A stretch of 64,000 bases of DNA, from the NCBI GenBank assembly GCA_963668245.2, contig CAXXKB010000003.1, forward strand, positions 3,574-67,573, given 5' to 3'. Source of the stretch: Anaerovoracaceae bacterium. Lineage in GTDB: Bacteria > Bacillota > Clostridia > Peptostreptococcales > Anaerovoracaceae. Numbering within the stretch: position 1 is the stretch's first letter; each line of letters begins with the position of its first letter. The position numbers and the translations under genes are program-made. Below, one piece after another: positions 1 through 64,000 of the stretch. The notes beneath the pieces were generated by a model. The model did no database searches, was not told the DNA's origin, and worked only from the letters and a program-made list of their open reading frames with translations.

Positions 1-663
1 TTCGAAGGAAAGAGGATAGGGATCCTTCCATACACCATAGTGCTTTGTAGGTGTGAAAAGAGTAGCCACTTTTGCCCTATCCCTGCTGGTTAAAATAATG
101 ATTTGGTTATACCAGAATAATTTCTCGTGCTCTCGCACATAACGGTCAATCTGCCGGTAAGCTTCCGTTAGTTGCTTTTCAGGTGCTAATTTAGGACTCT
201 TACACTCAATAATTACTAAAGGAAGGCCATTCACAAAAATTAGGATGTCAGGAATGATGATTCCACTTGTGTTGGTGACAGTAAATTGATTCGTTACGAC
301 AAAATCGTTATTCTCTATTTTGTCGTAATCAAAGAGCTTGACGGATTGATTTTTATTCCCAGAACCAACGTCTTGCACAACTGTAATACCTTCCCCAAAT
401 AACCAGTCAAAAATTTGTTTGTTCATATGCCATAAATCTTCTGCTTGCGGGGTAGAAAAACGACGTACTACTTTATCTAGACTATTTTCATTCATCCACG
501 GATTTAATCGCTGTAGACTTTCACGAAAACGATCTTCTAATAGAACAACCGCTTGAGAAGATCGTTCACGATCCAATTCATTTGTGTTTAAATAATTGTA
601 TCCATAGTTTTTTAGCTGTTCAATAAGAGGAATTTCCACGTGTGTTTCTTCGTATCGGTCCAA
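1..663 (-). CDS. hsdR: Type I restriction endonuclease subunit R, N-terminal part (runs off the window start)
   Basis: Manual translation from TTG at 663 (RBS GAGGGGG): DRYEETHVEIPLIEQL...NDFVVTNQFTV...PDILIFVNGLPLVIIECKSP, the HsdR_N PD-x-ExK motif; downstream of hsdS/hsdM. Not in the ORF track. Confidence 0.93.
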   Translation of the reverse strand, partial: MDRYEETHVEIPLIEQLKNYGYNYLNTNELDRERSSQAVVLLEDRFRESLQRLNPWMNENSLDKVVRRFSTPQAEDLWHMNKQIFDWLFGEGITVVQDVGSGNKNQSVKLFDYDKIENNDFVVTNQFTVTNTSGIIIPDILIFVNGLPLVIIECKSPKLAPEKQLTEAYRQIDRYVREHEKLFWYNQIIILTSRDRAKVATLFTPTKHYGVWKDPYPLSFE

Positions 664-969
664 TTAGCTTCCCCCTCTTTCAATTATTAAATAATGCTAA
701 AAGCAAAGACGTCACTTTTTTATCAACATAACTTGTTGCGTGAAATATAATTTCCTTTTGAATAACTTTTTATAATTGAGTTTATCTAAAAAAAGCCCTT
801 AGTAGCGAGCTGATTCCTAGGTTGCCTGCTATTCCTATTTAAATATTCAGAGTGAATAAAAATGAGGCTTAATGCTAAATTTTCTATAGTAATTATTTGG
901 TATCAAGTTGTTCGTAGACTTTTATTGTAGTTTTTGGAAAAGTCTTGTACTGGCTATCCAACATCATAA

Positions 970-2208
970 TTATACCCTTATTTTTCCGTTAAGAAGCTGT
1001 TGCATTAAGCCTTTTTTTAGTTCTTCATATTGAACCTTTTGTTGCTTGTGGCTTTTGATATCTTCATCTACGGAAGATAAAATAGCAGCGATTTTTTTTT
1101 GCTCTTCTAATGGTGGAAAGGGTACTCGTAATTTTAAAAATGTATTTTGGGAGATGTTTTTCATAGAATTACTTGTCCCAGTGGCCTCTTTTTTTAATAA
1201 ATGACTATATTTTTCATAGCTCAGCATATACGAGAGCCATTTAACATCTACAATTTCCTTATTAAATGTTACCTTCCACAGTCTATCTGGAAGAAAGAGA
1301 TTTGGGATGTCATCTTTGACATATCCGATTTCTCCAACAAGAGCGGGTGTATTCATTCTGCTTACTATTATAGTATTACTTGATACACTTACTTTAGCAC
1401 GACTTAGTTCATGATCTAAAATAACTTTGTTTTCACCAGCATTAAATTTTCCTTGAGTAACAGAACTTGTTTTTAAAATCCCATATTCATTATTCAATGC
1501 AGGTCGATTCTCTGAATTTACACTAACGCCGGATTCAATACCTATGATAATAGAATTTAAAGTTGCCTCTTTCCATTCAACTGGTATTTCTCCCATCTTA
1601 GTTTGCTTAAATTTTTTGTGCATAATCCCTTTTGTTAACAATTCCTGCATAATCCCTTTTTTTAGCTCAGTAGTTTTTTCGATTAACTGATTCGTTTGTT
1701 GAATCTGATCATCAACAGTAGAAAGGATTTTCGCTATTTTTAGCTGTTCTTTTAATGGGGGGAGTGAAACAACAAAATTCTGCAATGCTTTCTTTTGAAT
1801 ATTCGGTAAACCGCTTCCTACCCTCAAACTCATAATTTTTTTTTCTTGATACTTTAAATTTTGGTATAAGAAACTTACATTGACGTTGTCGATTAAATTC
1901 AAAGTGTAGTTGTGTCCTCCACTCCAGAATCTCTCTTTATTAAATTTTACAAATCCACATGAATTTCCTCCTTCACTTATAGAAATAGTATTTTCATCTG
2001 TGTTAAATTCATTGTGATAACCTGAAGGCTCTTGTCCACCATTTAGAACATAATACTCTCCGCCTAACATATCTAACTTACTTAATTGTTTTCCTTTAGT
2101 AATTTCAGAAATATCATTTAGTTTTTTTAAGTCCCATTCAATAGGGATATATCCTATTTCAGTCTTTTTAAAGTTCTTTTTTTCTTCTTCAATCATGGTA
2201 TTCACCAA
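970..2208 (-). CDS. hsdS: Type I R-M specificity subunit S
   Basis: Two TRDs, each followed by the conserved repeat (PPLKEQLKIAKILSTVD / PPLEEQKKIAAILSSVD). Confidence 0.95.
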   Translation of the reverse strand: MVNTMIEEEKKNFKKTEIGYIPIEWDLKKLNDISEITKGKQLSKLDMLGGEYYVLNGGQEPSGYHNEFNTDENTISISEGGNSCGFVKFNKERFWSGGHNYTLNLIDNVNVSFLYQNLKYQEKKIMSLRVGSGLPNIQKKALQNFVVSLPPLKEQLKIAKILSTVDDQIQQTNQLIEKTTELKKGIMQELLTKGIMHKKFKQTKMGEIPVEWKEATLNSIIIGIESGVSVNSENRPALNNEYGILKTSSVTQGKFNAGENKVILDHELSRAKVSVSSNTIIVSRMNTPALVGEIGYVKDDIPNLFLPDRLWKVTFNKEIVDVKWLSYMLSYEKYSHLLKKEATGTSNSMKNISQNTFLKLRVPFPPLEEQKKIAAILSSVDEDIKSHKQQKVQYEELKKGLMQQLLNGKIRV

Positions 2209-3685
2209 GTCCTAACTCTTGTAAATAGCGATATAATTTTTCTTTAGTATGATTCCGGTTTAATTCTAGCATTTTAATATCTCTTAAAACAGAAGGAATA
2301 TCTACTAACTCTTCTTCCACTGATTTATCGATATATAAGTTAATATTCAAATTGTAATCGTTCTCTCTGATATCTTCTAAAGTAACAACTCGCGCATATT
2401 TTTCAATATCTTCGAAATTTTCAAATGCCGATACAATTCTGGATACATCTCCATCACGTAATATGTTTTGATTCTTACCTTCTTGGTAGTGTTCTTCAGC
2501 AGCAATAAATAAAACATTCCCTTTGCTGCCTCCTTTTTTATTTCGGTTGAAAATCAAAATATTCGCAGTGATACCTGTTCCATAAAACAGATTTGAGGGC
2601 AAACCAATTATTGCTTCCAGTAAATCGTCTTCAAGTAATCCACGTCTAATTTTCCCTTCAGTTCCTCCACGGAACAACACACCATCAGGCATCACTACAC
2701 CGGCCATTCCATTACTATTTAAAGAGGCTACCATGTGTTGAACAAATGCATAGTCCCCAGCATTATTTCCCGGAATTCCATATTGGAAACGACCATACAC
2801 ATCCGATTCTGCGTCATCTCGTCCCCAATTCTTCAATGAGAAAGGTGGATTCGCGATCACACGATCAAAGAGCATGATATTTCCTTCTTCAAGTAGTTTA
2901 GGATTTCGAATGGTGTCTCCTTTTTCAATTCGATGATCTGGGAGATCATGCAGCAACATATTCATTTTTGAAATGGCCCATGTGTTAAGGTTTTTTTCCT
3001 GTCCGAATAAAGAAATAGAATAGGGGTTACCTCCGTGTTTCTTAACATAATCAACCGCTTGAATTAACATCCCTCCGGATCCACAAGTTGGGTCGTACAC
3101 GCGCATCCCTTCTTCAGGTTTCAAAAGACGGACTAATAATTCGACTACTTTTGTTGGCGTGTAAAATTCCCCACCTTTCTTACCCGCGTCATCCGCAAAC
3201 ATTTTAATTAAATATTCGTATGCGCGACCCAAAATGTCGGGTTCAGAAAGATTGATGTTTTTTAAGTTAATCAGGGAAAAGTGTTGCAAGAGTTGTTGCA
3301 AGATATCATCGGTTAAAACTTCACGATTGAAGTCAATGGTTGTCAACACCCCTTCTAATGTAGAATTGTCGTTTTCTAAAGCTTCAAAAGCGATATTAAT
3401 GACGGTCCCTATATCTTGGCCTTTACTACGGATCTCATTCCAACGAGCTTTATCTGGAACATAGAATTGGTATTGATCGGGATCATCTTTCAGAATATTT
3501 CCTAATTGTTCTCCATGTTTCTCAAACAGATCTTCCTGCTGTTCTTCAAAAACATCGTTGATTCTTTTTAAAAATAGTAGTCCAAAAATATAGCTTTTAT
3601 AATCACTGGAATCGATGGATCCGCGTAAAATATTCGCTGATGCCCAAAGATGTGATTCTAATTGTTGTTGGGTAAGTTTTGACAT
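2189..3685 (-). CDS. hsdM: Type I R-M N6-adenine methyltransferase subunit M
   Basis: GEFYTP, YDPTCGSGGML (motif I), IANPPFS (motif IV), HsdM_N start LESHLWASANILRG. Confidence 0.96.
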   Translation of the reverse strand: MSKLTQQQLESHLWASANILRGSIDSSDYKSYIFGLLFLKRINDVFEEQQEDLFEKHGEQLGNILKDDPDQYQFYVPDKARWNEIRSKGQDIGTVINIAFEALENDNSTLEGVLTTIDFNREVLTDDILQQLLQHFSLINLKNINLSEPDILGRAYEYLIKMFADDAGKKGGEFYTPTKVVELLVRLLKPEEGMRVYDPTCGSGGMLIQAVDYVKKHGGNPYSISLFGQEKNLNTWAISKMNMLLHDLPDHRIEKGDTIRNPKLLEEGNIMLFDRVIANPPFSLKNWGRDDAESDVYGRFQYGIPGNNAGDYAFVQHMVASLNSNGMAGVVMPDGVLFRGGTEGKIRRGLLEDDLLEAIIGLPSNLFYGTGITANILIFNRNKKGGSKGNVLFIAAEEHYQEGKNQNILRDGDVSRIVSAFENFEDIEKYARVVTLEDIRENDYNLNINLYIDKSVEEELVDIPSVLRDIKMLELNRNHTKEKLYRYLQELGLGEYHD

Positions 3686-3836
3686 TGTTTTGTATTCCTC
3701 CTATTGGGTATGAAAATTTTAATAGTTTCATTCTATGACTTAAATATTGAATCACTGTTTATTATTCTATTAATTAATTCATCTCTATTAATTGGGCAGC
3801 TAAAGGGACAGTATTTTTACTTTCTATAGCATCAAA

Positions 3837-5270
3837 TTATATTAGTTTTAATAGTGGTTTCGACATTTTTTGAAATTTGGAATCTCTTTCAATTTTATCT
3901 AATGGCCCCTTAAATTCTTCTATTAGTTCTAATAATTCCAATGAAGGAACAGAAATTATTTTCTTTTTAAGAATAAGTAATATTTCTCTATACTTTTTTT
4001 GGCACAAAGGAAATTGTAACATGCTTTTAATAGTATCATTTGTGATAGAGAGGATTGCTGCCATTGAAGAGGAGGAATCTAATTTATTTAATAATTCTAT
4101 ATAAATTGGCTCCGCATTCCATGCTATCCCGTTGGCATTCGTTAAGAAACACTCTACAAGACAACGAACGTATTTTTCTCTTAAATTTGATTCAAGTAAA
4201 AAACTACTATCCTCACCCACTAATCTTTTTAATTCTCTGCCAAGAATAGGTTCGCTATAAAAATTATCTGTTCCCCTATGTGCCACAAGTAGTTGATCAA
4301 TAGCAGTATCTATTTCAGACAATAGAATTTTTTCAGGAATATATGGTTTTCCGTCTACTATTTCTAAAAATTCTCTCGAAAGTCTTTCCTTTTCTGTGTC
4401 TCCGTTAGCAACATATTTTCCATATCTTATTCCTATATCAAATCGGGTATCTTCTTTTGAAAAGCTCCATAAATGTGGTGATAAAAGCTTAATGTTATCA
4501 CGTAACTTGACATCAGAATTTTCTCTCACATACATTCCAAAAAAACCAGCTAAAAGATTTCCTGTTTGTATAGGTGTCAGTTTATCAAAGAATAACCCAA
4601 TCCGACGAGCATCTTGATCAGTTAAGTTATTACCCCTAATGTTAGTAAGAAGCGCCTTAATCTCGACAGTAATACCAGACAACGGAAGTGATATTACTTC
4701 TCGAATACAGGTTTCTAACCAACTAATCAACTGTAATCCTGTTATTTCAGATTGATTAGGATGAGCAGCGCTTGCCCAGTTTCTCATATATTTAATATAA
4801 TCGAGGTGTCTGTATCCCATTTCTGATATTAATCCAATTTCTTTTGCACCATGGATTAATTCACTATCTGTTATCTTATCTAAATCATCTTCATCCTTTA
4901 ATTCTTTTTTCTTATTAGGGCTTTCTACTGCAACATCGAAAAAATAGGTTATATCATACTGAGAAACTCGTTTTCTTAATTCATTCACTGTCTCATTCCA
5001 AAGGTAGTTAAGAGCGGCATCAAAAAGTCCGGCTGTTGTAGCAGCTATAAATTTAGATATATAGATCGAGTTCTTCCTATTTTCATATTCGGTATAACTG
5101 ATAGCTGTATGAATGTTATTAATCACTGCTGCACGTTGAGCCACTTCTGAAAATATACCTTCAATTGGCAACCCATTATAGACTAAAAATCCTTTTACAT
5201 TATTTTCATATTTTCCCAACTCGTTATTTGTAATTGTGTTCTTTGGTACAATCTGCGGTAATTTATCCAT
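3837..5270 (-). CDS. Hypothetical protein with HEPN-like R-x-H motif (MRNWASAAHP)
   Basis: 477 aa, mostly helical, RNWASAAH motif; lies between two methylase-type genes. Confidence 0.55.
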   Translation of the reverse strand: MDKLPQIVPKNTITNNELGKYENNVKGFLVYNGLPIEGIFSEVAQRAAVINNIHTAISYTEYENRKNSIYISKFIAATTAGLFDAALNYLWNETVNELRKRVSQYDITYFFDVAVESPNKKKELKDEDDLDKITDSELIHGAKEIGLISEMGYRHLDYIKYMRNWASAAHPNQSEITGLQLISWLETCIREVISLPLSGITVEIKALLTNIRGNNLTDQDARRIGLFFDKLTPIQTGNLLAGFFGMYVRENSDVKLRDNIKLLSPHLWSFSKEDTRFDIGIRYGKYVANGDTEKERLSREFLEIVDGKPYIPEKILLSEIDTAIDQLLVAHRGTDNFYSEPILGRELKRLVGEDSSFLLESNLREKYVRCLVECFLTNANGIAWNAEPIYIELLNKLDSSSSMAAILSITNDTIKSMLQFPLCQKKYREILLILKKKIISVPSLELLELIEEFKGPLDKIERDSKFQKMSKPLLKLI

Positions 5271-5336
5271 ATGAAGCCTCCTTTTATATTAACCAATACA
5301 TAGGTATATAGATATAACGTTAAGGGTATTCCTTTT

Positions 5337-7190
5337 TCATTTATGATTTAAAAGTTCCAAAGTACCCTCTAAGCCCATCTTGAAAATTGCTTGCAATTTA
5401 TCTTTTGCTAACTCTTCTTGTAAACTTACAATTTGTATTCTTACTTGTTCCTTTTTATAATTATAGGACTGCATAATTTCGTCTTGTAGGTACTTATCAA
5501 TAAAAGGGATTTTTAGTTCTTTGATTGCCGTAGGAGATAGTGATAATACAGTTTCACCTTTCATTTTTTGTTTAAGCTGAACTTGACCTATCGGGCTATC
5601 TAAATAAAACTTAAGCCAATCTACATTTATAGAATCATTCACGCGGATTAAAACAAAATTTTGAGATACCAATATATTTTTTATATCTTCTTTAATTACA
5701 GCAGTCTTTATATTTTCTCCGCGAGTAGAGATTAATAAATCACCATTTTGAACAAGGTAGTTATCTATTTTAGTGTTTTCTGGTATATTACTTTGATCCA
5801 ACTTTGTAAAATCAATTTCTCCTGCAACCACATCCGAGATTTTGATTATTCGGTATGAGATTTCCCCTTTATCATGCTTACTAGGTAGATTAACTCCTCG
5901 ATTTACAGTAGCAATTTTTTGAATTTCTACGGTTTCTAAAGAATTTAATTTATCAATATCTACGATTACGTCACCCAACTCCTGGTCAGTAATCATTTGT
6001 TTTTCTTTCACATACCTCTCTACGGTGAGGCTACCTTCGATAATTTCATCTTTATTTATAAGTTTTGATTTACCAGGTATTTCGGAATCATTATTGAATA
6101 GATCCAGAATAGCGCTTATATCTTTATTAGTTAAATTTTTTTGTTTACTGTCAGAAACATAATCTTCCGCATTGATCATCATAATCTTATTTTTGCGATT
6201 ATTTCTTTTGTTTTTATTTATAATCAGCATAGCTATGGGAATAGAAGTTGTGGGAAGCAAACCGGAAGAGAGTTTGATTACAGCTTCAAATAAATCTAAT
6301 TCTATAACCCTCTCCCTTATTGTCTGCTCTTTCCCCCCTCTGAATAAAGCACCTAAAGGAACTATGAATATGCCCCTTCCATTTTCTTTTAGAGAATTAA
6401 TCCCATTACTGACAAATGCCCAATCCGCACGTGATTTGGGTACACTTCCAAACATGAATCGGTTATATGGATCTGTTTCGTAAATCTCTTCTGATATACT
6501 CTTCATTCCTATTGGTGCATCGGAATATACAACATCAAATTTTTGAAGACTACCGTCTTCTACATATTTTGGATCCCGTAAAACATCCCCAATTTTTATA
6601 GTAGTTTTTGTAGCACCGGCTAATATAACTCTAATTTGAGCAATTTCACCTGCAAGTGAATATATTTCTTGGCCAAAAATCTTTTGGTTAGGGTTAGTGG
6701 TCAGAACGGAAACGATTGCATTTCCAAATCCACAGGTAGGGTCTAAAAATGTCTCTTCTTTCTGAACTTCTATTATTTTTAATGCTAATTCATTAATGCT
6801 GGAAGGTGTTAAATGTTCACCACCAATTTTCCCTATACTATTCTCCGTGGAATGAAAATAGCTTTCCAGAAATTCGCTAGGAGTTAAATTTTTAAATATT
6901 TCTAGTGTATAGAATTGAAAGTTTTGCAAAACCGGATTGGTCATTAATTTTAAAGACCTATTCAATCTATCGAGTAAAGTAGGAAGGTGAAGGTGTAAAG
7001 CGTCCGCAGCTTCTTGTGTAGCAGCATAGAAATCACTAGGGGTATTATTTCCTGATTGTAAAAGTGTTTGAATTGTATTCGGATTATGAAACTGAACTAA
7101 TGCAATAGAAGAAATTATGGTAATGTAATCACTTGATGGAATTGAGCTACGAAGAGAATCAATAACTCCCCATAATTTTTTTGTATTCAT
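5337..7190 (-). CDS. HsdM-like N6-methyltransferase fold fused to a C-terminal HsdS-type TRD
   Basis: GEHLTP, DPTCGFG (motif I); motif IV position reads SDAPIG rather than NPPF; C-terminal ~190 aa are TRD-like (GDLLISTRG...LKIPF). Confidence 0.8.
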   Translation of the reverse strand: MNTKKLWGVIDSLRSSIPSSDYITIISSIALVQFHNPNTIQTLLQSGNNTPSDFYAATQEAADALHLHLPTLLDRLNRSLKLMTNPVLQNFQFYTLEIFKNLTPSEFLESYFHSTENSIGKIGGEHLTPSSINELALKIIEVQKEETFLDPTCGFGNAIVSVLTTNPNQKIFGQEIYSLAGEIAQIRVILAGATKTTIKIGDVLRDPKYVEDGSLQKFDVVYSDAPIGMKSISEEIYETDPYNRFMFGSVPKSRADWAFVSNGINSLKENGRGIFIVPLGALFRGGKEQTIRERVIELDLFEAVIKLSSGLLPTTSIPIAMLIINKNKRNNRKNKIMMINAEDYVSDSKQKNLTNKDISAILDLFNNDSEIPGKSKLINKDEIIEGSLTVERYVKEKQMITDQELGDVIVDIDKLNSLETVEIQKIATVNRGVNLPSKHDKGEISYRIIKISDVVAGEIDFTKLDQSNIPENTKIDNYLVQNGDLLISTRGENIKTAVIKEDIKNILVSQNFVLIRVNDSINVDWLKFYLDSPIGQVQLKQKMKGETVLSLSPTAIKELKIPFIDKYLQDEIMQSYNYKKEQVRIQIVSLQEELAKDKLQAIFKMGLEGTLELLNHK

Positions 7191-7567
7191 ATACGGTACC
7201 TCTTCCCTATTATTTTTATCGCAAATACAATATATTACTTAAAAAGAGTATAGTCAATACCTTTTGTTAATATTGTTGATTTTAATGAAAAAAACTCCGG
7301 ATATCCCTTGGGAGATATTAGGAGCCTTATGTATTTATATATTATATGTACATTTATAATATAATTAGCCATTTCCGCTGAGGTTTTACATATCATTGTA
7401 AGTATCCCTCATAAATCGCACTGCTGGTGTGGCCGAACCAATAGCAAGTTTATCATAGTGTGAAGGAGTATTATTAAAATCGCGTATCTCGTAATTTAGT
7501 TCATTGATAGGGCAGCTGATAGCAATCGTAATCATAGAGCTAAGAAAATTAATTGGATAAATCCTGC

Positions 7568-8011
7568 CTAATAAGAATCGTATCCGTCGTAGTCATCGTA
7601 TTCGTCATAATAATCATCTTCGTAGGTATCTTCATAGAGTGAGTCTTCCTGATCCCATTCAGCCTCTTCAAATCCATTTTCATAACCTTCTTGATAGGAG
7701 TTGTCTAAGCTATCATCACTGAATCCATAACTGTCCGTGGCGCCATCTTCATATCCAGCTTGGAATCCTTGCTGATAATCGTTAAGTCCATCATCTATAG
7801 TTTGAATATAAGTATCATCTGTATAGTCTTCCTTGTATGTAGCTTCATCATCATAGTCTTTGTTTTCGAATTCCGTAGATACCGCTGCATCCTTTTGCTG
7901 CTGATGTGATGTCCACATATCATTAATATTTAACCCAATCACCCAAATTGGGATTATTAAACTAAGTAAGCAACCTGGAAAACAGCCGCAACCTTTTAGG
8001 AAATCTTTCAT
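7568..8011 (-). CDS. Membrane-anchored, very acidic Tyr/Asp-rich hypothetical protein
   Basis: Probable start MKDFLKG at 8011 (RBS AAGGGGAG); one TM segment, then YxxGYxxG repeats. Confidence 0.7.
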   Translation of the reverse strand: MKDFLKGCGCFPGCLLSLIIPIWVIGLNINDMWTSHQQQKDAAVSTEFENKDYDDEATYKEDYTDDTYIQTIDDGLNDYQQGFQAGYEDGATDSYGFSDDSLDNSYQEGYENGFEEAEWDQEDSLYEDTYEDDYYDEYDDYDGYDSY

Positions 8012-8048
8012 ATTTATACTCCCTTTAGTAGTGTTTTTTTTATGAGAC

Positions 8049-8260
8049 TCAATAGTCATCCTGTATTTCACAACAATGAGCTGTTTTTGTACTAAATATT
8101 ATTTTTTTGAATCAAATCCTCTATGTATCTCTTCTTGCACTGTTCGAATAGCTGATATCGTTAATTTATTCATGATTGAATATATGTTTTTCCATTAAAA
8201 ACAATATTATCAGCGTTATAATCACTAAAAAATATTATCTATTGTCATCTACGTGACATT
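8049..8260 (-). pseudogene. Degenerate paralog of the 3' half of the 130-aa gene at 11184-11576
   Basis: Encodes the same C-terminus HCCEIQDDY*; nucleotide similarity to ~11187-11390, with stops. Confidence 0.7.
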
Positions 8261-8561
8261 CTTATCTTCCATACTTATTAATATAACTAATAATCTTTTC
8301 GGCGTCATATTTCAACAATTTTACATTGGATTTCTATCAAAATTTCAAAGGTTTGATAAAAATTGTTAATGATGCCATCTTTATTTTCTATCTCAGTGTA
8401 GGAGTGGATACTCAAGAGTATCATGGCCAGTTCTTTACCTTCCTGCATTCGTTTCGTACTCAGATCGCACTTAAAGTAGTAATGATTAATCTTCCAATGG
8501 ACGTGTTTTCAATTTCTCTCTTTTTAAGAATACAGGTTAGAGCTACTCATTTTATATCCAT

Positions 8562-9557
8562 TTATTCCCCGACTTGTCCATCCCCGTCTCGGTCATCCAT
8601 ATACGGATATAACCAATGATTACTATAAATTGGCATGGCGTACCCCGCATTTTTCACTTCTTGGATTGTGACTTGACCATTGCCGTTCGTATCTACTGCA
8701 GCTACATCGCCTCCTGTTGTCTGGGTGGGTGCAACGAATGCTGCCGTACCGGAAGTTTCAGAAGGTGAGCTATCCCCTCCCGTTAATCCTTGTGCGGCAT
8801 TATATTCATCCGGGTTAACGTTTTGGAACTCATCAACTACTTGATATCCATTGATCGTATATGTGTACCTATAATGATTCGGAACTTGTGTAGTTGTATC
8901 TGGGTAGGTAATGATAGCCTCAAAATTAGTGGCCCCACCTGCTTGTACGATATTTCGTTCCATATATGCCTGATCCCCATGACGGTTCAGCACACTGTCT
9001 TGTGGCGTAATGTTATAGGCATTGGCCACACCCCCTAAGGAGTCGGCTATGACATGTCCTTCGTCGAGATTTGCGTTCTCTGTGCCCGGAACTTTTGCTT
9101 CGTCATCATAATAGCGTCCTTCAGAATTGACTGGTTCAGTGGCATTATCTTGCAAAATAATTTCTGCTGCAACAACTCGAACCAGTTGACCATATTCATT
9201 TGTATAGGCCCAATATTCCCTGTCACCAAAACCGATATCAACGACAACATTTGCTGCACGATATCCTGATAATTCTCCACCGTACACTTCGATTAATGCA
9301 TAGCCATCATGAGATACAGATGATTGGGGTTCGGCACTTTCAGAATACGCTAAGGAATCGACTGATTCTGAAGGTAATTTCTCAGTTTCTTTACTTTCTT
9401 CCTTATCGGTAGCTACTGAAGCGACTTCAACGCTAGATTCGATCGAACCGGACGCCATTATTTCTTCAGTTACTGCTTCTGTTGGTGTACAAGCGCTGAG
9501 CAACAGCATACTGCTCACAGCACAAAATAACTTTCTTCCTTTTATCATGAGATTCAC
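8562..9557 (-). CDS. Lipoprotein DNA/RNA non-specific endonuclease with C-terminal EF-hand-like motif
   Basis: Lipobox LLSAC; DEGHVIADSLGG...NITPQ...LN (beta-beta-alpha-Me); DTNGNGQVT and DRDGDGQVGE. Confidence 0.8.
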   Translation of the reverse strand: MNLMIKGRKLFCAVSSMLLLSACTPTEAVTEEIMASGSIESSVEVASVATDKEESKETEKLPSESVDSLAYSESAEPQSSVSHDGYALIEVYGGELSGYRAANVVVDIGFGDREYWAYTNEYGQLVRVVAAEIILQDNATEPVNSEGRYYDDEAKVPGTENANLDEGHVIADSLGGVANAYNITPQDSVLNRHGDQAYMERNIVQAGGATNFEAIITYPDTTTQVPNHYRYTYTINGYQVVDEFQNVNPDEYNAAQGLTGGDSSPSETSGTAAFVAPTQTTGGDVAAVDTNGNGQVTIQEVKNAGYAMPIYSNHWLYPYMDDRDGDGQVGE

Positions 9558-9664
9558 TCCCTATTTAAGTTGAAATTAAAAAGAATCCTATCTTAATAGG
9601 ATTCCAGATACGGACGTTATAGAAGAGCATACGCCGATAGCATAGGATTTAATAAATTCTTGTT

Positions 9665-10000
9665 CTATTCTTCCTTGTTGAAGCGGATTTTTATTGCTTG
9701 GATCACTAAGTCGAAGTTTTCGTCGTCAAGACCAGCGAAGGTATCACATATATCTGCTTTGTAGTGTCCATTGTATAAGTTAAACGCCGCCATAACTAAT
9801 TTGCGTGAACTGCTGCTTAAGTCCACTTCTCCATTTTCTAGGGATTCTGGTTTAATAGAGTGTTCCTTAAAATCATATAGGTGCGTCACTTTTCTGAATA
9901 AGTCGCCAGTTGAGAAGATAAGAAGTAAAGCTTTGCGCTCGACGTCGGTCTCTGCAGTCTTGTCCTTAATAAGTAGCTCTGTGTAATTGTCCGTGTACAT
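9665..10000 (-). CDS. Conserved Firmicutes MGE hypothetical protein (DUF6075-like)
   Basis: LSSSSRKLVMAAFNLYN motif recalled from this family; RBS present. Confidence 0.5.
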   Translation of the reverse strand: MYTDNYTELLIKDKTAETDVERKALLLIFSTGDLFRKVTHLYDFKEHSIKPESLENGEVDLSSSSRKLVMAAFNLYNGHYKADICDTFAGLDDENFDLVIQAIKIRFNKEE

Positions 10001-10087
10001 GTTTTCCCCTCCCTAATTTTCATAGATTTGATAGTCATCTTCCACCAGAGATACTGTCATTTCTTTGTATTCTAAAACTGGATAGTC

Positions 10088-11122
10088 TTATTGGTAGATA
10101 AAATCAACACTTTCAATTTTATTAATTACATTAGTGTCGTCACCCGGATCAACATAAACCGTTTGAGCCGTATCCAATATCTCTTGTGTGAGCGCACGAT
10201 AACCTTCTGGGGACTGGTCACTCTGATGCCAATGTGATGGAACTGGATAAATTGTAATTGTACCATCTCCATTCGAAGAATAAGTTATAGAACCAGAAGC
10301 TGAATAATCACCGAATAATATTGTTACATCGTTGGGATATTCCTCAGAACCACTACTATAGGTTGAAATAGGCGTACCCGCAGGTTCGTGTGCTATATAA
10401 ATAACTGATGAATTAGGATCTATAGCACCTGTCATAAGTAAAATACGAGCATATTCAACTTGTAAAGAATTATAACTTTCTAAAGGATTATAATTTTCTA
10501 AAGAAGTTAAGCTATTCTCCTCTTGTACCGGTGCTTCCTTAATGGTGGTTTCGATTATTTTTTCATATTTAGAACCATTGTCTATTTCAGTAGTATTCAA
10601 ATCTCTCAAATAATGGGGTTTCCCCGGGTAAATCAACTGAACAGCAACAACAACTTCTACAGTTGCGCCAGGCTTAATATTTTTTTCTGCCATGTCAACC
10701 GCTTCACGGTTACTATAATCCAGGGGTATACGGCCATCACTACTTGTAACAGTTTCTAATGTTTCAACGGTTGTATCCGTTTCTTGTTCCCCAACCAGAT
10801 CTGTAATAAAAGCTTCTCGAGGATTTTGTTGAGTATCACTTGTATTTGTGTAATTCATCAAAATTGCCATACTTTGCAGATCGCCGACGTGGCTTGTTAC
10901 TTGTTCAAAGGAAATAAATTCATATGTTCCCAGCGATCCTACAAAAATGGGACCACTTTCTACTTCCTCAACAATGCTACTACTTTCTGCTACTTCAGTT
11001 ATACTACTTTCATTAGTAATACTTTCTGCTAATACGCCTTCTGTTGTAGTTTTATTATTTTTACACGCTCCCATTGTAAACATAATAGTGCCTAATAAAA
11101 TCACCCTACTCATTTTTTTCAC
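10088..11122 (-). CDS. Lipoprotein, hypothetical (DUF5067-like N-terminal domain)
   Basis: GTG start with RBS, lipobox TMGAC, Ser/Glu/Thr linker. Confidence 0.7.
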   Translation of the reverse strand: MKKMSRVILLGTIMFTMGACKNNKTTTEGVLAESITNESSITEVAESSSIVEEVESGPIFVGSLGTYEFISFEQVTSHVGDLQSMAILMNYTNTSDTQQNPREAFITDLVGEQETDTTVETLETVTSSDGRIPLDYSNREAVDMAEKNIKPGATVEVVVAVQLIYPGKPHYLRDLNTTEIDNGSKYEKIIETTIKEAPVQEENSLTSLENYNPLESYNSLQVEYARILLMTGAIDPNSSVIYIAHEPAGTPISTYSSGSEEYPNDVTILFGDYSASGSITYSSNGDGTITIYPVPSHWHQSDQSPEGYRALTQEILDTAQTVYVDPGDDTNVINKIESVDFIYQ

Positions 11123-11183
11123 AATTTTTCTCCTTTGTCCTCGTCCGCAGGCTTAATTTTGTATAAAGTAGTATTTATAAAAC

Positions 11184-11576
11184 TCAATAGTCGTCCTGTA
11201 TCTCACAACAATGAGGTATTTTTGCATTAATTTCTTGAATCAAAGCTTCTATAGCTCTTTCTGCATTGTTTGTGTAGGTAGGGTTAATGATGGATTCGTA
11301 ATCAAATATATAGTTTCTACCATCAAAAACAACAGTATCAGCGTAATAATCACCTAAAAAAATATCTCCTAAATCATCTTTGTCGTACTCTTCGTTTCCA
11401 TTTTTAACAAGATCATTCATAATCTGACTTGCTTCCTGCTCTTTGACAATTTGATGGGGAGACTCCCCTACCCAAATTTCTACAGCCCTGTAGAAATCAT
11501 TAATGATATTATCTGCGTAAAGAATATTCCATAAGGTATTGTAGCTATACATCTGATCGTTGTATTTAACGTCCAT
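11184..11576 (-). CDS. Acidic hypothetical protein
   Basis: 130 aa, RBS AAGGAGG, D/E-rich. Confidence 0.75.
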   Translation of the reverse strand: MDVKYNDQMYSYNTLWNILYADNIINDFYRAVEIWVGESPHQIVKEQEASQIMNDLVKNGNEEYDKDDLGDIFLGDYYADTVVFDGRNYIFDYESIINPTYTNNAERAIEALIQEINAKIPHCCEIQDDY

Positions 11577-11698
11577 CTTGTTATTGCCTCCTTATCACTT
11601 TCGAGCTAGATTCTATGCTAGTATTATACCGCATTTTGATAAACAAAATTATCTATAATGAAGAAAGACAGTTTGTTTTAATTATTCAGGATTAGGAG

Positions 11699-11956
11699 TT
11701 ATTTGGTTGCTAGTTGTCGTAACAAATCGTCAATGTGATCGTTTATGACAACCAAACGATTTTTCAGCAACTGGCCTTTTTTGGTCAACGTCAAATTGCC
11801 ACCCTGGTTCTGGAATAATTTAACCTCCAGATCAGTTTCGAGATATTGAATATGCTGCGTAATTGCTGGTTTTGACAGGCACAGTTCTTCCTCAACCTTT
11901 GCATAGTTTAAGGAATCAGCTAAAACAAGGAAAGTTTGGTAACGATAGTCAATCAT
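11699..11956 (-). CDS. LysR-type HTH-only protein (no effector domain)
   Basis: YQTFLVLADSLNYAKVEEELCLSKPAITQHIQYLETDLEVKLF...LTLTKKG. Confidence 0.75.
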   Translation of the reverse strand: MIDYRYQTFLVLADSLNYAKVEEELCLSKPAITQHIQYLETDLEVKLFQNQGGNLTLTKKGQLLKNRLVVINDHIDDLLRQLATK

Positions 11957-12105
11957 GAAATCACCCTTTCGTTTCTTATTGATGGCTTACCGGCAAATCA
12001 AATCTGAAATCGCCTCAAAATGCGTTATTTCGGACCTGTTTTTACTGAATAGAGGGATAAAGCGTCCTCAAAACCCCTTTTTGTCTGAATCAATGGAAGT
12101 ATTTC

Positions 12106-12717
12106 TTACTTTACTTTACCCGACGTTAGATAGTAAAGATAAAGGTTCGCGAAAACATCGGAAAGACTGGCACCTTCAAAATCCATCTCTTTCATGAAAT
12201 CGGCTAATTCTTTTTTACTGACGATCAGATTGGCCAGTTTATAATAGTCCCCCAATGGATAGACATAGATGACGTTTTCTGGTGTCTTCCGTCCGAAGGG
12301 GTGAAAGAGATTCTTGATCGCAGTTTGGTAGAAGGGATTGTTCTTCCCAGTGCTGAAATTTCTTGCAGCCATTTCCTTGAAATCCGCTAAATGGATCGGG
12401 ATACTAGCATTTTTCCTAAAAAGAAAAAGGTCTCCGGACCCACTCACCATAGCTTTCTCCAACAGATCTTTTATGGCTGCCTGGTAGCCTGCTCGATAGT
12501 CATTGGTTATCTGTACGGCGGATTCGGTGCTTGCAGCTGATTCTTTTTTCCTTGCGATAAATTCATCGAGGTCTGATTGCGCCACCTTATAGCCTGTTTT
12601 TCTGGATTCTTGTACAGCTGGTAGGTCCCCCTGACGGATCCATCGCAAGACCACTTGTCTAGAACTTGTAAGGTCTTCTTTTTCGAGGATGGTGAGCACT
12701 TCGGAAACGTTTAACAT
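12106..12717 (-). CDS. Excisionase/MerR-like HTH_17 DNA-binding protein
   Basis: MLNVSEV...VVLRWIRQGDLPAV...GYKVAQSDLDEFI. Confidence 0.75.
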   Translation of the reverse strand: MLNVSEVLTILEKEDLTSSRQVVLRWIRQGDLPAVQESRKTGYKVAQSDLDEFIARKKESAASTESAVQITNDYRAGYQAAIKDLLEKAMVSGSGDLFLFRKNASIPIHLADFKEMAARNFSTGKNNPFYQTAIKNLFHPFGRKTPENVIYVYPLGDYYKLANLIVSKKELADFMKEMDFEGASLSDVFANLYLYYLTSGKVK

Positions 12718-12789
12718 GTGGATCCCCTCTCTTTTATATTTACTTTACTACATTATAAAGTAAAGTAAAGATAAATGAAAGGTAAGCGG

Positions 12790-13005
12790 CTAATAAAAAG
12801 ATTTATCTGTCGTTAATAAACAACTGTCTATTATGAAGATAGAAGAGACGCTCGTAGGTTTTGTAATGTAACTTTTGCGAGTGTTGGAAAAGGAAAAGCA
12901 GTGTCCAGAAAATGGTTCATATCTGGACACTGCTATTTTGGTATGATTTTTCTCTAAATGATCTGAAACAAGTGTCCATAAACCCGTTACAATTTCTATG
13001 TCCAA
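12790..13005 (-). CDS. Hypothetical small protein or gene remnant
   Basis: 71-aa ORF within a co-oriented gene run; weak support. Confidence 0.3.
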   Translation of the reverse strand: MDIEIVTGLWTLVSDHLEKNHTKIAVSRYEPFSGHCFSFSNTRKSYITKPTSVSSIFIIDSCLLTTDKSFY

Positions 13006-13127
13006 TTAATCGCCATGGATAAAGTTATGGGACAATGAAGTAAAAAAAGAAAAGTGATTTCCTCTCCTTCACCTACTGGAAGATTAACGTTTCAAGGCAT
13101 TCTCTGAAAATCTGTAAATATTCAGCA

Positions 13128-13352
13128 CTAAAACAATTTCTTAAAAATTGATCTTAGTAAACCAGAATCATCATCACCCCTATCGTGATATTCCTCATGG
13201 CTCTCATAGATATTATCTTTTGAAATGCTATTTTTAAAACCGCACTCAGTACATTTCCATGTATATTTATGGTCATCAAAATTATTTTGAGAATTCAGAT
13301 ATGCCCCACAACGGTCACACCACCAATCGATATCTGGAAATCTTTCTGTCAT
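13128..13352 (-). CDS. Small zinc-ribbon protein
   Basis: CDRCG...WKCTECG (two CxxC); RBS GGAGAG. Confidence 0.75.
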   Translation of the reverse strand: MTERFPDIDWWCDRCGAYLNSQNNFDDHKYTWKCTECGFKNSISKDNIYESHEEYHDRGDDDSGLLRSIFKKLF

Positions 13353-13402
13353 AGTACATCTCTCCTTACATATCTAAAAATTTTTATAGTTAATTTCAAC
13401 AT

Positions 13403-13735
13403 TTACCACCCAATATTATACTCCTCAACTCCTTGTTGTAATAAATACTCTTTTAAATCTTGAATAAACTCATCTTCCTTATCAGGTGCATTGCCATAAT
13501 GACTAAATCTTCTAGTAGACTCTTCCCAAGAAAAATTATAATCATATTCTTCATCTATTGAATTCCAGTCTGCATCTCCAAAAAATGTTATTTGTCCAGC
13601 TACCACTTCTATTTCTCCAGTCAGTTCCCCCGTATCTTCATCTACAACTGGAATATCTACGCTAAAATCATATGTTTTTTCGAATTCATATGATTCGAAA
13701 TTACTATCATTATCTATCCCTACCATTTTACTCAC
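13403..13735 (-). CDS. Highly acidic small hypothetical protein
   Basis: 110 aa, very D/E-rich; RBS GAAGGAG before GTG. Confidence 0.75.
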   Translation of the reverse strand: MSKMVGIDNDSNFESYEFEKTYDFSVDIPVVDEDTGELTGEIEVVAGQITFFGDADWNSIDEEYDYNFSWEESTRRFSHYGNAPDKEDEFIQDLKEYLLQQGVEEYNIGW

Positions 13736-13771
13736 TCCTTCATTTTCTAGTAGTATATGAATTTTAATCCT

Positions 13772-13834
13772 CTATAACAGGAAACTGCGCTTGCACTTCT
13801 TGGCGAAGATTTTCAACATTTTTTTAAACCACAT
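13772..13834 (-). CDS. 20-aa cationic peptide MWFKKMLKIFAKKCKRSFLL
   Basis: Manual translation; RBS GGAGGG 5 nt upstream; extended -10 TGATATAAT upstream. Confidence 0.45.
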   Translation of the reverse strand: MWFKKMLKIFAKKCKRSFLL

Positions 13835-14002
13835 GTAGCCCTCCATAATAATTTGGAAACTCATGCCTTGATTATATCATGTAAACGCTAACTAATATGC
13901 CTGATATATGCCAGCCAAAGTTAAGTTATTTCCTGACTTATTTTTTTTAATAGCAAGATAAAAGTGAAAAGAACTCACTCAATCTAATTTTCAGACTGTA
14001 CT

Positions 14003-14569
14003 CTATGACTCAGTACTTATTTCCATTTTCCTTTTATTACGCGTTAAGGTACTCTTGCTGATGCCGGTCATTTTCTCTACCTCTTTGTAGGAATGATTCT
14101 TCAATAGATTCATGGCTAGATTGATTTGTTGCTGATTAAATTTCTTCGGTCGCCCTTCCCGGAAGTCGGGTTTCTGTCTGGCCAGTTCTTTTCCCTCTTG
14201 CGTACGCTCCACAATCAGATCCCGTTCAAAATCCGCAAAAGCGCTGAAGATGGTGAAGATCAATCTTCCGGTGGACGTGTTTTCAATAATGCCTAGATTC
14301 AGCACATTGATCCGCACGCCCTTCTCGAATAAGAGTTTGATCGTGTTTAATGCGTCTTGCGTGCTCCGAGCGAAGCGGTCCAACTTCGTCACAACCAGCG
14401 TATCCCCTGTCTGGATTTCCTGAAGGAGTTTTTGGAACTCGGGACGATCACTTTTTGTTCCGGTAATTTTTTCGAAGTAAACCCGGTCGCAGCGTTCCTC
14501 CTCGAGTTGACGCAGCTGTCCTTCCAGATCTTGTTGGCGAGTACTCACCCGTGCGTAACCATATTTCAT
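14003..14569 (-). CDS. Serine recombinase (resolvase)
   Basis: [13 protein letters not shown]...[15 protein letters not shown]; C-terminal HTH. Confidence 0.95.
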
Positions 14570-14589
14570 CTTTTTTCACCCTCACTTTT

Positions 14590-14690
14590 GAACATAAGTT
14601 ATGACACCTTTGTATCCCTTGATTTTACTAGAGCAAGGAAGCATAGTCAATACTCTTAAGTTTTGACTATGGTTATCTAAATTATATACC
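14590..14690. promoter_or_regulatory. Putative res site
   Basis: Upstream of the resolvase; palindrome CATAGTCAA-tactcttaagt-TTTGACTATG. Confidence 0.5.
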
Positions 14691-14751
14691 TAAAAGAAGC
14701 TCATTTATGCTTCTATGCATCAGGAAAGTGAAAAAGTAGAAGTCTGTTTAT

Positions 14752-15540
14752 TTATTGTACAGGAATCTCGAATTTGAACAATCTAAATTCATCAAATTTT
14801 GCTACTTGAATACCTAATAGGTTCCCAACAATTGTTAAATGATTTTTTTTCATATAATTTGTGATGTCTAAGGAAATCGCTTTGTCAAAATGAAAATTAG
14901 TAGTTGTTGGAATAATTACTGTTAATACTTTTCGTTTTGGAATGTGCTCCATTCGGTCTGTGGGAATATTTAGGAGATCGATCCAGTCAGCTGTAAAGCA
15001 AGTTCCCCCAGTAAAGTTAGAATTATGTAAAAAGAAGTCCTCTGGTGTAAATTGAATAGCAAAATCGGTGAACGCAAAACTGTCTAAAGGCATATTCGAG
15101 AAATTCGCATATTTATTTGGCTCTTCTTCGAATGTCATCATATCTTTATAGGCAAGATCCAAATATATTTCCCTGGAAACATGGATAGTAAAGTGTAGCT
15201 TATCGAAAAATTGAAGTATCTCCAGAGAATCTTGATTCTTTTTGGCTAAATTTTGAAAATAATCAGATTGATTACCATAGTACTGTTGTTTTTTTTCAAG
15301 AATTTCGAGATATTCTTCAAAATTTTTGACAGAACTCAGGCTTTGGATTTCTTTGATAGAATAATCTAGAGACCGATATTTTCTAGACTCAGCGATTTTT
15401 TCAATATCATGATCACTGTAACTTCTATAACGTGTTTCTTCATCAATCTCCGGATGAATAAATCCAACTTGCTCATAATAGCGCAATGTTTCTCGACTGA
15501 TATTTAAATAACTGCATAAATCTTTAGCCTTATATTTCAC
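14752..15540 (-). CDS. MerR-family transcriptional regulator
   Basis: ISRETLRYYEQVGFIHP...YRSYS; divergent from the SDR gene. Confidence 0.92.
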   Translation of the reverse strand: MKYKAKDLCSYLNISRETLRYYEQVGFIHPEIDEETRYRSYSDHDIEKIAESRKYRSLDYSIKEIQSLSSVKNFEEYLEILEKKQQYYGNQSDYFQNLAKKNQDSLEILQFFDKLHFTIHVSREIYLDLAYKDMMTFEEEPNKYANFSNMPLDSFAFTDFAIQFTPEDFFLHNSNFTGGTCFTADWIDLLNIPTDRMEHIPKRKVLTVIIPTTTNFHFDKAISLDITNYMKKNHLTIVGNLLGIQVAKFDEFRLFKFEIPVQ

Positions 15541-15587
15541 TAAATCACCCCTTTTTTATTATAGCATGCAAATTTTGAGATTCTTCC

Positions 15588-15618
15588 TTGACTTGGGGGT
15601 AAGAACACAGTTTATCAT
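15588..15618 (+). promoter_or_regulatory. MerR-type promoter with 19-bp spacer
   Basis: TTGACT-19 nt-TATCAT upstream of the SDR gene. Confidence 0.6.
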
Positions 15619-15638
15619 GAAGGTAAAATGATAAGGAG

Positions 15639-16400
15639 ATGGTCATCATGAAGGGTAAAGTAGCTTTAGTTACAGGTGGTTTAAGTGGCATAGGAAAGGC
15701 AACCGTTCTTGAATTAGTAAGAAGAGGGCTAAACGTAATTGTTCTTGATATCCAAGATGAAAAGGCGCAACAATTAGCAGAAGAATGTGCTGATCTGAGT
15801 GGGAATTTTATTTATAGGAAATGCAACTTATTTGAATCAAATGAAATAGAAGAATCATTCAAATTTGTTAAAGACAACTATGGCCACCTAGACTATGCTC
15901 TCAATAATGCGGGATTTGGAATTTTATCTAAAAATTTTGCAGAAGTCACTGAAGAAGAGATTGACAAGCTTCTTTTGATAAATGTTAAAGCCTATATGCT
16001 TTGCATGAAGCATGAGATAAATAGCATGCGAGACAATCATTTTGGACGCATTGTGAATACAGCTTCTGGATCTGGCTTAGTCGCTTCAAAGGGTATGGCA
16101 CTTTATACAGCTTGTAAGCACGCCGTTGTGGGACTGACTAAGGCAGCTGCTTTGGATTATGTGAGAGAGAATATCACGATTAATGCAATTGCCCCGGGAA
16201 CAATAGAAACAGAACTAGTTGTTCCAATCAAAGAAAAAAATCCAGAGGAATATGCGATGTGGAGCGCATCTAATCCTATTGGCAGATTAGGACTCCCTTC
16301 TGAAATTGCTCGTGTCGTTGCGTTTTTATTTGAAGATGATTCTGAATTTATTAATGGAACTGTAATACCGGTTGATAGTGGTTTTGTTGCTGGGAAATAA
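15639..16400 (+). CDS. Short-chain dehydrogenase/reductase
   Basis: TGGLSGIG, NNAG, YTACK, NAIAPG. Confidence 0.95.
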   Translation: MVIMKGKVALVTGGLSGIGKATVLELVRRGLNVIVLDIQDEKAQQLAEECADLSGNFIYRKCNLFESNEIEESFKFVKDNYGHLDYALNNAGFGILSKNFAEVTEEEIDKLLLINVKAYMLCMKHEINSMRDNHFGRIVNTASGSGLVASKGMALYTACKHAVVGLTKAAALDYVRENITINAIAPGTIETELVVPIKEKNPEEYAMWSASNPIGRLGLPSEIARVVAFLFEDDSEFINGTVIPVDSGFVAGK

Positions 16401-16480
16401 GCTAGAATCTTTTGTTTCCAAAAAAAAAATTAGATTACAGCATTTTATAAATTTTTTATGTACATCCCATGTAAAAATGT

Positions 16481-16530
16481 AAACAACCCCTTTTGTTGAT
16501 TTTGGTAAAAATCGACAAAAGGGGTTGTTT
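16481..16530. terminator. Long inverted repeat, probable bidirectional terminator
   Basis: AAACAACCCCTTTTGTTGATTTT...AAAAATCGACAAAAGGGGTTGTTT between convergent units. Confidence 0.65.
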
Positions 16531-16911
16531 ATTATGCACCAATTGTATCAAGAGGGGATGAGAATCAAAATAATCGAAATTTGAAACACTCAAAAATAAA
16601 GGGATTAGATGTTCTTCCAACTAATCTTAGGATAAAAACTAAGTATTTTTAGTGCTGTGACTATTAAAATTAAATGTCAAGAATTGATCTTACAAATTTT
16701 TTTCTTAATAAGAGTGCAAATTGATCTCTTACATAGAACGTATAGGTAATACGCCTTTTTGCTACAAAAATATAAGGAAATACAAAGAAAAGCGATAAGA
16801 ATACGCTTTTCTTTGTATAGATAACGAAGAGTCTAATTCAACGCGGTAGTTTTTTATTTCGCTACTGTAGTAAGTCTATCTCTAATTAGAATTCTACGAA
16901 ACTATATTCCG

Positions 16912-19730
<2,819 letters not shown>

Positions 19731-19732
19731 TT

Positions 19733-20038
19733 TTATGCTCCTTTCTCAATATAGCTATGCACACTTTTCATAATGTTGGCGACATTACCCATTCCATAAT
19801 CAACGGAGTCTATTTTACCTACAGGTTTCCCAACAGCATTTTTTTTAACTTCATCTAACTTATATGAAATTTGAGGAGCAACTAGAATACAATCATAATC
19901 TTGATAAACCCCTTCATAACCACCAATTGGAACGGCCTTCACAGATAAATCGATGTCCTTCTGTTTTCCCCACTTTTCCATTTTTTGCATCAAAATACTT
20001 GTTGATAAACCATTTGCACAAATCAATAAAATTTTCAT
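19733..20038 (-). CDS. PTS Lac/Cel-family IIB
   Basis: ILLICANGLSTSIL, LVAPQI. Confidence 0.93.
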   Translation of the reverse strand: MKILLICANGLSTSILMQKMEKWGKQKDIDLSVKAVPIGGYEGVYQDYDCILVAPQISYKLDEVKKNAVGKPVGKIDSVDYGMGNVANIMKSVHSYIEKGA

Positions 20039-20388
20039 TACTTTTCCTCTCTTCTCTCTTGTTCTAAAAGGATAATTTCTTTGATTAGATCAATCGCTAA
20101 CATACTGGTCATCAAATGATCTTGAGCATGAATCAGCAACACACTAATAGGTGTTGCTTTCCCTTGAGCTTCACTTACTAATAGATTTGTTTGTGAATGA
20201 TGTGCTTCTACTGATGCTTTTTCCGCTTTTTTTATCAGTCTGTCACTTTCTTCAAAGTTCTCCTCTCTACATTTTCTTAAAGCCTCAAATGCTAAGCTTC
20301 GAGCATCACCTGAATGCGCAATAATGTTCATAGAAATGGTTTCCATATCTAAAATTTCCTCTACCTCCATTAATACATCTCCTCTCAT
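20038..20388 (-). CDS. PTS Lac/Cel-family IIA
   Basis: IIAHSGDARS...AHHSQT...LLIHAQDHLM. Confidence 0.94.
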   Translation of the reverse strand: MRGDVLMEVEEILDMETISMNIIAHSGDARSLAFEALRKCREENFEESDRLIKKAEKASVEAHHSQTNLLVSEAQGKATPISVLLIHAQDHLMTSMLAIDLIKEIILLEQERREEK

Positions 20389-20591
20389 TACTTGATACTA
20401 AAATCATAAACCTAAAATGTCATTATCGTCACATAATGATTTTCCACCCTCAGAGGAAATTTTAAGATAAATCATCAGTTTAGTATCGAATTTTTATATT
20501 AAGAAAAAAGGCAGCCTAAACACCCAGTTAACTATGATAGCAATTTTTTTCGCTACTTGTTACTTTAGGATATTTCGCAGCCTTAATGTGC

Positions 20592-22520
20592 TTATATATT
20601 TTCATGAAGATTCTCAACAATCTTCAGTACAGCTACACTATCTTTTGCTTGCGCTAATTTCTTGACCTTATCTTTACTCTCCAATAGCGAGAGTAATTCA
20701 TTGTAAAACGGTTCAAGCTCTTCCATGTCATGAGTTGCTATATGTAGAAAGCAAACAACCTGAACTAATTTGTTATTCCAAGGAATCGGATGATTTAATG
20801 TAAGTAGTGACCAAAAAGTGTCATTGGAAAATGATTCCAACGGGTGAGGCATCGCAACAAAGTTCCCAAAACTTGTCGCTGCAGCTTTTTCCCTCGCTAA
20901 GGCACTTTCAACAATTCCATCATTAACGTAGTTCTTACTGATTAAGTCTTCGCCTATGTATTTTATGATCTCTTCTGGTGTTTGGAATTCTTTATTCAGA
21001 TATATTGATTCTCGGTTTAGATAAAGAAGGGCAATTGAATGGTTGTCCCCTATAATCGTTTTCTCAAGTTGCGCAATTGAATTTCCATCAAGAAGAGCAT
21101 CAACAACTACATATGGAATTTTAATGTCATCTGATAATGGAACAGTGCTTATAATTAAATCAATATTATCTTCGTCATATAGACCAATATTGTGGAGTTC
21201 TGTAGTTCCAACAATAGAAATTTTATCACTAAATTTCGAACGTAATTTGTAAAAAAGTAAACGCGAACTACCTAATCCAGTAGTACAAACAATGAGACAC
21301 CTTTTAGCTTTTCTTTCAATTTTTGTTCTTTCAATTGCTGCTCCGAAGTGTAATGCAATAAACCCAACTTCTGGCTCATCTACCAAAATTGAAAAACGTC
21401 TTTCGATTACTTTGCTTGCAATAATCGCCGCTTCAAAAGCTATAGGGTAATTTATTTTAATCGCTTCTAACATTGTATTTCTGATTGGCATATTATTTTC
21501 ATACCGATGTAAAACTGGTTTTAAATGTAAGGAAAGAGATGCTAAGAGTTCCGGGTCTTCTCCAATCTTCAAATTGAGTTTATTCTCAACTTCTGCTATC
21601 ATTTCTCGGGCTACTTGCGAAATTTTTTTCTCTAATTTACTCCAATTACTTCGCTCTTCTTTATTAAAGAAAAGTTTTGTCCCCATAAGGTGCATTGCAA
21701 CATAAGATGATTCAACATCTGGAAATCGAATAGCCAATTGATCAGATATATTTCGAATGATTTTTTGAGCAACAACAAACTCTTTTTCATGAAAGGGTTG
21801 AACTTTCTGCATTTGAATATAATCCCCACCTCTTATTCTTTTGCAGGCAATCGCTATGTGGACTATTAAATTGTTAAGAGCCATGTCTGAAAGATTTAGG
21901 TTTGCTTCTTTTAATCTTTTCAGTACGATATTTTTTAGGATTAACATTTCATCTACAGGGAGAATTAGATCATTTATAATATTAATATTTTGATCACTTA
22001 AATGAGATATAACATTCTCCGATATGGCATACCTTCTCTTTTTCTCTTCTCCTTCAATGATAAATCCTCGATTTTGTTTCGCTAGCAAGCTCATACCCCT
22101 ATTTTCAAGCAAAACTTTCACGTTTAATAAATCATTTTGTACAGTAGACCTACTTATGTAAAGCTCTTCTGCCAAATCATCTAGTTTAAGATACTCTGAG
22201 CTCAGCAAAAGTCGATTTAATAGATAATTGGCCCTTTCCTCAGGTTCTACCGGAAATTTATTTTCAGAATTCTTAAAACAATCTAGAAATGAGTTTAATT
22301 TACTACTATCTTCAATTTCAATTTTGTACCCCTTGCCTCTAATACTTAATATTTTTATTCCGGAGTCTATGCTTAAAATATTTGCCAAATCTGCTACATC
22401 ATTTCTAATAGTCCTTGAAGTGATACTAAATTTCTCAGCTAACTCTTTCCCAGATACAATTGTATCTATAGAAAGTAAAAATCTAAGTAACTCCTCTTGT
22501 CTTTTAGTCAAAATTCTCAT
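20592..22520 (-). CDS. LicR/MtlR-type PRD activator (HTH-PRD-PRD-EIIB-EIIA)
   Basis: Probable start MRILTKRQ at 22520; PRD motifs, VCTTGLGSS, C-terminal EIIA AMPH. Confidence 0.92.
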   Translation of the reverse strand: MRILTKRQEELLRFLLSIDTIVSGKELAEKFSITSRTIRNDVADLANILSIDSGIKILSIRGKGYKIEIEDSSKLNSFLDCFKNSENKFPVEPEERANYLLNRLLLSSEYLKLDDLAEELYISRSTVQNDLLNVKVLLENRGMSLLAKQNRGFIIEGEEKKRRYAISENVISHLSDQNINIINDLILPVDEMLILKNIVLKRLKEANLNLSDMALNNLIVHIAIACKRIRGGDYIQMQKVQPFHEKEFVVAQKIIRNISDQLAIRFPDVESSYVAMHLMGTKLFFNKEERSNWSKLEKKISQVAREMIAEVENKLNLKIGEDPELLASLSLHLKPVLHRYENNMPIRNTMLEAIKINYPIAFEAAIIASKVIERRFSILVDEPEVGFIALHFGAAIERTKIERKAKRCLIVCTTGLGSSRLLFYKLRSKFSDKISIVGTTELHNIGLYDEDNIDLIISTVPLSDDIKIPYVVVDALLDGNSIAQLEKTIIGDNHSIALLYLNRESIYLNKEFQTPEEIIKYIGEDLISKNYVNDGIVESALAREKAAATSFGNFVAMPHPLESFSNDTFWSLLTLNHPIPWNNKLVQVVCFLHIATHDMEELEPFYNELLSLLESKDKVKKLAQAKDSVAVLKIVENLHENI

Positions 22521-22665
22521 ATTAAACACCCCGCTTTGATTATAGATTGATTTACGTTTGTTACTGTATATTATTTTTCCTTTATTAATGGAAAAAAAAA
22601 GGATAATCCATGAATTTATATAACATTTACTACATAATAGTTTTCCGATTACCATGTTTGAAATT

Positions 22666-23274
22666 TTAAGATAACTCTTCTAATTCCCCTTTTATCCGAT
22701 AAACGGTGTCTCTAGTCACATCTGTCTCCTCTGGGATATTCTTGATAGGCTCGCTCTTCTTCAATTTGCTGACGATTACGTTGTATGTCATGCGGTCACG
22801 CAGGTTTTTGGCATTCGCCGCATACTTCATCGGACGGCCCTTGTAGTGGCCCTTCTTCTTAGCAATCTCAATCCCCTGTCTCTGCTTACGAATAATTTCT
22901 TCCCGTTCATTTTGGGCAATCCAGGACAGTAACTGTACAACCATGTTCCGGATCAGTTTCTGCAGATTAGGATTTTCTAGGTCATGGTTTAGAATTGGCA
23001 AATTCAATACGATTAAACCAATTTCCTTCCGATCAAGCCGCTGCACCATCTGAACGATATCATCATAGTTCCGACCGAGTCAATCCAATGATTCCACAAT
23101 CAAGACATCTTTCTCTCAATAATCCCAAAGCTTTCTGTAATTCTTCCCAATCTGACATACTCTTTCCGGATATTTTCTCTTCAAAGATTTTTTTGTCCCT
23201 GCTTTTTTGAGTGCCTCAATCTGTCGGTCCAGATTCTGGTCTGTGGTAGACACTCGCGCATATTCAATTTTCAT
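22666..23274 (-). pseudogene. Frameshifted serine resolvase
   Basis: MKIEYARVSTTDQNLDRQ at 23274, then frameshifts and stops; the C-terminal part is ORF 22666-23049. Confidence 0.85.
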
Positions 23275-23464
23275 CTGTTTTTTCCTTTTCCCGCACTTGA
23301 TTTATTCGACACTTATAATCTGCATTAAGAATCCAATAAAATCAACATTTTACACGTGACGGTTTTAGGTACACTCTAAACCAGCATTTTTTGTAAGTAT
23401 TAAATTTGATAATAAGGATCGTAGTATTCACCAAAAAAATTTAGATGTAGAATCAAAATCACTC

Positions 23465-23516
23465 AAACCAAAGTAGGCCCGTTACGCAAGTTATTGTAAC
23501 GGGCCTACTTTGGTTT
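23465..23516. terminator. 21-bp perfect inverted repeat (terminator of the array/gene transcript)
   Basis: AAACCAAAGTAGGCCCGTTAC-10 nt-GTAACGGGCCTACTTTGGTTT. Confidence 0.7.
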
Positions 23517-23549
23517 AGTGGCATAATTTAATGCATTTATCTTACTAAC

Positions 23550-23585
23550 TGAATTGTCCCCTTACAAATCGGGGTAGTCTTTAAT
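23550..23585 (-). CRISPR. Detached degenerate CRISPR repeat (trailer-type)
   Basis: 23556-23585 is identical to 30 of the 36 repeat nt; only the 6 nt at the transcript 3' end diverge. Confidence 0.9.
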
Positions 23586-24526
23586 TATGGAATAATCCAA
23601 CCAGCTCCTAAATCTTGGTTATTTGTGCCGTTTCCAGTACCTACAGTATAAGTAGAACCATCTGCGCTTTGTTCTATCCATGTATCATTTCGCACTCCAT
23701 CTTCGGTTGTAGCAGACCATCCGTACTCTATAGTTCCGCTAGACGAATAAGTTGGCGTGCTTGAACTAGAATTAGAAGAATAACTGCTAGAACTGTCTGG
23801 TTCAACATAAGTATATCCCGTATCGTAATTAGAATCGTCGTAATTATTTGACGAACTGTAATTTGCAGAATCGCTATTAGACTCTTGGATGTATTGTTGT
23901 TCAGCTACACTTGCCGCTTGAGCTACGACTGCAGCTTGTGCTTCAACTGCAACTTGAGCTTCTGCTTCTACTTTTGCCTGTGCTTCGTCTAATTGTTTAA
24001 TTTTTTCTTCATATCGTTTTAAAATTTTATTTGTTTTATTATTAAATTGTTCTTTTTCATCACCAAAGTAAACTAGACCTTCTAAACTCAAAACTTTTTC
24101 TTTTAATGTGCTTAAAATATTAATTTTTTCGTTTAGGGAGTCTTTTGTTTCAATTTCCAGATCCTTTGTTGTATTGTCTAACAAAACCTTAATGTTTTCA
24201 TTTTTAAATAATTCTTTTGACTTAGTAATATAACTTTCATAGATTTTGATAATTTTTTCGTCTTTTTCATTTCCCTTTTTGTATCGACTGTATTCTGAAA
24301 CCATGGATTTAAAATAATCTAATCTTTTAGCTTCATCTTTTTCATTATTAAATGAAGAATAATCACTTTGAATATCTTTACTTTCAGAAGCAATATTTTC
24401 ATTATAGATTCTTTCTTCTTCTTTATTTTCCATTGCAATTGCTGTAAAACTACTTGAGGCCAACAACAGTACTGTTCCTAAAAGTAGTAAAATTTTATTT
24501 TTCTTTAACAAGGGCTCCACCTCCAT
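23585..24526 (-). CDS. Secreted or membrane-anchored coiled-coil, Ser-rich hypothetical protein located between CRISPR repeats
   Basis: Signal peptide (KKNKILLLLGTVLLLASSSFTAIA), coiled coil, AQA repeats, Ser/Tyr-rich tail; likely TTG start after GGAGGTG; upstream TATAAT. Confidence 0.8.
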   Translation of the reverse strand: MEVEPLLKKNKILLLLGTVLLLASSSFTAIAMENKEEERIYNENIASESKDIQSDYSSFNNEKDEAKRLDYFKSMVSEYSRYKKGNEKDEKIIKIYESYITKSKELFKNENIKVLLDNTTKDLEIETKDSLNEKINILSTLKEKVLSLEGLVYFGDEKEQFNNKTNKILKRYEEKIKQLDEAQAKVEAEAQVAVEAQAAVVAQAASVAEQQYIQESNSDSANYSSSNNYDDSNYDTGYTYVEPDSSSSYSSNSSSSTPTYSSSGTIEYGWSATTEDGVRNDTWIEQSADGSTYTVGTGNGTNNQDLGAGWIIP

Positions 24527-24596
24527 ATTTTTTGTTATTAATTTAACATTATATTGTTGATAAAAAGGGAATGATATTTGTTATATTCCTCCCTTA

Positions 24597-25294
24597 GTTA
24601 CCGTCCCCTTACAAATCGGGGTAGTCTTTAATATGATGGAGGCTTCTCGATCGCCAATCATCGTTACCGTCCCCTTACAAATCGGGGTAGTCTTTAATTT
24701 AAATTCCTTGATTTCTCCGGTTGAGAGGGTTACCGTCCCCTTACAAATCGGGGTAGTCTTTAATTTCAATTATTCGACTTTGACTACGAATTCGGTTACC
24801 GTCCCCTTACAAATCGGGGTAGTCTTTAATAATTACGTAGAAGGTACGCTGAGGCTTTATCGTTACCGTCCCCTTACAAATCGGGGTAGTCTTTAATCAC
24901 GTTTCAAATGGTGACGCCCATGCGTTTGTTACCGTCCCCTTACAAATCGGGGTAGTCTTTAATCGCGTCGAGGACTATATAGGCAAAGGCACCGTTACCG
25001 TCCCCTTACAAATCGGGGTAGTCTTTAATCTTTATCCAAATACGCAGATTGTCCTAGCAGTTACCGTCCCCTTACAAATCGGGGTAGTCTTTAATGAATA
25101 GAAGTATATGGGCTCTGCATGGCTTGTTACCGTCCCCTTACAAATCGGGGTAGTCTTTAATGATGGATCTTTGCGATCTACATCAAAACGGGTTACCGTC
25201 CCCTTACAAATCGGGGTAGTCTTTAATCCAAGCCGTCAAAAAAGAGCATTGGAAAGCGGTTACCGTCCCCTTACAAATCGGGGTAGTCTTTAAT
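24597..25294 (-). CRISPR. CRISPR array, type VI-A (Cas13a)-like: 11 identical 36-nt repeats, 10 spacers of 30-31 nt
   Basis: Repeats start at 24597, 24663, 24729, 24795, 24862, 24928, 24994, 25060, 25126, 25192, 25259. The minus-strand repeat ATTAAAGACTACCCCGATTTGTAAGGGGACGGTAAC has the GAC-x-ACCCC...GGGGAC...AAC layout of Cas13a repeats. Confidence 0.96.
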
Positions 25295-25420
25295 TATTCA
25301 GCCGAAAAAAATTGCTAAATCAACTGATTGAGATGATTTTATTGTCTAAAAATCTGCCCATGCATAAGTAATACTTCAATAAGTTGGCAGTTTCTTGGAC
25401 AATAGGTTTATCGAAAGCAA
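25295..25420 (-). promoter_or_regulatory. Putative CRISPR leader
   Basis: AT-rich and non-coding, on the side opposite the degenerate repeat. Confidence 0.5.
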
Positions 25421-25642
25421 TTAGTATTACTATTATAACATTCAACCTATGCAGCTGGACATTCATATATTATATTCAAAGAGATTCCCATAAGCTTATC
25501 ATACATATTAAATTTTGTGGCCCTCTAGTATCAAGGTACGATTCTATTATTCCAGATCAGATGAAATGAAGTGGAAGGAGTAGCGTCTTTACAGCGTTTC
25601 CCCTTCTATTTCACTATAACTCAAGACTACTTATACATCGGT

Positions 25643-25843
25643 CTATTCATCATCTGGAACCTCGCATATGATCATTCGTGCATACATCTCAAATATTGCA
25701 GCCTCGACAATTTCTGCGGGTGTTTCAAAAAATTCATACTCCAAAGCCAGATGCGTTTGCAACGCTTCAATCATCTTCGTGTTACTGCCGTCTAATTTGA
25801 GGAACATATTGGATTCTAATGCGTCATTCGACATACTGATCAC
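25643..25843 (-). CDS. Small protein, possibly ribbon-helix-helix (copy 1)
   Basis: RBS present; near-identical paralog at 37233-37493. Confidence 0.55.
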   Translation of the reverse strand: MISMSNDALESNMFLKLDGSNTKMIEALQTHLALEYEFFETPAEIVEAAIFEMYARMIICEVPDDE

Positions 25844-25961
25844 CTTCCCTTTCTACCTAAAATATCCGCAGAATCTTCCGGGTGATTTATTTATGAACAG
25901 AAAAGTTTATAAATATTCCCTGCCTTTTTTTTAATATCCACGCGTGTTCGCTTTACAAAAA

Positions 25962-25975
25962 CAAACATACGTTCT
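25962..25975 (+). promoter_or_regulatory. LexA (Cheo) box overlapping the yolD-like promoter
   Basis: CAAACATACGTTCT between TTTACA and TATAAT. Confidence 0.6.
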
Positions 25976-26037
25976 TATAATAGGAGTATAGACTTTGTAA
26001 GCTGTCCTAATTCATGACATGAAAGAATGAGTGGAAG

Positions 26038-26592
26038 GTGAATATCATGCTAAAAGAAACAAGAAATCGAACAGAAAAGGTATTTGAAGCGTACAATGAC
26101 TACCACGATAGAGGTATGGTGAAGTGGCTGACCGCGTTCGCAATGGAAGAACTAGCACAGTCTATTTCTATCGGAAAAGAGGAGGCTATGAAGGATATTC
26201 CAATCCTGCCTCAGATGAGCTCTTTCGAAATCGATACAGCTTTAGCGGAGTCCATTCAAAAAAATCGTCTCGTATCGATACAATTGAACCAAAAGGACCG
26301 CTTCGGGCGACAATCAGAGTCTATCGTAGGGCAATTCAGAGGCTATCTCGCGGACAACAAGCTTTTGATTGATACGCAATGGATCTTACTGGAGAGCATT
26401 CGGAACGTACACATTTTGTATGAGCAGAAATGGTCTGAGATCCACGTTTTTACAGCAGATACAAAAGAAAAAAACGAGCTGAATTCCACGCGAGAGTTTC
26501 GACATAGTGTTTGTGTTGAAAACCAAGAAGCTTTTGACACTGCTATCACTTGGGTGGAAGACTTCAATCAGTGCACAGAATGGTTTGAATAA
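26038..26592 (+). CDS. YolD-like protein (copy 1)
   Basis: YHDRGMVKW motif; PQMS..EI...L; SOS box upstream. Confidence 0.75.
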   Translation: MNIMLKETRNRTEKVFEAYNDYHDRGMVKWLTAFAMEELAQSISIGKEEAMKDIPILPQMSSFEIDTALAESIQKNRLVSIQLNQKDRFGRQSESIVGQFRGYLADNKLLIDTQWILLESIRNVHILYEQKWSEIHVFTADTKEKNELNSTREFRHSVCVENQEAFDTAITWVEDFNQCTEWFE

Positions 26593-26747
26593 CCCATACA
26601 TGTAGGCCATTGAGAAAAACCTAAAAATTTACCGTACAAGGACGGCCGTACGTAAAAATCAGATTTTTAAGTGCTTCTATCCATTTAAAACTATTTCCTC
26701 TCCCATTAAGAGAGCGTATACTTTTAATCAAGGGGGGATCGCATTCA

Positions 26748-26984
26748 TTGGAACATTTCGCGCAGGTAGTTGAACAGATTGATGATAAAATAGCTGCCCT
26801 TAAATTGGATATCAAGGAAGCAGAATTGCACCTACATACGCAGCTGAACGCCGGTGTACCCGAAGAGCACTTATCTGATTATTATGCATTGCTGGAGACA
26901 AATGAAGGAAAGCTTAGTGGACTGAACGAAGCACTAAGTATCCTTCAAACCGCATGGCTGAACTATACAGAGAGGGCGCTTTAA
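26748..26984 (+). CDS. Hypothetical coiled-coil protein (copy 1)
   Basis: Paralog at 38399-38635. Confidence 0.6.
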   Translation: MEHFAQVVEQIDDKIAALKLDIKEAELHLHTQLNAGVPEEHLSDYYALLETNEGKLSGLNEALSILQTAWLNYTERAL

Positions 26985-27097
26985 AGCTCACGGGTCATCA
27001 TGGCTGGAGACGTATCATGAATTGGTTGAATGGTTATATTGAAGGGCTCATACTCATTGATATTTCTGTATCATTTCCATTTTATTTGGATATTGAA

Positions 27098-27805
27098 TCA
27101 ACTTTTCTTTTGATAATAATGGTCACGGCTTGCATCTTTGACATTGACCGGTACGCGGTTATAGACTGCTCCTAAGACATGAGCGTTCACCCGCTCTAAG
27201 GCTTCGGAGGCTTTCAAAGTATCCATCTTGGTCGAAACCCCGTGCTGGACAACAACGATGGTTCCATCCGCACGCCCAGCCACGATCTGCGCATCTGCAA
27301 AACCCAAAAGGGGCGGCGTATCATAGATAACAAGGTCGAATTGATCCTCAAATTCCTGTTCCAGATGGATCATCCGTCTACTGGAAAGTAATTCCGCTGG
27401 GTTTGGTGGCGTAGGGCCACCCGTCAAGACCGACAAATCAGCCAGTCTCGTGTCTTGCACGTAATCTTGAACGACACCTGTCGGATTGTTCAACAAGTCC
27501 GTCAGGCCATGGATATTGGCTAATTTAAAATTCTCATGGACAGTCGGTCGTCTGAAATCACAGTCTGCCAACAAGACACGCATTCCTTGTTGGGCGATTG
27601 TGATGGCCAAATTGATGGCGACGGTTGACTTGCCGACGTTATTGCTGGCTGAAGTAATCGCAAGCGAACGCAGTTGTTGGTCCACCATTGAAAAATGGAT
27701 GTTCGTCCGCAGTACACGGAACTGTTCCGAGATGGCAGCAGACGGCAACGCCATGGTGATTGCAGCGCTCTGCTGAAATGGTTGATTATTTTTTCTTCTG
27801 AACAT
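27098..27805 (-). CDS. CpsD/CapB-family tyrosine-protein kinase (orphan)
   Basis: Probable start MFRRK at 27805; SEQFRVLRTNI, VGKST, DCDFRRP, DTPP. Confidence 0.88.
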   Translation of the reverse strand: MFRRKNNQPFQQSAAITMALPSAAISEQFRVLRTNIHFSMVDQQLRSLAITSASNNVGKSTVAINLAITIAQQGMRVLLADCDFRRPTVHENFKLANIHGLTDLLNNPTGVVQDYVQDTRLADLSVLTGGPTPPNPAELLSSRRMIHLEQEFEDQFDLVIYDTPPLLGFADAQIVAGRADGTIVVVQHGVSTKMDTLKASEALERVNAHVLGAVYNRVPVNVKDASRDHYYQKKS

Positions 27806-28343
27806 GACCTTAGCCTCCGATTCGATCTTTTGCCGTTTCCAGCTCATGTACTGGGTGATCGCTGTGAATTCTTCTTTTTTTATCTCTGATATCGCCGATG
27901 CGGTTGCCGGCTTTGGATTACTCGATGCCCAAATACAGAGCTTTTTCGGACACTTCCACCAGCCGCTTCGATGCATGATTGCACAAAGTCATTGCTCTCC
28001 ATCGTAGTCAAAACCGGCTGATGAAACTGCGCAATTTTTTAGTTCTTTACGGACTGCTATGTATTTTTCTATTACTTCCCGCTGCATGAGAGCTTTTGCA
28101 ATTTTTGGTTTTTTGCCATAATATCGTTCTCCCTATGACAAATACAATCATTATTTTGTAAAACATAATAATTACGATTTTCAAACGAAAATTTATCATA
28201 CTGTAGATGGATTGTCAACATAAACAAACCTGGAATTACATTCATGTGCGGGAAATTGTGAAATAAAATGTATAAGAAAATAAATAAACCTGCTACACAT
28301 TGACCTTACGCGCCTTCAGATAGGAGTCTATGCAATGCTAACC

Positions 28344-28427
28344 TGCATTCCCGAATTGTATAACGAGACAGGCTATAATGCTTGATAGCAATGAAGTTCC
28401 ACCTCGTTATAAATTTCCGGGAATGCA
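28344..28427. repeat. 84-bp imperfect palindrome
   Basis: TGCATTCCCG...TATAACGAG / CTCGTTATA...CGGGAATGCA with an inner GCTAT/ATAGC stem. Confidence 0.8.
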
Positions 28428-28484
28428 CGGTACAAACGGAACGGATAGGCTTTCAGCATAGAAACCAGAAGAGCAGGGTTCACC

Positions 28485-28796
28485 CTATCCTTTATTCCCT
28501 CTCATAGTCCCCACCACTTGGTTTAAATGCAACAGGACTTTCTCCAGAAATGCCTGCTCGGACAAAACACAAACGGAATGCCCTTCTTGCTGCAAAGCTT
28601 CCACCTTCTGCATTTTCAGACTCCTCGGATCTTCTTGAAAGAGATTGGTATTCGCCTTTCCTACAACCAAGATTGTGGTATCTTTGGTAACCGCTGCTTG
28701 GGGTTTTCCTCCTAATGCAGTGACTAATGCCTGCGCTTGTTTCCGCGACAACATATCCAATTTACCCGTAAATACAATTTTTTCGCCCAGAAACAT
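28485..28796 (-). CDS. Stand-alone BRCT-domain protein (copy 1)
   Basis: GEKIVFTGKL..LSRKQAQALVTALGG...VTKDTTILVVG...LSEQAF. Confidence 0.85.
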   Translation of the reverse strand: MFLGEKIVFTGKLDMLSRKQAQALVTALGGKPQAAVTKDTTILVVGKANTNLFQEDPRSLKMQKVEALQQEGHSVCVLSEQAFLEKVLLHLNQVVGTMRGNKG

Positions 28797-28880
28797 AGTA
28801 TCGCCTGCCTTTCCCCTTAGCTGGAAGGATTTTTTTCTCTATTTTACCCTTCTCGGAAGACTTTTATCAAGAATGATTAG

Positions 28881-28894
28881 CGAACGTGTATTCT
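28881..28894. promoter_or_regulatory. LexA-like box upstream of the BRCT gene
   Basis: CGAACGTGTATTCT. Confidence 0.5.
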
Positions 28895-29204
28895 TTGGGC
28901 AGAAATGCCCCTTATATTCCTCTAAATCTAACATTAAACCCCTATTTACTTTAAACGGAATGGAAAAATAAAGGTTTTAAGCCACTTTCAGGTTGAATAA
29001 TCGAAGGACTATCCGTTAAAATCCACTAGATTTAGCAGCGTACAAATTTTTCCGCGAATATAATCGAAAAAAATAAACAAAACAAATAGTTTTTAGAGTA
29101 TAATCGAAATATATAGAGAAATAGAAATTTATTAGCGTATACTCGGAATATATTTGGAAATCAGCCATATTTCGTCTATGTCGCAGGATGTGAGGAGGAA
29201 CCGT

Positions 29205-30401
29205 ATGTTTAATCGTCAGAGTTATTTAGATAAATTGATTCAGGCAAAAGACAGCGATTTTGTAAAAGTACTGACTGGGGTGCGGCGCTGTGGGAAATCA
29301 ACCCTCTTAATGCTGTATAAAGACTGGCTCCTGGAGCATGGAGTTGAAGAAGATCAAGTTATCGAAATCAGTTATGAAAAGATGGAAAATGAACCTTTAA
29401 AAGAGGGGCACCGCCTTCACGCTTACCTGAAGGAACGGATTCCAGAGCAGAAGCGGGTGTATCTGCTGATTGACGAAGCACAAGAAATTCAGGAATGGGC
29501 TAAGGTTATAAATAGTCTCAAGGTGACATTTAACGCGGACATTTATGTGACGGGATCGAACTCCAGTCTTTTTTCTGGAGAATACCTTACTTATTTATCC
29601 GGACGGTATATTGAAATAAAGGTCTATCCCTTGTCTTTCCGTGAGTTTTTGGAGTTTAAACAGTACGATACGGTAAATAACCTAGAACAACATTATCAAG
29701 AATATCTCCGCAGCGGATCCTTCCCCGCAGTGAACCTGGTGGAAGACGAAAATTTGATTCGAACGATTAACCAAGGACTCTTTGATTCTATTTTCTCAAG
29801 AGATATTATTAGCCGCGGTGAAATAAGAGAAATTGGTGGCTTCTACAAGGTCGCAAAATTTGTATTTGATAACATTGGCAACAGTCTGTCCACCAATAAA
29901 ATAGCCAATACGTTGCGCTCTGAGGGATCAAAAATCAGTCATGACACAGTGGATAATTACTTGATGTTGATGTGTAACGCCTATATTCTCTACCAGTGCA
30001 GTCGTTATGATATACGCGGGAAAGAGCTCTTAAGAACAAACGGAAAGTATTATATTGTCGATATGGGGTTACGCAATCAATTGATCGGCTATAAGTCTTC
30101 CAATATGGGACATGATCTTGAGAACATTGTGTTCTTAGAGTTAATCAGACGAGGATACCAGGTTTTTGTTGGCAAAAACGGGACCGCCGAAATTGATTTC
30201 ATTGCGGAAAGATTGGAGACGAAAATGTATATTCAAGTCTCTCTATCGGTGATGGACGAGCAGACAAAAGAACGAGAATTCAAAGCTTTTGAAAAAATTA
30301 CGGATAACTATCCGAAATGGTTGATTACGATGGATCGATTGGATATGTCCCAAAATGGCATCCTTCACAAAAATGTATTTGATTTTCTACTGGAAGAGTA
30401 G
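29205..30401 (+). CDS. AAA_14/DUF4143 ATP-binding protein
   Basis: Start MFNRQ (RBS GAGGAGG); GVRRCGKS, LLIDEAQ, VTGSNS, C-terminal EIDF...YIQVS. Confidence 0.9.
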   Translation: MFNRQSYLDKLIQAKDSDFVKVLTGVRRCGKSTLLMLYKDWLLEHGVEEDQVIEISYEKMENEPLKEGHRLHAYLKERIPEQKRVYLLIDEAQEIQEWAKVINSLKVTFNADIYVTGSNSSLFSGEYLTYLSGRYIEIKVYPLSFREFLEFKQYDTVNNLEQHYQEYLRSGSFPAVNLVEDENLIRTINQGLFDSIFSRDIISRGEIREIGGFYKVAKFVFDNIGNSLSTNKIANTLRSEGSKISHDTVDNYLMLMCNAYILYQCSRYDIRGKELLRTNGKYYIVDMGLRNQLIGYKSSNMGHDLENIVFLELIRRGYQVFVGKNGTAEIDFIAERLETKMYIQVSLSVMDEQTKEREFKAFEKITDNYPKWLITMDRLDMSQNGILHKNVFDFLLEE

Positions 30402-30445
30402 CGGTATCCAGCTTGCACGTTATATTTACTGGAGCATAGAAGTGT

Positions 30446-30480
30446 TTTCAATACTCTCAAGTTATGACTATGACTGTCTA
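30446..30480. promoter_or_regulatory. Orphan res-like site
   Basis: TCAATACTCTCAAGTTATGACTATG resembles the palindrome at ~14646-14671. Confidence 0.4.
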
Positions 30481-30617
30481 GCTTATGCACCAATACAAAC
30501 TAAAAAAAACTGATTATGAGTCATGCAATCCGTTTTATCTGAATTATTCAGCAGACATTAAATAAACATACGGACAAAAAGATAGTGCCACTTCATCCCA
30601 GAAATAGCATTATCTTT

Positions 30618-30797
<180 letters not shown>

Positions 30798-30813
30798 TTA
30801 CTTCGCTCCCTGT

Positions 30814-31209
30814 TTATAAATTTATCTGACAAAATTCAATGTGCTCACCATTAGGTCCACCCACAATGAAATAGCTGATGCCATTTTTCCAATAGTGCAA
30901 TGTTTCAATTCCATCTGATACTACGTTCATTTTTTCGTTTTGAATTTGTTGATACAAATCTTGAATATTAACGACATCTAAGGCAATGTGGTCAATTGCG
31001 CCACTTACTCCAGTAGCCTCTACATTATCCCATAGTTCAATGACTAGTCCTTGGTTTTCTAAAAAAGCGACTTGCCCGCCATTATTGACTTGGTTTTCTT
31101 CATTGATGATTTGAAAACCAAGTTTTTCATAAAAAACGATGGATTCGCTCATTTTTTTTGTAGGGATCCCGATATGTTGGAGTCCACGAATATACTGATT
31201 AACTTGCAT
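30814..31209 (-). CDS. VOC/glyoxalase-family protein
   Basis: QHIGI...FYEKLGF...IELW...DHIALDV...GPNGEHIEF. Confidence 0.92.
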   Translation of the reverse strand: MQVNQYIRGLQHIGIPTKKMSESIVFYEKLGFQIINEENQVNNGGQVAFLENQGLVIELWDNVEATGVSGAIDHIALDVVNIQDLYQQIQNEKMNVVSDGIETLHYWKNGISYFIVGGPNGEHIEFCQINL

Positions 31210-31292
31210 ATTGACACCTTGCTTTCCTTAAAATTTCATTTACAGTCATACTAATCCTTTTGTTCGAACAGATTTTTTTAATAAGCGGGGTC

Positions 31293-31725
31293 TCACCAAG
31301 ATAAGGATTTAATTTGCCGTAGAACATGAAAAAATTCGTCTTGGTAGACATGATGGGCACTGAGTCTTAGCATCATGCGTCTTCCGCTGTGAATCAGTTT
31401 CCCAACAGTCTTGAAAATACGAAGACGGATAGTCAGTATCTGTAGGCCTTTTACCTTTTCCGGGAACGCTAGCGCGCATAAAATTCTTGATGTTATAGGA
31501 AACTAAGCCGACCATCATGCGAACAGCATTCTCCAAGAAATGAAAACTGTCTGTCTTATCGAAGAAGAAGCCATTCTTTGCTTCATTGATGAAATTCTCC
31601 CTCGTACCTCTCTTTCAAGTACCTACTTAGTAACGAATAGGGTAAACATGCTCTTCCCTCTGACTCCATTCGATCTCATCCCCAACTTGAACAAACTGAT
31701 CCGCCATTTTGAATAAGCGGGGATT
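31293..31725 (-). mobile_element. IS1380-family transposase remnant (3' part, internally deleted, frameshifted)
   Basis: RGTRENFINEAKNGFFFDKTDSFHFLENAVRMMVGLVSYN...RIFKTVGKLIHSG. Confidence 0.8.
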
Positions 31726-32065
31726 TCATTTGAGTCGGATAACATACTGATGCTCTTTTTCCTCGCATAGTATGAATTTTTAGATGTTCTAACTTATTTA
31801 TAATAATCGCTTTGTTATATAGCATTGAAGCATCACTTATGAGTTTATCTGTGTTATCCGTCATTAAGCTTTATAGCCCCCTGTTCTTCCTAGATAATTT
31901 TCATCATAATTCTCATTAAATCTCTGATGTAACCCCAATTCAACGTCGATGAGTATTACTTCAGTATAGTAAAGGGGCTAATCAATTGTCATCGAAGATT
32001 AACTTAACTTCATAATACTTACCAAGTAATTCATATTTGTCCCCTATTCATTTTTAACCGTAAGT

Positions 32066-34474
32066 TTAGTACATTTCATCTTTTACATTAAATGATTGGC
32101 CTTTTAGGTTGTATTTCAAAAATTTGTATAATATATAATTTTCCTTGTCAGTCTCGTGTGTAGATAAAATAATCTGTTTGTTTGGAAAATCGTTCCTAAG
32201 CACTTCTATAAATGATGCAATATTAATATCATCCATAGTTTGTACTGGATCATCAATTAGAATAAACCCTATATCATCTGTTTGTTCTGAAATGTATCGC
32301 TTATTCATTGCAAACAAAAAGGATAGAACAAACCCTGATAATTGCCCTGAGCTGAATGTATTGAGTATGTCATGTTTTGCATCACCATTCGAAACAAATC
32401 TCATTTCATCTTTATTAATAAATACACCTAACCCATTTTGATAATCCTGCAATATTTTCCCTGTGTATATTAGAAGAGGTACACGCAACTTTTTTAGAAC
32501 TAAATTTTTATATTCCTCTATTGCAATATTATAGAAGTTCTTTAGTTCATTAAAATTATTTCTGATTATTTCAAGTTTCTCCAATTTGATGATTAATGTC
32601 TTCACATCATTTTTTATCTGATCAATCTCATTATTTTTCAGAAGACTATTTTGATATCTTACAAACATAATTTTATTATCTGTGGCAGTTTTGTCTTTTA
32701 AATTTGATTGTTCAATTGATAATAGGTCAGCATTTCCCTTAAATATATTGTCGTAATTATAGAGTTTTAAATTCTCTGTGAAGTTCTTGTTTTCATAATC
32801 AGAAAGCTTCGACTCGATAATTCTTTTCAGTTCAATAATTTTGCTTATCTCATCTAGTTCTCTCCACGAATTAATATCTCCAACAAATCCATGGATTTTA
32901 GAAATATCATTCATTTTCTTTTCTGACTTAAGAAGCACGGAATATTCACTTGCAATGGTACGAATTTGTTCAATTTCGTTGTCATCTTTTCGCTTAAACA
33001 ATTTTTCTATTGAATCAACTATTGAGTTAGCATAATTAGATAGCATCGCTTTCTTGTCTTTTATTTCTACAGAAATATTATCTTGTGAACTTTTCAACTG
33101 AGTACTTAAAGAACTATATGCTGCTTCCAATAGCTCAGGATTGTCATAAGGGCTATTGCAATAAGGACACTGATTTGAATTTGCATTATTTCCTCTAACT
33201 GAATGTAGCTTTTCTCTCGCTTGTATCAGTTCATTTGTCTTCTTTTGATTCTCTCCAAGTTGGGAATTTAGTACTTTTATTTCGTTAACAAGATTATCTA
33301 CATCACCAATTACTACCGCCTCAGGGATTATTCCTATTTCTTGCAATGAAATCATATCTTCTTTTTTATATTTTGAAATATCCAATTCACTGCGGAAGAA
33401 ATCACTGTATTTAAAAACATCCAGCACTCGGTTCAATTTAGCAATTTCATCTTCAACCTGTTTATGATTAAACTTATTGCCATTCATAAATTCATTGAAT
33501 TTTGTGTAACTTAAGATTGCTTCATTATCATTTGAGCACATCATTATTTCATTATTTTTTAGTAACTTCCTGTAATCAGCTAAATCTTGATATAGATTAT
33601 AGATGCCATTTATTTCATCAATATATGCTGACAGTTGGTTCTCTGAAATGTCCTTTAACACAAACTTCTCAAGATCCCATTTTTTCACTACACAATTTTG
33701 AGGATAAACAAGTAACGGAGTATAATTTGTTTCTTTATATGCTCCTCCAGCATCATCTAACTTCATTTTCAAATTAGATATCTTAATATCTAACTCACCT
33801 TTTGTAGCTTTTATTGCATCGTTAATTAAAACTCCATTTTTTGCCTTAGAGGCTCCTGTAAGGCTTTTTTCTATTTTATCAATCTTCGCTTGTATAGTTT
33901 CTGTTTGAAGAAGTTTAGTCATGCTGTCTTTTCTACTAGAAATACTATTTTTTAGAAAATGAACGGATTCCGCTTGAGAAACGTAATAGTAGATATTAAA
34001 ATGCTCTTTTATGTAGTTTAAATTCTCAAATTCTGAAATGTCTCCCTTCCAATCTATATTACCATTTAAAAATTCATCAAATTTATTTGTATCAACTGGT
34101 CCTTCAATACAAGTGAATTTAATAGCTGTATCAAAGGTTAGCTTTGTAAGACTATTATCTATCTCTGCAATAATAGTTATCTTTTCATGTCTTTCATTTA
34201 TCAATGTTAATATCAAATATCCGCATTCATCTGATGTATTTAACAGAATATTTTTACCAAGATTGGTTCTTCCATCTTCAATATCTGAATTTAAACGTGT
34301 TATTCTTTTAGTAAAAATCAACTCAACGGCATCGAAAAATGTTGTTTTCCCAAATCCATTAGGTCCTGATAAAATAGTAGGATTTGTATCATGAACAAAA
34401 TAAAATTCATAGAATTTCTTATAGTCAAAACACTTAAAATTGCGTACTTTTAGACTTTCAATTTTATAACTCAC
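32066..34474 (-). CDS. lmuB: SMC/Rad50-like ABC ATPase of a Lamassu/ABC-3C system
   Basis: GPNGFGKT, CPYC zinc hook, FSSGQ signature, ILIDDPVQTMD. Confidence 0.85.
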   Translation of the reverse strand: MSYKIESLKVRNFKCFDYKKFYEFYFVHDTNPTILSGPNGFGKTTFFDAVELIFTKRITRLNSDIEDGRTNLGKNILLNTSDECGYLILTLINERHEKITIIAEIDNSLTKLTFDTAIKFTCIEGPVDTNKFDEFLNGNIDWKGDISEFENLNYIKEHFNIYYYVSQAESVHFLKNSISSRKDSMTKLLQTETIQAKIDKIEKSLTGASKAKNGVLINDAIKATKGELDIKISNLKMKLDDAGGAYKETNYTPLLVYPQNCVVKKWDLEKFVLKDISENQLSAYIDEINGIYNLYQDLADYRKLLKNNEIMMCSNDNEAILSYTKFNEFMNGNKFNHKQVEDEIAKLNRVLDVFKYSDFFRSELDISKYKKEDMISLQEIGIIPEAVVIGDVDNLVNEIKVLNSQLGENQKKTNELIQAREKLHSVRGNNANSNQCPYCNSPYDNPELLEAAYSSLSTQLKSSQDNISVEIKDKKAMLSNYANSIVDSIEKLFKRKDDNEIEQIRTIASEYSVLLKSEKKMNDISKIHGFVGDINSWRELDEISKIIELKRIIESKLSDYENKNFTENLKLYNYDNIFKGNADLLSIEQSNLKDKTATDNKIMFVRYQNSLLKNNEIDQIKNDVKTLIIKLEKLEIIRNNFNELKNFYNIAIEEYKNLVLKKLRVPLLIYTGKILQDYQNGLGVFINKDEMRFVSNGDAKHDILNTFSSGQLSGFVLSFLFAMNKRYISEQTDDIGFILIDDPVQTMDDINIASFIEVLRNDFPNKQIILSTHETDKENYILYKFLKYNLKGQSFNVKDEMY

Positions 34475-35271
34475 TATTTTACCCCTTTCAACATTTTTTT
34501 GATTGCTTTTTCTAGATTATCCTCATCAATTTTAAAATCATCTTCTAGTAGAAGTATCTCCTCAATGTTAGTTTCATTATTATTTAAAATTTGATGGTAC
34601 TTGATTTGCTTATCTATTAAAGCCCGTTCAACCTGTTTTTCTATAGGCTCAGGTGCTAATTCAGTCTTAAACTTATACTGTAAAAATGGAAGTTTAGCAA
34701 ACATACGAATTACCAGGCCATATGTGCTATCTAATTCTTTACCTTCAACCAACTTGAAATAACTATCCTCATTATCTACAATTTGACATAGTGCATCTAC
34801 TAATGTTCTGTCACTAAACTGCGATAGAGAATTTTCCAATTGCTCAATTTGTTTTTGCGTATAAGGCAAAACATATCTTTTGAAATAGTTGGGTGATTCT
34901 TCTATTGAGTAAACAGCATTTCTATAGTTATTCAAATTTTCTATATTTTCAAATAATAACAGATAAATTGCCGAGGTATTCTTATCTATCTGACTAGCTT
35001 CTTTTGCGTTACCAAATGATTCTATTATTTGTTGCTTAAACGAAATATTGTCCGAATCTACGCTTTTTGAGTATTTATTTTCAAGCTGTTCTAATGCATT
35101 AATTACTTCTACCTCATCGTTTTCAAATCCCCTACAATCTATGGCGTTAATAATGAAATAATTAGCGATTTCTGTGTGTTCATGCTTATAGAATTCTAAA
35201 TTTATTCTGCCAATATCGGTTAGTTTAACGTAATTGTATGTTCTAAATATTCTATCAATCAAGTCATTCAT
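34474..35271 (-). CDS. lmuC: ABC-3C middle component (LmuC-like)
   Basis: Overlaps both neighbours; IEESPNYFKRYVLPY motif. Confidence 0.7.
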   Translation of the reverse strand: MNDLIDRIFRTYNYVKLTDIGRINLEFYKHEHTEIANYFIINAIDCRGFENDEVEVINALEQLENKYSKSVDSDNISFKQQIIESFGNAKEASQIDKNTSAIYLLLFENIENLNNYRNAVYSIEESPNYFKRYVLPYTQKQIEQLENSLSQFSDRTLVDALCQIVDNEDSYFKLVEGKELDSTYGLVIRMFAKLPFLQYKFKTELAPEPIEKQVERALIDKQIKYHQILNNNETNIEEILLLEDDFKIDEDNLEKAIKKMLKGVK

Positions 35272-36841
35272 TATCTATCAGTTCCCCCTCTGCTATATCT
35301 TTACTTATTATTCTCATGACTTTTGATTTGTTGTAATTAATTTTTTGTCGTTCAGCAGAATCCGAAGTTATATCTACAATTTCATTTAATTCATTAGTCC
35401 CCATAACATTGAAGTTATTTTGATTGTATCTATAGTCAGGCTTATTCAATCTATCAGTAATTAAGACATCACTTTCGTAAATAAAAAATTTATCTGCATT
35501 ATTCATGCTTAATTCTTTATTCAATTGGGCTTCAAAATCTTCAATATACTCATTTTCATCCAAAGTTAGTCGATAAATCTCTTCATTTTTTTCAGCTAAA
35601 ATAACATTTGAATCATAATATTTCAAACATTCTATTTTCTTCAAAAATCTAATAAATAAATTGTTAACGACAGTATCTCTTGGCAAATTATTCTTTGGAG
35701 TTCTTAGGAGCAGCTTATATAAAAAGTCTTTTTTGTCTTCATAGCTTTTATTGCAAATCTCTATCATCTGACGATATAAATTACACTCATCAAAAGTGGT
35801 GCAACTCTCACAATCACTACATACACAATCAGTTCGGATACTACTAGGATATTTTTTATATGTATCCTTTATCAACTGAAGCAACTCATAATACTGATAT
35901 TCCGTTGTATTACTTTCAGCCTTATGATCTTTAATTATCAGATCAAGTATTTTGGAAAACTCCACTTTACATGAATTTTTTTTACTGCAGGTATTATGAG
36001 CACTAATCACATCTTTTGAAAAAATGACGATCTTATCATAAATAAACTGATAATACGTTTGATTATAGTATATGCTCCCCTGAGGATTAATCTTCTTTAA
36101 TATCTTCTCAATAATTTCGCATGAATTTTGAATGACACTTGCAGGTGTTGTAAATTGTTCACCATATACATTCCATATATCTGAATCAGACTTACCATTC
36201 AACAACCCTTTATATAGAGATAATTTATTCTTTGCGCATGCAACGGCTTTAATCACATTCTCTTTTTCATTATTGCCATCACAAATTGAACATAATATTT
36301 TGTATAAAGAACCTTTCGGCGTATTGTTGTTAATTTTACTAATTAGGATATACTTTTCTTCTGTTTGCTTATACAAAGCATCGCTTCTTTTTATTTTTCC
36401 CCCAAGTGTGGGGCCTAATGGTGTTATCTCATCACTAAATTCTTTTTCTGTTTTAACTTCCTTGTTTAGATCAGATAACAGACAGTCAATACTCTGTACA
36501 GTTTTCTCTATGAAATCAAAAGGAATTGTAGCTTCGGGAACAATATGAAAATATGCATTTTCAGCTGCATACTGTAAGGCAGATATAATAAAGCATGTTT
36601 TATCATCATTGTCTAAACTGACATTACCTGCTTTAACTTGATGTAAACTTATGTAATTATCCCCTTTTATTATAGAAAAATCCTCTTCACCTTCGATTCC
36701 TAATTTATATAAAATGATTTCTTCCTGATTACCTAATTCAATAACTTGCCATATATGATTTAAAGCTATATATAAAGCTATATGCCGTTGATACTCAAAC
36801 CCTTCCCAAGCTGGAATGGCACTAATAGGTGCGATTATCAT
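35264..36841 (-). CDS. lmuA: Lamassu/ABC-3C effector with N-terminal Cap4-like PD-(D/E)xK nuclease
   Basis: SAIPAWEGFEYQ, EGEEDF, LHQVK; first gene of the three-gene operon. Confidence 0.75.
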   Translation of the reverse strand: MIIAPISAIPAWEGFEYQRHIALYIALNHIWQVIELGNQEEIILYKLGIEGEEDFSIIKGDNYISLHQVKAGNVSLDNDDKTCFIISALQYAAENAYFHIVPEATIPFDFIEKTVQSIDCLLSDLNKEVKTEKEFSDEITPLGPTLGGKIKRSDALYKQTEEKYILISKINNNTPKGSLYKILCSICDGNNEKENVIKAVACAKNKLSLYKGLLNGKSDSDIWNVYGEQFTTPASVIQNSCEIIEKILKKINPQGSIYYNQTYYQFIYDKIVIFSKDVISAHNTCSKKNSCKVEFSKILDLIIKDHKAESNTTEYQYYELLQLIKDTYKKYPSSIRTDCVCSDCESCTTFDECNLYRQMIEICNKSYEDKKDFLYKLLLRTPKNNLPRDTVVNNLFIRFLKKIECLKYYDSNVILAEKNEEIYRLTLDENEYIEDFEAQLNKELSMNNADKFFIYESDVLITDRLNKPDYRYNQNNFNVMGTNELNEIVDITSDSAERQKINYNKSKVMRIISKDIAEGELIDNE

Positions 36842-37029
36842 AGTCTTTCTCCTATCCTATATCTCTGCTGCTCCGACGAAGTCTTTTCTGTCGCCACTTT
36901 CTGATTATATTCGTACCCTTCTCTTTAACACTCAATAACATTCTAAATATTAATAGTATACAACTTTTTTAAATATAATATTATACCTGAGTTATTTATA
37001 TATTTTCTGAAAACGTCTTGAAACGTTAG

Positions 37030-37146
37030 TCTTCCAACTTAATTTGTATTTCCAGTTCACACCCAAAGGGTGTTTATAGAACAAGTGAAAAATGCTGTTG
37101 CAGCAAGGCTAATCGTAGTTGCTTGAAATTTTATGAATTATTCAAG
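37030..37146 (-). mobile_element. Probable IS1380-family left end
   Basis: Minus strand CTTGAATAATTCATA...ACAGCATTTTTCACTT...CTATAAACACCCT resembles Firmicutes IS1380 left ends, as recalled; not searched. Confidence 0.45.
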
Positions 37147-37232
37147 TTCAGGTATTTCTTTGAATGACAATCACTTAGTTTTAGAAACAATAAAGTGATC
37201 GAGTGCTTCTGGTCCTAGAACTTCTCCTACAT

Positions 37233-37493
37233 TCAACACCTGCTGTGTAAAAATAAGTCCGCTTCAGATGGAGTGAGGTCTGAATTTGGCTGGTTTGATA
37301 GAGTATGGCACCGCGCTCCGTTATTTCGTGCATACATCTCAAAAATTGCAGATTCGACAATATCCGCGGGGGTTTCAAAAAATTCATACTCCAAAGCTAA
37401 GTGCGTTTGCAACGCTTCAATCATCTTAGTAGTGCTCCCATCTAATTTGAGAAACATACTGGATTCTAATGCGTCATTCGACATACCGATCAC
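37233..37493 (-). CDS. Small protein, possibly RHH (copy 2)
   Basis: Paralog of 25643-25843 with a different C-terminus. Confidence 0.55.
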   Translation of the reverse strand: MIGMSNDALESSMFLKLDGSTTKMIEALQTHLALEYEFFETPADIVESAIFEMYARNNGARCHTLSNQPNSDLTPSEADLFLHSRC

Positions 37494-37613
37494 CTTCCCT
37501 TTCTACCTAAAATATCCGTAGAATCTTCCAGATGATTGATTTATGAACAGAAAATTTTAGAAAAATTCCCTGCCTTTCTTTTTAAATATCCACGCGTGTT
37601 CGCTTTACAAGAA

Positions 37614-37627
37614 CAAACATGTGTTCG
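37614..37627 (+). promoter_or_regulatory. LexA box in the yolD-like promoter (copy 2)
   Basis: CAAACATGTGTTCG directly before TATAAT. Confidence 0.65.
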
Positions 37628-37688
37628 TATAATGGGGTATAGAATCTGTAAGCAGTCCTAATTCATGACATGAAAGAATGAGTGGAAG

Positions 37689-38243
37689 GTGAATATCATG
37701 CTAAAAGAACCAAGAAAGCGAACAGAGAAGGTATTTGAAGAGTACAATGACTACCACGATAGGGGTATGGTAAAGTGGCTGACCGCATTCGCTATGGAGG
37801 AATTAGCAAAGTCTATTTCGATAGGAAAAGAGGAGGCGATGAAGGATATTCCCATCCTGCCTCAGATGAGCCCTTTAGAAATCGATATAGCTTTAGCGGA
37901 ATCCATTCAAAAAAACCGTCTCGTATCGATACAATTGAACCAAAAAGATCGTTTCGGGCGTCAAACTGAGTCGATAGTAGGTCATTTCACAGGCTACCTC
38001 ACGGATAATAAGCTTTTGATTGATAATGAATGGATTTTAGCGGAGAGTATTCGAAACGTGCGCATTTTGCATGATGAGAAATGGTCCAAGACCCACGTCT
38101 TTTCAGCAGATACAAAAGAAAATAACGGACTGAATTCCACGCGAAAGTTTCCAAATACTGTTTGTATTGAAGACCAAGAAGCTTTTGACACTGATATCAC
38201 CTGGGTAGAAGACTTCAATCAATGCACAGAATGGTTTGAGTAA
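37689..38243 (+). CDS. YolD-like protein (copy 2)
   Basis: Close paralog of 26038-26592. Confidence 0.75.
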   Translation: MNIMLKEPRKRTEKVFEEYNDYHDRGMVKWLTAFAMEELAKSISIGKEEAMKDIPILPQMSPLEIDIALAESIQKNRLVSIQLNQKDRFGRQTESIVGHFTGYLTDNKLLIDNEWILAESIRNVRILHDEKWSKTHVFSADTKENNGLNSTRKFPNTVCIEDQEAFDTDITWVEDFNQCTEWFE

Positions 38244-38398
38244 CCCCTACATGTAGGCCCTTGAGAAAAACCTAAAATGTCGCGTACAAAGATGGCCGCA
38301 TGTAAAAAATCATGTTCTTGAGTGCTTTTATCCATTTAAAACTATTTCCTCTCACACTAAGAAAGCGTATACTTTTAATCAAGGGGGGATAGCATTCA

Positions 38399-38635
38399 TT
38401 GGAACATTTCGCGCAAGTAATTGAACAGATTGATTATAAAATAGCTACCGTTAAATTTGATATCAAGGAAACAGAGCTACACCTACATAAGCAGTTGAAT
38501 GCCGGTGTACCCGAAGAGCACTTGTCTGATTATTATTCGTTACTGGATATAAACGAAGGTATACTCAGTGGACTGAACGAAGCACTAAGTATCCTTCAAA
38601 CCGCATGGCTGAACTATACAGAGAGGGAGCTTTAA
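38399..38635 (+). CDS. Hypothetical coiled-coil protein (copy 2)
   Basis: Paralog of 26748-26984. Confidence 0.6.
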   Translation: MEHFAQVIEQIDYKIATVKFDIKETELHLHKQLNAGVPEEHLSDYYSLLDINEGILSGLNEALSILQTAWLNYTEREL

Positions 38636-38654
38636 AGCTCACGGGTAATCATGA

Positions 38655-38849
38655 ATGGAGACGTATCATGAACTGGAAAAGGAACTAGCCGAGGTATGTT
38701 TAATGAATGAGTCCGATCAAGACTCGATTTCAATCTACCTAGATCGTTTTAATGCACTTGCCGCCACTGGTAACTTGTCGGATAAGCAGTTTGATCGATT
38801 GAATGGCTATATTGAAGAACTTATTCTCAATTGGGGAGACGTAGATTAG
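38655..38849 (+). CDS. Acidic hypothetical protein (internally deleted in copy 1)
   Basis: 64 aa; copy 1 keeps only its start and its LNGYIE end near 27005-27056. Confidence 0.55.
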   Translation: METYHELEKELAEVCLMNESDQDSISIYLDRFNALAATGNLSDKQFDRLNGYIEELILNWGDVD

Positions 38850-38940
38850 ACAAAAGTGGTCCTTTGTAGGGTCCTAGGAACGTCTTTTCTTCCTATTTGA
38901 AAAGTTAAGCTGAACGATAACGGAGCTACGCAGAACTATA

Positions 38941-38986
38941 AAAAAGAAGGCCCAAAGCGATTCTATACCGATTTGGGCCTTTTTTA
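38941..38986. terminator. Bidirectional terminator
   Basis: AAAAAAGAAGGCCCAAA...TTTGGGCCTTTTTT. Confidence 0.7.
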
Positions 38987-38994
38987 ATGTGAAC

Positions 38995-39180
38995 TTATAT
39001 GTTTCCTATCGTAAAGCCGTTACGACGTTTCTCCCATGAGTCAAGTATCTCTGCTTTTTTCGGTTCCCGCACGCAAGGATTTCTATCCGGAAATTTGGTA
39101 GACGTATAGAAATTAGAAGATTTGACTAACTCCTCCATTCGAGAAGCACGTGACGGTTCGATCTTTAATTTGATTTTCAT
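38995..39180 (-). CDS. Small basic hypothetical protein
   Basis: TTG start with RBS GAGGT, downstream of BRCT copy 2. Confidence 0.4.
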   Translation of the reverse strand: MKIKLKIEPSRASRMEELVKSSNFYTSTKFPDRNPCVREPKKAEILDSWEKRRNGFTIGNI

Positions 39181-39230
39181 TCAACTACCTCTTTTTTTAG
39201 ATTTTCAAAGACAGAAGAGCAGGGTTCACC

Positions 39231-39542
39231 CTATCCTTTATTCCCTCTCATAATCCCCACCACTTGGTTTAAGTGCAATAGGACTTTTTCCAGAAACGCT
39301 TGCTCGGATAAAACACAAACAGAGTGGCCTTCTTGCTGCAAAGCTTCCACTTTCTGCATCTTCAGACTTCGAGGATCTTCTTGGAAGAGATTGGTGTTCG
39401 CCTTTCCGACAACAAGGATGGTTGTGTCCTTCGTAACCGCTGCTTGCGGTTTTCCTCCTAATGCAGTGACTAGTGCCTGCGCTTGTTTCCGGGATAACGT
39501 ATCCAATTTACCCGTAAATACAAATTTCTCTCCACGAAACAT
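39231..39542 (-). CDS. Stand-alone BRCT-domain protein (copy 2)
   Basis: Near-identical to 28485-28796. Confidence 0.85.
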   Translation of the reverse strand: MFRGEKFVFTGKLDTLSRKQAQALVTALGGKPQAAVTKDTTILVVGKANTNLFQEDPRSLKMQKVEALQQEGHSVCVLSEQAFLEKVLLHLNQVVGIMRGNKG

Positions 39543-39636
39543 GTGCGCGTCCCCCTCTTCCTAGCTATCCGATTTTTCTCGGATCCGTTCTTTTCTTCTA
39601 TTTTACCGCTATCGGAAGGGGTTTCGCAACAAGCGT

Positions 39637-39650
39637 CGAACATATATTCT
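39637..39650. promoter_or_regulatory. LexA-like box upstream of BRCT copy 2
   Basis: CGAACATATATTCT. Confidence 0.55.
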
Positions 39651-39857
39651 GATTTTAACAGGAAAGCTGCCCGTATTTGAAAAGGTTGGATTACATGCGG
39701 ATTTCTAACAAAAAAAGGAACGAAAATAACGCATTTTAAGGCTTTTTCAAAACTGTCGATGACCGGTTATCCGCCAACAAGCAAGAAAATCTCCTCTCCT
39801 CTCCATACAGTCGATTTCCCCAAATAAGAAGGAAAAGAAAGATAGTTGAGTATCATT

Positions 39858-40205
39858 TTTTCGTTTTGTGTCGCCATACGCCCTAATCGATCCTGCGGAG
39901 CCGGATCAGGGCTTCACCATTTCGGACTGTTCCACGGCAATCGACATGCGGGAGGCCCTCCTTCGGTCCCACATGCTGCTATCCGGGAACAGAAAAGGAA
40001 TTCAAGAACCGCAAAAACTTTTTCTTCTTTCCCTGCATGTCCTTCCGTTCAATCCAAAAAACTTTTTGTCTAAAGAGTCTCTACCCACTGAAGTGGCAAG
40101 AGGCTCTTTTTTCTTGATTTCCTTTTAGCCTCACGATCACTGGCTAGCCAACAAAACGGAAAAAATTCAGCTTTTAGCTCTCGCTTAGGCGTCACAAAAC
40201 GAAAG
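39858..40205 (+). promoter_or_regulatory. Structured non-coding region closed by a long-range inverted repeat (ssi/Frpo/EGeRS-like)
   Basis: 39858-39875 pairs with 40188-40205; several internal hairpins. Confidence 0.5.
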
Positions 40206-40216
40206 GGGAAAATAAA

Positions 40217-40498
40217 ATGACTAAAAGAAAACAAGAATTAGTGAGTGTCTATATCCATGGAATTTACAAAGGGCAAATCAAAGCGGACACGGAAACCATC
40301 GCCCACCTCGTTGCTGGAGCCTTTCCATACGAAAACTACGCTATTGTAAAGGGATTTAACAAGTTAGTTCTCACTACATTCGGTCCATTTTTGAATGTTG
40401 TGCCGGACAAAGAGTGGTTGAAAAACGAATTGCTGCCCATCTTGATTCCCTTGCAAATGGGCCAACAGGACATTAAAAAAATTGCATATCAAGAGTAA
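40217..40498 (+). CDS. Hypothetical protein
   Basis: RBS AAGGGG; first gene after the structured region. Confidence 0.7.
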   Translation: MTKRKQELVSVYIHGIYKGQIKADTETIAHLVAGAFPYENYAIVKGFNKLVLTTFGPFLNVVPDKEWLKNELLPILIPLQMGQQDIKKIAYQE

Positions 40499-40550
40499 GC
40501 CTCGGCTGAATTATCCGTTTTGAAATATAAAAAGAGAGAAGGAAATCAAC

Positions 40551-41021
40551 ATGACAAAAAAAGTAAATGTGGAATGGAAACAAGAAGTGATTACGGAGAT
40601 TGTACGCGTCAAACAAATCGTAATGGAACGGCCAATAGCATACCAAGGCAACATCGCTTCTACCCAGGAAGCTGGAAGGTTTGGTGTAACAGAAATTGGC
40701 GATGAAGCCCAAGAAATCCTCCTCGTGGTTATCTTGGATACAAAAAATCAAATCAATGCGGTCCACCGTGTTTTTACCGGAAGTTTGAACTGTAGTGTCG
40801 CCCACCCGCGAGAAATCTTTCGAAGCGCGCTCCTCAATAACGGTGCCCGTATTTTACTATTTCATAACCATCCCAGCGGAAATACAGACCCGTCGGAAGC
40901 GGACCTCATCTTCACAAAACGCATGGAAGAAGCCGGAAATATCCTTGGAATTGACTTACTGGACCATTTTATCGTTTGCGGAAAAGACTGGCTTTCGCTT
41001 CGTGAGTATGGCATTTTATAG
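40551..41021 (+). CDS. RadC-like JAB-domain protein
   Basis: HPREIF...ILLFHNHPSG...PSEAD...LLDHFI. Confidence 0.93.
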   Translation: MTKKVNVEWKQEVITEIVRVKQIVMERPIAYQGNIASTQEAGRFGVTEIGDEAQEILLVVILDTKNQINAVHRVFTGSLNCSVAHPREIFRSALLNNGARILLFHNHPSGNTDPSEADLIFTKRMEEAGNILGIDLLDHFIVCGKDWLSLREYGIL

Positions 41022-41206
41022 ACATAAAAAACAATCGAGCGGGGAATTAAAAAAATTCCCGCTCGATATTTTATCTATACGTGACGTTTCAATAGGACTA
41101 AATAACCTAAGTTGTTAAGCGGAAGGGAGAAAGGCCGCATCGGCCTTTCTTTTAACTTTAATTTACTATAAACTGTAGTAAAGTAAAAAATATAGGGTGG
41201 TTATCC

Positions 41207-41764
41207 ATGAGTGTATTTAAGCAATTAATCAGCAATCTTAATAGTTTAAAATTAAAGCGAAAAATTGCTGTTCAAAAAGAAACCACTGATCAAATAGATA
41301 TTTTAAAAAATAAAGGATTCGATGTGCTTTCCGTAACCCAAACAGAGAAGGCTAACCTCATAATGTATAGACACTTTTTAGACGATATACCTGAAGAGGA
41401 AGAAATCCTTATCTCCATTGGAATTAGCGTCATAACTCCAAAGGGGCGTTCTGGCCGGGATCCCGTGTTGAAGGCGTTTTTCAAGAATAACTTTACCACT
41501 ATTTCTTTAGAGGATATCGAAATGGTAGATTCTTTCATTAATCAAGGGCTGGGCAGCATGCTACTGAACGCGCTTCTTGATATTGCGAAGAAAAGAAATA
41601 TCCGTCGTATCACCGGAGAGATATCTCGCGTGGATATTGGCCACATAGAACGGCTGGTACACTTTTATGAGAAGCATAATTTTGAAGTAACCCTGTGCAG
41701 CAATCCTACAGATGGGTATAAAATTGGTGATCTAGTATGGAATAACAGCGGAATAGGGCATTGA
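41207..41764 (+). CDS. GNAT-family acetyltransferase
   Basis: FINQGLGSMLL (acetyl-CoA motif), LVHFYEKHNF. Confidence 0.85.
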   Translation: MSVFKQLISNLNSLKLKRKIAVQKETTDQIDILKNKGFDVLSVTQTEKANLIMYRHFLDDIPEEEEILISIGISVITPKGRSGRDPVLKAFFKNNFTTISLEDIEMVDSFINQGLGSMLLNALLDIAKKRNIRRITGEISRVDIGHIERLVHFYEKHNFEVTLCSNPTDGYKIGDLVWNNSGIGH

Positions 41765-41806
41765 AAAAACGGAGCTGCTAATCAGGAATTAGCGGCTCCA
41801 TTTCTT

Positions 41807-43186
41807 TTAATCAAGTTCTCTCTCATTCACCTTCTGCATAGTATACTGCACGCCTTTATCCTTCAGCTGCGCAATCTGCTCATACGACGCTTGCGTAAAT
41901 GTCCCTTTTTTATAGGAATGTGAAATCGTCTTGGTCATCTTCTTATCTGTAATTGGGTCTGTCGCATGACTGTCAAACAGCTGATAACGGATTTTGAACG
42001 GTTGCGCCTTTTCTTCCTCAAATACCTTCTCCAGCTCTTCAACAGTGTAGATGGCTCCTTTTTCAATTGAATTTTTCCCATCATCAGTTAGAGGTTGGAC
42101 GTTTTGAATAAGCACATAGGGTTTATCGGGCCGTTCTTTACCTTCTTCACGTTCATCTTGCTTGCTTATTTCATCTGCCTTTTCCGGAACAGGTATCCCG
42201 GTCTCCTCTTTAACTGTACTTTTCTCCGCTACTTTTTCTAGCTCCAATCCATAGTGCGTATCAATTCCCTGAATCATTTCACGGGCGGTCTTTTGGATTG
42301 CCGCTAAATTCTTTTCGACATCTTGAATCTCCGCAAATTTCCCTGTCCAGTTGGCCACATAATGGATCGATTCATCTGCCGGATCCAAACCAAACGATTT
42401 TGCGACTACATAGGCTGTCATTTCTGCCTGCATTTCTTTTTCTCGGATTGTTGTATCCTTATACGGACTGTTTTCTCCGTGCATTTTGGCATGCGCTAAT
42501 TCATGAATCAATGTCTTTGCCGTCTCCGAATCGGTTAAGCGGCTATTCATCACAATCCGGTGCGTTCCGACTTCATAATAGCCCTTGGCCACTGTTTGGA
42601 TAGGTTGAAAAGAAAGGGATTGGACAGTCTCCCGGGCATATCCTTCCAGTGCCCTGTTGAACGCTCCAAAGCTCTCTCCATTAAATTCGAATGCTACCCG
42701 TTTATTTGGATAATAAGCCGGATAATCCTTCTCCTCCGCATTCGTTTGCGTGATATCAAAGACGTGCCCTTTCGTGAAGCCGTCAATCCGCTTCACTACT
42801 GGAATCTCTTTATTTTTTATGCGCTCCTTTGTCACTGAATCGGCTACAGAAACGGGAATCAGCTTCTCATTTTCGTCTTTGTAATACCGCGCAATATTCG
42901 GAATCAAGATCTCAATGGCCTTCTCGCCTTTTCGTACCGAAAAGCCTTCCTCTTTCCATTGTTTGAATCCTTTTACCGCCAGGGCTCCTTCGAAACTATC
43001 CTTAATCAAGGCATTGTTACGGGGAGAATACTGGTAAAACTTCGACATAAAAGTAAGGTATGCACGCATTCCATCGGAGTCTTGCGCATATTCTTCTACT
43101 TTTTTTCTGGCTTCTTGTGACAGTTCCTGCACAGCCGCTTTAATTTCCTGCGGTGTTTTCCTTCTGTAAGTCATATGCTTTTTCAC
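41807..43186 (-). CDS. ArdC/LtrC-like protein (ssDNA-binding domain plus HExxH metallopeptidase-like domain)
   Basis: YSPRNNALI...GFKQWKEEGFSVRKGEKA...VFDITQT; LIHELAH; EMQAEMTAY. Confidence 0.85.
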   Translation of the reverse strand: MKKHMTYRRKTPQEIKAAVQELSQEARKKVEEYAQDSDGMRAYLTFMSKFYQYSPRNNALIKDSFEGALAVKGFKQWKEEGFSVRKGEKAIEILIPNIARYYKDENEKLIPVSVADSVTKERIKNKEIPVVKRIDGFTKGHVFDITQTNAEEKDYPAYYPNKRVAFEFNGESFGAFNRALEGYARETVQSLSFQPIQTVAKGYYEVGTHRIVMNSRLTDSETAKTLIHELAHAKMHGENSPYKDTTIREKEMQAEMTAYVVAKSFGLDPADESIHYVANWTGKFAEIQDVEKNLAAIQKTAREMIQGIDTHYGLELEKVAEKSTVKEETGIPVPEKADEISKQDEREEGKERPDKPYVLIQNVQPLTDDGKNSIEKGAIYTVEELEKVFEEEKAQPFKIRYQLFDSHATDPITDKKMTKTISHSYKKGTFTQASYEQIAQLKDKGVQYTMQKVNERELD

Positions 43187-43189
43187 TCC

Positions 43190-43426
43190 TTAGAATAGTG
43201 TGACTTTCGTATCGAGGACAACCTTTTTTTCAAGATCGAGCGAATAAATAACATCTATCTGCTGATAGTAGTCCTGTAAAATGAGATCCCACAAATCATT
43301 GTATTCATAGATGGGTACCTCAATGTCTTTCGTTTGGTCCTCAATGTCGTAGGATTCTATCGTCTGAAAGAATCCTATATAATCCGCTTCTTCTATCGCG
43401 ACCAAGCGTACTGGCTGTATGCTCAT
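43190..43426 (-). CDS. Hypothetical protein
   Basis: Coupled within the operon. Confidence 0.6.
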   Translation of the reverse strand: MSIQPVRLVAIEEADYIGFFQTIESYDIEDQTKDIEVPIYEYNDLWDLILQDYYQQIDVIYSLDLEKKVVLDTKVTLF

Positions 43427-43797
43427 GCTTTCCCCTCACTTTTTTTCGACAACTTTTTTTCAAGCACCTCATGGATAATGCTCTCTTCTATCAAAGGTAA
43501 ATCAGTCGTAGCAGACAAGGAAAGCGGCGTTTCACTATCCGTACTTTCCAAGTTGGAATAGCTATTAAACACTAAGGCTCCCACTAACTGCTTTACAATC
43601 GCCACTTCTTTTTCTAGCTCTCCTAAGTTGGATTTCGTTTCTATTTTCCTTGCGGTATTTCCTTTAGCTGCAAAGTACTGCTGAATGATCTTCCGGATTA
43701 ACTGAGACCGATTATGACAATCGGGTTCACGAATGATTTCGTCATCTAATAAGTCTACAATCCGCTCGTCCAGGCTAAGCGATACAATTTTATGCAT
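43423..43797 (-). CDS. RHH/CopG-family DNA-binding protein
   Basis: MHKIVSLSLDERIVDLLD...NRSQLIRKIIQQY. Confidence 0.8.
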   Translation of the reverse strand: MHKIVSLSLDERIVDLLDDEIIREPDCHNRSQLIRKIIQQYFAAKGNTARKIETKSNLGELEKEVAIVKQLVGALVFNSYSNLESTDSETPLSLSATTDLPLIEESIIHEVLEKKLSKKSEGKA

Positions 43798-43811
43798 ACG
43801 TTCCCTCCTTT

Positions 43812-45089
43812 TTATTCCAATCCATATTCTTGTCTGCACCTTACATACTCTGCTTCGCGTTCGTTTTGTTCATAGTACAAGAGGTTCACCTTCTTCTGGT
43901 ACGTATCCCCCATCGCACGATCTAACCTTCGGCGATCGCGTAACGTAAAACGAGTCACGCCAACCGATATTTCTTCGTGCTGCTCCTTATATAATGACCG
44001 ATTCACAGACCGTAGCCTATTTTTTTCCTGCAGTTGCAGCTGCAGCTCTTTTAAAAGTCGATTGCCTAATCGATACTCCAGATCCGCCATTTGATTCTTT
44101 TGGTAGCCATGACTGCCACCATACAACCGCGCACGAAAATCGGCTTCCTCTTTCACTACTCGTTGAAATTCTTCCTGCTTTCCGGATTTTTTCAGATAGC
44201 TTTTTGTATAGGTATCTATTCTATTTTTTGCCACCGGGTATTCGCTACGGATTGTTTTATACTGCCACTTCTTTTTATCCTGGGGTAACACTTGAAGGAT
44301 ACGCAGTAGTTCTTTTCGTTCCATAAAAGTTTCTTGCGGTAGTTGTAATTCTTGAACCAAGTTATCCCGTAGTGCCGTTTGTTTTTCGAGCGTTTGCTTT
44401 CGACTGGGACGGGTCAACTCATTCAAAAAGCTGCTCTTCATTTTCTCTAGCGTCGCTTGCTTCAGCTTTCCTTTCGGCTGCAAACATTCCGCTCCCTGGT
44501 CCCGATAAAAACGCGTTTGCATGCCCGTGGGCGACAACGATTTTTCTATTTTTTTCTTTCTCCGTTTCACCAATTCCCGAGAATTTTCTTTTTCGACAAG
44601 CGAAATATGGAAGTGTAAATTGTCCGTATTGTGGTGAAAAGAGGCCGCCCAAATCGTTTGACTCGGAATAAAATTCTCTTCTTTTATCAAGCGCTCCATC
44701 ATGACGCGGACCGCTTTTTTAAGCGTCTGCTCCTGTACTGCGCCATCCGGATCCAGAATTTGATTTTCTTTTAGCCACTCATTGTTGAAAGACCCCACGA
44801 ACTTCCATTGCAAGCTGCCGTTTTTTTCTGCTTGTTGGTAGCTCTCTTTTAATTCTCGGATAAAATTTTTATCGACAAAATCCTTTTCTTTGGTAAAAAG
44901 GCCACTGGCTTTTTTCTCGTCCGCCATGTAGGACAGAATGCCTTCCGGATAATAGTTGGTATTGTTATACTCCTCCCCCTTTTTAACTTTCAATTTATCT
45001 GTCATATAATCCACGATACCGGCATACCCTTTGGCATTCGTTCCCGGCAATTCAAATTCTGATTTTAAAACGAAGGCAGGCGTGGTCAT
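43812..45089 (-). CDS. Relaxase, MobP2/MOB_L type
   Basis: N-terminal DYM, SFNNEWL, WAASFHHNTDNLHFHISLVE (HUH). Confidence 0.88.
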   Translation of the reverse strand: MTTPAFVLKSEFELPGTNAKGYAGIVDYMTDKLKVKKGEEYNNTNYYPEGILSYMADEKKASGLFTKEKDFVDKNFIRELKESYQQAEKNGSLQWKFVGSFNNEWLKENQILDPDGAVQEQTLKKAVRVMMERLIKEENFIPSQTIWAASFHHNTDNLHFHISLVEKENSRELVKRRKKKIEKSLSPTGMQTRFYRDQGAECLQPKGKLKQATLEKMKSSFLNELTRPSRKQTLEKQTALRDNLVQELQLPQETFMERKELLRILQVLPQDKKKWQYKTIRSEYPVAKNRIDTYTKSYLKKSGKQEEFQRVVKEEADFRARLYGGSHGYQKNQMADLEYRLGNRLLKELQLQLQEKNRLRSVNRSLYKEQHEEISVGVTRFTLRDRRRLDRAMGDTYQKKVNLLYYEQNEREAEYVRCRQEYGLE

Positions 45090-45102
45090 CGCTTCGCCTC
45101 CT

Positions 45103-45423
45103 TCACAGTTCATTTAAAACTTTTTGCAGCGTTCCCGTGTTGGCGTTTAAAGACTGGATCAGCAGATTCACCTTCTGATCAATCGCGTCTATTTTTGCAA
45201 CTTCTTTTGCGACCGCCCCCATAAATTCCCGTTGTTCTTGCTGGGCTTCTTCTCGATAGGATTCGCCAATATAATCTTCCAGCACTTCAACTACTAAGTC
45301 AGAAAGCGAATAGCGTTTGGTTCCTAACGCTTTTTGTTTCTGCTCCACTATTCGAAATAATTCTTTCTTTAAGGAATGGGATACACCGGATACCCGGATT
45401 TCGACCTTGTTATTTGCGTACAT
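45103..45423 (-). CDS. Relaxosome auxiliary protein (RHH-like)
   Basis: VEIRVSGVS...SLSDLVVEVLEDY; directly upstream of the relaxase. Confidence 0.65.
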   Translation of the reverse strand: MYANNKVEIRVSGVSHSLKKELFRIVEQKQKALGTKRYSLSDLVVEVLEDYIGESYREEAQQEQREFMGAVAKEVAKIDAIDQKVNLLIQSLNANTGTLQKVLNEL

Positions 45424-45479
45424 GAACACGCCTCCGTCTTCCGTCACTTTCTACAATGGGAGATCAACAACCCTAAATA

Positions 45480-45600
45480 TCCTAGATTTTTCCATGAGCA
45501 TAAGGGGGTCACTCCGCTGACGTTTTCTCGATTCCTCGAAAACCTCTTGATATCAGGCAAAGCCTGATGTGTCCCCTACTCCGCTCAAAACATGCCAAAA
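45480..45600. other. Candidate oriT
   Basis: Intergenic, upstream of aux/relaxase; hairpins ATCAGGC/GCCTGAT and GTTTTCTCGA/TCGAAAAC, direct repeats CTCCGCT. Confidence 0.45.
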
Positions 45601-45705
45601 ACCCTCTTTTTAATAGGATTTCATAACATTTAATAGGTTTTAATAACGTTAATTCCAAGAATTAATAAGTTTTATGAAGCCCTTCTACAGCCAATCTACC
45701 AATAA

Positions 45706-46533
45706 TCACTCGGTGCTTTTGAGTGCGTCCTTCTTCTGTTCAGCTAAGGCAATCTTTTCTTTTAGTTGGCTGTTCTGTCTGCCTAAGTCCGCTATGTCCT
45801 GTTCCATTTTTACGATTTCTTTCATTAATTTGTTATTGGTAGAATCGATTTCCGCTTGTTCTTCACTCAGAAGATATTTCTTTTCTTCCTCGTTCTCTTT
45901 GATTTTATTTTCGTACTGTTCGATTTTTTCTTTCAGTACGCTTCTCTCTTCTTGATTGGCCGTGATCTGATTTTCTGTTTCCAAAATTTCAAAGGCAATA
46001 GCCTTTTCTTCGTAATGCAGCGTGTCCTCTGTTATTTCATACGCCGGGTCGACTTTAAAATCTTCTTGTAGGTAACGCATCTTCGTCAGATCTGCACTGG
46101 CGTCCTCTTCCTTCACTTCCGCTACCGTAAGTGAGAGTGCCTGAAAGTCTTTTGGCACATCTCCAAAGAAGACCACGTAATAATTTTCGGACACTTGAAT
46201 CATTTCTTGCGGCAAATACGTATCCGTATCTGTAAAAACCAAACCCGCAAATTCGTAGTCCGGTAAGTCTTCAATCATGCTTTGCTCTTTCTTGATATAG
46301 ACATCGACTTCCACAATGCCGGTTTCCGGATTATAAATGAGATCCGAAACAGTCAGGTCGTTTTGGCCAACTCCAACATACTGTCCGATTTGATTCGTTT
46401 CTACGTTCACTTCGCCTGATCCAGCTGTGACACGTAAGGTAAAAATGGTTAGCAGACTCAATAGGTAGGCCAGTAAGATGCCATAATAAAGATAGCGCGG
46501 GTTCTCTTGAAATTTCATTTTAAGTTCGCTCAC
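45706..46533 (-). CDS. Conjugation membrane protein with C-terminal coiled coil
   Basis: N-terminal TM; within the tra operon. Confidence 0.7.
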   Translation of the reverse strand: MSELKMKFQENPRYLYYGILLAYLLSLLTIFTLRVTAGSGEVNVETNQIGQYVGVGQNDLTVSDLIYNPETGIVEVDVYIKKEQSMIEDLPDYEFAGLVFTDTDTYLPQEMIQVSENYYVVFFGDVPKDFQALSLTVAEVKEEDASADLTKMRYLQEDFKVDPAYEITEDTLHYEEKAIAFEILETENQITANQEERSVLKEKIEQYENKIKENEEEKKYLLSEEQAEIDSTNNKLMKEIVKMEQDIADLGRQNSQLKEKIALAEQKKDALKSTE

Positions 46534-46548
46534 AAGTCTTCTCCTTTC

Positions 46549-47214
46549 TTACTGGTACGGCATCAACGCACTGACCTCATCAACCATAAGCGTACCTTCT
46601 GCTGTATTGCCAAGCGTCACTCGATAATACAATCGGGATTGCACAGCCGTGGCATTCTCTTGATCGGTTTTTGTCTTTTGGTGAACGACAATCAGATATT
46701 CATTTGTATTTTCAGTGTCTAGCTGGCGATAAATTTCTGTCTCTTCTACTTCAATCGTATAGCCAATGGCAGACGGTATAACGTCCGCACTGCCGTTCAT
46801 TTCTTGGAAGGCTTCCGCACTCATGAGGGTCCCCAGTTGTGCCAGATTTTCTGCCCGCTGATCGGCACCCATTCCAAATTGCAAACGAGCAAATCCCTCC
46901 AGGAAAGCCACTTGCTTCTCATTCGAATCGGCAAATGCGACGGTTTGTTCTCCCTCTTCAACGGATTCCATTGCTTGAGAAGTTTCTTCTCCGGAAGAAG
47001 CTTCCGATTCCGACTCACTTGTCAGAAGTTCATCAATCCGTGATTTTAATTGCGTATTTTCTTCTTCCAATGCCGTAACCAGTTCTGCTTGTTCTTGATT
47101 CCTTTTCTCTTGCTTCGAGTGACTCCCTAACCAGTTGACGAAGAAAATTACGTTCCCAACAACCGATACCAAGAGCAACAAGTAGAGCACGGTAATTATC
47201 TTTTTTTCTTGCAT
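46549..47214 (-). CDS. Conjugation protein, VirB8-like (N-terminal TM, coiled coil, NTF2-like C-terminus)
   Basis: Probable start MQEKK; position and architecture. Confidence 0.55.
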   Translation of the reverse strand: MQEKKIITVLYLLLLVSVVGNVIFFVNWLGSHSKQEKRNQEQAELVTALEEENTQLKSRIDELLTSESESEASSGEETSQAMESVEEGEQTVAFADSNEKQVAFLEGFARLQFGMGADQRAENLAQLGTLMSAEAFQEMNGSADVIPSAIGYTIEVEETEIYRQLDTENTNEYLIVVHQKTKTDQENATAVQSRLYYRVTLGNTAEGTLMVDEVSALMPYQ

Positions 47215-47231
47215 AGTACACCTCCTTCGAA

Positions 47232-48326
47232 TCACATCCGTACCGCAAAGTCTGGATAAAAATACTGCATGGGCGTTATTTTGGTTACGTCTCCGGGCTG
47301 CGGCGCATGGATATACGTACCATCTCCTAAATAGATGGCGACATGCGTTTCTCCACCTGCTGGACCCCAAAACAACATGTCTCCGGCTTTCGCTTCACTG
47401 ACCGGAATCCGATCGCCAACCAAAGCTTGCGTAACAGTCCAAGTGCTGACATCTATCCCCCAGGCTTCTTTGTAGACCCATCCGACGAAGCCCGAGCAGT
47501 CCCAACCGTTCGGCGTCTTACCACCCCAAACATAGGGCACGCCTAAATATTGCTTCGAAACGTCCAGTAAGTGTTGCACGTCCCCATTGATGGCTTCCTG
47601 ATTACCTGTTCCGGCCACCAAGTATTGTCCTACTAAGTCCGCATAATGAAAGTTCCCGCCGTTATAGTAGATATATGGTTTGCCATTCGCTTCACTGATT
47701 GCGTTTCGATAAGGCATCGTTATGCCAGTCGTATTTCCAAGAGAAGGCGCCACGATGTTTTTGGAGTATTGCTCTGCCAGTTCCAGCGTGTGGACCCCGC
47801 CATTTCGTGCAATGTATTGAATATACGCGGTCCCGAAATTGTAGCCCATCAACAAGGCACCTACATCTGTCACACCACGTTCTCTCGCATAATCGATATT
47901 TGCCTTCATGTACCTCACGCCCTGCTCTATACTTTGCAGCGGATTGGTGAATGCGTTTGGTTCTAATCCGGCTGATTCCGAGGATTGCATAACGTCTGCC
48001 AACAGACCTTTAGACTCCACTTGAATAATCGCCAATATCAGGCTCTCATATTCAGGAATCCCGTAAGCTGCCAACACTTCCTGGACCATACTGCGGTATT
48101 GTTCCGTTTCGGGACTCAATCCGACATTTCCTCCATAAAAGCCAATTGGCGCATGCAGTTCCGCATTTGTCTCGCTCTCTCCGATAAAAATGGAAAGAAT
48201 GCCACTGATTGCGCCCGATACAAGCGACAGACCCAAAAGCAGCACAACCAGGAACTTCCAACCTTTCTTCAACAACGCTTTGGGGTGCTGCAATAGCTGC
48301 AGGGAACCATAAAAAGAATGGCGCAT
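47232..48326 (-). CDS. CwlT/VirB1-like bifunctional cell-wall hydrolase (lysozyme-like plus NlpC/P60)
   Basis: IIQVESKG...DVMQSSES; PYVWGG...DCSGFV...HVAIYLG. Confidence 0.93.
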   Translation of the reverse strand: MRHSFYGSLQLLQHPKALLKKGWKFLVVLLLGLSLVSGAISGILSIFIGESETNAELHAPIGFYGGNVGLSPETEQYRSMVQEVLAAYGIPEYESLILAIIQVESKGLLADVMQSSESAGLEPNAFTNPLQSIEQGVRYMKANIDYARERGVTDVGALLMGYNFGTAYIQYIARNGGVHTLELAEQYSKNIVAPSLGNTTGITMPYRNAISEANGKPYIYYNGGNFHYADLVGQYLVAGTGNQEAINGDVQHLLDVSKQYLGVPYVWGGKTPNGWDCSGFVGWVYKEAWGIDVSTWTVTQALVGDRIPVSEAKAGDMLFWGPAGGETHVAIYLGDGTYIHAPQPGDVTKITPMQYFYPDFAVRM

Positions 48327-48343
48327 ACGTTTCCTCCTTCTCC

Positions 48344-50317
48344 TTAATTCCCGCCCTTAAACCGATCGACTTCTTCTTGAGAGACAAAGACTTTCATTTT
48401 AAAGGCTTCTGTTGCGCCCGTGGTGAGCACGGTTTCCCCTTGCTGCAGTTTCGGAATCTCACCTTTCAAACTGTCCGTCAACACATCTCCGATTACTCGT
48501 TGGACGGTATCTACTTCAGAATGGTCCAGACGAAAGAAAAATTTGTATTGGCAAAGCGCGAAAATCGTTTTGAGCGCTTCATTCGTATCATTGGCCAGAT
48601 TGCTTTTTAAAATGGAATCGATGGTCTGGGTCGCAAACAAGATCGATCCGAAAAATTTCGGCATTTCCCGTTGAAACTGAATAATGTAATTGACAGAGGC
48701 CTTGTTATCTGGATTAATGACGTTTTGGCATTCGTCTAAATAGACGGAGAATCGTCGAATATGCGCCCATTCCACCTGGTTATTCTCGTACAGTTGCTTC
48801 ATTTTCCGCCCATTCCGTAAGGCATCATTCCAAATCATCGAAATCGCCGTGTAGAGTTGCGCCCGGAAAACATTGCTGGAAAGGGACTGCAAACTGGAAA
48901 TGTCATAAAACACCACTTGTTCATCCTGGACATTCGGAACCGTTGTCCGACCGTTGAAGATATTCCCATTTTCTTGTAGCATACTGTCCAATGTGTTGCG
49001 GATTTTCTCGATCCGAACCCGTCTGGCCGGCGTGGGAGCTTCCCGTTCGATGACCTGTTGATATTTTTGTGTCATGAAGGCCAACAAATCGATCAAAATA
49101 GGATAATCGGCAGAAGGTCTGCCAGCGATAGCCGTTTGTTGTTGCGCCTCTGGCTCGTTGGTATCTACCCAAAGACCATAGTCTACATAGAAGGCCGCCA
49201 ACATCCGTCCGAACTCATTCAAATCCGTCTCCGTAAAATCACTATTCAACATCCCGATCATGAGCTTGCATTTCGCGATATGCTGATGAAAGCTAGCCAC
49301 ATGATCGACGGATAGATCCTTTTCGGATCTCGTAGCGGTAGAGAATACTTCCAGCCAATTGATTCGGCCATTTTTTCCGGCCAAATCGATATACGCACCA
49401 CCCTTGTCGGCTACCACTTCTTCAAAATCACCCGCTTTATCAAATCCGCGAATAAAATTATCCCGGTTATAGTCATCCTCAAATAACTTTTTCAGCAAAG
49501 TCGATTTCCCGTACCGCATTTGGCCAAATAAGAAGGTATGCGAGTATTTTCGATTCCGGTTGTCGTTCATATAGCGATCAAATAGAACGACGCCATTCGT
49601 GCTCGTACGCCCCAAATACATACCGTACGGATCTTCCAGACTCTTGTGGTGGAAAGGATAACCGCCCCCAAGAGACCGCGCTGGAATATATTTTCCATTG
49701 ATCGTAAAATTACTTTCCATTTGTTTATCCAACGGGAGAAACAAGCCGTCCCATTCCTCCTTCATACCCGTCAAAAGAATGGTCGTTTTATAACCTAGTC
49801 CCGTCAGTTCCCCTTTTAACCGATTGATTTTCTTATCCAATCCTTCTCGGGTGGCTGCTGATAAATACAAGCGATTCACCACTATTTTGATCGATTCTCC
49901 TCTTTGTGAAATTTCATTGGCCACGCGCTGCAAGGTGGAAATGCTCATTTGCGATTCCAATTGTTCGATATTACTTTTTTCCTCCAAAGCGCGGGCGTAA
50001 AATTCGTCTATGGACCGATCAATCGTTTTTAAAATATCGTCACGTTCCGCCGTCAACACGTCCATTACCGCAATCACTTCGTCTCGTTGCATAAGTTGAT
50101 TTAACCAAAACGTATTCTGATTGGTTTTCATATCGTATACATGCAGACACGTTTCATAGCCATCTGCTTTTTTGACGTACTTATCTTCAAAAACAAGACC
50201 GCCTTTTGGCTGAATTTCGGCCATAAATGCTTTGTTATAGGCTTCCGCTGCGTTCGCTTTTTTATTTACTTCTGCTTGAAGGGCTTTTGACTTTTTCATT
50301 GTCCGTTCCATGTTCAC
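48344..50317 (-). CDS. VirB4-like (TrsE/ConE) ATPase
   Basis: GQMRYGKST, YLDECQ, KFFGSILFATQ. Confidence 0.92.
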   Translation of the reverse strand: MNMERTMKKSKALQAEVNKKANAAEAYNKAFMAEIQPKGGLVFEDKYVKKADGYETCLHVYDMKTNQNTFWLNQLMQRDEVIAVMDVLTAERDDILKTIDRSIDEFYARALEEKSNIEQLESQMSISTLQRVANEISQRGESIKIVVNRLYLSAATREGLDKKINRLKGELTGLGYKTTILLTGMKEEWDGLFLPLDKQMESNFTINGKYIPARSLGGGYPFHHKSLEDPYGMYLGRTSTNGVVLFDRYMNDNRNRKYSHTFLFGQMRYGKSTLLKKLFEDDYNRDNFIRGFDKAGDFEEVVADKGGAYIDLAGKNGRINWLEVFSTATRSEKDLSVDHVASFHQHIAKCKLMIGMLNSDFTETDLNEFGRMLAAFYVDYGLWVDTNEPEAQQQTAIAGRPSADYPILIDLLAFMTQKYQQVIEREAPTPARRVRIEKIRNTLDSMLQENGNIFNGRTTVPNVQDEQVVFYDISSLQSLSSNVFRAQLYTAISMIWNDALRNGRKMKQLYENNQVEWAHIRRFSVYLDECQNVINPDNKASVNYIIQFQREMPKFFGSILFATQTIDSILKSNLANDTNEALKTIFALCQYKFFFRLDHSEVDTVQRVIGDVLTDSLKGEIPKLQQGETVLTTGATEAFKMKVFVSQEEVDRFKGGN

Positions 50318-50919
50318 TCCTCCCCTTCCGCATAACTACTCATATTCATTAGCCGATCTAGTATCTTCAACTTTTTTTCAACCGGGACCGGTTTGGCGCC
50401 CAACGCTTGACCACCAAAAATATAGATTTCATTTTCAGCTCGCTGCAGCTCCTGGATCGTGGTGGCTGAAAAAAGTAAATAGTATTCCTGGTTCGTTGCA
50501 TTTTCTTCTACAAATTTGAGTTGTTCGATGGCATGTAAGATTCGCTTTTTCTGTAAGTCATTTTTTGCATTCCGATACATTTTGGCCCAATAGTTGCGCT
50601 GCTCGGACGTGTCTACATTGCTCCGAATACTCAAATACTTTTGCGGAAAATTCGTACTCGTCAAAAAGCGGGAAAATTCCTCGATCAATCGGTTTTTATC
50701 ACTCTCAGTCAATGTGTTTAAATCATGGGATTCAATTTGAACCATGTTCTGATACCGTCTATCCCGCATCACAAGATAGCCTTCGGCAGTCAGGTCAATG
50801 TAAGGGATCCACTCGGCCATCTCTTTGATCCCCGCATTGGGGCTTTGAAACAACGATTTGATATTCTCCCAAGCAGATTTTCCGTTTGTTTGCATTAGTT
50901 CGCCTCCTCTTCCTTCCAC
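50314..50919 (-). CDS. TrsD-like conjugation protein
   Basis: Directly upstream of virB4; typical size. Confidence 0.65.
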   Translation of the reverse strand: MEGRGGELMQTNGKSAWENIKSLFQSPNAGIKEMAEWIPYIDLTAEGYLVMRDRRYQNMVQIESHDLNTLTESDKNRLIEEFSRFLTSTNFPQKYLSIRSNVDTSEQRNYWAKMYRNAKNDLQKKRILHAIEQLKFVEENATNQEYYLLFSATTIQELQRAENEIYIFGGQALGAKPVPVEKKLKILDRLMNMSSYAEGEE

Positions 50920-51224
50920 TCTTCTAAATGAGCGACTGCCGCATATTTTTGATAATCCAAACTTTTTACTTTCCGAAAGTCTTGCAGAAGCCCATGGGTG
51001 ATCAGCTTAAAAATCGAGATATTCGGGACCGGTTTGGTAATAAACAGAAAAGTGAACAGGACGTTCACGGCATAATAGGCTAGCTTTAAACGGAAAATTC
51101 CGCCCGTAAAAAATTCTTCCAACATCAGCGTCAGTAGCAACATCATCAATAAAAAAGGAATATCACTGGAGTAAACCGCCCATAACTTGATATCGGTTTT
51201 CAACTCTTTTGGAATTTCATACAT
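50895..51224 (-). CDS. VirB3-like/DUF5592 membrane protein
   Basis: MYEIPKELKTDIKLW, two TMs. Confidence 0.65.
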   Translation of the reverse strand: MYEIPKELKTDIKLWAVYSSDIPFLLMMLLLTLMLEEFFTGGIFRLKLAYYAVNVLFTFLFITKPVPNISIFKLITHGLLQDFRKVKSLDYQKYAAVAHLEEWKEEEAN

Positions 51225-51290
51225 CTTTGTTCCTCCTAACCAGAAAAGGAAGCGGAATTGCATACAGCTTGCAATAACCCCTTCCTTACT

Positions 51291-53825
51291 TTATTTTCGA
51301 TTCTGAATGTCTTTCGTCGGTTTTATCGAATCTTCTGTTCGTTTCTGACGCGGTTGTGTCCGCCCGTCTATTGCGCGAGTTTCCAAAATGGATTCTGAGA
51401 TCGGGGTACTTGGACCGGAGTCCTCTTGTTGTAACACGTACCGCAAAGCCGGCTTTGAATCTGTTTGTACTGAAGATCTGTTTACTATCACGGCTTCTCG
51501 CATAGGAACGGACCTTCTGACAGAAGAATCCGTTTCATACTGAACGCGATTTGATTCTACCGGAGAATCCTCTACAATCTGTTCCATACGCGGTACATTA
51601 ACCGTTCCGTCTGAATTGATTCGCGGGCGTGAACCCGTCGTTGTTTGGGAAATATGCGTATTTACCGATTGTTTCATTCCGCTATTTTGAACGTTTACAG
51701 CAATATTTCTGTCTACTTGACTATTTATTCTATTTGAAATTTCTACGCTCTCAGAGCTTGATTTTGCGTTATTTGTGGCTGTTTCGTAAGGTTCCAGCGG
51801 TTGGAAGGCAGCGTCTTCTTCGTACAAGAGATTTTCCATACGTGGGACATTGACCGTTCCATCCGAATTGATCCGCCCTTTAGTGCCTGTACTTCCAGTA
51901 GAAGTCAGTGCTGTCCTCTCCGTAATCACCCCTTCATTCCGTTCGTTTACAGCAACATTTCTTTCTGATAAGGTATTTCCTTGATTTACACGATCTATGC
52001 TTTGAGAAGAGCTGTTTTGGGCCAATGAATGACTATCAGCCCCTGCAATGCTTGTTGAATCGCTCTCGGTATCAGTATTTGCTTCTTCGAAAGACTGCTC
52101 CTGTAAGGAATCCAAGGATTGCCCTGTATGCGTAAGCCCCGTTGTGGCGACAGCATTTTTATTTTCATTCAAAGCAGAAGGCTCCACACTTGGTGTACTG
52201 GTTCTCCCATGTTTGGCCAACAGCGCATTTAAATCATTTTTACCCGTCCCGTCTGTACGGAGAGTTGATTTTTCTGATGGTGTACCCGCTATTCCCACAT
52301 CGGATTCAACCGATTCTGCCCCCAGTGGAGAATCTGCGCCCGTTGCTTGTGGGTCTTCCATTTCGTTTGTCATGCCCATTTGTTGCAAGTAGGTTTTAGC
52401 CTTTTCTGGATCATTTCCATTCAGCTGCAATGCTTTACCAGCATTTGTTTTCGTAGCCCCTGTTTCCATTGCTAAGTCATTCAATTGTCCTTGTTGAAAG
52501 CCTCCCTGGGCGAATGAATGCGCCAGGTCACTCGATCGCATAGCATTCTGTGCTGTTTGCAATGGGTGCTTGAAGCTGTTCATTTTGTCTTGCATGCCAT
52601 TTTGCAGGTGATTTCCTATACCACCCGCCTCTTGGCGATTCTCATTCCATTTACCTAATTTGTCTGCATTGTAGTCCATGCTGTTGCCAATTCCATTGGC
52701 CAATCCTTTAGTCCCTCGGCCCAATGCCGCTCCTAACCGTGTACCTGCATATAAGCCCATCAAGGTTGCTTGCCCATCTTTTACACCTGCGTCGAATCCG
52801 AAAATACGAGGAATGGTTTTTGTTCCGTCGATCACCACAAATGCCGCAACAATCATAATCATGGCATTTAAAATGGGAACATCGAAGAGATCCATTGCCA
52901 AGATCCAGCTCGTGAACAACTGATATAACCGCAAAATATAAAAAATGGATACGAACGTCGCAAAACCGTTAATCAATTCTTTTAAAACCACTTTAGCTTT
53001 TTGCCCTGTCCCAATATCCGTGTTGATCGCAAAGGGCGCTACCAACTTCGTAGTAGCCAATTCGAATGCAACTGATATCAGTTTGAACGAAAAGAATATA
53101 TAAATGACAATCAGCGATAAGAACTCCAACAGAATCACCAAAAAGTCATAGGAATAGCGGAAATAATACTCGTCCCAAAAACTAAATAGACCACCATTAT
53201 CCAGTTCCTCATCAACAACACTATCGCCAGTTGAAACAAGTTTGACACCTAAGACGTCCTCATCACTGTCTGCTGCTTCAGTGAGATCGAGTGCTTCAAA
53301 AGGTAATTCACGGGAGAGATTTTTTCTAGCTTCTAAGTTTTCCCATTCTCCACTTTCCGCAAGAATTTCAATATCTGTGATATTGTCATACAAGACGTTC
53401 GCGGCCAACATAATGTTCCCTTCTTCGTCCGTCCCTAAAGCCGCGACACTGGCATCTGCGATGGTCAGAAATTGGGTCATGGTCCATGGAATAGCGATAA
53501 TGAACAGAACTCCCAGCACCGTATTACGGAATAAATCAGAAACGGTTTTTCTTTTCCCGAGAATAAAATTGTACCCCTGAAACATAAGGGCGATCGCTAG
53601 GAAAACAAAACTTGCCAATGCCAAATACTGGTAAAAATCCTGAACTTCCGGCTGATTAAAAAAGGCCAATATGCTCGCCAGATGATTAACCATCATTTCC
53701 ATACCATTTGCCAATCCGTACAATAAACGAAATAAGAATTGTTCAACATAGCGGAAAATCCATGCAGGTATGGACCTCAGTTTAAATAAGTCAGCATACT
53801 GCATTAATATTTCTTTTGGAGTCAT
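51291..53825 (-). CDS. VirB6-like polytopic conjugation protein (pLS20 p028-like) with long hydrophilic tail
   Basis: Several TMs in the N-terminal ~370 aa; Ser/Thr/Asn-rich C-terminus. Confidence 0.8.
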   Translation of the reverse strand: MTPKEILMQYADLFKLRSIPAWIFRYVEQFLFRLLYGLANGMEMMVNHLASILAFFNQPEVQDFYQYLALASFVFLAIALMFQGYNFILGKRKTVSDLFRNTVLGVLFIIAIPWTMTQFLTIADASVAALGTDEEGNIMLAANVLYDNITDIEILAESGEWENLEARKNLSRELPFEALDLTEAADSDEDVLGVKLVSTGDSVVDEELDNGGLFSFWDEYYFRYSYDFLVILLEFLSLIVIYIFFSFKLISVAFELATTKLVAPFAINTDIGTGQKAKVVLKELINGFATFVSIFYILRLYQLFTSWILAMDLFDVPILNAMIMIVAAFVVIDGTKTIPRIFGFDAGVKDGQATLMGLYAGTRLGAALGRGTKGLANGIGNSMDYNADKLGKWNENRQEAGGIGNHLQNGMQDKMNSFKHPLQTAQNAMRSSDLAHSFAQGGFQQGQLNDLAMETGATKTNAGKALQLNGNDPEKAKTYLQQMGMTNEMEDPQATGADSPLGAESVESDVGIAGTPSEKSTLRTDGTGKNDLNALLAKHGRTSTPSVEPSALNENKNAVATTGLTHTGQSLDSLQEQSFEEANTDTESDSTSIAGADSHSLAQNSSSQSIDRVNQGNTLSERNVAVNERNEGVITERTALTSTGSTGTKGRINSDGTVNVPRMENLLYEEDAAFQPLEPYETATNNAKSSSESVEISNRINSQVDRNIAVNVQNSGMKQSVNTHISQTTTGSRPRINSDGTVNVPRMEQIVEDSPVESNRVQYETDSSVRRSVPMREAVIVNRSSVQTDSKPALRYVLQQEDSGPSTPISESILETRAIDGRTQPRQKRTEDSIKPTKDIQNRK

Positions 53826-53890
53826 GCTATAGCTCCTTTCAAAAAAAGAAGTGGCTCCACTAAATTCGAATTTAGCACCACTTCTCTTTA

Positions 53891-54307
53891 TTAATCTTCT
53901 TCAATTAATTTCAAAACGTACTCATTTTTCGCTGTGCTTCCTATTTCATCGGGATTATGCGTGAACCAAAAATATATATCATCTTCAATTCTTCCTGCGT
54001 AATATGTTTTCTCTCCCCATTCAACCAAGTAATAGCTCGTTTCGTCTGGTTCTTCTGCTACTTCCACCACTTCTGACGCTAATGTTTCACCATTTTCCGC
54101 TAATCCTGTTGCATAAATCTTTTCCTCTTCTGCTGTAAAAGTTACAGTCGCATAATCTTTATTGGTCCGTAAATTTTCCACGCTGAACGTTTTCCCCACG
54201 AGTTCTAACGGATCTTTCACTGTTGTGCCGCAAGCCGCGAATAGGAAAAACAACGATAACAATAAAACATATCCGATTCTTTTTTTCACACTGCTCACTC
54301 CTTTCAA
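53891..54307 (-). CDS. Lipoprotein (possible entry or surface exclusion)
   Basis: Lipobox LFAAC; follows virD4. Confidence 0.6.
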   Translation of the reverse strand: MKGVSSVKKRIGYVLLLSLFFLFAACGTTVKDPLELVGKTFSVENLRTNKDYATVTFTAEEEKIYATGLAENGETLASEVVEVAEEPDETSYYLVEWGEKTYYAGRIEDDIYFWFTHNPDEIGSTAKNEYVLKLIEED

Positions 54308-57027
54308 GTCTCTGTTCTCAACCCCAGCGCTATTTTTTGCTTTTTAGTTTCAGGTTTTATGTATTGCTCATCAAAATCCATTTCTTCAAAATCTTCTTCC
54401 TCAAGCAACAAATCCAAATCAATATATTCCAATGGCTTTCCTCGTAGAATATTTTGAATATCGTACGCGATATTTTCCAATGTCAGCCTATTCCCGTTAC
54501 AGTCGCTTTTATCCTGTTCCAAGACAAACGAAGTGAGCAAGTTCTTGATTTCATCTACCGTCAAATTCTTGTTCTTTCGATCAAACACAGCAATTGTCCC
54601 GTTCAAGAACGTATACGCAAGTATCATTTTTATTTCATTGCGCTGCCCTTCATTCAGCTGCATTCTCTGCGGATTCTGCAGTTCTTCATAATCCACTTGC
54701 AGCGCATGTAAATTTAAATCGGCATGCAACGATGGAATGCGTAATTCATGACGATCTTTTTCCGTATCAAAATCTTCCGCTAAGTATTGGTACCGGTATT
54801 TCATACGAGTTTTTCCCGTATTGAAAATCGCTTTTGGTCGAATATCCCGTCCTTTTTTGTCTCGCCGCATGATCGAACGAATCACGACCATCTCGCCTTC
54901 CTGCAGCTGCATGAGCCGATTTTCGGAGAGCAACGGCTGCCGATCCACACTCGTGGTGCGGGTAGAATCCAAATCCAACACTTTCCCGCTGCGGCTATCG
55001 ATTTCAATCGTGCGGTAGCCAATCTTTTCACTGATTTCTTTCGCAGTCTCCTTGTTGGTTGTGAAAATGTATAAATGATTCTGGCAATTATCTTTGATGG
55101 AAGTGGCTTTGTCTTTTCCGTAAAGCGAATCAATCTGATTGTACCCCTGCACCACCAGGGCAAACAGGATATTTCTTCCGAGACACACCGTCAACATGCT
55201 ATCCATTCCCTCAATGGGCGGCATGTTTCCAAATTCGTCCAAAATGAATTGTACGCGTCTGTGTAGTTTCTGGCCTCGAGTAATCGTGGCCAATTGACTC
55301 AAGGTTTGATACATCTGCCGGACAAAAATCGAACAGATAACATGCATAGACGAGTCATAGTCCGGCACGACCATAAAGACGGCATAAGAATCTGTGATAT
55401 ACAGGACTTCCAACGACTGAATGGCTCTTTCTTTTTCCGGAACTTCTTCGCACCAAATCATGTGGGCAAAATCTTCAAACTCTTCTTTCCCATACGGATT
55501 CCGGCCTTTTGAAATGCGTTGGAAACTATACGCAACCGCTTGATCCGGATTGTCCTTTGGTACAAACTGGATTCGATCCCCCTCTGCTAACGCGTAGTCA
55601 AAATGAAGATGAAGTAACCCGTATTGTGTCGTCGGTCCGGAAACAGCTTCTACACGTCCGATTTCTTTGCCAAACGGTTGTTTCTGGTTCCTTCGGTAGA
55701 AAAGGACCTCAAAATCCTGTCCTTTCAAGCGGATATCCGTCCGCAAATGAATTTGTTTCGGAAATCCCACTCGGGCCATGTCAATGGAATTGATACTCGT
55801 TAATTTTGCAATGGCGTCTCCTGTAAAAATCTCCAATTTTGAGCTGGCAACCGAAAAGATCGAGCCGCGGGTATTCCCTTTGGCAAAGTTACTGGTAGCG
55901 TATTGTTGCTTGGCCACACTGGTAGGAGGTAACCCTTCAAAATACTCGTCCAGGGCATTGACTTCCGTTTTGCCGCCGTCTTTCGAATAATTTTTTGATC
56001 CCATTTCGCTCAAAAAGGACGCGACATTTTTTAACGTAATCCGCTCCGGATGGTAATTATCCGGGTCATAGTACTCTTCACATAACGCTAAGATAATCGC
56101 AGAGACTAACGCTTGTGCGGAATTGTCCCAAAAGGGTTCCTTTGCGTTCGGGTTATTATAGAGAGAAAACGTCAATGTTTTCGTGCGTTTTTGCGCTTCC
56201 GCATAGTCCCCCTTTTCAAAGGCTTGTTTCACCAATTCCAGCGGATTGTAGCTCATGCCTTCCGTGGGATTCAGAATATTCAACACTTCTACGCGGTAGC
56301 CTCTTTTTCGCAACGTCTCATAGCTTGCTGTATACAGTTCGCCCTTCGGATCATTGATTACCAAATTCGGTTTCGCACTGGCACGAGAATTGATATCAAT
56401 CATCGGGAAAACCAACAGTTCCCCTTTCCCGGAGCGGGAAGTTCCAATGACCGCTGAATTTTGTGTGCTTTCGTCTACAAACACCGTGTCCTTTACTCGC
56501 GATATCAAAGTCCCACCTAAGCCATCCCATTCTTTTTTCTTTTCTGGAACTGCCGTATAGGTACGGGAAATCTCTTCCAGCGTTGCTAAGGCGCTGTCGC
56601 CTTTTTGATTGCGATTCAAGGTACCATATCTGCTGCGCAGCTTAAACATGGTGTATAGGGCTACCCCGAAAGCAAGGCCATAACTTCCCCCATGCAGCCA
56701 GGTGACCCCTCTTGTATCCGGATAAAAATTTCTCGCGTTGATAAAAGTAGTCCAATTGACACCCGAAAATCCGGTTAACAACTGAAAATCGGGAGCTGTA
56801 ACAAACAACAACAACCGTGTGACCGTTTCAATCAGAAACGTAGCAGCGATGGCTGAAACCACAAAAACTGTGACGCCAACGAAGAAAATCATACCCCAGT
56901 TCCCCAGGTAGGCAGATAACCCTTTGGGTTTGCCTTCTTTCGAACGATCCTTTGAAAATGTAGATGGTCTTGTTCGCAAAAACGATTCACCCCCGCTTTC
57001 TTTACAGTAATGTGGATAGAAGGACAA
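54304..57027 (-). CDS. virD4: VirD4/TraG coupling protein
   Basis: GTSRSGKG, NDPKGEL, FILDEFGN, VVQGYNQ; the true start may lie slightly downstream. Confidence 0.94.
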   Translation of the reverse strand: MSFYPHYCKESGGESFLRTRPSTFSKDRSKEGKPKGLSAYLGNWGMIFFVGVTVFVVSAIAATFLIETVTRLLLFVTAPDFQLLTGFSGVNWTTFINARNFYPDTRGVTWLHGGSYGLAFGVALYTMFKLRSRYGTLNRNQKGDSALATLEEISRTYTAVPEKKKEWDGLGGTLISRVKDTVFVDESTQNSAVIGTSRSGKGELLVFPMIDINSRASAKPNLVINDPKGELYTASYETLRKRGYRVEVLNILNPTEGMSYNPLELVKQAFEKGDYAEAQKRTKTLTFSLYNNPNAKEPFWDNSAQALVSAIILALCEEYYDPDNYHPERITLKNVASFLSEMGSKNYSKDGGKTEVNALDEYFEGLPPTSVAKQQYATSNFAKGNTRGSIFSVASSKLEIFTGDAIAKLTSINSIDMARVGFPKQIHLRTDIRLKGQDFEVLFYRRNQKQPFGKEIGRVEAVSGPTTQYGLLHLHFDYALAEGDRIQFVPKDNPDQAVAYSFQRISKGRNPYGKEEFEDFAHMIWCEEVPEKERAIQSLEVLYITDSYAVFMVVPDYDSSMHVICSIFVRQMYQTLSQLATITRGQKLHRRVQFILDEFGNMPPIEGMDSMLTVCLGRNILFALVVQGYNQIDSLYGKDKATSIKDNCQNHLYIFTTNKETAKEISEKIGYRTIEIDSRSGKVLDLDSTRTTSVDRQPLLSENRLMQLQEGEMVVIRSIMRRDKKGRDIRPKAIFNTGKTRMKYRYQYLAEDFDTEKDRHELRIPSLHADLNLHALQVDYEELQNPQRMQLNEGQRNEIKMILAYTFLNGTIAVFDRKNKNLTVDEIKNLLTSFVLEQDKSDCNGNRLTLENIAYDIQNILRGKPLEYIDLDLLLEEEDFEEMDFDEQYIKPETKKQKIALGLRTET

Positions 57028-58711
57028 TAACCATAATCAAGAACGATGACGCACTCAGTACCATACCCGCTTTTTGTTTCTGACTATTGACTTCCAGGAA
57101 GGTTTTGAAGGAATGATTCAGTTCTTCTTTTTCTTTCGCATACATTTCTAAATTCGCTTCTTTGCGCTCTTGCTCGGCGTGGGTTTTTGCCATAAATAAC
57201 TGGTACTCTTTTTCTACCTTATCCACTTCCGCACGCAAAGCAGCGATTTGCAGGTCTTTTTCTCGCAAAGTTTCTTCCAAGTGTTCCTGTGCCCTTAAGC
57301 GATAGGTTTCCGCTTTGATTCGGTATTGCTTGCTTTTTTCTGTTTGTTGGATTTCCCGTTCCATCCCGATAAATTCTTCCAGCCATTTCCCTTTATTCGT
57401 GGAAAGTTCTGCGGCTGTCTGATCATCAAACTCTTTCAAGAGCGTCTGACGTTTTTGGAGCAGCTCTTCTTTTGCTTCCTTTTGGCTGGTTGCCAACGCT
57501 TCAAGAAGTGCCGCCCTTAATCGCTGCTTTTCCTCTTGAATGGTGTTTTCCAGCTCTGCTTTTCTTCTGGCATATTCTTGTGTCAAAAATGAATTCCCTT
57601 TTTCGGCCAATTCCTCTTTTTTGATCCGCTCCTTCTCTCTCAAACGATCGTCCAACTGGGTAAGGGCATATCGATAATTTCGTTCCAGAATAGCTTGCTG
57701 TTCTTGTTGTTCTTCTTCAATTCTAAGAAGGAAGAGGTGTCTTTCTTCCGCGTACTGTTCTTTCGCTCGCGCTTCCACATTTTGCAGAATTTCCTCGTAT
57801 TCTTTTTCCTTCATTATCCGGAACGCCGTTACTTCACCTTCCAAAATCTTTTCCAATTCAGCTGTTTTTTCCGCTTGAAAATACGCGAATGACCGTTCAT
57901 GAGAAAGCATTATATTTTCTAATAGCTGTGCTTTCTCTTGTTCCCGTTCCAAATGAAACTGCGCCAGTTGCTTCTCGTAAACATTTTGTTCGGAATCAGC
58001 CAGAACCGTTTGCCAACCGCTTATTTTTTGACGGATTGCCCACAATAGCTCTTTTTCAAAAAAAAGGGACCCTGATTCTATTTTTTGGGTTTCTTCCCGG
58101 ATTTCTATTTCTGCTACAGCGACATCCTGCGGATTATTCCTTTTTGAAGGGCCTTCCTCTTCGCTCTCTATTGTCAGATTCTCCGGATGTCGTTCAGACT
58201 GCTCTGTATCTTCCAACTCACTTTCGGCTAACGCCCACTCTGCTTCCGTGAAATCTTGGGTGAAATCATATTCCTTCACAACCTGCAGTGTCTCTGAAAG
58301 ATTTTCCTGATCCGGATCCTTTTTCTTGAATGCAGGGAGCCAGCGTTTACTTTCTTTTTTCTTCCGCACTGTGACTTCTGGTCCGATACTTTTTAGCAAT
58401 TCTTTTTGCAGGTTCTCAAAATCAGGAAAGTCCATATGATTTGAGAGGAAATATTCTTCCAAGTAGGACGCCAATGAAAAATACTCCTGTTGCACTTCAT
58501 TACTTTTCAATTCCAACTTCAACAGTGCAGAAGAAGATTCCGTATTCGTTTGCTTAATTTCCAATTGGGGCATTTCAAAAAACGAACTGGTTTGAACGGC
58601 CTGATAGGCCTTCATTTGACTCTCCGCTTCGAATAACGTAACCTCACGCGGGTTCTTCCCCACAAAGCGTTTAAACGCCTTCGGCATATGGCTATACGTC
58701 ACATACAGCAT
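57002..58711 (-). CDS. Long Glu-rich coiled-coil protein with C-terminal TM
   Basis: Composition; within the tra operon. Confidence 0.7.
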   Translation of the reverse strand: MLYVTYSHMPKAFKRFVGKNPREVTLFEAESQMKAYQAVQTSSFFEMPQLEIKQTNTESSSALLKLELKSNEVQQEYFSLASYLEEYFLSNHMDFPDFENLQKELLKSIGPEVTVRKKKESKRWLPAFKKKDPDQENLSETLQVVKEYDFTQDFTEAEWALAESELEDTEQSERHPENLTIESEEEGPSKRNNPQDVAVAEIEIREETQKIESGSLFFEKELLWAIRQKISGWQTVLADSEQNVYEKQLAQFHLEREQEKAQLLENIMLSHERSFAYFQAEKTAELEKILEGEVTAFRIMKEKEYEEILQNVEARAKEQYAEERHLFLLRIEEEQQEQQAILERNYRYALTQLDDRLREKERIKKEELAEKGNSFLTQEYARRKAELENTIQEEKQRLRAALLEALATSQKEAKEELLQKRQTLLKEFDDQTAAELSTNKGKWLEEFIGMEREIQQTEKSKQYRIKAETYRLRAQEHLEETLREKDLQIAALRAEVDKVEKEYQLFMAKTHAEQERKEANLEMYAKEKEELNHSFKTFLEVNSQKQKAGMVLSASSFLIMVIVLLSTLL

Positions 58712-58789
58712 AGTGTTCCTCCTTTCTTGGCAAATAAAAAAGGACTCTTCTGGTATTCCTTCAGTCCCGTTTATACGCTATTCACTTTT

Positions 58790-59053
58790 TTAAAAATTCG
58801 AAATTTGTTGTAGCCATTCTGCAAGGGCTCCTGCACCCCAGATTAAAACAGCCCCAATGATCAGGCCCACCACCGAGCTTTTCGCTTCACGCAGCCCCTC
58901 TCTGCCGCCGGTAACTACTTTAAATCCTAATATGGCAATAAAAACAACCAGTACGCCGATTCCGATACCTTGCAGCAAATTTGTAATGTCCCCCGTAGCT
59001 TGGTTCAAACTACTTTGTAAATTGCTCGTTAAAAGAATGGATTGAAGTATCAT
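58790..59053 (-). CDS. VirB2/TrbC-like pilin-type membrane protein
   Basis: 87 aa, two hydrophobic segments (GGREGLREAK linker). Confidence 0.7.
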   Translation of the reverse strand: MILQSILLTSNLQSSLNQATGDITNLLQGIGIGVLVVFIAILGFKVVTGGREGLREAKSSVVGLIIGAVLIWGAGALAEWLQQISNF

Positions 59054-59077
59054 GGTATTTCCTCCTACGTTCTTGGA

Positions 59078-59377
59078 TTAATTATCTACTTGTTCTTTCG
59101 GTGTAGGCATATCGGCTTCAACCAACAGCGCTACTTGTGGAACGATTTGCGTTGGATTCTGTAGTTGCTCTGCCAGGCGTTTGTTTATTTTTTCTTGCTT
59201 GTGGTAATCCAAAATGACGGCTTTAAACAGTTTATACTCCGTTGAAGTCCGATCAAAAAGCTTTCCTAATGCTTCTTGAAGCATTTCGTCTTCAAAAGCT
59301 TTGACACTTTTCCCTTCCAGGGCGAGTTGCTTTTTATAGAGTTGATTGGCTACCTGGGTGTCTAATGCAATGGTCAT
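59078..59377 (-). CDS. Hypothetical protein
   Basis: Probable start MTIALD with RBS. Confidence 0.6.
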   Translation of the reverse strand: MTIALDTQVANQLYKKQLALEGKSVKAFEDEMLQEALGKLFDRTSTEYKLFKAVILDYHKQEKINKRLAEQLQNPTQIVPQVALLVEADMPTPKEQVDN

Positions 59378-59394
59378 GGGATCCCTTCCTTTCT

Positions 59395-60009
59395 TCAAAT
59401 TTCGCAATAAGTAATAAAAAAAAGGTTGCTCTCTTTCATGCATGAGAAAACAACCTTGTAGCTATTCATTTTATGTTGCGCTTCCTCTGGTAGCATCCGT
59501 TGAATAGAGGCTGCCATTGCTTGTTGAAAGCTTTCTTTACCGCTTTGAAACAAGGCGTAAAGAAAGTCTTCGCTATGGGCTCCGCGAATGTCATCTACGC
59601 AAAAATTCACTTCAGTAATTTCGGTAGCGTTTTGTCCCAAAATAACGGTAAAAAGCATTTCCAAACCATAATTTTCCAATTGCCAATTGACTTTGAAAAC
59701 CTGGTGATTTTGTTCTGAAAGTCGGTAAATGTCCGTAATCTCAATCTGTGGTTCCGGTAGGCTATAGAAGTATCCCAATAAATCATTGGCTGTGATATTC
59801 AATGTTTTCGTGATTTTTTCGACACTTGCATACTGAATTGACCGATTCTGCTGTTTAGCAATCTTGGCTATGCCATTGTAGGTCATGCCGCATTGCTTTG
59901 CCAGTTCGTCATACGTCATTTTCCGGTTACGCAGTACCGTTTCAAGAGTATTCTGAATCTTCTTCCCCTCCTTCTGCTTCGTAGAGATGCTTCCGGCATT
60001 TACTCGCAA
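59395..60009 (-). CDS. Cro/C1-type HTH regulator with C-terminal domain
   Basis: MTYDELAKQCGMTYNGIAKI...VEKITKTLNITANDLL; start uncertain. Confidence 0.75.
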   Translation of the reverse strand: MRVNAGSISTKQKEGKKIQNTLETVLRNRKMTYDELAKQCGMTYNGIAKIAKQQNRSIQYASVEKITKTLNITANDLLGYFYSLPEPQIEITDIYRLSEQNHQVFKVNWQLENYGLEMLFTVILGQNATEITEVNFCVDDIRGAHSEDFLYALFQSGKESFQQAMAASIQRMLPEEAQHKMNSYKVVFSCMKESNLFFITYCEI

Positions 60010-60355
60010 ACAGCCACTCGGCTGTATTAAGCGCTTCGTCTTCGCTCGCTTGCGTGAACAACAAGAATCCTGGCAAAGATGTAGCTCATGTTGTGCGAGA
60101 AATAACGGATAAACCTAATGTTGCTATTGCGGGTATCCCCCTGGATCCCTCCGACCGTCGTTTTTCTCGAACGATATCTTTTAGAGCATAGCAGGCGGTT
60201 TCTACCGCCAATAGTCCGTCCACTCCGACCGACATAGGATTTTTCAAGAGCTCCATACGCTCCTTCCCTTTCGGGTATTTAGTTGTCACAAGAGCAATTT
60301 AAAAGTTTTCATTCAAAAAAACTTTTATTCTCATGAAAACTTTTCATTTCACTAT
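59965..60355 (-). ncRNA. Putative long structured leader RNA of the tra operon
   Basis: Extended -10 TGCTATAAT at ~60362-60370; GC-rich, with hairpins (GGCGGT-AGAA-ACCGCC, CCC-GAAA-GGG) and repeated GGTCGGAG. Confidence 0.4.
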
Positions 60356-60409
60356 AGGTTTATTATAGCACAACTGGTTGAAATCACAAACGATTTTTCT
60401 TGTAATATA

Positions 60410-60829
60410 CTACTCTTTTGTCTTCCGCTTTACTTCGCGTTCTTCTGCCTTTTCTATCAGCTTTTCCTTCACTTTTCGGGCCGATTTGTATGAGGTCACT
60501 TCCACGTATTTCGCATAATTTTTAACATCTTCTTTCCAAAATAAGCGGGTATAGTAATATTTTTTATCTCCAAATATGTGCACAGGAGTTAAAATTCCAT
60601 TACTTACATCACGGGTAATCCGCGCATTTTCTGCACCTGTTTTTTCTGCAAATTCCGCTTGAGAAAGGCAATAACGCTCCATCAAGTCCGTTAGCAACTC
60701 TTGGCGGAGAGGTTTATTCGCCTCTAACGTTTCGTAGACTAATTCTTTATCCGCTAGCAAATGTTCCATTACGTTCTTTGCTAACGCGTCATCGTTCATA
60801 ATTTGATTGATTATCTGGTTTTCTGGCAT
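60410..60829 (-). CDS. Hypothetical, possibly DNA-binding, protein downstream of repA
   Basis: LSQAEFAEKTG HTH-like segment; RBS GGGGAG. Confidence 0.6.
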   Translation of the reverse strand: MPENQIINQIMNDDALAKNVMEHLLADKELVYETLEANKPLRQELLTDLMERYCLSQAEFAEKTGAENARITRDVSNGILTPVHIFGDKKYYYTRLFWKEDVKNYAKYVEVTSYKSARKVKEKLIEKAEEREVKRKTKE

Positions 60830-60840
60830 GATTACTCCCC

Positions 60841-62031
60841 TTATTTTTCAGGATGGCTTTCTAACCTGTGCCCCTGATTTGATGTATTTGAAGTACTCTC
60901 AACCGTCCGAAGATAGTCAAAAGTAGGCAATGATTCGGTCTGTGTTTCGTCGAGCGCTATAATTTCAATCCAGTGTAACGCTAGTTTTTTAAAGCTGATA
61001 AAAAAGTAAGCCTTTGGATCGCGAATCGTTGCATTTGTACGCAAGTGGCGCAAGACGTTATACAGCGTGGTTAAATAACCTTCCTGTAGGTCCTGACTAT
61101 ATGCACTCGTGTCCGCGAAGAAATAGACCCCAAGGGGCTTTCCGCTTTCTCTTTCTGCGGATTTCGTAGCTTGTACGACCGTTTCAATGGTTTCTAAAAA
61201 CAGACTATAGTCATCTCGAGCGTATTTTACGAGAATTTCTACAAAGCGCTCCCCATAGGTTTCCACTAGCTCTTTTTCTTGAATCGCTTGTTCAATCATA
61301 AAATCACCCGTACTTTCAGGCGGTGTTTGAAAAGCGTGATTGAATGCATGATTTTGTAAAACGTCCGCGGCGCGTTGATCTTTATACTCTTTATTATCTT
61401 TATGTTTAGTATTAGTAATATAAGTCTTATTAGGTAGCAGATTCTGCGACACTGGACTAGCAGATTCTGCGACACTGTGAAAAGCTTGATTTGGCGCTGT
61501 TTTGTTCAGTGTAGCAAATTCTGCTATACTGTTTGGAACTTGATTTGACGGTGTTTTCTCCAGTGTAGCAGATTTTGCTACACTGGGAGATTTAGCATTA
61601 ACGGACTCAGGATCTTTTGATACGGCTAGGATATCTTCTCCTGTTTCAGCTTGATTAATTTGGTAAATGTCATCAACTGTGATTTCTGGCTTCATCAAAT
61701 ATAACCGAAAGGGCGCGTTGAATTTTTTTTGTTCCTGACTCAATAAATTCGCGTCCATCAGTTCTTTTTTGATATTGGTGATTTTACGAGGAGACACATT
61801 CAAAATTTCTGACAATGTTTGATTTGTGTAGACAAAGTAAAGGGAGTCCGAAGAATCAATCCACTTATTTTTGATAGATAGCTGCAGCCGATCCAGCAGC
61901 AAAGCATATAAAATTTTGGCATCGTTAGATAGTTTTTTGTATTTCTCATTCGTGAAAAAAACTTTCGGCATTTGGTAGTACTTCATGCCATACTGTTCTT
62001 GTAGCGTAAAAAATAGATTATGGGTTTGCAT
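60841..62031 (-). CDS. repA: RepA_N-family replication initiator
   Basis: YYQMPKVFF...LSNDAKILYALLLDR.QLS.KN.W.D...YFVYTN..LSEILN; ATG at 62031 after GAGAAGGGAAG. Confidence 0.94.
   Translation of the reverse strand: MQTHNLFFTLQEQYGMKYYQMPKVFFTNEKYKKLSNDAKILYALLLDRLQLSIKNKWIDSSDSLYFVYTNQTLSEILNVSPRKITNIKKELMDANLLSQEQKKFNAPFRLYLMKPEITVDDIYQINQAETGEDILAVSKDPESVNAKSPSVAKSATLEKTPSNQVPNSIAEFATLNKTAPNQAFHSVAESASPVSQNLLPNKTYITNTKHKDNKEYKDQRAADVLQNHAFNHAFQTPPESTGDFMIEQAIQEKELVETYGERFVEILVKYARDDYSLFLETIETVVQATKSAERESGKPLGVYFFADTSAYSQDLQEGYLTTLYNVLRHLRTNATIRDPKAYFFISFKKLALHWIEIIALDETQTESLPTFDYLRTVESTSNTSNQGHRLESHPEK
61434..61585. repeat. Intragenic Rep-box iterons (oriV)
   Basis: Four (CAGT)GTAGCAGATT(C/T)TGC(G/T)ACACTG copies, partly palindromic, two at 54-bp spacing, in mid-repA as is typical for RepA_N. 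Confidence 0.8.
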
Positions 62032-62134
62032 AGAAAAACTTCCCTTCTCAAACAAAAAAATGTAGCAAGGGAAGTTTCGAATCAGTAAACTTATCCGTAT
62101 TTACACGAATAGAAAATTATCGTATACTGAAATT

Positions 62135-62194
62135 GCGAAGTTAGAAACTTCCCCTACTCCTACTCCTAAGACAGGTGGGTAGGGGATTTTTTTT
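62135..62194 (+). ncRNA. Antisense copy-control RNA (RNAI-like)
   Basis: TTTACA(62100)-17 nt-TATACT(62123); terminator CCCCTAC...GTAGGGG-T8; complementary to the repA leader. Confidence 0.7.
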
Positions 62195-62400
62195 GTATTT
62201 TTTTATATTTTAACAAATTAAAAACTTTTAACAAATAAAAACTTTTTAATTGTTAAAAGTTTTTATTTGTTTTAGAAATTTAGAATTACTAAGGATAGTA
62301 TGGTGCTACTATTTATTAGATACTTGAGTTGACTTAAAGGTATCTCAAAAAAAAAAAACCTGTAAAGGCTTATTTTATCAAGGCTGTAAGCGTTTTTTGA

Positions 62401-62740
62401 TAGAATTGTAGATTTGTAGACTCGTCTACTTGTAGATGGGTAGATTTGTATATGAGTAGATTTGTAGACTCGTCTACTTGCGGATTTGGTCTGCTTTTGG
62501 TGGGTTGTTAAAAAGGCTTATAATACTATTAAATTGGGGTTTACATTAAATTCTTTTATTGATTAATTTTTATTTTGTATGTATATTTGTAGATTTGTAG
62601 ACGTGTAGATACGTATGTGTATCTACACGTCTACCTATCTACTTGTAGACGTGTAGATAGGTAGATAGGTAGACGGTTTTATTTTTAATATTTAGACAAG
62701 ACGAAATAGGTAAAATAGGGTATGAATGTACGGATGTAGA
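62401..62740. repeat. Centromere-like GTAGAT/GTAGAC repeat cluster 1
   Basis: Many direct and inverted GTAGATTTGTAGAC / TCTAC units. Confidence 0.7.
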
Positions 62741-62863
62741 CACGTATACATAAAAATGATGCGGGATTAGATTGAACGTTGAGGGGATGACATTTTTGAA
62801 ATTTTAAAGCTAAATTCCCGATAATTTATAATGAAGGGAAAATCCATTATAAATTATCGGGTT

Positions 62864-63235
62864 CTACAAACATTTTTTAATAGTTAGGAGAGCGCAGGTT
62901 AAAGGAGGAATTGGAAAGACAACTAATAGTGCGGGAGTCAGACATTTATGAATCAAAAAAATATCTAGAAACCCGCTCGAAAGTGCTTTTTTTGTCAATT
63001 CCACGCTCAATAATTGTCGTGACTCAATGAAATAAATAATAAAGGTATTTTCCTTATAGTTAAAAGTTTTGAAACCCAAATTCGCTGCTTCCTCCCATGT
63101 CACCTGAACTATTTGCGAAAACGGAAAAGAACGAAACATCAAGGTTGAAAAAATTGGCATTAAAATGGAAGCAATCTGATGGTTCAGGCAATCGATAGGA
63201 TATCCATCTCCAACTAAAACAGAATCAATGTCCAT
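62864..63235 (-). CDS. Hypothetical protein
   Basis: ORF only; no motif recognised. Confidence 0.35.
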   Translation of the reverse strand: MDIDSVLVGDGYPIDCLNHQIASILMPIFSTLMFRSFPFSQIVQVTWEEAANLGFKTFNYKENTFIIYFIESRQLLSVELTKKALSSGFLDIFLIHKCLTPALLVVFPIPPLTCALLTIKKCL

Positions 63236-63376
63236 GTACTCAGTTCATTCCCATTTTCTTCATGTGAACCATGTTGATTCACCCCATTTAGACCGAGTGA
63301 TCTCCTGATTGCTATTCGGTTGGCATGGTCTGGGATACGCCAATGACGAGGTTTTTTGTTTCCAAATCGGCTTATA

Positions 63377-63784
63377 TCAGCTCAAAAATGTATAGACGCT
63401 GGCTGTTGTCCCCCTGACCAGGGAAATGAGGACTGTGTCATGATGTTCATTCAACAAGACGGGTTGAGTCGTTAAGCCTTCCTCCTTCATTACGAATCCT
63501 TCGATTAATGCTCGGTTTTTCATACTGAACCCTAACATAAGAGGACCGAACAAGATGATTTCTATCTTTTCGTCAATTTTTACTACGTGATCCTCGTTGT
63601 GGGAGGTGCTTATTACCAGTAGATTCTCATTCCATTTTAAATGGTAAGGAATATAACCGAAAAGAGAAGTGGAACATTCATCTTCTTTTTTTTCTATAAA
63701 TTTCAAACGTAGGAGTATTTTAAAACAACTACAAAGGCGTATTTCATTAAACATGTAATCAGTCTTTACCTTTTTCGTAGACAC
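63377..63784 (-). CDS. Hypothetical protein
   Basis: ORF only; its start lies within the repeat cluster. Confidence 0.35.
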   Translation of the reverse strand: MSTKKVKTDYMFNEIRLCSCFKILLRLKFIEKKEDECSTSLFGYIPYHLKWNENLLVISTSHNEDHVVKIDEKIEIILFGPLMLGFSMKNRALIEGFVMKEEGLTTQPVLLNEHHDTVLISLVRGTTASVYTFLS

Positions 63785-63955
63785 ATCTACAAATCTACAC
63801 GTCTACATGTATATTTGTAGATGTAATCTGTTCTAAATGACTTATAATAATCGCCTGTATACTATTAATTGAGGCGTACGTTAGGTTATTTTTTTGAGAA
63901 CTATTAATTTAGAATGTATATGCGTCTACAAATCTACATGTAGATTTGTAGACTG
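63775..63955. repeat. Centromere-like GTAGAY repeat cluster 2
   Basis: TCTACAAATCTAC...GTAGATTTGTAGAC. Confidence 0.7.
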
Positions 63956-64000
63956 TTTTATTATTCGTACTTTGACAAGGAGATATAGTTAGGATATAGT

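Follow-up and report, generated by a model that had tools for sequence, protein, structure and literature searches.

In a CRISPR array that we assign, on its repeat and leader, to the type III-A (Csm) family, the place of the oldest spacer is taken by DNA holding a complete gene for a secreted protein. The window (the whole 64-kb stretch of DNA analysed) is that of a conjugative plasmid, with RepA_N, a MobL relaxase, a coupling protein and ArdC. A Pfam and NCBIfam scan found no cas genes among the ORFs of the 64-kb window, and the array is therefore an orphan. The account that we favor, and hold to be somewhat probable, is that the oldest 'spacer' of this orphan Csm/Cas10-type array is a captured 1-kb piece of mobile-element DNA which was inserted at the repeat borders, has been kept by selection, and is expressed by read-through from the array followed by Cas6 release.

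The array (24597–25294, minus strand) consists of 11 copies of the 36-nt repeat GTTACCGTCCCCTTACAAATCGGGGTAGTCTTTAAT (ATTAAAGACTACCCCGATTTGTAAGGGGACGGTAAC in the crRNA sense) separated by 10 unique spacers of 30–31 nt. All of the repeats are identical (0 mismatches, with a chance expectation of 0.00 in 100 shuffles), and folding of the repeat gives a GC stem of 4 bp closed by a 9-nt loop. The leader occupies 25295–25440 on the same strand, with a conserved core (25295–25358) adjoining the first repeat; an extended −10 sequence, TGTTATAAT, can be read within it at 25432–25440, and a promoter scan of the leader region returned a sole, weak site at 25534–25505. The copy at 24597–24632, which the earlier note had numbered repeat 1, is the last full repeat and not the first, the leader lying from 25295 upward. 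Neither the one-genome-per-species set nor IMG/VR contains a match to the exact repeat core, a scan of genomes with a degenerate repeat pattern returned Fusobacteriaceae VI-A arrays and chance matches, and searches of PLSDB and the phage collection gave no match to the array-plus-gene region or to the spacers.

At the far end is a degenerate terminal repeat (23550–23585, minus strand) in the same orientation, matching the array repeat at 31 of 36 positions. Read in the crRNA sense (the minus strand of the window), it agrees with the array repeat throughout the first 30 nt, a stretch that includes the hairpin as well as the inferred Cas6 cleavage position (28/29), and departs from it in the last six (AATTCA vs GGTAAC). 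This terminal repeat is identical in three k141 metagenome contigs other than the window contig (L001, L085 and L086), and the leader of the first of these is 97.5% identical to that of the window. Next comes a strong hairpin in the trailer, exceeding 20 bp and leading into a U-run (23460–23520, minus strand; −55.1 kcal/mol over 146 nt, z = −7.6), which is conserved in the same three contigs and accompanied by a separate terminator-like call at 23481–23464, and which is likely to terminate the transcript of array and gene.

Between the last full repeat and the terminal repeat lie exactly 1011 bp (23586–24596, minus strand), whose ends coincide exactly with the repeat borders and whose gene runs in the crRNA sense. 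The earlier note had described two repeats in the same orientation enclosing 1011 bp, with an intact gene of about 310 codons, its RBS and a TATAAT in the slot of the last spacer, next to a repeat of the degenerate trailer type, and all of this is confirmed. The ORF (23585–24526, minus strand) could encode 313 aa from an ATG at 24526, but the TTG at 24511, located 8 nt after GGAGG within the RBS GGAGGTGGAG (24516–24525), is the likelier start and gives a gene at 23585–24511 encoding 308 aa. The TAA stop codon (23587–23585) overlaps the terminal repeat by 1 nt, its last A being the first base of the degenerate repeat, as had been noticed. The TATAAT (24548–24553, minus strand) is a −10-like hexamer without a good −35, and the promoter scan made no call there. 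Directly after the last full repeat is a hairpin with a 7+4 bp stem and then UUUUU (24562–24595, minus strand), containing the RBS-like sequence GGGAGGAA; the previously noted RBS-like sequence following this repeat (TAAGGGAGGAA) is indeed present with no start codon after it. The 30 nt that follow the last full repeat have no viral match. The insert contains a single ORF, which is not a transposase gene, and no inverted ends were seen on reading the junctions.

The protein is organised as a signal peptide, a long helical region, a disordered linker rich in S, N and Y, and a small C-terminal beta domain (AlphaFold2 model). It belongs to no Pfam, NCBIfam or PHROG family, has no tblastn match in phages and no relatives among viral contigs, and Foldseek returned nothing at E ≤ 0.001 in PDB or BFVD. 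Its homologues form a family of 126 representative clusters, with relatives on plasmids of Carnobacterium and Enterococcus. One homologue (66%), on the contig L002, stands outside any array and has its own strong promoter and terminator. Nucleotides 36–1011 of the insert align to this locus with 75% identity; the native promoter (TTGACA-16-TAAAAT) and the terminator are both missing from the insert, the TATAAT has TATAAA as its equivalent in L002, and the hairpin at 24562–24595 has no counterpart in the alignment. This hairpin is possibly an attenuator or a remnant of a donor terminator. Our checks did not demonstrate phage status for L002, and we therefore call it only a mobile-element-like contig. 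Rfam has nothing in either the window locus or L002.

The type assignment comes from contigs on which the same repeat flanks csm genes. In L079 the order is CRISPR1, cas6, cas10/csm1, csm2, csm3, csm4, csm5, csm6 and CRISPR2, with cas10/csm1 scoring 689.7 bits (cut-off 170) and every NCBIfam equivalog above its cut-off. Two L079 repeats, found in CRISPR1 and CRISPR2, have 0 mismatches to the window repeat, the same linkage between repeat and csm operon is present in L082 and L068, and a leader core of 40–100 nt is common to the window and the CRISPR1 and CRISPR2 leaders of the csm locus (L079, L082 and L083). Two spacers match the phage L076 and are antisense to its genes, as targeting of RNA requires. 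The last 8 nt of the repeats (ACGGTAAC, ACGAGAAC or ACGATAAC) also look like a type III tag and unlike the CTAAAAC ending of VI-A repeats, a resemblance judged partly against the Staphylococcus epidermidis repeat. These features argue strongly against the premise of the earlier note that the array is served by Cas13a, and a type VI-A array in which the gene replaced cas13a, or yields an mRNA processed by Cas13a, seems to us extremely improbable. The window has no cas13a (no ORF exceeds 907 aa), nor does any contig with this repeat, and the slot once suspected of having held cas13a is simply the trailer end of a csm-type array. There is some resemblance to type VI-A nonetheless. A genuine Cas13a locus (L040; 382.8 bits vs a cut-off of 150) has two genes between its repeats, and although its repeat ATTGAGACTACCCCAATATTGAAGGGGACTAAAAC differs from that of the window, about 25 of 36 positions agree; the genuine Cas13a repeats recovered (ATTGAGACTACCCC..GGGGACTAAAAC) are about 69% alike to the window repeat, which explains the earlier misreading.

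The gene is a constant part of this locus. Both junctions are identical in four independent assemblies (the window, L001, L085 and L086), and Logan contigs from three further runs cover 23559–24632, that is, both repeats with the gene between them, and on these grounds we reject an assembly artefact. The spacers upstream of the gene vary from none (L086) to one (L001 and L085) to ten (the window), and none is shared. Leader, repeat, gene and terminal repeat form a stable core to which ordinary spacers are added at the leader end. A comparison of the embedded copies (dS 0.08–0.10, dN/dS 0.13–0.21) shows purifying selection on the coding sequence during its time in the array.

Related arrays hold comparable inserts, likewise in the sense orientation, and the junction is therefore not to be dismissed as a one-off rearrangement. 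CRISPR2 of the csm locus contains a 682-nt lipoprotein insert conserved in L069–71 and L079–84, the lipoprotein being indexed in 240 blocks of the collection, and L007 carries a second lipoprotein, 36% identical to the first, in an insert that is colinear end to end with the phage-plasmid L077. L004, L006 and L007 each harbor an embedded gene for a 90-aa membrane protein, whose upstream junction takes two forms (L004/L006 vs L007), and in L007 a repeat directly adjoins the RBS of this gene. The array edge in L072 has a fragment with lysis genes (a holin and a truncated amidase). PLSDB contains no relatives of the membrane protein or the lipoprotein. Every insert seen is sense, a bias underlain by about seven cases, and several derive from the phage-plasmid group that the same arrays target. 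Some inserts begin or end within genes and are plainly random fragments (in L007 and L079 this applies to the 5′ parts, and the further cases are L004 and L020).

We suggest that such DNA would enter by the rare insertion of long fragments at repeat borders, and our favored guess is mis-integration of a long fragment by Cas1-Cas2. The contigs read showed neither cas1 nor cas2, and the repeats flanking the inserts are not pairwise identical, unlike the expectation for a fresh Cas1-Cas2 duplication. Entry through recombination between a spacer and its protospacer is disfavored, the working spacers being antisense to phage genes and the inserts sense. Once in place, the gene would owe most of its transcription to the leader promoter, as the 3′ portion of the pre-crRNA, with the hairpin after the last full repeat perhaps damping read-through and the gene's own weak −10 contributing, and transcription of both array and gene would end at the trailer hairpin. 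Where the host supplies a cognate Cas6, each flanking repeat would be cut 8 nt short of its end, releasing a monocistronic mRNA that has ACGGTAAC as its 5′ tag and a repeat hairpin at its 3′ end. With Cas6 replacing Cas13a as the nuclease that cuts the mRNA ends, the earlier proposal that repeat processing shapes this message is plausible. The gene may be retained as its exported product serves the plasmid or the host, for example by excluding related elements. From the metatranscriptome runs came just four contigs within the gene, all at low depth, and DNA carry-over could account for them.

The evidence on expression can also be read to mean that the insert is an accident unrelated to the array, with its own weak promoter, repeats that play no part, and a trailer end that is merely a harmless site. 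We regard this as a real possibility, if a less probable one. The hairpin and T-run part the array from the gene and could stop read-through, and since the TATAAT conserved with L002 follows them, the gene may be expressed on its own; some of the inserts elsewhere are indeed random fragments, and the plasmid array has no cas genes beside it. Against an independent passenger, the insert lacks a strong native promoter and terminator, and the independent capture of homologous lipoprotein genes on two occasions, together with the sense orientation of all of the inserts, would be unlikely for neutral junk. The low dN/dS likewise says that the protein matters, though coupling to the array does not follow from it.

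Repeat recombination offers another route, in which a repeat-flanked gene moves among arrays, or is gained and lost, in the manner of an integron cassette. The earlier note had raised such a cargo cassette, and the part of that idea that survives is the recurrence of similar inserts in related arrays: the same membrane protein gene sits in two array contexts with different upstream junctions, and the array family does undergo repeat-repeat deletion and contains hybrid repeats (L069 vs L079). What does not survive is mobility, and we consider this reading unlikely. The gene is kept in all four alleles, and across these and the contigs from other runs none joins the last full repeat to the trailer without the gene and there is no excised form; no integrase lies beside the array and the nearby resolvase is broken; and the insert boundaries vary from case to case, cutting through neighboring genes, so that there is no defined cassette. 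It is less likely still that the detached repeat and its adjoining sequence act as a guide through which a Csm complex controls the embedded gene as a toxin or sensor. Stand-alone regulatory repeats are known, and the cr-like RNAs and CreTA lie beside cas operons and pair with a promoter or mRNA, repressing cas or toxin genes (10.1101/2023.03.03.530964; 10.1101/2024.01.05.574328); the repeat abutting an RBS in L007 would suit such a module. In the window, however, no nearby cas genes are present to be regulated, the RNA that follows the repeat has the sense of the gene, so that pairing with the gene's mRNA is impossible, no complementarity was noticed, and a secreted helical protein of 308 aa (as modeled by AlphaFold2) is not toxin-like.

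Capture at repeat borders followed by read-through and Cas6 release remains the account that we prefer, and it may be that CRISPR arrays take up whole genes from time to time and perhaps express them. A broader version, that type III and type VI arrays are occasional sites of capture and expression, is speculative and on present evidence rather doubtful: kilobase fragments of targeted elements would enter at repeat borders, possibly through the adaptation integrase, be transcribed with the pre-crRNA, be cut out as mRNAs by the repeat endonuclease, and be kept if they encode exported proteins of the exclusion type, adding an innate layer to adaptive defence. Arrays are treated as lists of short spacers, and longer content is usually dismissed as a broken array or an IS element. 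In this locus a complete gene lies exactly in a spacer position and is conserved under selection despite spacer turnover, and sister arrays hold genes of phages that they themselves target, with one lipoprotein family captured on two separate occasions. If the adaptation machinery made the capture, Cas1-Cas2 can insert kilobase-sized DNA in nature, and if array expression and Cas6 release are true, arrays can double as operons. Array finders that split at such inserts would misreport array ends and miss the embedded genes.

Among known systems, the closest are the type III-A arrays, including orphan plasmid arrays that use host cas genes in trans. The window array shares their 36-nt repeats with a GC hairpin, 30–31 nt spacers, leader, degenerate terminal repeat and polar growth at the leader end, and differs in having no cas genes in 64 kb and a 1011-bp gene fragment in place of an oldest spacer of about 30 nt. 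Prophages integrate into CRISPR repeats in Streptococcus pyogenes, and these too are foreign DNA within an array bounded by repeat sequence; the inserts described here are fragments of 0.45–1 kb without an integrase, and the related phages L076–L078 have no repeat-like site in the regions read. Integron cassettes resemble the locus in that genes poor in promoters, each with a structured repeat at its border, share an upstream promoter and all face the same way. Here, the bounds are CRISPR repeats and not attC or attI, there is no IntI or other tyrosine integrase near the array (the only recombinase being a broken serine resolvase), boundaries are variable and run through neighboring genes, and no evidence of excision was found. 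With CreTA and cr-like RNAs the locus shares a degenerate repeat off the regular array and an adjoining protein gene, and differs in a transcript that is sense to the gene and in the lack of a cas operon. We found no description in the open-access literature of genes other than those of IS elements replacing spacers, and the 'long spacers' found in arrays are usually IS elements or transposons (Kupczok et al. 2015, PMC4524480). The insert is like these in being an over-long stretch between two repeats, yet it has no transposase, terminal inverted repeats or target duplication, its ends fall at the repeat borders, it is under purifying selection, and its content is an ordinary exported-protein gene, with phage fragments as the equivalent in sister arrays.

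The array consists of eleven perfect 36-nt repeats and ten unique spacers of 30–31 nt (24597–25294, minus strand; chance expectation none). Its leader occupies 25295 and upward, and transcription follows the minus strand. A twelfth, degenerate copy at 23550–23585 has the same orientation, its first 30 nt being identical to the repeat and its last 6 different; in folding it retains the 4-bp GC stem of the normal repeat, and behind it come a trailer hairpin (more than 20 bp, z = -7.6) and a U-tail. Between this copy and the last full repeat (24597–24632) lie 1011 bp (23586–24596) that hold a single intact minus-strand ORF (23585..24526), which probably starts with a TTG at 24511, 8 nt behind a GGAGG, and ends in a TAA whose last A is the first base of the degenerate repeat. 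All structural details of the earlier note – repeats in the same orientation, a complete gene between them, a stop codon fused to the repeat, and an RBS-like stretch without a start codon behind the last full repeat – are found in the sequence. The last of these lies inside a hairpin followed by five U, which folding predicts for the first 35 nt past that repeat and which has no counterpart in L002, a contig with a free-standing homolog of the gene.

The earlier note took this for a Cas13a (type VI-A) array, a reading that a likeness to Leptotrichia repeats suggests at first and that we reject. The repeat occurs with zero mismatches in both arrays of L079, a contig with the order CRISPR1 (10 repeats), cas6, cas10/csm1, csm2, csm3, csm4, csm5, csm6, CRISPR2, all on one strand, and the 40–100 nt of leader adjoining the first repeat are common to the window and both of these arrays. 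The seven Cas/Csm proteins of L079 all exceed NCBIfam equivalog cut-offs. L079 and L082, which also has a complete csm operon, were reached by searching with an embedded lipoprotein, and L068, likewise complete, by using translations of the repeats to look for spurious ORFs that had been called across arrays. Genuine Cas13a loci, found in a degenerate scan, have the repeat ATTGAGACTACCCC...GGGGACTAAAAC, with about 25 of 36 positions equal to the window repeat (manual count); it is similar enough to mislead, yet a different repeat. ORF, Pfam and NCBIfam scans found no cas genes in the window, where the largest ORF is at most 907 aa. Because an identical repeat and a related leader lie beside a csm operon, and the window has no cas gene, we classify the array as type III-A, without cas genes; we regard its type and orientation and the exact borders of the insert as established.

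The homolog on L002 (P0003, 66% identical) is outside any array; about 105 nt upstream of it lies a strong promoter (TTGACA-16-TAAAAT), and an intrinsic terminator stands immediately 3′ of its stop codon. Nucleotides 36–1011 of the insert align with this locus (75%), a span that begins about 55 nt ahead of the start codon and ends with the stop codon, so the insert has lost its native promoter and terminator. The promoter-like TATAAT pointed out in the earlier note is present, but it has no -35 and is the sole promoter remnant. Elsewhere on L002, about 1 kb without an ORF (7820–8960) lies behind a promoter-like TTGACA..TATAAT and resembles a large non-coding RNA, with no Rfam match at gathering score. 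The embedded protein carries a signal peptide, and its predicted structure comprises a long, confidently modelled helical region (residues 5–214), then a disordered S/N/Y-rich stretch and a small three-stranded C-terminal domain. It has no family in Pfam, NCBIfam or PHROG, and fold searches with the model gave no match at E <= 0.001; its own family comprises 126 representative clusters, with plasmid relatives annotated as hypothetical in Carnobacterium sp. 17-4 (pCAR50, 41%) and Enterococcus faecium (30%).

Three metagenome contigs of the same locus (L001, L085 and L086) have the leader, gene, degenerate repeat and trailer of the window with identical junctions, and the gene with both flanking repeats is also covered by Logan contigs from other runs. 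None of their spacers is common to the window: L086 has one full repeat and zero ordinary spacers, and L001 and L085 each combine two repeats with a single spacer, against eleven and ten in the window. Some 190 nt beyond the terminal repeat (near 23370), in the stretch that separates the trailer from a broken resolvase gene, the sequences of the four alleles diverge. On the simplest reading, leader, repeat, gene and terminal repeat would be an old core, and separate lineages would have gained their spacers afterwards at the leader end; alternatively, spacers may have been lost through repeat recombination. The window copy differs from the other three with dS 0.08–0.10 and dN/dS 0.13–0.21, so the protein has been constrained while lying between the repeats, and the module is stable and under selection.

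The window represents a conjugative plasmid; the host is Lactobacillales-like, and the samples are of wastewater type. It carries a RepA_N initiator, MobL relaxase, type IV coupling protein, lysozyme/NlpC-P60 protein and ArdC, and its near relatives in PLSDB are only Enterococcus, Carnobacterium and Listeria plasmids, the match being restricted to a resolvase region. It is rich in defence genes, with type I restriction-modification (970–7190) and, 7 kb from the array, a three-gene ABC-3C system (32066–36841; SMC/AAA ATPase of 802 aa, Middle Component 1 and a CTD1-domain protein). A serine resolvase gene a short way behind the trailer (22666–23280, minus strand) is broken into ORFs of 52 and 127 aa; intact resolvases of another kind closely follow the trailers of contigs L004, L006, L083 and L084. 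A segment comprising the 66-aa ORF upstream of the leader, a divergent 184-aa ORF (PHROG 16307, function not annotated) and their intergenic region is duplicated (37326–38243 and 25643–26592, ~90% identity), and the copy at 37326–38243 has neither leader nor repeats behind it. Apparent gene remnants are the ATPase domain of an eps-family tyrosine autokinase without its membrane partner (27098–27976) and a lone BRCT domain similar to the C-terminus of a DNA polymerase III epsilon-like protein (28485–28796). Spacers 25162–25191 and 25228–25258 are matched by contigs in several of the same sequencing runs that then run into unrelated sequence, so their targets likely co-occur with the plasmid in samples.

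Other contigs of this repeat family also have inserts, in crRNA sense in every case (about seven cases). CRISPR2 of the csm locus holds a 682-nt insert, a 152-aa lipoprotein gene behind the 3′-terminal 38 codons of a different gene; L069–71 and L079–84 keep both this insert and the repeats on the trailer side, with variable leader-side spacers, and the lipoprotein is indexed in 240 blocks of the collection. The 770-nt insert of L007 encodes a lipoprotein just 36% identical to that one and is colinear end to end (72.8%) with phage-plasmid L077, starting within a NikA-like gene and ending 3 nt past the lipoprotein stop codon. A gene for a 90-aa two-helix membrane protein is embedded behind a truncated ORF in L004 and L006, and in L007 a repeat directly adjoins its RBS. 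In L072 and L073 a holin gene and the 5′ part of an endolysin gene (Amidase_2, first ~116 codons) run directly into the contig's first repeat, which opens a long array and is not separated from them by any recognisable leader; this fragment (L072 1–1557) shares 81% identity with phage L076. Among the ordinary spacers of these arrays, two match the same phage, antisense to its genes, so the arrays hold spacers and kilobase fragments from one phage group. On the long contigs examined, the lipoprotein family occurs in siphophage-like genomes, flanked by a Rep3 (and NikA-like) module on one side and a convergent lysis cassette on the other, with no repeats nearby. We regard the phage origin of the sister inserts, and the recurrence of such inserts, as established. 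By rough estimate, two random 0.7-kb pieces of a 40-kb genome would capture the same gene family with a chance of about 1–2%, and it is improbable that neutral junk would include one family two times over, taken from diverged phages and oriented alike.

Downstream of the trailer of the csm-type array with the lipoprotein insert, the cargo differs between samples (L080 and L081), one having a lanthipeptide-type kinase/cyclase, ABC exporter and SMODS nucleotidyltransferase, the other a reverse transcriptase (RVT_1), TIR-domain protein, resolvase and DDE transposase; this locus appears to lie in a defence island whose contents shuffle. A genuine type VI-A locus in a Fusobacteriaceae MAG (L040, JBOFOQ010000034.1, 457–3198, sense-oriented) has two VI-A repeats enclosing AdoMet decarboxylase and MFS transporter genes (1840 nt), followed by a spacer, a degenerate repeat, a 180-aa ORF, cas13a (382.8 bits) and cas1, and in L020 (3537–5106) two Cas13a-type repeats enclose 1498 nt with partly truncated genes. 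In both loci the insert runs in the direction of the repeats.

We propose that the pre-crRNA transcript continues through the gene, which would form its last part, and terminates at the trailer hairpin. Where the host has a csm operon, its Cas6 would be expected to cleave each of the flanking repeats 8 nt short of the 3′ end, the predicted site being intact in the degenerate repeat because its first 30 nt are kept, and to release an mRNA carrying a 3′ repeat hairpin. The exported products may be retained as helpful to the carrier, perhaps via exclusion of related phages or plasmids; for the lipoprotein, which matches no known exclusion family, the basis for such a role is its position in the phage maintenance region.

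The chief alternative is a passenger gene driven by a promoter of its own; in its favour, read-through from the array may be halted by the hairpin and T-run that follow the last full repeat. The repeat-flanked cassette of the earlier note, gained or lost by repeat recombination, finds little support: every allele keeps the gene, and insert borders vary between cases. As to the route of capture, the exact repeat borders argue for an integrase-type or spacer-templated event; on the other side, the repeats flanking inserts lack pairwise identity, and no cas1-cas2 was seen on the contigs read. Entry by recombination through working spacers is disfavoured, since it predicts antisense inserts and those seen are sense.

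A CreTA-like regulatory unit does not fit, as the RNA corresponds to the sense strand of the gene and the neighbourhood lacks cas genes. We found no description in the open-access literature of ordinary genes replacing spacers with conserved junctions, and an earlier report may exist elsewhere. Orphan and plasmid-borne arrays, degenerate terminal repeats and IS-type 'long spacers' are already known (PMC4524480); the arrangement in the window differs from the IS-type 'long spacers' in that an ordinary gene stands in the place of a spacer, with conserved junctions.

Follow-up and report, generated by a model that had tools for sequence, protein, structure and literature searches.

An orphan CRISPR array with predicted Cas13a-type repeats, and a gene in one spacer slot, on a pLS20-like plasmid

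Architecture of the array

The whole stretch of DNA analysed, 64.0 kb long and called the window below, carries a CRISPR array on its minus strand (Table 1). The array consists of 11 copies of a 36-nt repeat, GTTACCGTCCCCTTACAAATCGGGGTAGTCTTTAAT, which are 100% identical, and of 10 spacers of 30-31 nt, all different, with a repeat spacing of 66-67 nt. A 24-nt core pattern, allowing two or fewer mismatches, occurs 12 times in the window against 0.00 expected in shuffles. Folding predicts a CCCC/GGGG hairpin with a 9-nt loop in the repeat. The leader sequence that precedes the first repeat is identical in two other contigs, L001 and L002. It contains a sigma-70-like site at 25534-25505, which is weak and not above chance. 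Homology between the array flank and a second copy elsewhere in the window begins at 25675.

Table 1. Features of the array region in window coordinates
Feature	Position	Strand	Remarks
CRISPR array, 11 repeats and 10 spacers	24597..25294	-	crRNA-sense repeat ATTAAAGACTACCCCGATTTGTAAGGGGACGGTAAC; newest spacer 25228-25258
Leader, unique and AT-rich, upstream of the first repeat in crRNA sense	25295..25674	-	orientation from the Cas13a-repeat model
Start of the insert: terminator-like hairpin and UUUUU, TATAAT-like box, GGAGGTGGAG ribosome-binding site	24527..24596	-	
313-aa ORF in the spacer slot	23585..24526	-	last base of the stop codon is the first base of repeat 12
12th, terminal repeat	23550..23585	-	19.8 bits against the Cas13a-repeat model; same copy in L001 and L002
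Strong terminator hairpin, about 25-bp stem and U-rich tract	23460..23520	-	about 30 nt past the terminal repeat

A twelfth repeat and a gene in a spacer slot

A twelfth repeat terminates the array. In crRNA sense the first 30 nt of this copy are intact, and at the 3' end the final 6 nt have degenerated from GGTAAC to AATTCA. Repeats 11 and 12 are separated by an insert of 1011 nt that takes up exactly one spacer slot. The hairpin and UUUUU at the start of the insert begin 3 nt past repeat 11, and the minus-strand fold of 24520-24640 has an energy of -26.9 kcal/mol (z = -3.0). The terminator hairpin beyond the twelfth repeat folds with -56 kcal/mol (z = -7.0), and a terminator-like site was also called there separately. 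An analogous hairpin lies 3' of the terminal repeat in two other contigs, L125 and L127. The twelfth repeat and the gene in the spacer slot did not figure in the original prediction for this locus.

The 313-aa protein encoded in the slot is predicted to be secreted. Besides a signal peptide, the protein shows a coiled-coil half, a stretch rich in Ser, Asn and Tyr and, at the C-terminus, a small domain; searches against Pfam, PHROG, PADLOC and NCBIfam gave no match. Its N-terminal half has 41% identity to a hypothetical protein of the Carnobacterium sp. 17-4 plasmid pCAR50, and there is weak similarity to Enterococcus faecium megaplasmid proteins. The exact protein is on record on four contigs; L001 and L002 show the repeat on either side of the gene, and the short contigs L003 and L004 show the core of the upstream repeat. 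The insert is confirmed by independent assemblies, in that L001, L002 and, from runs X2 and X4, contigs of 1074 nt extend from repeat 12 through the gene to repeat 11. A further candidate carrier, L131, was rejected; the 313-aa gene at its start is a different one, corresponding to window 8562-9557. RNA-type wastewater libraries yielded low-depth contigs that lie on the gene, one of which crosses repeat 12 to the foot of the terminator, and none of these contigs covers the flanks. Because the contigs lie on the gene without flank coverage, transcription of the gene is weakly suggested.

The plasmid and its lack of cas genes

The window is 64.0 kb of a 70,316-nt plasmid contig, ERZ21862665:ctg8322c, to which its ends match at 100% and 99.99%. 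L130, a piece of this contig, runs through window 13685-1 at 100%, continues for 6,318 nt, and enters window 64000-62507 at 100%. The same join of the window ends is present in L136, another piece of the contig. Since the contig closes the window ends and its name ends in "c", the replicon is presumed to be circular. The 6,318 nt outside the window hold the rest of hsdR, a YgjP-like gene, a 262-aa ORF, and genes for Fic, a DUF5388 protein and ParA.

Conjugation and replication genes include those for a MobL relaxase, a TraG/VirD4-type coupling protein, a VirB4-like ATPase, a member of the pLS20_p028 family, RepA_N with iterons, and ArdC. Judged by its gene content, the replicon is a pLS20-like conjugative plasmid of 70.3 kb. 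The array is located in its accessory and defence part, near a type I restriction-modification system, a methyltransferase-specificity fusion, PDC-S01 and an ABC-3C/Lamassu-like trio. The plasmid is known only from metagenomes, and all runs that contain it are community samples. On the best reading it comes from a low-GC Firmicute in wastewater, the nearest matches being relatives in the Carnobacteriaceae or Enterococcaceae.

When four Cas13a proteins (one of them from L. seeligeri), Cas1 and Cas2 were compared with the whole replicon by tblastn, chance matches alone were found (E >= 0.28). Scans with Pfam, PADLOC and NCBIfam covered 32 ORFs, namely the ten largest and the neighbours of the array, and returned no cas family; for ORFs under about 120 aa, small genes such as cas2 were covered by tblastn alone. 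The largest ORF of the window, 907 aa, encodes the T4SS coupling protein. No cas13a lies beside the array, and the largest ORFs encode conjugation and restriction-modification proteins. The original prediction had described an intact array of 11 perfect repeats and 10 unique spacers on a conjugative plasmid with no cas gene, and had named a cas13a just outside the window as the finding that would speak against it. The array is as described. The tblastn searches extend the lack of Cas13a, Cas1 and Cas2 similarity from the window to the remaining 6.3 kb, and the recovered 6,318 nt contain no cas13a. Because there is no cas gene on the replicon, the array probably depends on Cas13a and Cas1-Cas2 of the host.

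Repeat type

Loci for comparison were found by two protein searches with Listeria seeligeri Cas13a, which yielded 10 Cas13a clusters. The query had been checked against PDB 6vrc/8zty (2481 bits, residues 1-1120). In the loci L139, L140 (cas13a-cas1-cas2), L142, L143 and L145 the array comes after the last cas gene, in the same orientation as cas13a. Their repeats are 36 nt long and have the form ...GA(C/U)UA-CCC(C)-loop-GGG(G)AC-..AAC; spacer length is about 30 nt in L140, L142 and L143, which have the longer arrays. The LwaCas13a direct repeat has the same form and stands 5' of the spacer (PMC10864651). The window repeat, with its layout GAC-UA-CCCC...GGGG-AC...AAC, agrees with these cas13a-linked loci in form, in repeat length and in its 30-31-nt spacers.

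A covariance model was built from eight repeats of six cas13a-adjacent arrays, namely the LwaCas13a repeat (PMC10864651) and the five loci above, with the window repeats left out. It was searched against both strands of the window with filters off, 128 kb in total. All 11 repeats were matched over their full length (28.8 bits, E about 1e-4 each) and on the minus strand only, and besides the 12 array repeats there was no match below E = 1 in the 128 kb. The outermost stem pair, at columns 12:28, covaries as C:G or U:A among the cas13a-linked repeats, and the pair is kept in the window repeat. Identity of the window repeat to the cas13a-linked repeats obtained is 23-25/36, and the 3' flank of its handle is ACGGUAAC, as against ACUAAAAC or ACUACAAC in the cas13a-linked repeats. 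No tracrRNA-like anti-repeat was found on the plasmid, and an Rfam scan of 23000-26200 gave no family and no CRISPR-DR match. Since a model made from cas13a-adjacent repeats matches every copy, and on the minus strand alone, the window repeat is, by sequence comparison, of the Cas13a (type VI-A) kind. With an identity of just 23-25/36, it is no close copy of any repeat retrieved.

The six Cas13a loci fetched did not supply a cognate enzyme: they give a repeat identity of 25/36 or less, or a contig without an array. The locus L140, whose repeat is identical to that of the window at 24/36, is from the metagenome ERZ22666027. The same metagenome contains contig L132, which carries 8.0 kb of the restriction-modification region of the plasmid at 99.9%.

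Spacer turnover and targets

The arrays of L001/L002 and of the window have the same leader, trailer and 1011-nt insert and differ in their spacers. L001/L002 has four, one of which (TTAAATTCC...GAGAGG) is common to the 10 of the window. The spacer common to the window and L001 is an internal one. Ongoing spacer acquisition is indicated by this sharing of one spacer in four despite identical flanks and by perfect protospacers in the same samples. At least four window spacers (24633-62, 25096-125, 25162-91 and 25228-58) match contigs of the same wastewater runs in which the sequence on either side is not that of an array, and the depth of the target contigs is about 2-30 times that of the plasmid, as listed for the spacers 25162-91 and 25228-58. 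The original prediction had assigned the repeat to type VI-A and had read recent activity from the perfect repeats. The assignment agrees with the 11/11 minus-strand matches to the model of cas13a-adjacent repeats; recent activity is now upheld beyond the repeats themselves, by the spacer differences at identical flanks and the perfect co-resident matches.

The target of the newest spacer, read on the plus strand of the window, translates to VQSEDEAKAFIQAVKKEHWKATHNCSAYLIG and matches Pfam UPF0029 (YigZ/IMPACT) above the family cut-off. The sense strand of this UPF0029/YigZ-like ORF is the plus strand of the window; therefore the crRNA of the newest spacer would be antisense to the mRNA. UPF0029 is presumably a chromosomal, housekeeping-type family, and a chromosome-type target would also fit neutral, unselected uptake. 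Around the protospacer of 25162-91 an open frame exists on the other strand only (30 nt of flank per side). For the spacer 25096-125 a weak RepB_C-like match, with an E of 0.0014 and below the Pfam cut-off, is likewise on the other strand (30 nt of flank per side). Two contigs with related arrays, L125 and L128, carry different, overlapping spacers that fall on the ribosome-binding site and start codon of a capsid-like gene in an IMG/VR phage contig (L141), in the orientation that makes the crRNA antisense. With 30 nt of flank per side for the window protospacers, the strands of the targets give mixed evidence of RNA targeting.

None of the spacers has a match on the plasmid itself. PLSDB and sequenced phages gave no match when searched with 51 concatenated sequences (47 spacers and four protospacer-flank stretches), nor did PLSDB and the phage collections when searched with the array region, also in distant mode. 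In exact scans of IMG/VR the repeat and six window spacer cores had no match, and a spacer of a related array had one.

Related arrays on other contigs

The repeat core is present in five JGI metagenome contigs, besides the contigs reached via the 313-aa protein, and the repeat family occurs in at least six distinct contig contexts in the databases searched. No cas gene was called on any contig with the repeat family. A hidden protein common to the neighbourhoods of the arrays, which might have been a new effector, was looked for, and nothing beyond a resolvase was found. In the genome contig collection the exact repeat had no match, and among the matches listed for a degenerate repeat pattern there were chance single hits.

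The array of L125 has 21 repeats, which vary at many positions outside the stem, and a 450-nt insert that comprises the end of a truncated ORF and a gene for a 92-aa membrane protein. L128 has a 768-nt insert with a gene for a 151-aa lipoprotein, and this insert ends at a degenerate repeat. The small membrane-protein gene of the L125 insert is found again in L128, directly 3' of another degenerate repeat. In L129 a mini-array of two repeats follows HTH and HNH genes that are phage-like. The three repeat-bounded inserts (1011 nt in the window, 450 nt in L125 and 768 nt in L128) are all co-oriented with the array and contain no partial spacer; they are too few for statistics. A speculative and rather unlikely extension of these observations is that the family is a VI-A array lineage confined to mobile elements and devoid of cas genes, which is refilled and put to use in trans and captures kilobase-sized DNA in its spacer slots. 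The capture might perhaps proceed via Cas1-Cas2 integrating over-long fragments, and the array would then double as a site for the capture and expression of plasmid genes.

Proposed function and alternatives

The array is best read as a living orphan of type VI-A, a portable crRNA memory that is used and refilled in trans. A probability of about one half is given to this reading. It is favoured because the repeats are perfect, the leader and the terminal architecture are conserved, the spacers turn over, some of them have perfect local protospacers, and Cas13a loci with adaptation genes occur in such communities. The array would be transcribed from the leader on the minus strand. Each repeat would fold into the CCCC/GGGG hairpin, the 5' handle that Cas13a enzymes bind, and a Cas13a whose gene lies on the chromosome or on another replicon would process the transcript to crRNAs. 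The mature crRNA is predicted to start a few nt upstream of the hairpin, with a handle of about 28-30 nt ending ...GGGGACGGUAAC. The crRNAs would be directed at transcripts of phages, plasmids or other origin. Cas1-Cas2, likewise acting in trans, would insert new spacers at the leader end, and the plasmid would then be a portable immune memory that moves between Cas13a-bearing hosts. That the array is transcribed, that Cas13a processes the transcript, that the guides are used in trans and that the plasmid benefits are all inferred.

A possible though doubtful alternative is that the array is a neutral passenger, a stranded VI-A remnant whose working leader is still refilled by a compatible Cas1-Cas2, with no use by an effector and no benefit. 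There is no effector on the replicon and no cognate enzyme was found, the newest spacer comes from a gene of chromosome type (UPF0029), protospacer orientation is mixed as expected without selection for RNA targeting, and L125 and L128, with their many degenerate repeats and foreign inserts, resemble arrays in decay. However, all 11 window repeats are identical, an array with identical flanks is kept in independent samples, and the terminal repeat and terminator architecture is conserved over otherwise different contigs. The gain of phage capsid start-codon spacers, twice and independently in related arrays, also argues against mere carriage. The inserts point in another direction, to a platform for recombination or gene capture, in which the repeats serve as homology or integration sites for swapping spacers and cargo with other arrays, including those of the host, and the genes in the slots are selected cargo. 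All three inserts occupy exactly one spacer slot, contain no partial spacer and are co-oriented with the array. That the window and L001 have just an internal spacer in common is not accounted for by simple polar addition, and recombination between plasmid and host arrays has been suggested (PMC9071438). Yet three co-oriented inserts have no statistical weight, the insert of L125 has its start within a truncated ORF and so resembles a random fragment more than a cassette, that of L128 runs up to a degenerate repeat, and no recombinase is specifically tied to the arrays. Such a platform is unlikely.

Somewhat less probable again is a decoy, or anti-CRISPR, in which the repeat hairpins soak up the Cas13a of the host and spare the plasmid Cas13a-triggered dormancy. 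Repeat mimics on mobile elements inhibit Cas proteins of other types (PMC10651486); a search of that report found no mention of VI-A or Cas13. The plasmid has no effector of its own, and the handle-defective twelfth repeat together with the hairpin "spacer" after repeat 11 would yield non-productive RNAs. A decoy would need no spacers, yet 10 unique ones of canonical length are present, with turnover and perfect protospacers. Titration of Cas13a, which the original prediction had offered as an alternative to supply in trans, thus loses ground because the turnover of spacers is real. It is very improbable that the repeat has been misclassified and belongs to another CRISPR type such as II-A, which likewise has repeats of 36 nt and spacers of 30 nt. 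By length alone the repeats and spacers fit II-A too, and identity to known Cas13a repeats is low (23-25/36), but the Cas13a-repeat model matches every copy on the expected strand only, the covarying stem pair 12:28 is kept, and neither an anti-repeat or tracrRNA-like complement on the plasmid nor an Rfam CRISPR-DR match was found.

When a Cas13a crRNA meets a matching transcript, the result is broad RNA degradation and cell arrest, not mere cutting of the invader. If a living orphan array used in trans is the right reading, a conjugative plasmid that carries guides alone could reprogram the Cas13a response in every Cas13a-bearing host that it enters, and the possible targets would include phages, rival plasmids and even chromosomal transcripts. 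The array offers a concrete case for the use of Cas13a and adaptation genes in trans. The gene that fits a slot exactly raises the question of the route by which kilobase-sized DNA enters a CRISPR array.

Comparison with known systems

With canonical VI-A loci, those of the Leptotrichia wadei and Listeria seeligeri Cas13a and the loci L140 and L143, the window array shares 36-nt repeats, spacers of about 30 nt, a short G/C hairpin (CCCC...GGGG), a GAC(U)A 5' flank, an ...AAC 3' end and the position of the repeat 5' of the spacer. The trailer-end repeat of L143 is degenerate, as it is in the window. In L139, L140, L142, L143 and L145 the array lies about 0.04-0.4 kb from the last cas gene, whereas the window replicon is without cas13a, cas1 and cas2. 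The window also differs from canonical VI-A loci in the 3' flank of the handle, in its location on a conjugative plasmid and in the 1-kb gene in a spacer slot.

Among the orphan arrays served by cas genes in trans are Enterococcus faecalis CRISPR2, the Listeria monocytogenes RliB-CRISPR and E. coli CRISPR4. Like the window array, known orphan arrays have no adjacent cas genes, are maintained over strains or samples and have been proposed to use Cas proteins from elsewhere. They are of type I or II, whereas the effector for the window array would be an RNA-guided RNase that causes dormancy.

A survey of plasmids reported 207 orphan arrays on plasmids and proposed their use in trans (PMC9071438). 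In that 2022 survey type VI was the only CRISPR type without a plasmid representative (PMC9071438), and a 2024 review repeats the absence of type VI from plasmids. Since the survey lacked type VI (PMC9071438), the window array would fill this gap. Mini-arrays and solitary repeat units of viruses and plasmids are known for other types (PMC10651486). These RNA anti-CRISPRs resemble the window array in having repeats of the host type on a mobile element without cas genes. The window array differs from solitary repeat units in its 10 spacers, their turnover and a full leader; its twelfth repeat alone resembles such a unit, and this isolated repeat is the terminal repeat of the array, displaced by the insert.

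The type VI-B array of Flavobacterium columnare reportedly gains spacers through a type II-C adaptation module (PMC8092290). It is like the window array in having no cas1-cas2 of its own and in being refilled by machinery located elsewhere. In F. columnare the effector and adaptation genes are known and lie on the same chromosome, whereas the window array is on a plasmid. The window array joins a known class, the orphan arrays on mobile elements, and what is unusual about it is its VI-A type and the gene that sits exactly in a spacer slot.

Genes within spacer slots

Exactly one spacer slot of the CRISPR array, from repeat 11 to the terminal 12th repeat, is occupied by a 1011-nt insert carrying a complete gene. 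It encodes a 313-aa secreted protein and its stop codon overlaps the 12th repeat. The same order of repeat 11, 313-aa gene and 12th repeat was seen in independent assemblies. Spacer slots of related arrays on two metagenome contigs, L125 and L128, are likewise filled by gene-sized inserts, which encode a 92-aa membrane protein (a truncated ORF lies ahead of its gene) and a 151-aa lipoprotein. In both contigs, repeats adjoin the gene for the membrane protein, at breakpoints that differ between L125 and L128.

Features of the plasmid and related contigs (window coordinates unless a contig is named)
Feature	Position	Second position
Repeat 11 to 12th repeat, with 1011-nt insert	23550-24632	
Insert, L125	L125:1279-1728	
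Insert, then membrane-protein gene region, L128	L128:441-1208	L128:1841-1997
Split resolvase gene	22666-23274	
Intact resolvase gene	14003-14569	
Module with 181/184-aa and 78-aa genes, two diverged copies	25675-27025	37325-38676
BRCT-domain gene, two diverged copies	28466-28796	39212-39542
High-depth stretch	25840-26030	
Promoter-like site	25952-25981	
GC-rich patch	26000-29000	
Tyrosine-autokinase-like gene	27098-27976	
ABC-3C / Lamassu-like module (LmuB-like SMC ATPase, MComp1, CTD1)	32066-36841	
Type I restriction-modification block	1-7190	L130:13686-15947
Iterons	62200-62490	

Surroundings of the array

Directly downstream of the array terminator is a serine recombinase (resolvase) gene split into two ORFs. 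The DNA of a second, intact resolvase gene is 89% identical to that of the resolvase adjoining the array of L125 and L127, another contig with related repeats. On the other side, the array leader starts at the immediate edge of one copy of a duplicated module; the two copies are 88.7% identical, and those of the BRCT-domain gene 89.4%. Upstream of the 181-aa gene, a short stretch reaches 10-20x the depth of its surroundings in the community runs, where variant joints skip 71-112 nt. This stretch is a multi-copy, variable element, and it contains the region's best promoter-like site (TTTACA-18-TATAAT). The GC-rich patch, with up to 45% GC against ~35% nearby, includes a polysaccharide tyrosine-autokinase-like gene unaccompanied by other capsule-operon genes and resembles a foreign fragment.

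Defence genes and probable replication origin

The DNA that carries the three-gene ABC-3C / Lamassu-like defence module is very AT-rich (29% GC). In the restriction-modification block, hsdR extends past the window start into L130, the contig piece covering the rest of the plasmid. A 617-aa methyltransferase-specificity fusion stands beside the type I system, as does a 477-aa protein that had no family match. Other samples yielded five metagenome contigs (L131-L135) on which the block is 99.5-99.9% conserved. The iterons are tandem 17-24-nt repeats that precede the RepA_N gene by ~150-430 nt and likely mark the replication origin.

Related arrays and a Cas13a locus

Spacer 7 of L125 and spacer 11 of L128 overlap without being identical and have the same target site, L141:6195-6214, where a capsid-like gene in a small podovirus-like IMG/VR contig has its start codon. 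Such spacers in two arrays, directed at one site, imply independent acquisitions from related phages. Among Cas13a loci retrieved by protein search, L144 (ERZ28634977 scaffold_4253), unrelated in sequence to the window, is an 8.6-kb contig. Its cas13a-cas1 locus has 24% GC, adjoins a ParA gene and hicA, and is possibly a plasmid-borne Cas13a system.
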